A stretch of DNA of 56,107 nt, counting the filler, from Sluysia triapertura (taxonomy: Eukaryota): NCBI GenBank assembly GCA_046118255.1. It is 4 parts of 4 records of this genome, joined end to end, with 100 filler letters (N's around TTAATTAATTAA, not from the genome) between each part and the next. Parts side by side here need not be neighbours in the genome. Positions count along the whole stretch, not along the records: positions 1 to 16,708 come from JBJNIA010198820.1; 3 more parts are not named here. One strand, 5' to 3'. Both the position numbers and the translations under genes were made by a program. How positions within the stretch are numbered: the first letter of the stretch is position 1; each line of letters begins with the position of its first letter. Shown piece by piece: positions 1 through 56,107 of the stretch. The notes below the pieces were generated by a model. It saw nothing but the letters and a program-made list of their open reading frames with translations. It had not been told where the DNA came from and did not search any database.

Positions 1-1263
1 AATAATAAAATAATCTGGACTTACCGTTTAGAAGATGATATATTATTATTTATTTCCTAAATATTTGATAAATTATCCTCTGATTTGGAATTGAAATAAA
101 ATTATTAAAATTTGAAAATAATGTAAATTGAAAATTATTAAAATTTGAAAATTATGATTCAATTAACTTTAAATTATATATTTATTTAACTAAAATATTT
201 GGTTTATTTAACTAAAATATTTGGACTTGGACTTCAGACCGTCAAACTACAACTTGATATTTTATACATAATTTAACTTATACTTGATTTTACATATCTA
301 TATATATATATACAAAAATGAATGACCTTGGGGTCATTCAAACATAAATTAAAAGAAATATAAATTAAAACGAATATACTCCTTTACGTTATAAGGAATG
401 TATTAAAATTATTGTATTAAAATGTATTAGATTTATTAAAATTATTGTATTAAAATTAAAATTATTGAAAAATTATTATATTAAAGTTTAAAATAAAATC
501 TTACCTAATTTGCATTAAATTGAAATATATTAAATGAATACTAAAATATTAATCCAAAGATTTACATTAAATTGAAATATATTAAACAATATTATCGATC
601 AATAATACAAAATTCATAATTCAATCTTATAATATTGATTTTAAAATCTATAAATAAATTTTGAACTTTTGAATACATAACATATTTAAATTATGAATTA
701 CACAACAATTTGAATTATGAAATACACAACAAAACATTAATAAAATATTACTTTAAAAATAAAAATAATATTAAAATATTAACTACTTTAATTAAAACAT
801 TAATTTTTTCAAAAAATTAAAATACTTACTATTCATTAATTATAAATTTCATAAATATCCATTTACCATTAATTTCATAAACAAAAAATATTACAAAAAT
901 TCAATTGCTATAAATTGTTAATAAAATGATCTTTAAAAATAATCAATGATTCATAGTTAAAAATATAATATTTATATAATCATTGTTAATCATTAATCAC
1001 AAAAATGATTCATTAGTCACAATTGCTAATCACTTGTTAAAAATTAATCACAACAATTTTAACGTTGATCATACTCTGAAGCAATAAATTATCTGGTTTT
1101 AAATTTGATGAATCACTTTGTTCCACTGACAATATTTGTTGAAAAAACTTTCAGTTGCTTACCAGAATTGACTCTATTGTCATGAACTTGACATAATTTT
1201 GTACTTTACCAGTAACATAAAGTGCTTTAATTTTATACTAGTCATCATCCAAAAAGAATTGAT

Positions 1264-1384
1264 CGAATGCTCTAGAACATTCTAGAAGCTTTTATTCTAG
1301 TTTTAGTAAGGAATCTTTTTAGAAATTAAGATTTTAAATGGTTTATTTTCATTGATTTGGTAGTTTGAAATGGTTGTGATGACA
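1264..1384. mobile_element. HSE-bearing dispersed repeat (solo-LTR-like), copy 1, in the STK38 intron
   Basis: CTAGAACATTCTAGAAGC core and terminal GGTTGTGATGACA are shared with the copies at ~26149 and ~55502. Confidence 0.6.
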
Positions 1385-1420
1385 TTTATTGAAATATTAT
1401 CATTCTTTTATATTGTTTAG

Positions 1421-5653
<4,233 letters not shown>

Positions 5654-7674
5654 TATATTGTGGATCAAAATTACTTTTATTTCATTTATTATGAATTCTT
5701 ATAATTTTGTAATTGTATTAATTATTTTGTGATTCGAATATTTTCTGTGTTATTTTCAGGAAATTTCTTTTCCAGTTTAGAATATTTATTATAGTTGTAA
5801 AATATAAAGTTAAGTTTTAATCTATGAAAGTATAAAGTGCAAATATTGATAAATTAATTTATTTTCTATTATATAAAATAACAAAATTAGGAAATAATGT
5901 GTTACTTTTATTGCTTTGCTATTGCAAAGATTTTAAATTAATTTCAGGAAGTATAATTTGTTAATATGTTTTGCTATAATTGTACCTTTTATTCTTTTTT
6001 ACGAAAAACAAATTAATTTATTACAATTTTTAAATAGAAATTTTATTATATTTCGTGAAAATTTTACCATTTTTGTTATCTTAATGTACTTTTTGGATTA
6101 ACATACTTAATATACAAAATAATAAATATTATTTTTTTAAAAATGAAATATAATTGTGATATAGAGAAAAGATATTTCCTCAATCTTTTATGTTTTTATA
6201 TTCATTGAATAAGTTTTGTCATATATACTTTAAATTTTGTGATTTTTTTCTTTTAGTAGAATGACTTAATAATTTAGAGAACTTGTTATTTTTAAATAAA
6301 TATTTTATAAATAATAATGACAATTTTTGTACAATAAATTTATATTTTAAACATAAAAAAATAACGCTAATAGATAATTTGAAATTGATATATTCAATAA
6401 GCATTGTCATCTGAGTTTATATTTATCTTATGTTCAGATAGGTGAAATTTAGATATTTCTGCCATCGTTGGTCATCAGTCAGTATTGTTATAAGATAAAA
6501 ATTTACTTATAAATTAATAATAAACTATTATATAAATTATTATATTAAATCAAAAATTACTTATAAATTTGTTATAAAATTAAATTATTGAATAGAATAG
6601 TTATTATAAAATGACTACAGAAATTATTAATATTAGAATTTATAGTACGGTAAAATTGGAATTACTGAAATAAATATTAACTATATAATTTATTAATATT
6701 GGAATAATTAGTATGGAATTAAATTTACAGTATAAATTTATTGAAATAAATATTATTGCAAAAGTATATAATCACTAACAAATTGCTTTGTAACACCGCA
6801 ATTATTATCAGGTTTATATTTAAGTTACTGCAAACTTACAGCAATCTTTGAAGATTTGTAACAAATGGATTGAAGAATATTATTAGTTTTCTTGAATTAA
6901 AACTTCTAATTATATTTAATTTAATTGCGAAGAAAGAAAATGCATCAAGAAACTTATTGAATAAATTAATTTAAAATAGTACTCAAAATCACCATTAAAT
7001 TATGTGTGGTAGGCTTAACTTGGTTAAAAGAGTTTTTTTCATATATTTTTGTGGTTAATAAAATTTGTTTCTTAACTAAATCTTTTTATTTCGTTTAAGT
7101 TCAGAAAAGTTTGAAATTGTACATCCTTGAAACTATTCGCACTACCATCTCGAATGTCAGAGGTGATTGAGAATTTAACCTTCAGAATAACCTTGATAAG
7201 TCTAAAGAGTATAATATAAATTTAGAATAAAAAGCAGAGTAAAAGTTAGAGGCAAAACTAAAATAAATCAGAATTACACAAAGTTATAATAAAATATTTA
7301 AAACGGTATAATAAAATCAAAATTATATTTTAAAGTAATTATAAGTTATGAATGTTATTTTTAAATTTTTGAAATTTACTTTAAACTTAAAATTTATAAG
7401 AATAAAATTTACATTAAGTTTGCTATTAAAGAAAATGAAATTAGCTGAATTTACTTTGAATAATTTAAAATTTCCATTTACAAATAAGGAAAGAATAAAA
7501 TTAAATAACATAACTTTATTTTGATTACATGAAATTATAAAATCTATAAAAACTATTGTAAAATATTCTTTTATTTTAAAATTTACATCGAGTTCTGAGC
7601 ATGCCATTGGTACGATAACTTCACGATTTCTTAAGTTAAATTATTAAAGTCAAATAATTGCATATAAATCAATT

Positions 7675-8920
7675 TAAAATTTACTTTTAGTATAAAAATG
7701 TTTGTGGGTGCATAAGTTACAACATGATCTTTTGTTGGAATTGTATTGATTGTAAAGTTTCTGTTTGATTCTTCAAATCTTAATATCTGAGGAGCAGATT
7801 TATACGATTCGTATGTTGAATGTAAATGGAGTTTCCAATTGCCTCATGATAAATTTCTTTGATATGGTAATATCTGCAACTTTGACCAAACTTCAAGCCT
7901 ATTCCTAGCCCATTAGTCTGTGAACTGCACTATGCTGAATGATAATGTGTAACCAAAATTGGATTCGAACTAATAAATGTTGGTCCAGTCACATCTTGTA
8001 TTTGCTTATTTTAATGGATAGTTGCATTAGATTTGTTCTTCTATTTGCCTTTATTTAGCACATCTACTTGCGGTTTGAAAGTTAGAATTTCTTTGAGCAT
8101 CATAGTTACTTTTTCGAATTTAATTTGTTGGCAAACGACTTCAGTGACAAATTCGATTGTGGTCACATTATTTGATGACTGAGATAATGGCATAATTGTA
8201 TCATCGTTTGTCGTTTCATTATAGGAATTAACGTGAATACCACTTCTAAGACTATGGTTTGGACATTAAACTTCGGATCTAATTGGTTTTTATTGCATAA
8301 TGAATTAAATAACTGTCCATCATGCTAAATATTATTTATCGTAAATGATAAATTTCTGTGCAACACGTCAGAAACTAATGTGATACTCTAAACTTTAAAT
8401 TCACTTCATATTCCTCTAAAGGTTTCTGTAAAAACAAGAATATAACATTCAAAAAATTGTTCATTATTTCATCACTAATAATCTTACTAAAAGTATACAT
8501 ATGATTAATCATAACGGATTCAAATTCAGTTTGTCTTATATGAATGGCGTGATCTACATCTAAAATTACATTAATTACTAAATCCGATTGCAACGATGTT
8601 AACATAATTGGTAACGTGAATTTTGATACGGACAATAAAGATTTAAATTTTATTTGTGTTGATGAAGTTAATTCAGAACGACTGCAGTGAGAGTTTCTTT
8701 CTACTTTTTTTGATGATTTGTATAAAATCGTGGGGTAGAACAATCTAACATTAAATTAAGAACATTTAATTTATATAAGTCTAAATGTGAATAGCTTAGT
8801 TTCAACTTGTCTTGTATCACTATGATCTCTACAAGTAATCATAATAATTTTTACATCATACATTTCGTAAGGTATATAATTTATTTCAATTCTGTTCATG
8901 TTATTAAATTCATTAGTCAT
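7675..8920 (-). pseudogene. Decayed intronless ORF of unknown family (~400 codons with several stops and at least one frameshift), probably transposon cargo
   Basis: From the ATG at 8920 it reads MTNEFNNMNRIEINYIPYEMYDVK..., continues in frame through ORF 8375-8743 and beyond with scattered stops, and ends ..KRSCCNLCTHKHFY in another frame. Confidence 0.45.
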
Positions 8921-9048
8921 TGATGATGGTATTTTTTCAATAAATCATTAATAATTGTATAAATGTCACAATAGTGAAGTTGTGTGATATTTGAGTTGTT
9001 GGTTAGAACAATAAAATTTATTATTTATTATGTCTCTAATGTGGATTG

Positions 9049-9066
9049 TGATTGGACGTCCAATCA
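9049..9066. promoter_or_regulatory. Perfect palindrome TGATTGGACGTCCAATCA (two inverted CCAAT boxes) upstream of the 8920 ORF
   Basis: Seen directly; a related motif lies at 24629-24646. Confidence 0.5.
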
Positions 9067-10581
9067 AATCACTTGAATCAAATATTGAAAGAGTGGCATG
9101 TGTACAACAAACAATCAACGTATCAGTTCATCAATGTGCCATGTATTAATTCGATAAGCAACCGTCATCAGTAGACAGTTAAATAACCAACACTTTTAAA
9201 TTTATTTAAAAAGCTGTCACTGATGACAGGCTAGGCTCAGACAGAGCTATTTTAGAGACACAAAGTTGATCTTAATGGTTAAGTAATCAGAAAAGTGAGT
9301 CTCAGGTCACTACAGTATTATGATCTGCTGATATATCTAATTATATCCTCAAATATAAAATTAACATATATAAAATATATAAAATTCAAAATAGTATAAA
9401 TCATAATCACTTGTTACATATTAATCGAATAATTAACTTACAACAAAACTATTTCAAAGCAAACTTATAAAATCAAAACTTAAAATGTGAATTCTTAATC
9501 AAATCAAAAAGAAAATATGAAGTAGAAATGACCTTAGTAAAACTTATTAAACTTTAGCAAGGCACTGGAAGTATCGATAAAATTTAAAATCGAAAATCAG
9601 AACTTATAAACTTAATCATAAACTTAAACTGAAACTATAGTTTATATCAACAATATATATGTCAACATTGAAAAATCTTGTAATATCAGAAAACGCAACC
9701 TTATCAATAAAATCGAAGTAAATCAAAATCAAATTAACGTGACAAAATATATCACATTTCAAAGAAATCGTATAAATCAAAACCTAACTTATAAACCCAT
9801 GCGAACAAAGCATCAATAAAATGAAAAATAATATCTATACTTATCAATCAATGTAAAAAATCTTTAAAAATACTAAATTAAATTTAATCTACTCTTATTA
9901 ATGTTGGGATCCAAATTTCTTATTGTGGTGCTATGTAAATTTAATATTTTAGTAGCGAGTTCGCCTGCAGCATGGGATTTTCTACAGGATTTAAAATACA
10001 TTTTCTTTAGAAGTCAATAAAATTTGCTCCTAAACTTTGTGTTGATTAACGATAATTAACAGCATTAATTAATACTTTTATCATGAAGAAATACATAATA
10101 ATAGATTAAACAAATATAAGGGAGGATGTAAATCTTTTATTTAAAAAATCAATCCTTTTTAAATTTAAATTTGTTTATTTTAATTTGATTTTTAGTCAAC
10201 TCTTTAAAATGCCTATTTACAAAAAATGAAATTATAACAGAGTTTACATAATATTTATGAATTGTGATGATACTTAATATTAATTTAATTAATTAATTAA
10301 TTAATTGAAATTTTTTACTGTAAATGTCTGAATAATTTTAATTGGTAATGTCTGAACATATCTGATTAGTTTTGTTTGAAAATGTCTTTTGTATTCAAAT
10401 TTCAGAGAATAATTCATGGTATCTTTCTTTTGTATGTTCTACAGATTTCTCATATATTTGTTTGTTTTCGGTATTTGCTGCTTGAACATTTTAGCATATT
10501 TTATATTTTTGCTCTGTGGCACCAAAATTATCAAAATAAATTTTTTCACTTCTAGGCCTATAGCCTATTTTTATATTTTAT

Positions 10582-10599
10582 TATTAATATTATTATCTC

Positions 10600-10657
<58 letters not shown>

Positions 10658-10683
10658 GTTATTATTGTTATTATTGTTGTTGT
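10582..10683. repeat. (ATT)n microsatellite
   Basis: Seen directly; it generates the poly-Leu and poly-Ile pseudo-ORFs. Confidence 0.97.
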
Positions 10684-10816
10684 ATTTTGTTCTATAATTA
10701 TGTTTATAATTTTTTGGGCGATTTTAATTATTGTGCCATTTTTCTTAAGAGAATATTGTAGTATATTAATACCTCGCAAAATATATATTTTTATGTAAAT
10801 TAATTTTTAATTACGA

Positions 10817-11480
10817 ATGACAGCCACATATTGTCTTTGGATTCTTATGATTGAAATCCGCATAGTTTATCTGAGTTTATTAATCAGTATCAGATAAGTT
10901 CCAAAATTTACGGCTGGAATGAAGCCAAACAATGTGAAATATTCCTATTGTATTTACGAGGAAGATCTTTGGGTGTCTATCTCAATATTTCGGAAGAAAA
11001 AAGTGTGGAATGAACTGATCTAATTAAGAAATTCGAAAATCAATTAATTACTAAAGATACACAATCTACTAATGGTGAATTGGTTGTACAACAATTTTTG
11101 GATGTATGCAAGGAGCCAATTCGATCAGACTTGTTAATTTCTGATGCTACGAATTAAGAAAATATTCAATTATAAGCCACAATTATGGAATCTAGATTAT
11201 CCATTATTCTATATAAGGCTAGTTTTATGGTTTCTGATATTGAACCAGTAGAACATCTACTTCAGAATCCTGTAATACTTATATACCTAAAAACAACTTT
11301 CATATGGACATCGAAGAAGATCTAAGAAAATTTAATAATCAATTTATTTAATAATGAAAATAATCATCGTAGTAATAGACCCAATAATTCTGGGCAAATT
11401 GTTCAATTTCAGAACGTCATTATATGTTATTATTGCAATAACATTATTACTCAAAAAAACTAATTCGGCTAACAGTCAAA
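10817..11480 (+). pseudogene. Decayed Ty3/gypsy-like gag
   Basis: LDSYD*NPHSLSEFINQYQISSKIYGWNEAKQCEIFLLYLRGRSLGVYLNISEE matches the retrotransposon gag pattern (F..F...A...GW...K....L...L.G.A...Y). A CYYCN zinc-knuckle start occurs at ~11425. Confidence 0.7.
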
Positions 11481-11929
11481 ATGATCAGAAACCAATACAT
11501 ATCGTGTAGATATATAGACTATAAATGAAGAAAATAGTTAAAGTGACAGAAAATTAATGATGAGGAGAAAGAGGATGAAGCTGCTGAAGAAATGTTCAGT
11601 AAATTATTCATGATAACGGAGGCTGATGAACATACTGAAGAAAATGAGAATATCGATATAAACTACTTATTAATAATGGACGAATCAATAATAAAAGAAG
11701 TAGCTATAATTTTAGACATGTATACGCATTAAGTAATAATTTATATTTTACTTTATAATAAATATAGATATTTTAAATAAAAAACAGAATATTTAAAATA
11801 TAAATAAAATATTAAAAAACAAAACATTTACATAAATTCACAAATGTGAAAATCACATAAATATTTATTTCTAACACAAAGGACTAGTCATAAAATGAGA
11901 TGTATGATAATTCTGTATGTGGACTAAGA

Positions 11930-12012
11930 AAATTAAAATCGGAACCCATATTAAATAAAGTTAGTAATGTTGACTTACAAAATAAATGTTTTACATTCTA
12001 ACAGTATCGCGA
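11930..12012 (+). pseudogene. Possible integrase C-terminal (GPY/F-like) remnant
   Basis: PILNKVSNVD and NVLHSNSI resemble GPY.I..K.S.V.Y....VVH.NR.K; the match is short and degenerate. Confidence 0.35.
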
Positions 12013-12104
12013 ATGAAGCATAATCTCTTAAAAAGAAAATAAAATTGTTAAAAGGGTAAAGAGTTTGTTTTGAAGTGAATCGGACTTTATTATTAAAGCA
12101 AATT

Positions 12105-12540
12105 TTAATATTAATAACTATTTTATTAGGATTATCATTAGTTCAGTCAATAAGAGCAAATGATTGCAAAAACGCTACTTTGGAGAAATATTTTCACTGA
12201 GGGATGTTGAAGAATGCCCTGAGGTCTACCCAAATAAGTTCATTAACCATATGTATCACGTTTATCAAGGAAGGGGACTAATTTATACTCAAGCTAAAAT
12301 GTGTTCCGTTACAAGAAAAATATCTATTAGGTGGTATGGGAATTATAATCACACTTCAATAATTAAACAACCTCATTTAGAAGAATACTTAGAAATTACA
12401 CCCACTAATTGTTATTCAGCTTTTCAAACTTAGAAAATTAAAATAGATACACAAATTAAACTAAAAGCAAAAGTTGGTGTAATATTTGTTGGAGATTTAT
12501 TTAACGATAGTGCTTGTGACTATGGAGAATGTTGGTGTGG
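12105..12540 (+). pseudogene. Truncated, decayed chuvirus-like / class III fusion envelope glycoprotein (env)
   Basis: Hydrophobic leader LLGLSLVQSIRANDCKNAT, then a frameshift, then GEIFSLRDVEECPEV..QAKMCSVTRKISIRWYGNYNHTSII..YLEITPTNCYSAFQT*..VIFVGDLFNDSACDYG. This follows the YDC / SL.DV..C / C..(R)....CG...H.S / C...H.TG / G.....G.C.G pattern I recall for chuviral and Anakin glycoproteins. Confidence 0.7.
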
Positions 12541-12833
12541 TGTTACACCCCACTATATCACATACATCTCATCCACTACCATCATCAACCACATAAACCT
12601 CATCACAAACAAAAACCATATTAAAAATAAATTCATTCACAATATCTGCATTATCACACCTTTTTTCCCTGGCAAATCATAGACGCATAATAAAATCTTT
12701 TTTTATTAATATTTTCTTATACGTAACGCTTGTTGCCACCTCATCATCACTACAACACTACCCTTTTTATTGTATTTATTATTGCAATTTTTAAAGCTTT
12801 GAATTTCCTATTTACTTCCTTTTACTAATAAAT

Positions 12834-13317
12834 TTGAATGTGCTTAATCCAGATTTGAAACAGATGAATTTAACGGAATCTAACTTTAAGTCAATTGATA
12901 ACACAGGAAAAGTAGTAATGGATCAGGATATTGTTACTCGAATTGATGAGTTAAGAAAAGAAGTCGGTGGACTTATCGATGAAATAATTGCTAAAGAAAA
13001 TAAATTATTAGAATCAACATTGCAAGGTAAAAATGCGATTAGTTTACCGATATCGTCTGATATTAATTATCATCACAAATTTGTATTACCACCACAAGAA
13101 GCAGCTTATAGATTAAGTATTGAAACTCATGTTATTTAATAATTCAAAAAAACATCATAATCAAACTTTATTTATATCACGTTCTTATCAAATTCAATCA
13201 AAATGTAACAATTCAGCTACCGCTCCATCATCAACAATGAACAATTTTCAAATTCGTAAATCATATACTTCTACTGAAAGTAACAGCAGTGACAATGATT
13301 TTCAGTACAACCGTTAG
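12834..13317 (+). pseudogene. Frameshifted coiled-coil ORF of unknown function (ORFs 12834-13139 + 13120-13317)
   Basis: Heptad-like IVTRIDELRKEVGGLIDEIIAKENKLLES; the overlapping ORFs suggest a frameshift. Confidence 0.4.
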
Positions 13318-14256
13318 AACTTAATACTATTTTCAAGGATATCAACGACAGCTCTTCGGATGTTATAGTGAATAATGAATCGCTCAATAATCATAAAATA
13401 TGTAATTATGCAAAAATGTTTGATACAGACACAAGTGTTGACTTTAAACGAATTTAGTATCAGTGAATAGATAACATTAAAATATTTTTATAATAAAAAA
13501 CTAATATTAATTTGCTCAAAATATTGTGTTTTCAGATTTAAATAAAATTTTGTTTAAACATTACGTTATTATTTTAAATGTTTAATTCTGACTTCATGGA
13601 TTATAGCACAAACATATTTTAAATTTATGAAATTGTTGTCGATTTTATCCAAGTCATATTTCGTTATATGTAATTGGTTATGCATAAGTTAACATACTAT
13701 TTTTAGATCAATGTTATATTGAAAACGTGTTACAGCATGTTAAATTCATCATATGTAACCTGAAATCAAATCGAATAAATTTAATGAAGCAATTAATGAA
13801 GGATTTAGAGAGATAATAAGATAAGTGATTTGTTATATATTTTTATGTATCACACTGTACAACTTTAAAAGCACTACATAAATTGATGTATTCGTATTCT
13901 ATTTCACAAATGTTGTTTTTGGAAATTAGCTATAGTACAGGAAGATTTGGAATTAACAAGACAGCAGTATGAAAATAAAATGAAAGAAATATCTAAGCAC
14001 ATTTGATATTAATGTATTTGTTGCATTAATGTATTTTATCTCATTTCGAATTTTGTTACTCAAAATTAAATATTCTACAAAATATTAATTAACAATCTAT
14101 ATATTTTCCTATTTTGTATTAAAATTTTGTTTTAGTTGCGAGAAATTTTTGAATTTGACATTGTCAATAATTCGAATTGACTTGTTATACGTATGGTAAA
14201 AATTGTTTTATAAATCTTCAAAACAAGGAAAAGTAATCATATACACTAAAAAAAAT

Positions 14257-15610
14257 ATGAAATCCAACTTCATACAACTATCATCGATTCCAAGTGTGGA
14301 AACTATAAAATTTTCTGACGATGAAGACTAGCATCGACGAGCTCCTTACAGTCCTTCGATTTTTCTCGACGATGATGTAACAATTAACAATCGGAACGAT
14401 AAAGTTGACAATACAACGTTAGAAGACTATTTTTCAAGTAGTTTATCATCTCAAAAAGAAGATATTTTAAAAGTAGACCTATCATGTTTTACAGACAACA
14501 ATGTGATACGAAGAATAAGTGAAAGCTATTTGAAGCAATCACCAGATTTGATTTATCTTAGAGAAAGCATTGATGTTTTAAAACATACTGAATTTGAATC
14601 TTGTAATTTTCTTGGCTCCCATTTAAGAAGACTTTATCCATTTGAAATGTCATTTCAAAAAAAGACAAGAGTCGATAGTGACTGTTATCGAGCTGCTGTT
14701 GAACTGGTGGATCGATGTTTATATAAAGAAGGTATACAGAACATGAAAACCTGTAACAAGACCACTGTCATGCGTTTGTTTACTGATGCTAAATTAACTC
14801 AAAAAGAAAATATTACTGTTGATTCAATCCAACGAATAGTTGGAAATAGATATGAAAGTAAAGAGATGTAGTGAAAGCACTCTACAGTATTATGTTGCTA
14901 CCAACACTTGACCAATATTTTCGTTACTTTTTATTATTAGATAAACCGAATAATTGTAAACAAATTTAAAGGATACCGCCATGTCTTGTAACAGTTTAGC
15001 TGGTTATCCTTATTCATTTATTAACGATGATATGTATTGTTTAACTTATTATATTATTAGACTTTTTGAAATTAGTTTTATTGACGTATTCCTTAAAATT
15101 AGTCATATTAGTAAACATTTTATTATTAGTTACACCAGTCCATGTATTCTTGCAAGATGTATTAGTGGAGCCATATCATTATTTGAATTTGATGTACCAG
15201 TTGAAAAAGACACCTTCGATCTTATTAATTCAAAGTGTGACGAAGGCGAAAGCGGTGACTCATATCCTGGTGTTAATTTGCACACAAAGAAACGTTTTAT
15301 ATGTAAGGTTTTTGCTTTTAGTAATATACCGTTTAATCTATTAAAAACGACTGTGGATGTATTGAAATTACGTTTTAATAAAATCCTGTTAATGAGTTAT
15401 CATTTTTATCGCCCTCATCAATTTAACATAAATATTATGGTGTGGAACAATTATGTGGAACTTTATAAGTAATACAAATTTTCTAAGTTAAAAAATAATG
15501 TTCGTAACGTAAGTAAAAACGCCGTACAAATAAAATTTAATACGACCACTATAAAATTAAATCAAACAACTACACAGGGATTTAAAAAAGAATACGATTT
15601 TATTGAATAA
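14257..15610 (+). pseudogene. Intronless, decayed cyclin-like gene (A/B-type cyclin fold)
   Basis: Cyclin-box pattern CYRAAVELVDRCLYKE..VMRLFTDAKLTQKENITVDSIQRIVGNRYESKEM. After a frameshift at ~14868: VVKALYSIMLLPTLDQYFRYF. Then Cyclin_C-like LFEISFIDV..YTSPCILA and terminal YK*YKFSKL..NVS. Several stops and 2 frameshifts. Confidence 0.7.
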
Positions 15611-16708
15611 AGAAGTTACGAAATTTTGAATTTTGTTAAAATTTGTAAAATTAATTTTAAAATAAGTGCTATTTCTCTTTCCATTGTACATTAATAATTT
15701 AGTAAATATTTATTTATTAATTATCTATTACTAAATTTTAATTAAGTAAAATAAATGATACAAAACTGCAGTTATATGTTATAAGAAACGAGTTAGGAAG
15801 ATATGGACCTGAAAAATGCAGAAAGAATTAATACATTAAGATGGACAAAACATAATCAAATATTGTTAGATTAAAAATGATGAATGTGAAAACATCTTCA
15901 ATGATTTTGACAACTGAAGAATATCTATAAGTTCCAAAGACCCTTGTAAAGTGTTAAAATCATTGAAGAAGTCTGAGATGGCTTGCGAAAAATTTGAAAA
16001 CACTAAAGAACCACGGAATTTGTGAACCCTAAACCATATGAGATCTCATCAAACTTCAGGAATATTTCAAATCTTCATACGTGCTTAAGACCTTTGAATA
16101 ACTTTGTAAAGTGTTTGAGGTTATTTATATGTTTGTGAAATGAAAGTCATATATAATAGTTAACATGGAGAAGTAGAAAATGAAGATGAAAATAAGTGCT
16201 GAAGCTGAAAGCATCTTGAACCTTAACAGAACTCAACAATAAAATAAGATTAAGTCTAAAAATAGATTAATTAATGAAAATTTTAATTAACTTAATTAAG
16301 GAAAAATATGTTTTATAAATAATATTGACTTCACTTGTTGAAGAAGAATCGAAAATGCTAAATATGATAAAGTTAAAAATTGTTGTAAAATTAAAGTGTT
16401 CATTTTATTTCATTACTTTTGTTTTATAGTAGAAGCATCCGTCTTGAGTTTTAAAAATAACATTGTCTATTATCACTGCATCATTAATTTATTCATCATC
16501 TATACTAGTATACTATGGCGTATAAACATTTTATCAATTTACATCTATCATTATTATTTCTGTTTGATCTCGAATAAAGATACCACAAGATTGTCACTCA
16601 TCTCCATTTTATCTTTGATTTCATGATTTGTATTATATGACATATTTTATTTCAGTAGTTACTGTAATTCTTTCAAATACCTTACTATCTCTAATATGCA
16701 TTATAATC

Positions 16709-16808
16709 NNNNNNNNNNNNNNNNNNNNNNNNNNNNNNNNNNNNNNNNNNNNTTAATTAATTAANNNNNNNNNNNNNNNNNNNNNNNNNNNNNNNNNNNN
16801 NNNNNNNN
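16709..16808. other. Assembly gap (N44-TTAATTAATTAA-N44 linker)
   Basis: Identical construct at all three gaps. Confidence 0.99.
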
Positions 16809-16885
16809 TTGAAGGGTGTTATGAGTAATGTTGTTTTATGTGATGAATTTTATTTTATTTTTAAGTTAAGGGGTTGGCCACTACA
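16809..16885 (-). mobile_element. Element terminus TGTAGTGGCCAACC, running into the gap
   Basis: The same 14-mer (GGTTGGCCACTACA on +) ends at 25544; both copies are followed on the minus strand by CA-rich sequence. Confidence 0.55.
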
Positions 16886-16989
16886 TTTATCCCATGAACA
16901 TATTCTTTAAAAGTGATCTTCAATTAGAGCTACAAAGACTCGATTAATAATTTATTTACAATTATTATTAAACTATAATATTTTTCAAA

Positions 16990-17520
16990 TAATCTTACTT
17001 CATTAATTTGATTTTCGTCATCAAATGTAGCATAAATTATAAATGATCTTGGTTTTGTCAATCCATTTACGAATTTAAAATCAAATCATAGTATAAATCA
17101 AGTCATTATATTTTGAGTCAAAGTAATGAATTCAAAACATCATTGTTATTAAAATATCTTTTTTCTAATCATTTTGAATCTAATCATTTAATTTAAAATT
17201 TAAAAAAATTGAAGTTGTATTTGTGATTACAAGTTTAACTTGACGAATATCATACATTACATTTGATATTTCTAGACCTAACTGATTATTAGTTAAAACC
17301 AAAGAATGTTAGCAACTAAACATTGTACGAAAATTCAATTATTACAGCTTCGAGTAATTTCTATTGGATTCATATAGTCTATCATAAAAGACTTGCATTA
17401 TTATCCTGGTAAAGTTAAATTAAAATTTTAGTATTCACTTTATAATTTATGCAAAATTAATGTTGTTTATAGTGAGTGGACAACTATTGCTTAGGAATAT
17501 TAAATGAAAACTTTTAGTAC
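16990..17520 (-). pseudogene. Decayed Polinton/adintovirus minor capsid (penton)-like N-terminus
   Basis: SNSCPLT ... NNAS ... IDYMNPIEI ... IIEFSYN resembles L.SNS....P.N..S.F......PI.L...WEVAL.E. It lies directly downstream of the integrase. Confidence 0.55.
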
Positions 17521-17549
17521 TTTTTAATGATAATAAATAGATTACTTTG

Positions 17550-18260
17550 ACGTTTACGCCACTAATTCAGATCCAAATTTCCTATATCCAACTCCCTTAA
17601 CAAGTAACTTTTGGTTTTTCTTTTGTCTTTAGTTTCTAAATTGATTCAATACTATAAATTATGCGTTTTTAGATAAAACTTGTAATTCTTCATAAAATTT
17701 AACTTGTACCGTCATCTTTCAATACATATATATAAGAAAATTTAGTCTTATACAAATTTCATGATTTTGAAACAGTACATCACTCTAATTGCTAAAGTTC
17801 TTTATGAATGGAGTTGTTGAAATTTTTATATTCTTACATAGTCACAAATTTTATATTTGGGTTTATTTTTTGTTTGTTTTAAATTATGGTTTTGCCACAT
17901 TTCCATAAAGTTAGTTGAAATAATAAATTTAAGTTTATGTCCATCAAATCTTCAATGTTTACTGTGACTATATGCATGAATTATATTAATACATGATTAA
18001 TTACCTTGTTTTGTAAAATATTTCTTTATCTGTCTCTTATAATATGATTAAATCGTTCAATTAATGCCGCTTTGAACTGACTAGACATTGAATAATCATT
18101 AATTCTATGTTTTACATCTTTACAGGTATATCGCTTTTAATTACTGCTTCACTTATATCTATATCACTCTTTATTTAACTGACACTGCTGTTAAAAATCT
18201 TGAAAATATATCAGTAGATGTACACATTCATTGAGACATGCTTGTGGAAAATCTAGAAAC
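17550..18260 (-). mobile_element. Decayed Polinton/Maverick retroviral-type integrase with C-terminal chromodomain
   Basis: Motifs occur in the expected order: DIFSRFLTAVSVK*KS, YSMSSQFKAALIERFNHII, KYFTKQGN, KNKPKYKICDYVRI, FYEELQ, KLLVKGVGY. Confidence 0.85.
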
Positions 18261-18948
18261 AAATATTCGTGTGCTATTTTTGTTTCATTATGAAAAACAT
18301 TTATTTAAAATAATTTGTTGCCCTAAATAATCTATTACAGGATATTTAAAGATCACTAAGTAATGGAATTTAAATTTCCAGTACAATGATTACCACCTTG
18401 ATGAAACAGATTTGAGCTACTTTAATAAATTAATTATTAAAATCATCCTCTATGAGTCATAAATAATTTTGTTCATAATGGGATTTCTTTACCATTATGT
18501 AATAGGTTTTAGGATACTTAATGTGAAAAACGTTGTAAAATATTTTAAGACTTACGAGGTTTAAATTGAGAATTATGTTGTTATGAACTTACCTTTTGTT
18601 ATAAAGTTAAGTATAATGAGTTCGGTCATCATAAATAAAAAGTAATTTGTAATTTGATAATACGTACTGTAAATGTTTGTTTAAACCAAGAATATACATG
18701 AATATTTAATTTAAAATTCAATATTTTAATAAACAAAACTATATAGTCTATTTGATATCTTAATTGATATTTTGTATGAAATTATTTAATGATGTTTGTT
18801 TAAGTATGTTATTATTATTATTATTATTTTCTAAATGATGTTCTAAGTGATTCCTTGAAGATTAACAAGTGTTACTTAAAAATAAAATCTATAGAGCATT
18901 TGCTTTTTTGCTGAATAAACCGAATTTTTCGTTTTCTTCTATCATTTA

Positions 18949-19107
18949 TGTTAGACTTCGTAAAATGGACTGACCGGAGATCGAACCCGGGACCATCGTC
19001 TGCGCAGTCGATGCTCTACCACTGAGTTATCAGCCCCGTCTAACAATTTCAGATTTTAATATATTCAATTATACTATTTGGCACTTTTTAGGCCTTTTAT
19101 CCTAACA
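18949..19107 (-). mobile_element. Short element with TGTTAG..CTAACA termini containing a tRNA-like Pol III unit (18966-19036)
   Basis: Minus strand shows acceptor stem GGGCTGA/TCAGTCC, A-box TAACTCAGTGGTAGAGC, T-arm CCGGG-TTCGATC-TCCGG, then TTTT. Flanks are CATTTA / CATTAA. Confidence 0.8.
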
Positions 19108-19490
19108 CATTAACAGATGTAATGATTTTAAAATAATTTTTGACAAAAAAATGTCTAATCACAATCCAATAAACTAAAAGGAAAATGAAATCTTATTAAT
19201 GTTTGATTCCGAATTTAATAATTATTTTACCAAAAAATATAATATTGATTTATTACGTCAAAAATGTCTAGTAGAAATCATATTTAAATTTAAGTTACTT
19301 ATTACTCGTGAAGAAACAGTATATGTCATTGTAACATTACAAGTAATGATCACACCATGTGGACAGTAGATATAAATGTCCGGGTCTGTAATGCAACATA
19401 TCTCATTCAATTCAATTATGTTTGATCTCAAACATTATATATATCATTAATTCAACTTCCGAAGGCTATTCGACTTGTGGGCTCACCAAA

Positions 19491-19535
19491 TGTTAGGCTT
19501 CAACAAATGGGCTGACCAGGATTCGAACCTGGTCA
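19491..19535 (-). mobile_element. Truncated copy of the tRNA-like element
   Basis: TGTTAGGCTTCAACAAATGGGCTGACCAGGATTCGAACCTGG aligns to the start of the 18949 copy. Confidence 0.7.
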
Positions 19536-19572
19536 AAGAATAAAGAGTTTAGTCATTTCTTTGTTAATATAT

Positions 19573-20081
19573 CAGGGATGGCAAGCCATTTTTCATGACC
19601 GTGCCACAAAGTCAAAAAAATTCTTTTAAATAGGTAACGTGTCTCAATAAAATTCGAAATGTTAGCGTGGTGAAACTAAATGTAAATATAATTAAATAAA
19701 TAAATAAAAGCGATTCTTTAAACAATTTTTTATTAATCAATTCGAATAATATTAATCAAGCGGCAACATGCAATAACACTAAAAGGCGAAACTGGATACG
19801 CAAAAAATTTATCTAATACGTATCTTTATACATTTCGAGAGAATTCATGCGATATTTTAATAATAAAATATATAATTTGACTGTCTAGTTAACATACTAA
19901 AATAGGTATTCAGTACTACAAATTTATATCATAAATTATAAATTAAGTGTAGATTAATAATTTTTAATTCATTTATATCAAAAAAGATAACTTATAAAAG
20001 AATAATTTTGTTCTTGTGCGTGCCATCAAAACTTCCAAACGTGCCACTTGTGGCACGCGTGCCATTAGTTCACCATCCCTG
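19573..20081. mobile_element. Non-autonomous hAT (Buster/Charlie-type) MITE
   Basis: TIRs CAGGGATGGCAAGCCA / TAGTTCACCATCCCTG; subterminal GTGCCACTTGTGGCACGCGTGCCA; degenerate 8-bp flanks TAATATAT/ATATGTAT. Confidence 0.85.
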
Positions 20082-21389
20082 ATATGTATGATTAGAAAAA
20101 TTTATGCCTAGATAAAGAGGTGCAAAGAAATGATTTCGCCATTTTTTCTTCATTCTAATAAATATTAATTATTAAGGCCACGTCTTAGATGATATTAGTC
20201 ATTAAAAATTTAATCGCTGAGTGCATATTAAAAGTTTATGCATTAGTTACTTTTGCAAATGGTAAATTCAGAATTTCTTATCCAATCAGAATCTAAATTG
20301 ATTGCATACAGTCGACGCAATTAATTTATACAAGCTATCAACTAAGCTAAGTAACCAATGCATGTTTGAACCTAAATTTTTTCTGCCTTCCGTTATTTTT
20401 TTCTGGTGGTAAAATTATTCATTTTATTAAAAGCTTTCAATTCGCTAAGATGGTAAAAAGGTTTAAAATGCTTTGGTGCCTAATTTTTAATTGCATAATT
20501 TCAAGTAAAAAAGTAGTATATTAATTAGTGCATTTAGAAAAATCATTTTGTTACTTTTAATAAATATTAAATGTCAAATGAACCTACTCCAGTGCTACAG
20601 TCAATTCCAAGTAGCTCTCTGAAATGGAGGGATTACTTAGCATTATTGAGGGTCGGCATATTATCGAACATTTGATGACGAATATATTACGCACTCACTA
20701 GAGAGTCTTAATAAATGTAAATTTTTAATTTTAGTTTATTTTTAGATTTAGAAAATTTGCTTGGATCGTTCACAATTGTTACAGAAGTTCAAAAATACTG
20801 TCTGAAAGAAATAATAATTTGTGTAACATTTATTTCAAAATATATTTCGTTTGAAAAAATTTTTATTTTGGCATGAGTTTTGGGATAAAATATTTTTATT
20901 ATTTCCGTAAAATCATTTTAAATAAAACTTTTATTCATTGTACATAAACATTTAAAAAGTCAAAACTTATAAGGCAATAAAAGCATAAACATTGCATGAA
21001 CTAAATATTAATATTAATAGTGTGACTAAAGAACCAAAAAGAATTATACGTAATAGAGTACGTCCAGATTAAGAACACAATAAGAATTTAGGATGATACA
21101 CATTTAATGACACATGTGTAGGTCCATACAAACGTTTTAGTAACATGAGTGCAAGTAATCATAAAATTTATCGTGCCACAGGTTTAGAAGTCAAAAATTT
21201 TTAAAATACACAAGTAAGTAATCAGAAAAGCTATAAAAATAAATCAACTTGTTGTGATTGCCCATCTGTAGATTAGGAGATGAGTAAGAAACATATAAAA
21301 TCATAAAATAAAGAAAAAACTGACACAAAGTGATGGATTGAACATGGTAAACATTGTTGGAATAAGAATCATGAAAGTAAAACATCTAT

Positions 21390-21880
21390 AATAATGTTAA
21401 AAGAATACCTTGGAGTTCCAAAGAGCTATGTAAAGGTTTGAGACCCTATGGAAGCTTGAGATGGACTTGAGGAATTGGTAGAAACATTAAGGTACCTTTG
21501 AACTTTAGAACTTTTGAATCAGTGAAGACCTTAGTAACATTTAAGCATTCTTGGAATATCGATAAGCATTTGGAATCCTTTAGTAACCTTATAAAATGTA
21601 TAAAATCTTTAAAATGCTTGAGAAATAAAAACTTTTGTTCAAATTAATAAGGATAAGTTTAACCTAGCAATAATTAACATGAGGAAGTAGAAAAAGGAAT
21701 CAGAGAAGTGAAGGTGAAAACATCTAGAGCCTCCTGAATAAACTACTAAAAAACTTTAGAACCTCATTAAAACCTTTAAACATAGAATAAGATTAAGTTT
21801 AAAAATAGATTAATTAGTTAAAAATCATAATTAACTTAAGTAAGAAAAAGTACATTTTTGTGAATAACTTTTGAATGCAG
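21390..21880 (+). repeat. Dispersed repeat block homologous to 15870-16330
   Basis: Shared TTAACATG(GA/AG)GAAGTAGAAAA and AATAAGATTAAGTYTAAAAATAGATTAATTA...AATTAACTTAA. Confidence 0.75.
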
Positions 21881-22604
21881 AAGGCTATGTTAAATTTGAA
21901 ATTGTGTATGTATTTGTTTTGAAAAGACCTTTCGATGAAGGTATGGTTTGAAAAGCCTTAATATTGAGCAAAGTTAAATTTTAATTAATTTTTAATTATG
22001 AAATGTTGAATTTTTATACTTAGAGTGATGCAAATGGATTATGAGATGATTGCTATGAAAGAGGAAAATCCATAAGTGAACTCGAAATGTTTGTAATATG
22101 GTTCGTTTTAGAATAAGAACCTTAAAACATTTTTCATTAGAAAATTGGGTGTGAAAAATAGAAAATCAATTAAATCCTAAAAAGTGAAATTAAATTGATT
22201 ATTTTTATGTATATTAATAATATTGTTGATTGTTATTTTAATGTGAGAATTAATTTAAGTAAAAATAGATTGAGTAGAGTAAAATATAATGATGGTTGAT
22301 AATAAATCAGATTTATATGTTTTCTACACAATAAAGTTTGACAGACCGTACGATGTAGTTGTCAAGGTTGTTATTGTCGGTCTGATCCTCAAAGAGGTTT
22401 GGATGATTTGTGCGAGAGAATGTTTGGTTGTGAGAATGTGAATTGAATGGATGATGAGAGAGTATAAAATAAAGATTTCTAAATTTTTTACACACAATAA
22501 CAAAATAACAACCATAACAATTATGATGATAGATATGAAGATCCATGCTTAGGGTAAAGTTCTTAATTTGAATAATTTTAATATTGTCATTTTTAGTTAA
22601 TTTT

Positions 22605-22910
22605 AAAGCTATTTTTAAGGTGAGTTGATAAGAAACTACCTTCGCAATTTTTGTTAAAAACTATTTTTAAGATAATTAATTGAGAAACATTTTACGTAAT
22701 TTTTGTTGAAGATTATATTTAAATCATATTTGATTTTCCGCTATTTTTAAGGTGGATTGATAAGAGACTCCCTATGTAATTTTTGTTAAGACTATATTTG
22801 ATTTTTAGTTATTTTTAAGGTAATTAATTGAGAAACAGTTTGCGTAATTTTTGTTGAAGATTATATTTAAATCATATTTGATTTTCAGTTATTTTTAAGG
22901 TGAATTGAAT
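22605..22910. repeat. Imperfect minisatellite (units starting GCTATTTTTAAGGT, about 55-75 bp)
   Basis: Five TATTTTTAAG(G/A)T..TTGA..GA..C....CGTAATTTTTGTT units. Confidence 0.85.
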
Positions 22911-23538
22911 ACAAACTCACTGTCCAATTTATTCTATCAAAATATTAAGTATTTTGTCTCTAGAAATTACCATTAAGTTTTTCTGTAAAGTTATTACCAA
23001 ATAATTTTATTGTTTTCATAATCACTCTTGTTACATTGACCAAAAATATTTAAATAACATAATTTCTATTAATTTTTTAGATATTGATATTGTTAGTGTC
23101 TGTTGCGTCACTCCTGGTTGTCTTGTCTTAATTAGATTGTAATATCTTGGATCATATTATAAACGCTATTGTTATTTTTTTATTTTAGTACTCAGTATTT
23201 GGTAAAAATTCTTATTGATAATAAATAATATTACTTTGGTAATGTTAATTTTGACTGAAGGTTTAGGTTTAAGTTTAATTGTTGTTTTAAGAAATTTTCT
23301 AAGTTTAGAAAAGGATTATTCTTTAATTTATTTAATAGGTAGTTCAAATTATCTTTGACAATTAATTCACAATTTGAAATGACTTTATGAAATACATTAA
23401 ACAATATATAAAATAATTGACTATAAAATATTTATTATAAAATTGACGATTAATACTTATAATATATAAACTTTTACTTCTGCATAAATCCCTTAGAGTA
23501 TAATCTGTTCCGTTATCTAAAAAAATTTAGAAAAATGA

Positions 23539-24549
23539 TCAATAATTTAATATTATATTAAATATTACTTTATTGGATTTTACATTAAGAGCATTGATTG
23601 AGACTTGTCGAGCCACGGAGTTTATACTTTCATAACGTTTAATATTTTGGCTGTCACTCATAGTATCTACATATTTACATCCATTGCCATACTTTAAGCA
23701 AACCCTTGATTCGTTTGAAGAAGAAGGACAAAAGGAGGTGTAACTGTATTGATGAGAAAAGATATCAATTTTGTAATTTTTTGTGAACAATTAATTTACA
23801 TTTATGTAAGTGACATAGAATGGTTGGATAATTTTAAAATATTTATTCTCTCTACTTAAAAAAACTTGATCAGAGTACTTGTCTTTGGTATGATCTAGGA
23901 TCGAACTATTAAACACTATTTTATGTTTAAATAAATTATTAAAATAAATTTTGTTATAAAACTTTAAATAATAATTAATTGGTAGTCTAACTAAAGTTTT
24001 ATCATGATCTTGTTTATGTTCTAAGTAACTCACTGATAGTTTCGTTACGTCTTTATGATAAGCTTGATAGTATACGTAGCGGCTCCTAGGTAGTTTGACC
24101 AGACCTTTGTCATCATCTCGTTCATATGTTAAGTGACACATTAGTAGTTGAATTATATTTTTATGATCGGTCTGATAATGTACATAACGATTCGTAAATA
24201 GTTCGATGGACTCATTCTCATCATCTTGGTTATTCACTAAATAACTCAAAATTAGTTTAATTACATATTTACGATTGTGATGATTAAGTCCTAAATGGTT
24301 TAACAGTAGTTTAATTATATCTTTACGATGAACTTGATCAAGTACTAAATAGTTCGAAGATAATTTATTTACATCATAATGATTATCTTTATGAAGTACT
24401 AAATAATTCAAAGACAATTTATTTACAACATCACGATTATCTTTAACATGATTGTCATAGTTATAGCATTCAATATCAAAGTGATTGACTTTAAATTCAT
24501 CATCGTGGATACAATAGTTAGAGTCATATAGCATTTTGAAACCAGTCAA
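23539..24549 (-). pseudogene. Repeat-protein ORF (~336 codons, one in-frame stop) with about nine 18-aa repeats
   Basis: ORFs 23791-24549 and 23539-23790 are contiguous and in the same frame. Repeats include HKDNHYDVNKLSSNYLVL, DQVHRKDIIKLLLNHLGL and YQAYHKDVTKLSVSYLEH. Confidence 0.6.
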
Positions 24550-24628
24550 CTTTATTTTTATAAATTCTTTTTTGAGAAGTTAAGAAAAAATTTTTGTGAG
24601 TATTAAAATTGTGATCAATATTGTGTTC

Positions 24629-24805
24629 TGATTGGTTGTCCAACCAGGAAAATATAAAAATAACGAAAAATTGATTCTCGTTGGACAACCAGTAATAATG
24701 TTTATAATGAAATAAATGACAGATGAACCACCATCAATGTTGATGTGAATTTATACACAGTGATCAGTAATGTCACATTGATGGTGGTAGTTACTGATGT
24801 GACCA
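24629..24805. promoter_or_regulatory. CCAAT-palindrome-like motif plus ACCACCATCAATGT..ACATTGATGGTGGT inverted repeat upstream of the repeat ORF
   Basis: Seen directly; similar to 9049-9150. Confidence 0.45.
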
Positions 24806-25099
24806 AAAATTAATAATTTTTGCAAATTAAAATGATTAAAATAAATTAGAATTAAAACTGTGATAATAATAATAATAACAATACTAGTATTATTATCATT
24901 ATTCTACAACAAAACATAAATTTCTACATTTCTCATAAATCAAAAGATCTTTCTTTTTGAATCTTAGTTTTCTCGACATATTAGACTGCAGAATTAAAAT
25001 AGATATAATGATAAAGATGAAGATAAAAATGGTGATAATAATAACAATGAAGGTGTTATTATTATCTTGAGAACACATAAAGTCTTTGTCGTGTGAATT

Positions 25100-25544
25100 A
25101 AACATAAACTTTCTTTTATGATCTTAAAGATATTCTCGACATATTTAAATCTATTGAAATAGGATAGATTTTAAAGAAAAAATTATGAATTTATGATGTT
25201 AAACATCATGATATGTTGAGAGTGAATTTAGAATGCTTGGATAGCTCTGAAGATGTTTGTTGGTTAATATCCAGTTTGATTGTGATTGAATTTTTTTGAG
25301 ATAAAAGACAAAATACTTTAGATGATTTTTTATGTGATTTAATGGTTTAGAATGAATTGTGGTTTGGATGTTATGAGATTAAGTGTTTAATTGATTTTGA
25401 CGGATGAGGACGTTTTAGTGGATGTAAAGGAGATAAATATGGGAGTATAAAAATGTTTAAGAGTATGTTTTTATGAGCATTGTGTTGATTTATTGAATGT
25501 GATTTGTAGAAAATGATTATTATGGAAATAGGTTGGCCACTACA
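25100..25544 (-). mobile_element. Element 5' end (TGTAGTGGCCAACC) and CA-rich leader
   Basis: Terminus shared with 16885; strong strand skew like the leaders at 12541 and 38890. Confidence 0.55.
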
Positions 25545-26148
25545 ATTACGATTTTTTGTTTAATAGTACATTATTGTCTTAGCTTTGATTTGATTCACAA
25601 GAACTTAAATTTGGGATAATAGTTATTAATATTATAAAAGAAGATTACTGAAAAAATTATACTTGATATATTGACTATTTAAATTATTAAGGTTTGGTTA
25701 AGCTAATCAAGTTAATATTGAGTCGTAATAGCTAATAATTTTAAAGACGCAACATTATGATTATTTGGATATTATTTTGGAAAAAGCCAAAATGATTGAA
25801 GAATATAAAAAATTCATCCAGTTACTAAATATATTCAATTTAACGAACCGCATGAAATTTAAAACTCAAATGTGGTTTTTATTAATATTTAAGTCTAAAC
25901 CTAAGACAAAATTGAAAATGAAGCAGAGTTCGGTTAAGGTTAAAAATTTACTTACTAACTTTAATATTAAAACTCGTCTGAGTATTTAATAAATTTATTA
26001 ATTAATTTACTGTGGATTTTAACCCTCAATATACCAGGGAACCTTAAAATTATTAGCAATTCATTTTAAGTCTATTTTATGATATTAATTCCCTTACACG
26101 AAATCAATATCGACCTTAACAAAACTAAGTTACTTTTTCATGGAAAAT

Positions 26149-26360
26149 GTTCTAGAACATTCTAGAAGCTTCTATGCTATTTATAGAAGCTAATTTTCTT
26201 TTTTAGAATTTTTATTTTCTTTTTTAGAAAAAATAATTTCTTTTTTGGAACATAATTTTTTTAAATTAATTTTAGAATATTTTTTATGATTTTAAATAAT
26301 TTTAAGGCGTTATTATGTCATCTTAAAATTATTTTGTAGGGTTGTGATGACAACCTAACA
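26149..26360. mobile_element. HSE-bearing dispersed repeat, copy 2
   Basis: gTTCt aGAAc aTTCt aGAAg cTTCt at 26149-26173; ends GGTTGTGATGACAACCTAACA. Confidence 0.7.
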
Positions 26361-28194
26361 AATCTTAGATTAAAATTTAACATTATGTTACAATTTAAAA
26401 GAAACATCATTTTAATTATTATTATCATTAATATTATTTTTAACATTAATAGTATTATTATCATTTTTATTATTATTATAATTATTATTGATATTATTAT
26501 TATTAATAATTATATCGAACCATATTAATATACAATCTATTTTTAGATTAAATCAATTTAAGTTACAAAATGTATTTAATTATTATGTTTATAATTTTGA
26601 TTTCAGCTTCGACCAATAACTAATGAATTGTTGAAAAATATATAAAGACACGATTAATGTTTTATTAAGATAACTACAAAGTATAAAATATTTTATGCTT
26701 TTATTAAGAATTTTGATGTTTGTTTATTCTGTAATTGTGTTTTCAAAGTTTAACTATGTAAGATTTATCATCATTTGTCTAAATTAGGACATTTTGATTT
26801 TTTAATTAAACATAAACCTCTACTTCGTTCTATATCAAAAGGTATTTAATGTTGAAATTTTGAATAAACACATAATTTTCAGTTTCAATTTTTCACATGA
26901 TATTTTATAAATAATTTTACTTTGAATTTTCATTTTGATATTTTATTTACCTACAACAATGACGAATTCGAAGGATAATTAATTTTACGAATAACAGTTA
27001 ATTGAAGCTTTATCGAAAACTAATTTATATTACTTTTAATCGTTAGTTTTTTTAACATTGTTTAGTTAATTTTAATTATGAATATAAAATCTAAGTAAAT
27101 TTTTATTAAATTAGTAAAATTTATTACCACACAAATTATTTTTACAAAATGTATACAACTTAGTATTAATATTACATTAATATTAATAAATTGCATAAAA
27201 CATTAATCCTTTCTTTCAACTCGATATATTAATAAAAGTATATATACACTAAATTTGTCTATTATTAACTTTCGATATTTTTGTCTATTATTACTTGTTT
27301 AACTTTATATTTGTCAAATTTACATTAATTTGTATATAATAAATTATTGATTAATTCATTTTGTAATTGTTTGATGGATTCTTGTGAACTGATTTGCGTC
27401 TATTTCTCTGAATAAATATAACAATTTGTTGAATAAATAATTTTATTGAATTTCTTATATTTTGTGACAAAATTATAAAATAAGTTTAAGGGTTTTTCGA
27501 ATAAAATATAAAGTATGTATATCTCCAGTCCTGTTTTCTTTATTTTTCTATTTTTAAGCTGCAAATCTATGTTTTGGCCCTTCAGTAAGTATGTCCAGTA
27601 TGATAGAGCACTCATTTTCTTAACGATAAGAATAAAGAAACTAATTCAAAGCAAATATCTATCTTTAATCACCAAAAACACAACCTAACTAATACTAGTA
27701 CTACTTCATATCGTAAAAAATTAAACAGCAATCGATTTAATAAAAATCGATTTAATTAAATAATAAAAACTCCAAAGTTTCGTGATTGAAAAGTATTTTT
27801 AAGAACATTAGAATAAATAAATATGAAAAACTAAGAATAAAAACTTAATGATTGATTTTTCTAATAATAGTTGATAAATATTGGAAAAAATTAAAACTTT
27901 ACAAGAAAATGACAGAAAAGTGCTACAGATTAAGCAAGAACATCATAGAAGTGCAAAATAACAAATAAACAAAGTAGATTGAAATATGGCTAGAATTATT
28001 ATATGGTTAAAATATAAACAGTGAAAAATATGATATAAGATTAAATTACATATTTGATAGAAAACATTGGTTATGCGATGAAATTGACTATAAAGATAAA
28101 TTGATTATGAAGAAATTATTATGGAGAAAGAAGAAAAATTATTTCCCGAAATTTTTGAAAATATTTTGATTGTGGAACTTACTGAAATTACCAA

Positions 28195-28304
28195 AATAAT
28201 TATTGTTCATTAAAGAATTAAATCATTAAGTCACCAATTAGAATGTTAAATAATTATTGTTCATTAAAGAATTAAATCATTAAGTCACCAATTAGAATGT
28301 TAAA
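28195..28304. repeat. Perfect 54-bp tandem duplication
   Basis: AATAATTATTGTTCATTAAAGAATTAAATCATTAAGTCACCAATTAGAATGTTA x2. Confidence 0.95.
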
Positions 28305-28579
28305 TTAGATTAATTTTAAAGAATTAAAAATGAAACTTTTATAAAGATTAAGTCTAATACAGTATTAACAAATGACATCGTAAGTACAAGTTGGAAAAAT
28401 ATTATTGATAAAAACATAGAAATTGATCGATTATTTATTTAAAGATGGTGCAATTTTATCTGAAAGGGTTTAATATAAGAAAAAAATAAATATTTTAAAA
28501 CATATAGTTTAAATTAAAGGTATTTAATTTTGTCAATAATTTTAATCGCGCAGATAATTCATATAAATGTCCAATATAT

Positions 28580-28843
28580 AATAGGTGCATCAGGTGCACT
28601 CGCACAGGCCTGAAGGGACCCCTTAGATGTCCGGCAAATGAATGCATGTGCTCCCACCGAAAATTTATGTATTCTCACGGTATTTTTATAATCGTTTTCT
28701 AATCTATGAATTTGCTGTTTGGTTTTTATTTTATATAAATTTTTTAGTTACGTATATAATTTTTGCATTATATATAGAACTGTTTTTTTGGTGCTATAGA
28801 GAGTCCGAATTTAATACCTTACCAAAGGCTAGTTACGGTACTG
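28580..28843. mobile_element. Degenerate hAT-like MITE
   Basis: Right end GGCTAGTTACGGTACTG (CAGTRCCGTAACTAG-type TIR); GC-rich left part GGTGCATCAGGTGCACTCGCACAGGCC. The left TIR is not recognisable. Confidence 0.45.
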
Positions 28844-29711
28844 TATACATATATACGTAAATATCAAAATGATTATTAAATTTGCTATTCAAAATTGTAG
28901 GTATGTTCAAAATAAAATTATGGAAATTATTGATTTTATTCGTGAAAATAGCACTTTATTTTTAGTTAAGCAGAAAATTGATCAGTATAATAATAAAATA
29001 TTTAATTAATTATTTCCACTGAATGGATGTAAGTGTCAGAAAGCATCTAAAGCTGGTGGTGCTATTGTATAATAAATAATTAAAAAAGTTGTTATTGTTT
29101 CAGTTAAATATCATTCATTTGAATATTACTGACTAAATCAATATTATTAGTAGTTATATATAGATTACAAAGTAATTGAATTAGAGAATTTTTAGATGAA
29201 TTTAATGTTTATTGGCATATTATTTAGGAAAATTCGAAAATATTGTACTAGAAATAAATGAAGAATGTAATAAAAGAAATAAATTCTTTATATATAAAGA
29301 TTGACACACCGAGAAGAATAAATTTCATAGATGAGATCTCACACATCATCTTATCTTAAAGAATTATATTCGTTGCCAATAAAAGCAGTAAGAGTAGAAT
29401 TCAAAATCATAGCAATAATTTATAGATGATTATATTATGAAAATTTTGAATATCTATTTGACATAATAAAACATTCGGAAACCAAAATGAATATTAATTT
29501 ATACAAAATCCGCAGTTATAATAAGACTGGATGATACTGTTTATGTTCCAAATTAATGAAATATTTGCGAAAAAAGCAAATATCTTTCTATTTCAGAAAT
29601 ATAATAAATGATTTATTTTAAGCCTTTCTCAGTACTTATTTTATAATAGATATTAACTCAATATAAATTATTATATTATTATCATTATTATTTTTGTTAG
29701 TATTATTACTA

Positions 29712-29760
29712 CTGTGTTTCTCCGAAAATAAGTCCCACCCTGTAAATAAGACCTAGCGTG
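29712..29760. mobile_element. Tc1/mariner-pogo-like transposon end
   Basis: TA|CTGTGTTTCTCCGAAAATAAGTCC..AAATAAGACCTAGC, with an internal direct repeat typical of pogo-type TIRs; the partner end is not seen (gap nearby). Confidence 0.5.
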
Positions 29761-30190
29761 ATGTTTCAGGACGATTTGATACCTAATAAAAGTCAACGTA
29801 TGGCTTGAGACGGCGTTTAATGCATTCTTTAGCACAATTAGCTTTAAATTACAATACATTCTGAGAGATTATTTTCATTGTCAAAGCATCCTGTTTCACT
29901 ACATTCTTTCAATTCATTCCAATAAATGTGTCTAAATCAATATTTCACTGTAGAGTAAATTTTATGAACCATTTCTGTAGGAGGTTATCAAAAGGAGAGT
30001 TTCTACCCATAAACAAACCGCCATGATGGAACTTATTGAATCCTGATAAAAGAATGGCATCACGATGATGAGATCAAAGACTTGTGCCCAAGCTTATCCA
30101 AGCTCATTTAAGTATCAGAAAATTATTGGATAACAAAGGAGGGCAAACAAAGTATACTGATACAACTGTTTGTACATATTTGATTTGTAG

Positions 30191-30290
30191 NNNNNNNNNN
30201 NNNNNNNNNNNNNNNNNNNNNNNNNNNNNNNNNNTTAATTAATTAANNNNNNNNNNNNNNNNNNNNNNNNNNNNNNNNNNNNNNNNNNNN
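30191..30290. other. Assembly gap with linker
   Basis: Ns + TTAATTAATTAA. Confidence 0.99.
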
Positions 30291-32048
30291 CAATAAATTT
30301 CTAATTGGGTAATCAATGTTTTATAATACAAAACATGTCTCATTTTGGAATAATAGTTGTTCGTAGGGGTTTCATTATATACTATATAATATACAAATAT
30401 AGTATAATATATACATCTGGTTCTACCTTTATTTTATTAAAAAGCCTTCGAAATTCATAACTTTACGTTGTAATTTCATTCTTGTTTTTGTATTATATTC
30501 AACTGAATAATACATTATTATTAAATCATTCAGTGGGAGTTTAATTATTGAATAGGGCAGTAAAATCCTTCAAAGTCCCAGCCCTAATTTACATATATGA
30601 ATAAATAGTTGTATTGTTACATAACACTTCATTTCCTTGATTGAATTCATATATTCACTCTATTGGTTGATAACTAAATATTATCATTGAAGAATTCAAC
30701 TTAAATTGAATTATATTTAAATTCTGACTAAATAACAGAGTGAACCAATATACATTGTAGTCCAAGATCTATTTTACTTCACTTCGTACATTATTTTAAA
30801 TAATTAAAAAGTTAACGATACCGATTATTCGTCATAGATATATTATAATTAATATGGAACCAATCAATTACCTATAAGTCATTTCAGTAAAATAAATCAA
30901 AATCCCGCAGGACTACCTTCTTTAAGAATGTCAGATACTTATTATAGGCTAATCTAGCATCACATAAATATATTTTTCGACAATAATAATAATAGATTTA
31001 ATAACTATAAATTAATCATATATAAACAATTCATTATATGTATAAACAAAATGAAAATATTAAACAAGTAACACTATTACGTTTTAAATTTTTTTAAAAG
31101 AAAATAACAAGTTTTTATAAACTTTTTCTTAGATTATGTTTTTAAGACATTTACAATAACAAAGAATAGGGGGTTTAAAATAATAAAATTTATAAATAAA
31201 TAAATAAATGATGCGTAACTATTAAAAGTGATTTAAATATTAAAATAAGTGTTATTAATTTTATTAAATTTTAGTGTTAAACAATATAACCAATAATATT
31301 AATTAATATTAACCCTTTAATGCTATTTCAGCCATTTTAATTAATCACTGATTAGTGTGAGTTTTCAATTTCCACAATTTATTCAGTCAATCCCGTGAAT
31401 AATTATTTTTTATTACAATTATTACTATTATTATCATCAATTTCTATTTAAACACGAATAGACTTTTATGGTATAGTTACTTACAGCTTAAAAGGTATAT
31501 GGAAGATCTATTATTACAAAATTTAAAATTTTGAGTTTTTATAAGGTGAAGTTTAATGTGAAATTTGAGGAGTCTTAATATGATTGTAAGGTAATATGAT
31601 TCAAAAAAGGTAACATAAAGTCGCATACCCCCCAGAAAGACCAAAATATTGAAGAATTTGACATTGTGGAAGTTCTGCCTCATCGAGCCGATGCAGTACT
31701 TTATGAAAGGTTGAAGATTTGAATCATTCGATGAAGATTTTTCGATTCAAAACCGAAGGAGTGGTACTTTAACAAAATCCGAAAGCTTGTATATCGATGA
31801 GACTGGCAGTCTTTATTTTGAATTTCCACAAATATTCAACTTTTCGATAATGATCATTAATAAATAGGTGTTTCATAAATATTCAATATGGCGATATCCA
31901 TTTAGTGATACATTATATAGAAATAAGTAATATTCTAATTTATTAAAATAAGTGGACGAAAATACTTTCAATTATGCAGCAATTTCTTAATGATGGGATG
32001 TAGGTCTAAGGTACCACTTGGTATAGTTGACTATTCTAATATAAAAAT

Positions 32049-32080
32049 TGTTAGACAGGGCTCTTAGCTCAGTGGATAGA
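32049..32080 (+). mobile_element. Fragment of the tRNA-like element (5' half with A-box)
   Basis: TGTTAGACAGGGCTCTTAGCTCAGTGGATAGA. Confidence 0.55.
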
Positions 32081-32169
32081 ATCAATTAGTTCACAAGAAG
32101 ACACAAAATTCTATGATGATGAAAAAATGATGATAAACAAGAATAAATATAAAATCACAGATCAAGAGC

Positions 32170-32420
32170 AAACCTTGAACATCCTGAAGGACCTATACCA
32201 AGACAGCAGTAGTACCTACAAATCAATGGCATTATAACCAATCACGTATGGAGTGAAATAGGGATGTCCATAGTCCATGGCATAGTCCTCATCGGCACTA
32301 CCTTCGACAGACTACAACAAATTGTCAACGGAGTTGTCCAAAAAGCATATTCCGGCCTACGAAATGCTTCTACCACAACATCCCTGACTCGGGGTATTCC
32401 CTACCCCGATTCCATGTGTT
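32170..32420 (+). mobile_element. Decayed non-LTR (R2/NeSL-like) reverse transcriptase fragment
   Basis: NILKDLYQDSSSTYK..PITYGVK*GCP (= GVKQGCP), followed by IVLIGTTFDRLQQIVNGVVQKA..GL and KC (post-YADD segment). The YADD motif itself is deleted. Confidence 0.7.
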
Positions 32421-34302
32421 ATCAAGGAAACCAAACTCAGAACTGATATTTCACTTAATACTCTTAATTCGAATAAATGGAATAAGGTACGATAAATGTT
32501 TACATAATAATTAGTGTTATGGTAAGACTGTAGAAAAATTAAAACGATATATTAATTAGGTATTTTATTAAGATTGATCAAGATTCGAATGAAATGATTA
32601 GAAATGAATTATTGGATAATTCAAATTATAATATAAGCAACTCTTGTATAGTATTAAATTTCAAGATGTAATATGTAAATTTAAAGACGTAAGTCAAAGT
32701 AAGGTAAAATTTAATGAATGAATATTTCACTCTTAAAGAATGTTATGAAAATTGTACAAGAAACAATCAACCAATCAGATCATTTCAAACTTGGTTCAGT
32801 ACTAAACAGCTACTAAACCAGTGTAGAAGGGCGTATTTACTTAATGTAAATGTAAGACAAATTTATTTATTTATTTTTGATCATCATTTATTATTTATAT
32901 TGGTTTATTAAACAAAAGTATTCATTGAAAAAGAATTTTAAAAAGTAGTAAATGCTTAAGAAATTTATAAGAAACTTAAAAAATGTACTTTCATTATTGA
33001 CTTATGTTGAAAATACAATTTGATAATTAGTACACACGAGTATATTGTGTATAAAAGATTTTTAATAAACTTTTATCACACATTAAATTTTTATGTTTGC
33101 CTTATTTTTTTTCTTGTTTCTTCTTTTCGTGCTTAATTAATCTTTACAATTTAATCCAGTTTTATTGTAATTCATGAGATTTTGCTTTGTTTATTTTTCT
33201 CAAATTTTTTTAATTAATTTTTTTACATTTAATAATTTCAAAATTAATATTAAAAAAAATAAAATTTCAAATACTTAAATCTTGGAAGATTATGAAATAT
33301 TAAAAAGGTATTAGTGCTTTATAATAACAATATTATTATTATTACTATTATTATTATTATTATTATTGTGAAATTTTATTTTATTTTTGCTCACAAATAA
33401 ATTTATAAGAATGTGAGTTCACCAACGTATCTAGTCTTACCGGTTAGGGTTAGCTGTTAATTAATTGTACTTACTAATCGTAGTCAAGTTGATTCAGTAA
33501 AATTTGCCGGAGTAAATGATTATCTCTTTTAAAGAATCCTTTAAAAATAAATTTTTCGGGCTTCAATAAAAAAACAAAATTAATGTTAGAAAAGGTTATT
33601 TAATAATTGGTATTTTACAAAAAAATCCTTTTAAATAGGTTTTATATACATTTACACTTTCCGATAAATGTGGGAGAAATATGCTATAAGTACATATTTT
33701 AATATTTTAAAACTGTAAAATTTACTTACAATCCTTTTAAATAGAATTGATAATGAAATTCGTTATTAAAAACAAAACTTTGATGTGAAAGTTTATTATA
33801 TAACATAAAAGGTAAATATTAAAATGCAGAAAATTCATACAATAATATAAATAATAAATTTACACTATTAACTTATTTAGTTAATATTCTAAAAGAGCAA
33901 TTTTACGAAAGAACCTTTAAATATATATTGATAATTTAAGTTGATTTTACGGTGTACAAACAAAACAAACTAACGAATATTTAATCGAAATTTTAATACT
34001 TTATAAGTAATTGTCCAGTGATCAGCTCCACGAATTTTTGAAAGATATAATTAAAAATTATATTTTATTCAAATTAAAAGTTATGTTATTTATACTGATT
34101 TTTTGGGTTGACCTTGGTCAATTCTTAAAACAAATTAATTTTAAAATACATTACTAATTCGGTTAATTATTTTATTCTATTTAGCAATTCATATTTTACA
34201 AAAATAAATTGCTTACATTAATTCTTTAAAAAATTAAATTATTCCAACACTTAAAATCATTAAACAAAAATCAATAAATATCACTATGTATTATAAACAT
34301 TA

Positions 34303-34303
<1 letters not shown>

Positions 34304-34368
<65 letters not shown>

Positions 34369-34371
34369 TGT
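34304..34371. repeat. (ATT)n microsatellite
   Basis: Seen directly. Confidence 0.97.
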
Positions 34372-35326
34372 TACTGCCGATGTTTTTATCTTAAAAACTA
34401 CCTTACAGCAAAAATAAAAGTTAATAGAGTCAGCTTACAATATACGACTTATTAATGGCGTATTTTTAAGTAACGTGAGTATACAATAGAAATATAAGAA
34501 GTATCCATGGAAAATATAAAATCGGCGACCTTACTTTAAAAAACAAAATGAGAAATTCTAAAATAAAAAAAATATAATACTGTTAAATGTTGTGTTAAAT
34601 GTGTTGCTAATTTCATTTAAATTGTTAATTTCATTTATAAGTTCATTTCATTAAAGTGTGTTCATTTTATAAATCAATTGGGTACATAAATTTGTACATG
34701 AATTTATGAATCATTTAATGCATAAATTTACTAATCATTATTATAGATCATTGCTAATTGTCTAAATTTATAAATTATTCGTTTGGATTAATATTTTAAA
34801 GAAAAGAGACATTTTAAGTAAGGTTTTATTCTTGATAATTTTAATATAATTATAATTTTTAAATAAAAATTTTTGATATCAACGCAAAGGAATATATTTA
34901 TTTTATAATTTTATATTGTTTTAATAATGATCTCAAGGTCATTCGTTTTTATATATAAAGGTCTAAATTACGACCACATTCACGCACAAAATTTTACGTA
35001 ACTCGCTAAAGGAAAACCTTGCGGAGCAATTTTGACTATATTTTCCTTCAGTACATTGGAACCATATTCATTCTTTAATAGTTCTTATCGTTAATTTTTT
35101 ATTAATAAGTATCTTGCAGTTTTTAAAATTGCGTAACTAAAATAAACAAAATCAAATTCCATTTGCTACTATTTCAAAGTGGCTTATTGAAATCTCTTTT
35201 TAAAATAATTATACGAAGGATTATTCTGTTATGTAATCTGATTAAAACTATACTATATTATTTTATATGTACATTATTCCATTTATTAATAAATTATTGA
35301 TTATTGATTATTTTTGATAGCATTAC

Positions 35327-35505
35327 AGGTTCTAGTACGAACCTTATTAAAATCATTTACTAAAATCAATTAATAAGTTCCTTTTTGTGAAAGGTTCGGT
35401 TTAGAACCTAATTAAAATCATTTTTGTAATTGATAAAGGTTCATTTTAGGAACCTTATTAAAATCACTAATTTAAAGGTTCAATTTAAGAACCTCATTAA
35501 AATAT
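35327..35505. repeat. Four subterminal palindromic iterons AGGTTC-N6/7-GAACCT..ATTAAAAT
   Basis: Copies at ~35327, 35391, 35437 and 35475. Confidence 0.85.
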
Positions 35506-37967
35506 AATTAAAGTAGATTTTCAATTTCTCGCATTAATAAGAAATTAAATACTGAAAGCTCTCCCTGAAGTATTACACTTAATTAGCACCTCCGTTTACT
35601 TTAAATCTTTGATAGAAATCCAACGGCTGGCCCTAACCGGTAAGTCCAGTACGTTGGTGAACTCATACTAAGCTAAGCGTTTTATTCTAAAATCTTCTCA
35701 TATTTATCTTTTATATCGGGTATGTACTCTAAAGGAAACTTAATTAATTATTATAATTGATCATGACGATAATATGGTAATGAAATAAATAACATTTGTA
35801 TTATTATTTTACAACAATATAGTTGAAATATCTTCGAAAAGTGAGGCAAACAACGAAATTCCCGATAGATTTCATGTGATATTATGTTTAAATAAATAGA
35901 ATTACTAATCAATATAGTAAACACTCTAGAGTTAATGTTTAAATTTGCAAGTGGATGCAGCAAAAAGTACATAAGGCTTTTCATTCTAAATTACCTCCTT
36001 TTAATATATTAATAAATTCTTGAATTATGTATGTGGATGAATAGTAACGAAAAATGATTTTTTAAGAGTTTGAATTTAGTGAAATATATTGACAAATACA
36101 AATAAAGAGTAATAGAAATTTTCTGCTGTCAAACTTCAAAAACCAAGTAAAGTTGTAGGAAGTGAATATTTCTATTCGGAAAAAATAACTATTGCATTTT
36201 ACAGAAAGTTTTCAGTATTATAATTTCATACTTAACAAAGGTTTTGATACATTTACACATTAATTACAGTAGATCAAAATGATGGATTGTAATAATATTT
36301 TATCACATTCTTTGATAATATTTAAGGATAAATATAAAGAAATTCAAGAAAATCATAAAACAGATCTGAAGAAAAATTTTTATTTGATCTGCGAAAAGAA
36401 ACTGAAAGTCAATTTCATATTAATAATACGGCTATTAAAAGAACGAACTTGACAGAAAAGAAGTTATTAAAACAACGTATACCTGTTTAACATGTTAAAA
36501 ATATGCAGGTTTAAAACATATAAATGTTGTGCTTTTATCTTAATATTCCTTAACTTATAAAAGACAATTAAACGCTTCTTAATCTCAGTGTATTGTAACT
36601 ATATAAAAATATATCATAAGAAAAATCAATTAATGATTAAGTCAATATAACTCAATCTTTTATGACAATTAATTATTCAATAAAATAAAATTCAATTATA
36701 ATATTTAATCTCAGGGGTTACAGCACATACAAATGCTAGAATATAATAAATAAATAATCAAAATTCAAGATTCAACTAATCACAAATAATGGGCTTAAAA
36801 ATAAAATTTAATCTGATTTCTAAATAATTGTAGGATTCAATCAGTGTTTGCCACATCTGTATTGAATCAGCCTTATTACAATAAAAGTTGTAACTGCTAT
36901 AATTTTCTTTTATTCTGTTTGTGTTAAATGATATAAAAATGTGGTTCGGTGTACAGTCCTGAATTCGACGGAATTATTTGCATACCGAAAAGACATGCTT
37001 AATTCTTAGAGTCGGTTTTATGCCAACCAATTTTGTTAATCGAATTTGAACATAAATTTTTGTCGAATTTCCATCTTAATATTATTTAGTAATTTGCGGC
37101 AGACAAACTCATATCTTTTGAACATAAAAAAATTAAAATTTAAGATCATAGTTAATGTAATAAATCTGATTGTATGTTGAATAATAAACCTGACTAAAAC
37201 TAACTCGATATTGGTTTTATTTATTGTGATATTATTTAATGTGTATATTTATTAACGGAATTGATATTAATTTATAATGTAAGTTTTATTTATTGTTAAT
37301 TTGAAAAAATTTATTGTTTTAATCTGAAAAGATTAATTGTTTAGGAAAAAACTAACGACGAATTATCAAATTAATTATTCTGTTTTGTTAAATTATTAAC
37401 CAAGGTCAATAATCTAGTATAAAAATTGGAATTATTTGACCATTCACTCACAAAAAAATTTTTGATTTTAAATCTAAGCTGTCGAAAAGGAACTCTATTC
37501 TTTGAAATCATCAGAGCAGATTTTGTATTATTAGTCGTTATTTTTTTATTTATATGGTTAAGCGGTACTTCAAAACCGCAGAGTAAATTACACTTAAAAT
37601 CTTTTTATTAACGATTATTTGAATTAACTTTTGATGTTATCTACGTAAAGTCATATTTTTTAAAATCCATATAAAATATTATCAATTAAAAAATAATCTT
37701 CATAAAATAACCGTATTTATATTATATTTAATTTTTTGTATGGCGTATTATCGATATTAAAGAGAAAATTATGTATACACAATGACAATAACTAGTTAAT
37801 AATAAAATATTATATATATAATCTTTTGGTGTAAAGTTTTAATGTAAAATTACGACACATGATTAAAAGATTCGTTAGAAAATTATTAATAATTTTAATT
37901 AAGATTTTACGACCTAATAAAATAGGTTACCTTAATAAATATAATCTAACAATTAATTAAATAGAGC

Positions 37968-38072
37968 TCCGTGAAGTAAAGTATTCTCCGTCAAATAAAT
38001 TGTGATGTATCCTCCGTCGGATAAATCACAAAGTGTTCATTGTTGAATGAAGTATTTTCCGTCAAATAAATT
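37968..38072. repeat. Cluster of GTATTCTCCGTCAAATAAAT-like direct repeats
   Basis: Three full copies and one partial copy. Confidence 0.75.
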
Positions 38073-38889
38073 TGTTCCAAATACACTATTACTTGAATAC
38101 TGTGAAGCCAATAAGACGATAAACTTTTTAAAGAAATGCAATTTGTGTTTAATCTTATATACTTGGTGAAAGTCACCTTTATTCAGAATTTAAATTATTT
38201 GATTTAAACAAGATATTTAATTTTATAGAATAATTTATATGTAAATATTAATTTAATCGCAAATATAAGGATATAAATAATTTACATAAATTATTTAAAC
38301 TATATTAATTTGGTTAATTTGGCATAAATAATTTTGAAAATTACATTATTAAACTACATTAATTCTAGTAAATTCCAGACACGACATTTTATTATTTAAA
38401 CTTTAAATTTGTTATTGATTAATTAACTAATAAACCTTGGATACATAAACTTTAGACTTGACATTTTAATTTGCGAAGTAATTTAAGTAGAAGAAAAATT
38501 AATGTTTGATCATTAATCTGACTTAATGAAATTTGACAGGTCGAACCACGTAACTATCAAGGGTGTTATTGTTGGTTTAATTCTCAAAGGAAGTTATAAT
38601 GATTTATGCAATGTTTGATTGTAAAACTCAAGAATGATTGGATAATAAGAAAGTATAAAAGGGAATACTTACAAAATTTAAGTCACAAAGAAAATTTACA
38701 TAGAATATACAAGTCAATGTTCAACGCATTATATTATTATTATTTTTATTAATAAAATTTTTTTATTATTTTATTTTATGCGATTAATTGCAAATAAAAT
38801 TTAATTTTTGGGAAAAATTAAATTTAAGTTTTTGAGAAAATTAAGTTAATTTTTTATTAAGATTATATTAATTTGATTTTCGTGAGATT

Positions 38890-41000
38890 TGTCTATATCT
38901 ACATATACATATCACATCAATCATAATATTCATCGACACAAACCTCATTATAAACAATTACATTATAACAAGTCTCATCTATGTCATGCACAACATTACA
39001 ACACTCATCCTTATAAAATCGCAAATGCCTAATAAAATCGTTTTTGCCAATACTTTTCATCAAAATAAAACACAACGCATTGTCACCTTGCCATCATTAA
39101 GATACAATATCTTTTTATCTGCATGTCACAATCTTTTATTTTATATTTTCATATATTTTAAATTTTTTAATAATTTTTTTCTGGCAAAAATTAATGCAAC
39201 ATATATAAAGAAAAGCCTAAGGCTATTGGAATTGCTACAAAAATGAACTACATGGCTTTGGATTTTAAAACTAAAGATTCATATAAATGTACTAGTTTTA
39301 CTAACTCACATTTTAAATATAGTTTCATAAGTGAACGAAAATTTATTTTATATGAAATAATAGTTTCTTTTGTTGTAATTTTACATTTTTTATTTATCAA
39401 TATATTTTATTATATTTCTTTTTAACAAGTAAGAAAAAATTGTATTAATCGTTTTATATGCCAAAAAAATTAAACAATGTTGAACTTGAAAAAATTCGAA
39501 GGGAGAAGGAAAGAATTCAAAGAGAAATTGATGAAGCAGCTAGATTAAAAGAGATGAAAAAACCAAGATTATGTAAAGTTTATACGAAATTGTTTTAATA
39601 TTAGAAAATTTTAAAAAATAAACAAAAGTTTTTATATTTTAAATGCGCGATTTTGAACAAGGTTTCAGTAGTTAGATGGATTAGGAAATGGTGAATCTTA
39701 TGAAAGAATCTTTAATGATCAATTTAATGTTAATTGGAAAAACAAATCCTGCTACTAAACCGGAATTTAATTGTAGATTGCGTACAGCGCTAAATTTTAG
39801 TCAAACTCAATTAACAGTTAATGCTTTAATAACACAACAAAATGCTCTATTTTTAATTCACTCAATATTATCTGAAGCTACAGAAACAAATGATGCTTGG
39901 ATCACCAAACACCGACGCTTGTTTGTAAAATTACACAATTTTATCCGAGAAACTTTGTCTGAACGTCTGGTGGTTCGAGTTGATTCGGGTCAGCTATCAA
40001 GGAAGAAGTAATCGAGACACTGGAGTTGGCGGACTTTTTGTACTCGAATAACATTGTGCTAAGTAAAAAGGAATATAATCTTCGTGTTGCGGAGAACTCT
40101 GGTATTAATCCTGCGTTTTTAAAATTAATGATTTCTGTAGTTTTAATACAAGACCTAGTGAAGGTATGCATAATGATTTTGAATCAATTGACCAGAGTGA
40201 AAGTTTGAAATTAATCATACATAATGTACCAAATAATAATGTTTCTATTCTAAAAAGAGATTCAGACTGCAAAATTTTTGAAGTTGATCAACTGCATAAA
40301 ACTGTTTATTTAAGTTTTGTAATTAACTTACTAAAAACTCACATTATTCATACGATGCATCGTTATTATGATAATTTTTGGATAATTTACTTTGGATATC
40401 TTACTTGGATAATTTTTTTCACAATTTAGCTATCGAGCTCAACATTTTAAATAATTTTAAAAATAAGGAAACTAATGAAGTCGATACTCATATTGCAGAT
40501 GAATACCTCCACAAAAAATTAAATATTGCTGAGATTTATTACAACCACGTTATTGCTCATCCTGAATACAATATTATTTTTGTTTTTATGTTTTATCCTG
40601 TTGATGCGATTGTCTATTTCGAACTTAACATTTTAAATGATTTTAAAAATAAAAAGACGAATAAAGTCAATCTGTATAAAGTAAATGAACGTATTCATGA
40701 AAGCCAATATAGCGTCTTAAATTATTTTAAAATCCACTATAATTGTATCACAGTTTATTTTGTGTATGATATTTTTCTTGATTCTAAATCTTAATGCGGA
40801 ATTTATACCATTCGAGACGAGTGCGTACAACGATCCGAATTTGGGTAGAGCCATTGCTTGTAATAAATGTAAGTATTATATGATTAGACTGATTTGTTTT
40901 ATACATGTGTCATCAATTATTGTTAAAGTTGTCCTTGTTGCGCCATTATATTTAATAATAATGTCGATTACTCTATTTAATAAAACCTCAATAATTAATC
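38890..41000 (+). mobile_element. Relative of the 12541 element: CA-rich leader followed by a chain of broken ORFs
   Basis: AAACCTCAT.A.AAACAA, TAATAAAATC.TTTT and AACGC.T(G)T..CACCT occur in the same order and similar spacing as at 12595-12745. They are followed by coiled-coil VELEKIRREKERIQREIDEAARLKE (~39480) and overlapping ORFs 39688-41005. Confidence 0.5.
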
Positions 41001-41308
41001 ATTAAATTCAATATAAAATTATCACAATTTTCCTTACTTCGATAATGTTGTTTATTCAACCCAAAAATTAAGTGTTATTAAGCAAAATAAACAATTTGTG
41101 AAAACAAACGACAAATATACACACTTTTCATACATTGAATAGCAAATCAATTTATCTGAATGAACTTACTGATATAATGAACTTGTTGATATATTTATTG
41201 ATTAATAATGCATAAATTGAAAAATTTTTTATACATAATTATTATATTTGATTAAAACTTTTATTGGATTTTTATATTTAAAGTATGTTGTTAAATTTTA
41301 TAATTTAA

Positions 41309-41408
41309 NNNNNNNNNNNNNNNNNNNNNNNNNNNNNNNNNNNNNNNNNNNNTTAATTAATTAANNNNNNNNNNNNNNNNNNNNNNNNNNNNNNNNNNNN
41401 NNNNNNNN
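41309..41408. other. Assembly gap with linker
   Basis: Ns + TTAATTAATTAA. Confidence 0.99.
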
Positions 41409-41502
41409 TTTTTTGAAATAATTATTTGAAAATAACTAAATTAATTGAAATATTTTAATTATTTTAAATGTTTAAATGATAACTAAATTTAACTAAATTA
41501 GA

Positions 41503-41582
41503 TATAAATCTAAAGGTCATTAGCTTTACATAATTCTAAAGGTCATTGTTCTACATAAATCTAAAGGTCATTAGCTTTACAA
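41503..41582. repeat. Three tandem ~26-bp ATAAATCTAAAGGTCATTAGCTTTAC units
   Basis: Seen directly. Confidence 0.85.
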
Positions 41583-41789
41583 TTATATGAGAAAGTTTCA
41601 TTATATTTTTATAATTTCTAAAATAAGCTTTAAAATTAGTAAATTATATATGCTTCTACTGTTTAATTATTCTTGATATCTATTTTTTAATTGTTTTTCT
41701 GGATATTTAGAAAAGACGAAAAATCATCAAACATTTTTACAAATTAGTGTTAAACAAATTTCAAAGCAGTCATAATTTTTTTTATTTAA

Positions 41790-41945
41790 CACGTTGAAAG
41801 CCACGCTAATTTTACATGGTTTTGCCCGTCTGGCCAAAATGAATTTCTCAGTATGTGTTTCTAATAATCTTGGCCTCGCCGGTCGCCGGCGACTCCCTTG
41901 GTGCTACGAACAAACTCAGTGCCGGCCACTGATTTGTTCAATGTG
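41790..41945. mobile_element. piggyBac-type MITE (156 bp)
   Basis: TTAA|CACGTTGAA ... TTCAATGTG|TTAA: TIR plus TTAA target duplication, with a GC-rich interior. Confidence 0.85.
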
Positions 41946-44161
41946 TTAAAAAGCATCTAAATTAAAACAATGATAAAAATTAACATTAATAATCAGTTTT
42001 AAACATTAGTTTTAATCATGCTAATTTTTTTTAATTTTATATTTGGTAATACTAATTATAACTCAAAATCTCGAATAATAACTTATATTATTTTTTTACT
42101 ACCATTCTATGTTCGTTATGGTGTGTCTACATTTCAGTGTAAATAAATGTATTAGAAACTTTGAATGTGGTTTTTATAATTAAATATTGACAATAAAAAC
42201 CTTAAATGAAAAATCAAAATTTTGAAATTATATAAAGAATAATCAATATTTAATTATATTATTTCAGTATTTACTTAACTGTAATCAAAATACATAAAGT
42301 TAGGAAATAATTTATAGTTTCATACATTGATTATTTTGTTAATTGTGTTTTTAATTTGATTAGTAATTTTTGTCATTGAACAAGATAAATTTTGTTCAAT
42401 TTAAACAGTGCATTAACAGTACAAAACGATGCTATTTTGTACTAATTACTACTAGCTTTAAAACAATCCAACTATAACATAACCTATCTTTATTACATGT
42501 GAAATAAAAACTTTTATAAAGTAGCAACTAACACATTCCTCCATAACAATTCCAATTATAGCTTTACTCTTTTCATTAGGTTAACCGAGATCAGTAGGAA
42601 TATCCAACAATTTCCAATCGTAAATCTTTCGATAAATATTTAAATATTTATGTCAAATACATTAGATCTAATAATTATTTAAATTAATTATAAATAATGA
42701 TTATAACAATGAAAACTATTGTATTGTAGAGTACTTTTTTTACGTACATAAAGCAAATTTTGTTTACTATTATGTAATTTGACAAATATTTCTTTATATT
42801 TGTTAAATAGTATTAATTATTATAATGATCAGTCTATACTATTATTATTATTTTATTGACCAAAATGTAAATAAATTTAATTACATAAATATTAATCGCC
42901 CGAACTTTTAACTATTATATTATTATGTAGGAAAGGATTAATTATAAAGTGTATCTACTGTATGTTTCATTTGATTGATTTAAGCAGTGGTAAGTGTATT
43001 GGCTACTAAGTTGAAGATTATTGTAGTAAGTGAAAGATAAAGATGATCGTCTCTCCAGGTGGGTTAACTCCTTCGAATAGAAGATATATAGGAATTTTCC
43101 GATCATTGAAAGATTTAATGTTTTTGCGCATTAATGAACGGAAAAACTCTGAATATGTTGAATATATCAAAATTGGGAATCCAACACCACCAGCACAATC
43201 TTTGGTTAATTCATGGATTGATGAGTCTTAGAATGAGTTGAAGACTGAAACTTTACAAAACTCAATAATATTATCTGAATATGGTTCAAATTGTGAATAT
43301 TGGAATATAGTTAAATATGTGGTCTACTTCAAACCAGGAGGGACAATTCAATGACGAGTATATTTTTGATGAAATGAGTATGATAAGGATGTCGAATGCT
43401 TAGATGCCAATGAATAAAATTTTATGAACAAAGTTTTAGTTTTTTATTTAAGATTTCGTTGAAAAAATAATAATAGCGCTAAATAATATCACTGCCCAAA
43501 CGATATCACCAAATGTGAAATTTTTAGTGATATTATTTGGTGATACCCATTATTTATAAAGCTACTATTAACCCTTTGCATTTCAGTGTCGACACAGTGA
43601 AAAATTATTTAGTTAAATAAATATTTTAAACATATTTTTAGATTTAATATAATCTATTATTATATAATTTAAAGCAACTCCTCACACCATAATTATTAGG
43701 ACAAATTCATTACGAATGGCTTTATATTGCTGTTAAAAGTGAAAAATTTCATTAAATTAATTAAAAATTTAATTAAATTAATTAAAAATTAATTAAATTG
43801 ATTAATATTTTGTTTCTTTTAAACTACGTATTACAAAAACTTACATCAATGATATGGAATGATTTATTTTAGTCGTAAATTTAGGTTAGCAATTTCACCG
43901 CAAAAGTAAAATTTTAATATGGTTAGGTTAGATGAATTTTATCTATGGTATACATGAACATGAAATCATTTTTTATTTTAAAAATTCAAATGTACAAAAT
44001 AATGCAGAGTTGTAAGAATGAAATAATGCTTCACATAAATGTTGATTGAGTTTCAGAGTAATCAAATAACGAAAGCTTTTCTTTTAACTAATGATAAAAT
44101 GATTGAAAAATGTGTCATTCATTTTATTACAATTTAAAATAAAAAATGTCATTTAATATAG

Positions 44162-45515
44162 GGTAAGTATGACACAGCTGATCAGTTTTTCAATACTGCA
44201 CTTAGTGGTGATAGTAAACATCTGGAATCAAAGTTATACTTGGGTTTATCATCAATATTAGTTCCAAACGCATCTACTTCAAAAATCAATGATGGTTTAC
44301 TTCTTATTTGTGATGCCATTGAACAAGGTTTCGAAAATGTATTAAAAGAAGCAACAGGATTAATTGCGGATGATACGTTGGTATTTTGATTAGTTTTTTC
44401 TTATTAATATTCAGTTTAAGACCATTAAAATAAACAAATAAAAAACACATACCAAATCATTTCCATTTATATCCAAAATCAATCAACAATCAACTATTAT
44501 ATAGAAATGTGTTGAGAACGAACAAATTTACGTATTTCAATTTTACGTAATGTCATTACTTATTTGTTAAATGATCTTTGATAATACAAAGTAATACGAA
44601 GTAATAGAACAGGAATACTTCTACGTTATGTTATCGTTTTCTGTGAAATGTTAAATTTTAACTTATCCAAATATTTTCTTTTAGTACTTAACACTGTTTT
44701 TTCATTTACACATCAGTTTGAAGGGTTGAAATTGGAAGACCTTATAAATTACTCTAAGTTTTCATTGTAAAATTTGTTTAGTGTGATAGAACAAATTCTG
44801 TTTTTATCAATTTTATGATGAACTAAATTAAATTAATTAACATTATTAACTAAATTAGTAAAAAATAAAACTGAGGTGCAACGAAAAAACTTTATCACAA
44901 ATTCAGAATAATATGGTGTTTGTCAACTATGTTTTTAAAATTCGGCGAAAAGACGTTTCAAATGAAAAAGTTTAAGTCAAAAATACAATAACGAAAATGT
45001 GTAAATAGCACTTTTGAAAGAAATATAATTACATAAACTGTTAAACTTAATTTTCGAACATTTTTATATTGAAATACAGTTAGTATTATTTTATGTATTA
45101 TTTAGTTTTAGTAATATTCCGAATTTTTTAATTTAGAAAAAATAAATTATTTCTAATGGATGATAAATTAACGTTTTCATTAAAAAATCCATTAATTTCT
45201 AAATGTCTTCTTCATTTGGCTATAAATACGATGAATAAACCAAATCCGAAAATAAGTGTACCAGAATATGTATTATTTCATTGGTCTTTAAAATTGGTTG
45301 TCTATGGTTGGACTTTAGTAGGTCGTGGATCTACTTTGACCAATTTTGAATGGATCATAGTAGAATGTTACAAACATTTATTAATGTTATTTCATAAAGA
45401 AGACATTGATTTTAATTTTAATACTGTTATTATTAATCGTTCTATATGGTTGTATAAATTCATTGAATCGAGTACTTTACCAGTAAATCGAAGTTTAGCT
45501 GAAATTAAGTATGAG
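44162..45515 (+). CDS. Two internal exons (44162-44376, 45137-~45515) of a probable TPR-containing host gene
   Basis: AG|GKYDTADQFFNTALSGDSKHLESKLYLGLS is TPR-like and stop-free up to the GTTGGT donor. A phase-2 join to the TTTAG acceptor at 45136 is in frame with ORF 45156-45563. The second donor is at 45509 or 45516. Confidence 0.65.
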
Positions 45516-46806
45516 GTTGTATTTATGCTTTTTGTACACTTTATAAACTTTATAAAAATTTAATAATATCTTTGTTACCTTTTTAAATAATAAATATTAA
45601 ATAATAAATACAGTTATTAAATTAATAGTAATATCCGGTAAGTTTTGTAAAAATTTTAGACAAACAAAAATTAATTAATATATGAACTTTATTAATTATT
45701 GCTAAAGTTTTCATAATTATTTTTAATATTATTTTAATTCAGTTTCATGGTTTTGCAATTTCACAATAATAATTAATTTACTAGAAAATAATAGTTAATG
45801 TCAAGATAAACCGACAAGTTACATGTACTCACTATGTTTACTTATCGGAAATAAAATTTGAAATTAAATATCCATTAAACCAATTCACGAAATATGCCAA
45901 TATTGATTTCAACCATCAGAATCTTCTAAACAAAATATTGATGTTTCACATTTAATATCAAAACGGTCCATTTTTCAATGTTTGGAGCTTTCATAATTTT
46001 TTTCCTTATAATTTTTTATAACCATTTAATATGATTTTAATATTTTGCGTTTTTAACTTGAAGGTCCAGATAAATATTTTTTGCCAGAATTATTTCCAAA
46101 TTCTAATAAACACCTACCAAACTTTATTGATAGAAATATACGTAAAATACGGAAAATTATTACTTGAAAAATAAAATAAAATGTAAGTTTATTTATTAGT
46201 TTTATTCAATATTCATCAAAGATTTTAATGTTCAGTTTACCTTAATTTATAAAGTTAGTTTACCTTGATAATTTAAACTTAACTACTATTATTTAGTGAT
46301 TATAGGTTATCGTGAATAATTTTGACTCATCTCTAGCTTGTCATAGATGAAAATACTAAATTATATATGAATATGAATCTAATTAGTAGATTTTAGACAA
46401 ATATGAATAAAATATGTCACCAATATATTTGTGATGGTTCGTGTTACTTTATTTTTTTCAAAAGTGTAAGATTATCTAATTTTAAAACTGCTCTTGCTGA
46501 TTTATAATAGAACGCCGCAATATCATTGTTGGTCTGGATAAATTTACAATATATGGAATAATTTTATGGTTTAATATCACTCTGTTATTGTTCATATACT
46601 ATTTTCCTCTGATTAGAATCTGCAGCCACTAATTATTTAATTTCACAATATTTAATATTTCCCTTTCTACAATAGTTTTTAGATAATAGATTTTATATTA
46701 TGGCTATATAGCCAATTTTCCTTACACACTAGTAAATTACAAAATATACCGTTTTTCATTTTCTACAATTTGTTATTTATATTCACTTTGCTAATTAGGA
46801 TTTGTT

Positions 46807-46829
46807 TGTGTGTGTGTGTGTGTGTGTGT
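46807..46829. repeat. (GT)n microsatellite
   Basis: Seen directly. Confidence 0.95.
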
Positions 46830-47655
46830 TAGTATTTATGTTTTATTGACTTCTACATTTGATCTGTAATATTTTCTAGATATTTAAGTGTGATGGATTT
46901 TCACATTCATCTTTTACATTTATCTATTAATTTCTGGATTTTACTTCGCTATTTAGAGATATTTAGAGATTTTTTTAGTTTTTACATTGTAAACTGAATA
47001 TTCATGAATATTTAGATATTATATAAGAAGAGCAATATAATTTTATACCTTTTAACAATATTTATAATATTCAAAATTTATTTAAAATATTTTTATACTT
47101 TAAATTATTCTTTATAGTGAGTCGAAAATTTTATTGAATTAATGTCAGAACACTTTTCAAAATCCAGATTTTCTGAAATTGACAAATATATTTTTTGAAC
47201 ATTATATTTATATTTTAAAAATGTCTTTTGACATGTGTCTAAATTATTCATGAAATAATAATTCCCTGTGAGGAAATATTACAAATATCACAGCAATTGA
47301 TAAAGATACATTAATACAAAATTCTTATTGTATTTTTGATACAAAATAATGTATAATAAAAATTATAGAAATAAAAATAATTATCATGAATAAATTAATA
47401 TAAATTACTAATTTTAATTACTTAGTATTAAGTTAATTTAAATTTTGATTTGGTACTAATTTACTGATCAATTTTAATTAATTGAAACAAAATATTGATA
47501 TATGCATTTTTATGATACATTTAAAAATTGAATTTATTTACGTCTTCGATTAAAGAAATTATTTTCAATATATTATTCATTAATTATTAATATTATTTAT
47601 TTGTGTCTTCATATTAAGGAACCTAGTACTTAATTTGTTTACATAATAATCTATC

Positions 47656-47657
<2 letters not shown>

Positions 47658-47706
<49 letters not shown>
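47658..47706. repeat. (ATT)n microsatellite abutting the tRNA-like element
   Basis: Seen directly. Confidence 0.97.
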
Positions 47707-47707
<1 letters not shown>

Positions 47708-47876
47708 GTTAGACTTCATAAAATGGACTGACCGGGAATATAACCCGGCACCTCTCGTTTCACATCTGTGCAGTTCGATGATCTGACCACTGATCTATCA
47801 GTCCCGTCTAACGATTTTAATTTTATTATAGTCAATTATACTATCATTATAGCACTTTATAATACTTTATCGTACA
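47707..47876 (-). mobile_element. Second full-length copy of the tRNA-like TG..CA element
   Basis: Aligns end to end with 18949-19107 (TGTTAGACTTC.TAAAATGGACTGACCGG ... CCCGTCTAAC ... CAATTATACTAT ... GCACTTT ... TTTATC..ACA). Confidence 0.85.
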
Positions 47877-49062
47877 TGTGATGATAACATTTTGTAATGC
47901 AGCATTTTTATTAACATTTTTATATTAAGATAATTTTGAATATTTGGTTTTGTGTGTAAATATTTTAATTTTAACTTTATTATTTTATAAAAATTTTAGT
48001 AGCTTTTTATATTTTTGAAAATGAACATTTTTATGATAATTTTGAATATTGTAAAACAAAAAAATTATAAATTATAGAATAATTATTTTAAAAATGGTTT
48101 AAATTTAAATTAAATTGTTTTCGTTTAACAATAAAATCATCTAAACCTTTAAGATCAAATTCAAGTATAAATATAATTTGTTTAAATCAACCACAACCAT
48201 TATACAGTTTACGTATTTTTAAATGCCATAAGTCGTAATTATCGATTATTTCGAATTACTTAGTAACGTTTAATCACTCATCGATTTCAAGTTTAATAAA
48301 AAATTGGAAACAGTGTTTGAACTTTCCCAGAGCACATTAATTCAAGAAGTCGTTAGTTCATTTTTGCTTTATAAAGTATACGTAAAATCGGAAACTTCGT
48401 AAAATAATTTCTTTAAATTCTTAAAAACTCAAGGATTATTCGATTAGAATAATTTACTAAATTAATATAAATCTTTTCGGTTTATACTAAAAAGGTTGAA
48501 ATTTCATGTTGTGTTTTAAATTTTTATTTGTTTAATTAAACCATTTGTAAATTTTGTTGAATAAAATTTTCGATTTTCTTAGTCCTTAAGTGATTTTTCT
48601 ATTATTCACAAATATTCACAAATTACAAAGTAATCTTAAAATCTTTATTATTATAAAAGAGGTTTCGTTTAATAAGAAGCCTTAGCAGAATATGTACTCA
48701 TACGGTTTCATTTAATGAGAAATAAAGTAAATTAAATAAATTTTATAACATTCAATATAATATCAAAGAAATTAAAAATTCTTTTAAGATTCCATTTAAG
48801 AAGAAATTTTTATAAATGATTTCTCAAGGTTTGATTTAAAGAGCAAATCTAATTAAATTATTGATTGTACTGTTTCATTTAAGACGAAACTATAATAAAA
48901 TAATATTTCATACTACAGATTTCATATAAGAAAAAGCGACTTAACCCTCAGTTTACTTTATAAAAATCAGTAAACAGATCTTAAAGTCTTAATTGAATAG
49001 TACTAAGTAACAAGAGGTAAATTGTTAAGAGCCAGAATTTTAAATTAATTAACATTTTCTTT

Positions 49063-49340
49063 ACCTCCAGTAAAGCTCTCGTTACTATTAATCTTTAAAA
49101 TCCTATGGACTAGCCGTAACTCGTAAGTCTATGATCGCAGGTGGACTCACACATAATATTCAAAACATTTTATTGTATTATTCATATAATTTTCTACACA
49201 CACATATATATAGGTGACGTTTTTTTGTGTTTCGTTTAATTATTTGTTTAAAGCTGTGAGTCCACCTACGATCCTACGCTTACACACTTAAGGGCTAGTC
49301 CGAAGGATTTCAAGAAATGTCTGAATAAGTTAATGGAGGT
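49063..49340. mobile_element. Foldback-type MITE with long imperfect TIRs
   Basis: AAATCCTATGGACTAGCC..GATCGCAGGTGGACTCACA is inverted as TGTGAGTCCACCTACGATC..GGCTAGTCCGAAGGATTT; outer ends ACCTCCA/TGGAGGT. Confidence 0.8.
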
Positions 49341-52300
49341 TTGGTCATATAAAAGTCTTAATTTAAATGCGTTAACTAAGGTTAAATAAAGATAATTATT
49401 CTCTTATTTGTCAATGGTTAGATAAAGTAAAAGTGATAATATCTTTTTCTAATTTAAATTATAATCTGTTAATTATCTCTGTACGTCATATATATATATA
49501 TGGATAAACAATTTAAGAGTATTATTTTAATAATAATAATCTTTTAATTTTTTATTTAAAAAATATGTTACTGACCTAATAAAATGATTTTTCGTATGTT
49601 TTATAGATTCAATCTTAAATATTGCAAAAAACTTATGTAAATTAAAGTAAAGATGCAATAAACAAAGATCTAGATTCTTCGTAATTTCAGTTGAATATTC
49701 TCCTCGAAGAATTGATTATGCTGCACTCAACGTTTTTTGCGAAGACGTATTAAAGATTTAAAAAATGTTATAAATTTTTTTGTATGAAAGTCTATTAAAA
49801 CCTTTGCTTTATATATTAAAAATATGACCTTGAAGGTCAAAATTTAAATAGAGATAAATATTCATATAATTGTTTTATTTGCATTTCTAAAATATAATTT
49901 ATTATTCTTTACATTACAATTTAAAACAATATAATTTGTCACTTAATTAATTTTAATCCATCAAAACAATTACATAAAATAATTAAATATTTGTATTAAT
50001 TCAATTTTCTTAGAATCGGACATTAGGACGTATTTAATCTTTAATTTTAAATTACGAAATTAATTAAAATAACTGATTTTTACGTTATCTCCGTTGACGT
50101 GCTTCGTAACACTTCATTACTAAAACCAATAATAAAACTCAACATATATACTAAATTTGATATCATTATATCATGAACCAACATTTTTTATTAAGTTAAT
50201 TAACAAGTGTACTTTAACACTTCGACAAACAAAACCTTATAAAAGGTTATTTTTTGTATCTCTCATTGTCTTATCTTGATTCGAGTATCTCATATCAATA
50301 TATCATATCGAGTGTATCATTACAATTCATCATGATACCCTATCTCAATTCCTCAATATCGTTTACCTTATCTGTTATCCTGAATCTTGAACCTTTATAT
50401 CTACCTTTGCCTCTCACTAATTCCAACATTAATAATAATTTATTTATAATTATTTTTGGGAAGTTTTTAATTTAAAAGAATAATTTAATAATTTAATATT
50501 ATATTGTTATGAAGATTTATTGTTAATTGCAAAATACATTGAATTTTAGTTGTGTAATTATAATATTTGTATTGTAATTATTTGTAATATAATTAAGTTT
50601 GAATTTTGTTCTGATTTATAAAGTCAGGAATTTAATCTAGAATAAATTTTATTAGACTAAAAGATTAAAACTGTTAAAGATGCAACGCGAGTTTAACTTT
50701 GGACGAGTTTATAAACGTTCTTTATTTTACAACATGTTATGTAATCTTCTTATCGAGATGATCATGTCAACAAGAAATTTAGGCTATCACTCACTTTCAT
50801 TTTAGGTTTTATTACAATTTATTTAAAAAACAAAAGAATACACTAATAAAATTATTAATTCTAAACACTATTTTTGACTAACAAAGCAAAATAAATTATG
50901 AATATATAAATGAGTAAAAATTTTTATTTTTATTTTTATGTTTTATATTTAAAAAATTTTCAAAAAATTGTAACATTTATAAATATTATTAAAATTACTA
51001 AAAATTATTATTATTATTATTATTCTTTAACAATTTTTTTATTAAAAATTTAATTACAATTTAAATACAATTTAATTACAAAAAATTAATTTTGTTCTAA
51101 TTAAATAAATTTATTAATATGGCTTCTAATAGCCAATACAGTATAAAAACACACAAAGAAAATCAGTCAATACACAGTTTCTATTTACTAGTATAGACGC
51201 CACTGTTATTAGTACGCCATTTTAAATTATACACCTTTGTTAAAATTCGTCATTGCATCATCTACAATTTAATTCAATCATCGACAGTAAAACCATCAAT
51301 TTAATATCTCAACATCTGATCCTTTTTGTGAGACTGGCAATTCTCAAGTTCGTATTTCATTCAACGGCATTATATCCCGAGTCTACGATTAGAGGGATAA
51401 AATTTTCCATTATCAAACAGTCAATTTATTTGAGAAAAAGGACAATCTGAGAACACGAATATTCTTTATTAATTAATTCTTAAGTTTCTTTTACATAGTT
51501 TGCAAACTCAAATTGAGTTAAAATCTATACTCAAAATACTAAGTTTACGGTTGGTCCTTAAGGCCGATCACAAAATCAATCTAAAATATAAATTCATTGC
51601 TCTTTAGTTGGCCCTTAAGGTCAATTATGAAATCATTATTATAAGGTAGAGTCTCTCGGCTAGACCTTTATTATAATTCAATTTTTATCATTATTATAAT
51701 TTTATTATTTATAAATTTTTGTTATTATTATTCTATTTTAATTTTATTTATTAAATTTCCTTTTTTGTTTGTTGTATAATAAATCTTAGATTGTGTTGAA
51801 TATTCGTTCATTATAATTTTAATATTGAATTTATAACATAAGTTTAGTTTACTTCTGTATACTGCAAACAATTTTAAATTAAATAAACGATTATTTAAGA
51901 AGCATTCTAATTATAGTGCAACCTTGCTAATTTCTTAGAACGATTCCAAAAAATTTAACGGTTAATATAACAAGACTTAATAAAGAGTTAAAGATAAAAG
52001 AGTAATACATTTCTCTACGAATATTGTTAACTTTATTTTTCATATAAACTTAAATATTACACATGTTAACGTTGGTCGTAATTATTTTTTAGTCATTTAG
52101 TATCAGACGATTTTGCTCACTATTGTTAAGTTAAAGCAAATAGTATTTTTATACGATTAATATTAATAATTGTTTTTACGTAATTTTACAGGTACGCCAT
52201 TAGTAAGTCGTATACTGTAGACAGACTCTGAATAATAATAAATTATTTTGCTGTAAGTTAGGTTTTTGTATTAAGAAAACCCCCCAGCAAATATAATACA

Positions 52301-55300
52301 GACATGAAAATTGTTACATTTGAACTAAGTTTAATGCAGTTATGATAGTATTTTATAGTGATTTTGTCACTGGCTTAAGCCAGCGTCAAGGTTTATGAAA
52401 TTTACTTGTATTTTATGCCTTACTTAAGTAAGGAAACCTTACCAAATATAAACTTACAAATTTACTAGAAAATGAGAATGGATTATAGCAGAAACACTCG
52501 TGACTCGTGAATTATTGCAAGGATCCATTAATGTTAAAAGCTTAATCTACCATATAAAAGTCGATAACTACCGATAATTGCCGAATTGATTGGTAAATTA
52601 ACTATAAATTAATTGAACGATCTTTGAAGTCCAATGACAATGACCAAATTCTCCGTAACAAATAAATATTGTTACGATTGTCGCAAAAATGTACTTATTT
52701 ATTTTCTTTTAAACGAAAATTCATTATTATTAATAATAAATAAATATTCAACATCCTCTGTAAAGTTCGATGTTCGAAATTAATTAAGATTTTCAAAATT
52801 AAATGATTATTTTTTTACTTTACGATTTGTTTAAATATTTTTAAATTACAATAATATTTATAAAATTCATATTATTTATACTAAATTTCAATTTTTACAT
52901 TAAATTTCACAATATTTTATAAAATTAAAAAATTTATATGATATTTACAATATTTAATTTAAATTACACAAAATTTATACAGGTACAGTATTCACAATCA
53001 CAATATTTACAATTATTTTTAGTTGCTTCATTTACATTATTGTTAAAGCGGAGATTTACTGTATTTATTTTTTGTAATTTTTATAATATTGAGTTTTGTT
53101 AATTTGAATTAAAGAATCTAACTTCTGTTGGGGATGAATAGTTACCGTTACTAAACAATAGAATTTGAGACAATTTAAATTTCTTTTGATAAGTATTGAA
53201 AATATTATGATTCCGTTTAAGTAAATTAAACGTACACTGACTTATTGTTATCGGTCATTTCAAAGATGCAACATCATGATTCACCAACAATACTCTGAAA
53301 TTTAAAATTCGATATTAAGATCAAGCATTATTTTTTCCACTCTACTCAATCTGAATATGTTGGGATTAATGAAGGATTAGAGGAAACATAAGGGTTGTGG
53401 CTCAAGATAACAAGGTGAATTAAACATCATCGAGGAATTGAGATGGGGTATTGTGACGAATAGCAGTAGCAAAATAAGCGTATAAAATACTTGAATTACA
53501 ACAAAATAATGAAAAATATGAAGACATAACTTTTTACAAGGTTTTATTTGTTAAAATATTAAAGTATATGTGATAATTAACTTAATAAAAATTTGTTTAA
53601 TTTGATAACTCAATAAAAAATATTTGCTCATGATATGATATTAGATTTAGTGTATATTAATGAGTATTATTAGTATTGCGTAGTATATATTAGTGATGAA
53701 GTATTGCGTAGCATGTCAACATAGATAGCGTAAAAATTAGTCATTTTAATTAATTTTTATAATTTCAAATTAAAGTTAAACATGTGCCGATGTCTAAGTA
53801 TTAATAAAGTATATATTAAATTGACGCTTATAAAGATGCTAATTCAAAAATGTTATTGAACTTGAAGCACAGCATATTATGTAAAATATTCCTATAAATA
53901 AATTTATCATTTCATTAATTTTATCTTTAAATTAAGTTGACAAATTACATTATTAATATAATAACAATATAATAGTTACTTTAAATTTTAATTAGATGAT
54001 ATTGAAAAGATAAGGAGATTGTTTACCACAAATCACATTATCCTTGGATAATTAAAATGATAATGATGTTGAACATAGACGGAAATTGCTGTCGAAATTC
54101 AATCAGTAAAATTGGTCGGCTTATTACCAAATACAAGAGAATAGACAACTTTAATTTACGTCTTGTTCAATTTCTAATTTTAATTTCCCAAATCATAAAA
54201 CTACTATATAAGCAGTCGTATTTTTGCAAAAATTCAGACAGAGACAAGAGTTAGAGTCAAGGCAACAAAAGAAAACTAAAACTTTCTAGCCGTAAGGACG
54301 CTGCTTCAATTCATCAGTGGATAACGATGAATAAATAAAATAAAGTAGCTAAAATAATACATTTTATAAAAAATTGTAACAATGGTTAGTAAGGTATTTG
54401 TTATTGATTAAATTTTGTATTAATACGGTCGTCAAAATTTATCTTCGATATGTTGTGTCACCCATAGTAGTGATTTGTTAAAAGATTTATAATTTGAAGA
54501 TGATTTGTTATTAAAGAATATTTGTGTTATTATTATAAAGTATATTTGTTGTAATATATGTTGGAGAATATATCGAGATTTTGAATTTATTTAGTTAATG
54601 GATTTTAATGTGACTATTTAAAGATAAAAAAGTATTAAAAGACACAACATGCACTTAAATTATTTCTCATATTAAAACAACAAACATTACTAGTGTTAAC
54701 ACACATAAAAGTAATGAATTTAACTCTAGTTTTTAAAATTCAATTGATTAGTTATTCATATCAAATTTTCCAGAGGAAAATAGTGTTGCGGTTTTTTTCT
54801 AACACTTAACCTACGGAAAAATATTTTTGAGCAGGTACAGCTACAGTAAATGTCTTATGTCGTAAAGAGGGCGTTTCTGTAACTGTATAAGTTAATATTT
54901 TATCTAAATAGTAATTCTTCTTAAATAGGGTCTTATTAAATGCTCACTTATATAAATTGTTTTACTTTACGTAATCTTCAGTGAAACAAGTTAACTACCT
55001 TCTAACTAAAACCAATAAATTCACAAATACTTACATTTAAAAATAAACCAAACAATAATTTATACAATATTAATTATCAAATAATACTAGTAAAAATAGA
55101 CTGATAAGAGAGACTTTAAGAATAAAATTAAAAAATTAAATTATATAATATAACTACTCTTTTTAATAGGTTTTAGTGTATTTTGACTCTCAATATATCG
55201 GTGAAGCTTAATATGTGCTTGAACAATGAAATTTAAGTTTATTTTAAGATACTAATCTTCTATGATTAGTACCACCTTAAAAAATAACTTACGATAAGCA

Positions 55301-55501
55301 TGGAATAGAAAGAGGGTTCTGAACGAATAATATTGCCAAATCTTGAGTGCAACTTGAATTTTACTGCGATAAGTTACCAAAAACCAGATATTGTAAGAAA
55401 AAACAGCGACAGCAAAAAATAAGATAGCGCCTAAAATTGTAAAAATTCAAAATGGTGATTCTCATTAAATTGATGCTAGTTTATGTACTAATCTATGAAA
55501 T

Positions 55502-55625
55502 GTTCTAGAACATTCTAGAAATTTCTGTTCTATTTTTAGAAGCAAATGTTCTTTTTTCGAAAAATTTTTAAAGTGACTTAAAGGATTTTTACGTGATTTG
55601 AGAAGCTTATGATGAAAACCTAACA
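55502..55625. mobile_element. HSE-bearing dispersed repeat, copy 3
   Basis: gTTCt aGAAc aTTCt aGAAa tTTCt; ends TATGATGAAAACCTAACA. Confidence 0.7.
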
Positions 55626-55931
55626 ATATGTAGGGTTCTTATTCTCAAAATATCATTCTATAAATATTTCAAAGTCATTTCTAGATTCTTCTTTTTCATA
55701 GCAATCATCATATTTTCATTATCTTTTCACCATTCTAATATGAAAAATGCAACATTCTATAATTGAGAATTAATTAAATTTGACTGCTCAATATTAAAGT
55801 TTTCCTTGCATGAAATTAATCAAGCCAGATCTTCATCGAACAATCTTTTTAAAACACACATAGCTGCAACTTTCACAAAAATGCACTGTTCTTAATTAAG
55901 ATTTTAATTAATTAATTTATTTGGGGCATTA

Positions 55932-56018
55932 GGAAAACACTAACTTTTTTTGTCGAAATTGGAAAACACGAACTTTTTTTAAAAATTTGGAAAACACATT
56001 AACTTTTTTTTAAAAATG
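55932..56018. repeat. Three ~29-bp tandem units GGAAAACAC..AACTTTTTTT
   Basis: Seen directly. Confidence 0.85.
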
Positions 56019-56107
56019 TTTTGCAAGCATTGGCTCCAAACTGCTCAAGCTCATACTGTATAAGGCACATTGCTAAAAATTTAAGATTGAAATTTAGAGA
56101 TGCGAAT

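What the first reader, a model, noticed from the sequence alone, without database searches (positions are those of the whole stretch)
10817..12540. Gypsy-like gag linked to a chuvirus-type (class III) envelope glycoprotein
Seen: gag with a Zn-knuckle start, a possible integrase C-terminal remnant, then a signal peptide and Cys-patterned glycoprotein, all co-oriented, with almost all of pol missing. Known: errantivirus env is baculovirus-F-like, and chuviral glycoprotein capture is described for BEL/Pao (Anakin) elements in mosquitoes. Inference: an independent env capture giving a potentially infectious Metaviridae-like element in a probably non-arthropod host. The gag-env derivative without pol may be a non-autonomous lineage.
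Basis: partly seen in the sequence, partly recalled or inferred. Interest (0 to 1): 0.75.

Follow-up and report, generated by a model that had tools for sequence, protein, structure and literature searches.

The report
Decayed gag-env-pol retrotransposon fragment
A broken scrap of a jumping gene in an animal genome has a capsid gene followed by the start of a chuvirus/herpes-gB-type envelope gene and no polymerase; it is most likely the decayed front end of an already described kind of gypsy retrotransposon with the order gag-env-pol, not a new envelope capture.

Summary
The gag and the envelope are real. 10822-11070 matches a gypsy-type capsid (47 bits; shuffles at most 0.3). 12170-12535 matches Pfam PF24664, a Monjiviricetes fusion glycoprotein, above its cut-off. 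A relative's model matches chuvirus glycoproteins and herpes gB. All 9 of 9 pol-bearing relatives are single polyproteins with env before protease-RT-RNaseH-integrase, and 5 relatives have capsid then env with nothing from pol in between. So no pol deletion is needed between gag and env, and no integrase remnant was detected there. The copy simply ends after about the first fifth to quarter of env; it has stops, frame changes, no pol and no LTR pair in the window. Ty3/gypsy elements with GAG-ENV-POL order and gB-type env are published for nematodes, flatworms and bryozoans (PMC13524379), which lists 221 gB-type elements. This is a dead 5' fragment of a new member of a known kind. It is not infectious as it stands, and nothing supports a non-autonomous gag-env lineage. 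The host is a long-branch animal whose phylum I could not determine. Other copies in this genome could not be examined.

The parts
10822..11070 (+). gag capsid, N-terminal part (pseudogene; in-frame stops at 10852 and 11011)
   Evidence: capsid profile positions 6-88 of 174, iE 1.6e-14; tblastn to P0018 27-105, E 2e-5; stops listed
11074..11196 (+). gag capsid, C-terminal part, same frame; about 40 profile positions are missing between it and the previous part (inferred internal deletion); stops at 11155 and 11173
   Evidence: profile positions 128-168, iE 1.5, weak alone but collinear
11359..11436 (+). Asn/Arg-rich stretch and C-x2-C start of a zinc knuckle; the rest of the knuckle is not in this frame
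   Evidence: aligns to P0002 8-34, z 2.5, 8 of 300 shuffles as high; translation
11494..11819 (+). decayed acidic gag-env linker (not integrase); changes frame near 11570
   Evidence: weak collinear matches to P0002 74-104 (z 3.2) and 135-204 (z 3.6), each 2 of 300 shuffles as high; integrase C-termini z at most 1.4
12102..12182 (+). hydrophobic signal-like segment and first residues of env, in a different frame from the rest of env (frame break near 12180-12190)
   Evidence: best 15-mer hydropathy 2.64; same placement before the first Cys motif in 7 of 7 relatives shown
12170..12535 (+). N-terminal fifth to quarter of a chuvirus/gB-type (class III) env ectodomain; in-frame stop at 12431
   Evidence: PF24664 37-155 of 653, 29.2 bits; P0002 401-528, 48% identity, E 9e-31; env profile 7-121 of 572, iE 6e-29
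12536..12540 (.). approximate 3' break: env homology ends; the following DNA is C-rich and has no env or pol homology

Best explanation
This stretch holds a disabled gag and the first part of a gB/chuvirus-type env with no pol in the window, and is most likely the decayed 5' end of a Ty3/gypsy LTR retrotransposon with the gene order gag-env-pol (an 'errantivirus' in the sense of Chary and Hayashi). Shown in relatives: one polyprotein runs capsid, zinc knuckle, linker, hydrophobic segment, env ectodomain, membrane anchor, protease, RT, RNase H, integrase. Inferred: the internal hydrophobic segment sends env into the ER, and host and element proteases cut the polyprotein, so that intact elements would make enveloped particles with a class III fusogen. 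Inferred for this copy: after insertion it lost everything 3' of about 12536 (rest of env, all of pol, 3' LTR) by deletion or rearrangement, then gathered stops, frame changes and an internal capsid deletion. It likely makes no protein and has no function.
For: Best relative P0002 (52% identity, E 2e-28) is a 2627-aa protein with env at 392-960 followed by protease, RT, RNase H and integrase. Env lies before pol in 9 of 9 pol-bearing relatives. In 5 of 17 relatives tested the capsid is in the same protein upstream of env. Capsid-to-env spacing is 540, 557, 828 and 1118 aa in the 4 of those 5 where the motif was found, against about 460 codons here, while pol alone spans about 1120 aa in P0002. 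The same protein P0018 maps both its gag and its env onto the window in order. The linker has weak collinear matches to P0002 and none to integrase. P0002's pol is closest to Ty3 among solved structures (E 4.9e-119). The model of relative P0007 matches herpes gB (E 1.3e-7) and chu-like virus glycoproteins (best E 3e-26). PMC13524379 describes GAG-ENV-POL with gB-type env in Nematoda, Bryozoa and Platyhelminthes.
Against: The window has no pol or LTR, so gypsy membership and gene order are inferred from relatives at about 30-52% env identity. One search covered only proteins of 1444-4598 aa, which favours fused forms; relatives with env as a separate ORF after pol would be missed. The linker matches are weak (z 2.5-3.6, picked from many comparisons), and a ~100-aa linker domain found in 7 of 17 relatives was not detected in the window. 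No RT tree with named gypsy and BEL references was built. The fold was of a relative and is of modest confidence (mean pLDDT 57.8, pTM 0.36, TM-scores 0.18 to gB). No second copy from this genome was seen.
Confidence: 0.88

Rival explanations
1. A non-autonomous gag-plus-partial-env derivative that is copied in trans by autonomous elements, with the 3' break as a shared deletion junction.
For: Pol is absent from the window. Some relatives are on record without RT or integrase (P0003, P0008, P0010, P0018: env and protease only; P0007: env only), though these may be gene-calling or contig truncations.
Against: Both gag and env are disabled by stops and frame changes, and env lacks about three quarters of its length, including the anchor. 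No LTR pair was found, and there is only one copy in the 56-kb window.
Confidence: 0.05
2. A gag-pol-env element, that lost pol by an internal deletion and left an integrase remnant before env.
For: gB-type env after pol exists in other gypsy lineages and in mosquito Pao 'Anakin' elements (PMC13524379, PMC7642597). The gag-env gap here is shorter than in relatives.
Against: No integrase, RT or protease signal in the gap. The gap weakly matches the native linker of P0002. All 9 pol-bearing relatives have env before pol.
Confidence: 0.04
3. Chance neighbours: a gypsy gag fragment and a separately integrated chuvirus glycoprotein fragment (non-retroviral endogenous viral element).
For: Chuvirus-glycoprotein fossils next to LTR fragments are common in arthropods (PMC10084718, abstract). 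The family fold is closest to chu-like virus glycoproteins.
Against: The best sequence relatives are retrotransposon polyproteins, not virus glycoproteins. One protein, P0018, matches both parts in order and at a fitting spacing.
Confidence: 0.03

Closest known systems
GAG-ENV-POL Ty3/gypsy 'errantiviruses' with HSV/gB-type env in Nematoda, Bryozoa and Platyhelminthes (Chary and Hayashi, eLife, PMC13524379)
   Same: Gypsy-type gag directly followed by a gB-type env with a hydrophobic leader; relatives carry a Ty3-like pol after env; non-insect animal host likely.
   Different: This copy is a disabled 5' fragment with no pol or LTR. Host phylum and position among the published clades were not determined, and I did not compare with their sequences.
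Nematode endogenous retroviruses (Sacco et al. 2022, J Gen Virol, PubMed 35550022; not held; title and flipped ENV/POL order seen as cited in PMC13524379; the single continuous gag-env-pro-pol ORF is recalled)
   Same: Env before pol; RNA-virus-like glycoprotein on a metavirus backbone; relatives here are single-ORF polyproteins.
   Different: The host is not shown to be a nematode, and membership of that clade was not tested.
Anakin, mosquito Pao elements with a chuvirus glycoprotein (PMC7642597)
   Same: Same broad glycoprotein type.
   Different: Anakin is BEL/Pao; relatives here carry a Ty3/gypsy-type pol and no Pao-type Pfam family was listed for them.
Jingchuvirales (chuvirus) glycoprotein and herpesvirus gB, class III fusion proteins
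   Same: PF24664 match; the relative's model hits both.
   Different: Only 16-20% identity to chu-like virus glycoproteins and about 10% to gB in the structural alignments; part of a retrotransposon polyprotein.

Membership tests
Ty3/gypsy (Metaviridae) LTR retrotransposon | Gypsy-type gag capsid, often with a CCHC knuckle | tested here: met
   Capsid profile iE 1.6e-14. The knuckle is only a C-x2-C start. Pfam alone gave no gag hit.
Ty3/gypsy (Metaviridae) LTR retrotransposon | pol in the order protease-RT-RNaseH-integrase with a Ty3-like RT | tested here: inconclusive
   Absent from the window. Present in 9 relatives in that order, with Ty3 as best solved match. No tree with named references.
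Ty3/gypsy (Metaviridae) LTR retrotransposon | Paired LTRs, primer binding site, target-site duplication | tested here: inconclusive
   No LTR pair in the window; expected if the 3' end is lost. Primer binding site and target-site duplication not assessed.
GAG-ENV-POL gB-type errantiviruses (PMC13524379) | env directly after gag and before pol | tested here: met
   gag-linker-env in the window with no pol signal between; env before pol in 9 of 9 relatives. The pol side is seen only in relatives.
GAG-ENV-POL gB-type errantiviruses (PMC13524379) | HSV/gB-type (class III) env with signal or membrane segment | tested here: met
   PF24664 above cut-off; hydrophobic leader; relative's model hits gB and chu-like G.
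GAG-ENV-POL gB-type errantiviruses (PMC13524379) | Intact three-gene element with uninterrupted ORFs | tested here: not met
   At least 6 in-frame stops in the segments listed (5 gag frame, 1 env), two frame changes, truncated env: a fossil of the kind, not an intact member.
Published nematode, flatworm or bryozoan clade | RT phylogeny and cysteine-bridge type place it in a named clade; host in that phylum | not testable with these tools
   No RT in the window and no reference sequences at hand. The host kinase is about equally distant from all animals compared.
BEL/Pao (Anakin-like) | Pao-type gag and pol, glycoprotein downstream of pol | tested here: not met
   Relatives show gypsy-associated pol families and env before pol; no Pao-type family was listed (which families mark Pao is recalled).

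The most novel reading that the evidence does not exclude
The fragment marks a single-ORF gag-env-pol gypsy lineage in an animal phylum where such elements are not yet listed, and members of this lineage carry swappable host-like modules in the gag-env linker: a ubiquitin/CIDE-N-like domain in some and a Bcl-2-like domain in others, possibly to control cell death or polyprotein processing.
Probability: 0.2. Interest if true: 0.45.

Novelty: new member of a known kind. Interest (0 to 1): 0.15.

Why it matters
It matters little in itself: a dead fragment of a published class of envelope-carrying gypsy elements. It adds one more long-branch animal host to the gag-env-pol, gB-type group. It also shows that gag next to env without pol should not be read as a pol deletion. 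The only lead with some promise lies in the relatives, whose linkers give weak ubiquitin/CIDE-N-like and Bcl-2-like matches.

Tried and rejected
No whole genome is held for this window, so copy number and recurrence of the junction could not be tested. The word-based protein search with the env fragment found none of 27 candidates; the full HMMER search found 17. Of these I scanned 16 in Pfam (P0015 left out): 13 carry PF24664, P0009 hit an annexin family only, and P0014 and P0016 had no family. A PDB sequence search with the fragment gave only a chance homeodomain hit. No related loci in viral contigs or metagenome contigs; the alignment query was unusable. One sequencing run holds the stretch, with no RNA holder listed; it may be the source and is no evidence, and no reads were laid. 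Integrase remnant: rejected. Pol pieces elsewhere in the window: none, best iE 0.43. LTR pair: none. Host phylum from the NDR kinase: not resolved. The ORF at 14332-14871 gave only a weak Cyclin_N hit (E 0.008) and no atlas hit. Sacco 2022 is not held. A paper search for Bcl-2 with gypsy polyprotein and env listed 2 general papers, not read; that single search does not show the linker modules are unpublished. Earlier-finding look-ups by sequence, place and the first word set were empty.

Full report
Setting. The window is very AT-rich (15-30% GC per kb) and holds an intron-containing NDR/STK38 kinase gene at about 3008-5270, so it is animal genomic DNA. Two kinase exons are 68-74% and 61-65% identical to each of 11 animals compared, whereas the 6 arthropods among them are 89-97% and 71-86% identical to one another. 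The host is therefore a long-branch animal, probably not a typical arthropod; the phylum is not determined. No whole genome is held.

Observation. The region has no long ORF; the remnants lie in three + frames. The env piece 12164-12556, read with X at its stop, matches Pfam PF24664 Monjiviricetes_fusion at 29.2 bits (cut-off 27), profile positions 37-155 of 653. HMMER over 1.84 billion proteins gave 17 hits; 13 of the 16 scanned carry PF24664. A capsid profile from 5 relatives hits 10822-11070 at iE 1.6e-14, with a weak collinear continuation at 11074-11196 after a jump of about 40 profile positions. On 10700-12700 the gag and env profiles score 47.8 and 94.6 bits against maxima of 0.3 and 1.9 in 40 codon-block shuffles. 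A hydrophobic stretch at 12102-12146 precedes the first Cys motif, as in 7 of 7 relatives shown. The zinc knuckle is only a C-x2-C start. Gag and env are real and co-oriented.

What the relatives look like. The best hit, P0002 (52% identity, 2627 aa), is labelled as a bacterial bin protein; I take that for eukaryotic contamination, which is an inference. It begins near a zinc-knuckle-like motif and has env at 392-960, then protease, RT, RNase H and integrase. Searching with its env among proteins of 1444-4598 aa gave 8 hits. With P0019 from the cluster look-up, 9 pol-bearing proteins were examined, and env lies before pol in 9 of 9. Five of 17 relatives tested have the capsid upstream in the same protein. 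P0018 maps both its gag (27-105) and its env (574-702) onto the window in order. Capsid-to-env spacing is 540-1118 aa in 4 of these and about 460 codons here. The length window favours fused proteins, so relatives with a separate env ORF would not have shown.

The supposed integrase remnant. The three + frames between gag and env were compared with 11 segments of relatives, with 300 shuffles each. Integrase C-termini gave z at most 1.4. The N-terminal linker of P0002 gave three collinear weak matches (z 2.5, 3.2, 3.6). Profiles of protease, RT-RNaseH and integrase find nothing in the whole window (best iE 0.43). So the gap is best read as a decayed native linker, and no pol deletion is needed there.

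The real loss is at the 3' end. Env homology stops at about 12505-12535: profile positions 7-121 of 572, or P0002 residue 528. The DNA then turns C-rich and matches neither env nor pol. No LTR pair was found. In-frame stops lie at 10852, 11011, 11155, 11173, 11461 and 12431 in the segments listed, with frame changes near 11570 and 12180-12190. The copy cannot encode a working capsid or envelope.

Class and lineage. P0002's pol is closest to Ty3 Gag-Pol (E 4.9e-119) and Ty3 RT (E 1e-90) among solved structures. The Pfam families listed for the relatives are those usual for gypsy pol, with no Pao-type family (family assignments recalled). This is not an RT tree. The intact env of relative P0007 was folded from a 12-sequence alignment (mean pLDDT 57.8, pTM 0.36, better over about residues 180-430). 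It matches herpesvirus gB first, then GP64 and Thogoto glycoprotein in the PDB (best E 1.3e-7, TM about 0.18). Among viral models it matches Tacheng Tick Virus 4 and chu-like virus glycoproteins (best E 3e-26). The class III, chuvirus-like call is right for the family.

How it works. Shown for relatives: one polyprotein gag-env-pro-RT-RH-IN. Inferred from general knowledge of such elements: the internal hydrophobic segment directs env into the ER, the downstream anchor returns the chain to the cytosol, and proteases release the parts, giving enveloped particles with a class III fusogen. Neither step was tested, and PMC13524379 itself says the entry mechanism is unknown for gB-type elements. 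This copy is inferred to be an old insertion that lost its 3' part and decayed.

Comparison with what is known. Chary and Hayashi (PMC13524379; I read the abstract, part 1 of sections 5, 6 and 9, search passages, and some rows of supplement 1) report intact env-carrying gypsy elements across animal phyla, with F-type and gB-type env equally widespread. They state that those of Nematoda, Bryozoa and Platyhelminthes carry only gB-type env in the order GAG-ENV-POL. They also state that the mosquito BEL/Pao chuvirus-like glycoprotein occurs next to gypsy pol in 114 arthropod elements. Their table has 221 gB-type entries; the occurrence counts imply 36 nematode, 9 flatworm and 10 bryozoan rows. They argue for ancient acquisition rather than recent capture. 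Their other supplements, which may hold sequences that would place this family, were not read. Sacco et al. 2022 is cited there for nematode elements with env before pol; the paper is not held. Anakin is a Pao element (PMC7642597, passages). Gypsy fragments beside Jingchuvirales glycoproteins are noted in PMC10084718 (abstract).

Verdict. It is a new, dead member of a known kind, and interest is low. Left open: other copies in this genome, the host phylum, and the clade within the published groups. Side lead in the relatives: a conserved linker domain of about 100 aa in 7 of 17 proteins. Its 14 PDB hits at E 0.15-1.2 are all ubiquitin, ISG15 or DFF45/ICAD chains. Two other relatives give weak Bcl-2 hits (E 0.00096 and 0.2, both below the Pfam cut-off). 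The linker domain was not detected in the window, and the Bcl-2-like domain was not searched for separately.

Noticed in passing
P0141 801-900, P0008 455-552, P0002 208-302, also P0142-P0145: A conserved ~100-aa domain in the gag-env linker of 7 of 17 relatives; all 14 weak PDB hits (E 0.15-1.2) are ubiquitin, ISG15 or DFF45/ICAD chains. Not detected in the window.
   Followed up: partly
P0007 9-70 and P0010 52-113: Weak Bcl-2 family hits just upstream of env (E 0.00096 and 0.2, below the Pfam cut-off); the region is helical in the model.
   Followed up: partly
P0003, P0005, P0008, P0019, P0141-P0145: Many relatives carry two to four aspartic-protease-like repeats per polyprotein, and several have an extra hydrophobic, membrane-protein-like extension after integrase.
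   Followed up: no
P0002: A eukaryotic-type gag-env-pol retrotransposon polyprotein is filed as a hypothetical protein of a bacterial metagenome bin; likely contamination of the bin.
   Followed up: no
window 3008-5650: Intron-containing NDR/STK38 (tricornered) kinase gene, about equally distant from all animals compared.
   Followed up: partly
window 12795-15472: Three + strand ORFs (114, 179, 170 aa) just after the env break; the middle one has a weak Cyclin_N hit (E 0.008) and no atlas hit; possibly exons of a divergent host gene.
   Followed up: partly
window 18940-19036, 19482-19536, 47698-47752: A tRNA-like gene on the minus strand and two further partial look-alikes, possibly a tRNA-derived short repeat.
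   Followed up: no
window 16709-16808, 30191-30290, 41309-41408: Three scaffold gaps, each 44 N, a short palindromic spacer and 44 N: the assembly is gapped.
   Followed up: no
window 23791-24579 (-): 262-aa ORF built partly from 54-nt tandem units; no Pfam family.
   Followed up: no
window 10583-10681: An (ATT)n microsatellite about 140 bases upstream of gag, where a 5' leader or LTR would be expected.
   Followed up: no

Follow-up and report, generated by a model that had tools for sequence, protein, structure and literature searches.

A decayed cyclin-like gene between LTR-like repeat ends in Sluysia triapertura, a candidate cargo of an LTR retrotransposon

Gammaherpesviruses are known for cyclin capture. 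Gene capture by LTR elements is also known, and that of a cyclin has been described in fish epsilonretroviruses (PMC4299795, PMC3185748). The rv-cyclin encoded by orf a of the walleye viruses WDSV and WEHV shows less than 20% identity to metazoan cyclins (PMC3185748, PMC4299795) and acts on transcription through CDK8 (PMC3185748), its tested partner; these vertebrate viruses are intact and infectious and carry the cyclin as a sense gene. The planarian Burro elements (PMC6431247) are giant Ty3/gypsy retrotransposons of 30-kb size from a dugesiid host, provided with pol, tandem repeats, host-derived regulatory cargo and, after gag, an envelope gene related to mononegavirus fusion proteins, which forms part of a giant polyprotein, in frame with gag before it and pol behind it. 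The listed cargo includes BIR, BCL2, MATH, ankyrin, SUMO-like, midasin and dUTPase, mostly contained in a 4,873-aa polyprotein, and the word cyclin is absent from the review (PMC6431247). In plants, PMC11963269 describes for Retand elements ~3 kb of ORFs in antisense orientation, lying behind the coding core and before the 3' LTR, as well as non-autonomous derivatives, the cargo being TRP28. The Anakin elements of mosquitoes, which belong to BEL/Pao, are linked to a chuvirus-type glycoprotein, and the abstract of the paper contains no cyclin (PMC7642597). A literature search that covered sources other than Repbase and Grohme et al. 2018 with its supplements, both possibly relevant, yielded no invertebrate LTR retrotransposon with a cyclin, and the consulted part of PMC8532177 held nothing on cyclin-type cargo in LTR retrotransposons.

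The locus described here shares with the walleye viruses an intron-free, very divergent cyclin box that seems to lie inside an LTR-bounded element, the likeness being one of layout alone; unlike the viral gene it is dead, belongs to a very AT-rich animal genome, is probably antisense and stands without pol. With Burro it may have in common the host-derived regulatory cargo, the tandem repeats and the envelope related to viral fusion proteins, which here follows a gag-like remnant; no pol was found. Retand, likened by layout alone too, differs in its plant lineage and in its cargo. The link between an LTR element and a chuvirus-type glycoprotein recalls Anakin, the superfamily at the present locus being not assignable without pol.

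The cyclin-like open reading frame

The window, that is the whole stretch of DNA analysed (56,107 nucleotides, filler included, GC 23.7%), contains on the + strand a decayed ORF of 451 codons, from an ATG at 14257 to a stop at 15608-15610. It is devoid of introns and runs through three frames (14257-14868, 14862-14966 and 14960-15607), which change near 14865 and 14963. This agrees with the sequence-only reading, which had proposed an intronless decayed ORF of ~450 codons with two frameshifts. The features needed here are the three pieces and a neighbouring host gene.

3014-5277, + strand: host NDR/tricornered kinase gene, 291 codons, four GT-AG introns (1096, 43, 197 and 53 bp)
14257-14868, + strand: piece 1 of the cyclin-like ORF, interrupted by a premature stop at 14329-14331, with an acidic/Ser-rich N-terminus and most of the candidate N-terminal cyclin box
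14862-14966, + strand: piece 2, in another frame, covering the last part of helix 5 and the PT...F..F motif
14960-15610, + strand: piece 3, coding-like, presumed to hold the C-terminal cyclin box and the tail, with a premature stop at 15470-15472

The breaks, including the two premature stops, are those seen in the assembly. The coding origin of the ORF is indicated by its stop-free runs of 179 and 170 codons, a length reached by 0/1000 dinucleotide shuffles (longest 141), and by the GC content, which in each of the three pieces declines over the codon positions from 1 to 3. The ATG stands in an A-rich context and an AATAAA overlaps the last stop; no poly(A) tract was found after the ORF, where the longest A run was 4. 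Two stops in 449 codons correspond to ~3% neutral change, a rough value since it derives from two events, and the distance from known cyclins therefore predates the decay. Short introns as the source of the frame changes were ruled out by GC content, because GC amounts to 30-34% in the four GT-AG candidates of fitting length found at the breaks, versus 10-14% in the three shorter introns of the host kinase. A non-standard genetic code is not needed, as the kinase reads through under the standard code. The same kinase was at most 68% identical to its relatives, which come from many animal groups, among the best 120 of 260 matches; this suggests a divergent, under-sampled animal and speaks neither for nor against a planarian host. 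In a search of sequencing-run indices one run contained 0.52 of the query words, and no RNA run was listed.

On the basis of sequence comparison it is very probable that the ORF encoded a cyclin box. Cyclin_N was the top Pfam family on piece 1 (16.3-17.7 bits, E 0.003-0.008), but remained below the cut-off of 23; the match covered profile positions 34/39-111 of 127, extended up to the first break and was the only Cyclin_N match among the 63 window peptides scanned. A cyclin A/B profile was built from cyclins collected by means of a motif; of 130 loci, the 43 whose open cyclin frame was of sufficient length were kept. In an ungapped scan of six frames (~112,000 positions), three consecutive cyclin segments, whose limits were picked after an alignment had been seen, were found at 14677, 14773 and 14868 with ranks 1, 2 and 1, the last of these, in piece 2, being first of 112,090 positions. 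The segments are colinear: the first spacing is 32 codons versus 31 expected, and the second, which crosses the frame change, is about six codons short, piece 2 itself being ~six codons shorter than the profile expects. Piece 2 was also placed by HH-align on the expected next profile columns (P=0.019). Glocal alignment of the N-terminal box gave z=2.8-5.2 over three gap settings and two shuffle kinds, and with the stiff gap setting the score was reached by 0/300 shuffles. The motifs from helix 3 to helix 5 and the PT motif are present in order and spacing. In a frameshift-aware scan of the window the cyclin region came first under one background (18.9 vs 16.9 bits) and third under the other.

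Several comparisons gave no signal. The ORF as a whole yielded nothing significant with HMMER, HH-align or folding: our cyclin A/B profile scored -2.7 bits locally on the X-joined read-through, HH-align reached 18.2 against 15.1 +/- 2.3 for shuffles (maximum 21.9), and the single-sequence model had low confidence (mean pLDDT 37), two fold searches returning no informative match. Pairwise comparison with 43 cyclins gave z above 3 in none (0/43). An off-frame stretch in the ORF region also ranked first for the helix-1 segment, which implies that the segment ranks are inflated by local composition. Relatives of piece 1 were found neither in a word-indexed protein search, which covered longer proteins only, nor in PDB sequences, the Atlas or viral and metagenome contigs. 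A phmmer search over 1.84 billion representatives returned one match, a 13-fold repeat protein with 18 residues matched, which was rejected as spurious. Two viral contigs, L006 and L008, were observed to hold a CDK-like kinase and a cyclin box in one open frame; the kinase comes first in L006, whose cyclin domains were confirmed by Pfam, and the cyclin comes first in L008.

All the cyclin landmarks named in the sequence-only reading were found in the order claimed. Its cyclin call stands for the N-terminal box, where the support is weak, and not for the C-terminal landmarks, which score no higher than chance: the C-terminal box gave z about 0-1, piece 3 matched no cyclin family in Pfam, FEISFID, Y.SPCILA and K.K..K were recognised by eye only, and the terminal K.K..K...VS, though present, lies beyond the second premature stop.

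A Lys and a Glu form the CDK contact of cyclins. Both columns are invariant in the cyclin profile A1; in the ORF the Lys is aligned, and the helix-5 Glu column falls in a frame break. The MRAIL...W helix 1 of cyclins A/B/E has no in-frame match upstream of helix 3; it is invariant in profile A1, but that set was selected on this very motif. The CDK-contact Lys being kept and the substrate-docking motif of helix 1 being absent, a deregulated partner fits better than a normal A/B cyclin.

The flanking repeat and the viral-type remnants

The ORF is enclosed by fragments of a repeat which recurs in the window.

12553-12757: repeat block C, an LTR-like repeat end terminated by ACA, cut on the left by the envelope remnant
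12758-12768, - strand: run resembling a polypurine tract, followed directly by TGT on the - strand
12864-13460, + strand: second decayed ORF, ~200 codons, with stop-free runs 12795-13136 and 13117-13314
15777-16373: repeat block A, the other LTR-like repeat end, starting with TGT, truncated on the right shortly before an assembly gap
21267-22930: second repeat copy, block A then block B, with tandem repeats
38458-39119: third repeat copy, block B then directly block C
54650-55922, - strand: fourth repeat copy, inverted and interrupted, with the end of A and part of B

With respect to local shuffles, block C (12553-12770) matched 38893-39119 with 65% identity and z=14, and block A (15782-16373) matched 21274-21906 with 62-70% identity and z=43. 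The downstream block that had been said to recur at 21390 is therefore real, and so is the leader said to recur at 38890, which, however, is located 1.5 kb upstream of the ORF and not beside it. Five fragments of the repeat occur in 56 kb. Since A runs into B, and B into C, elsewhere in the window, the three blocks are parts of one non-coding repeat of ~2 kb. A coding nature of the blocks was rejected, as they were without codon periodicity and had no meaningful Pfam match. The repeat starts with TGT and ends with ACA, its ends being mutually inverted at 6 of 9 bases at the cyclin locus and 7 of 9 in the other copies. From these features we infer that it is an LTR.

At the cyclin locus an interval of 3,019 bp (12758-15776) is bounded by a C end and an A end, both pointing inward, and contains the cyclin-like ORF and the second decayed ORF; the latter had no Pfam match. 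Both the TG...CA-type inverted termini and a polypurine tract are present. Tract-like sites number six in 112 kb (both strands), by a rule set after the site had been seen, and the corresponding tract is weaker at the other copy of block C. Inspection beside either repeat terminus revealed no TGG-type primer-binding site, and no target-site duplication was seen at this locus, where both outer repeat ends are lost. The two LTR pieces are opposite repeat ends without overlap, hence they are not comparable as a pair. Neither a profile from 65 loci for reverse transcriptase and RNase H nor tblastn with 156 ORFs from 67 loci gave anything significant in the window, and no second cyclin copy was found in its 56 kb. 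The regions behind the two copies of block C showed no homology, the DNA at 13400-14260 having no match near the 38890 copy (z=-0.1). Decayed ORF remnants at 39685-40794 (+ strand) adjoin the other C copy from behind, and their orientation towards the repeat matches that of the cyclin; they are unrelated to the cyclin-like ORF and possibly represent a different cargo of the same repeat family.

Other repeats and frames of the window include a tRNA-like short repeat at 18940-19077, 47698-47844 and 32008-32080, probably a SINE; an inverted pair of another repeat at 50017-50429 and 53357-53796, 63-76% identical; and, on the - strand, a 262-codon open frame at 23791-24579 with a 54-bp tandem unit and no informative Pfam match.

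Upstream of the cyclin locus two remnants of viral type were found.

10822-11520, + strand: gag-like remnant with a capsid- and knuckle-like pattern, recognised by eye
12050-12552, + strand: envelope-like remnant, broken and truncated, corresponding to the first part of a fusion glycoprotein of the Monjiviricetes (chuvirus) type

The envelope remnant, overlooked in the earlier reading, lies directly to the left of block C. It was identified by PF24664 (28.4 bits, cut-off 27, E=5.5e-7) and by comparison with the envelope ORF of the retrotransposon locus L147, with a pairwise score of 93 that was reached by 0/300 shuffles; a signal-peptide-like stretch was recognised by eye, and sequence searches yielded no close relative. 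In L147 a reverse transcriptase is followed by the chuvirus-type envelope ORF. The gag-like remnant found no support in Pfam or PDB, and 0/5 gag comparisons were significant. It is more decayed than the cyclin-like ORF (9 stops in 208 codons vs 2 in 449, p=0.001), whereas the envelope, with 1 stop in 129 codons, is similar to it. Farther upstream, a decayed ORF of ~500 codons without informative Pfam match occupies about 7600-9300 on the - strand, antisense to the gag-like remnant.

Repeat ends with TGT/ACA termini and an adjoining envelope remnant favour a mobile origin. To this extent the proposed capture by a mobile element is supported, while the idea of a family carrying it is met by one cyclin copy and by an unrelated flank at the other copy of block C. 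Since block C stands between envelope and cyclin, the envelope and gag-like remnants are more likely to belong to a neighbour than to the cyclin element.

Origin of the cyclin-like gene and its possible meaning

The reading that best accounts for these data, to which we assign a probability of about 50%, is that of a dead, intron-free gene for a highly diverged cyclin, carried as accessory cargo of an LTR retrotransposon. During reverse transcription the retrotransposon would have captured a host cyclin mRNA that was already spliced, and the cyclin would then have diverged for a long time under the element's own selection. The ORF is free of introns, against four in the 291 codons of the neighbouring kinase gene. 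The polypurine tract would place the element on the - strand, so that both ORFs of the interval, the cyclin and the second one, would run antisense to it beside the 3' LTR, where the cyclin may have been kept as a separate small transcription unit. The copy at this locus would be a deleted non-autonomous derivative that lost gag-pol. The protein may have bound a host CDK to hold the cell in a phase suited to reverse transcription and integration; by analogy with the walleye rv-cyclin, an alternative role would be the tuning of transcription via CDK8.

It is unlikely, albeit with appreciable weight, that the ORF is a retrocopy or an intron-free paralogue of a fast-evolving host cyclin on whose two sides LTR fragments landed independently. 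The repeat is common enough for this, with its five fragments in 56 kb, the host is divergent, as judged from the identity of at most 68% of the kinase among the matches listed, and the cyclin is a single copy without primer-binding site. Yet no poly(A) tract is found behind the ORF, the flanks are complementary, inward-facing ends, one with a purine tract, and the kinase is near 65% identical to other animals, while the cyclin-like protein lacks the helix-1 motif.

Improbable is a single envelope-bearing element on the + strand, with gag and envelope ordered as in Burro, in which the cyclin would serve as an accessory gene in sense orientation close to the 3' end, likened to walleye orf a, and from which a large deletion would have removed most of the envelope and all of pol. 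The gag-like and envelope-like remnants, the second ORF and the cyclin-like ORF are indeed all on the + strand within 5 kb, envelope and cyclin are decayed to a similar degree (1 stop in 129 codons, 2 in 449), and a mononegavirus-like envelope lies between gag and pol in Burro elements (PMC6431247). A simple deletion is nevertheless insufficient, as block C separates the envelope from the cyclin; moreover, block A lacks a purine tract in front of it on the + strand, no 5' LTR occurs upstream of the gag-like remnant (z=1.7), and this remnant is more decayed and without statistical support. The least probable reading, a helical accessory protein of unknown family with a chance likeness to the cyclin box, would agree with a Cyclin_N score below cut-off nearly equalled by DUF7874 on the same stretch (16.5 vs 17.7 bits), with negative local profile tests and with a helix 1 and C-terminal box devoid of support, but it is opposed by three segments that keep the expected order and spacing on both sides of a frame change and by an N-terminal box score that no shuffle reached (0/300, stiff gap setting).

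Returning to the retrotransposon cargo, the feature is real, and it is probably a so far undescribed form of the host-gene capture known from LTR elements. In its present state the evidence amounts to one dead copy with weak homology. A family of envelope-associated invertebrate LTR retrotransposons which keeps a captured cyclin as an accessory gene, and would steer host CDKs by it, is a possibility with the odds somewhat against it. If such a cargo family exists, a genomic parasite would manipulate the host cell cycle from inside; the 'tinkerer' idea of giant retroelements would gain a testable cell-cycle arm, and the walleye rv-cyclin would have a counterpart beyond the vertebrate retroviruses.
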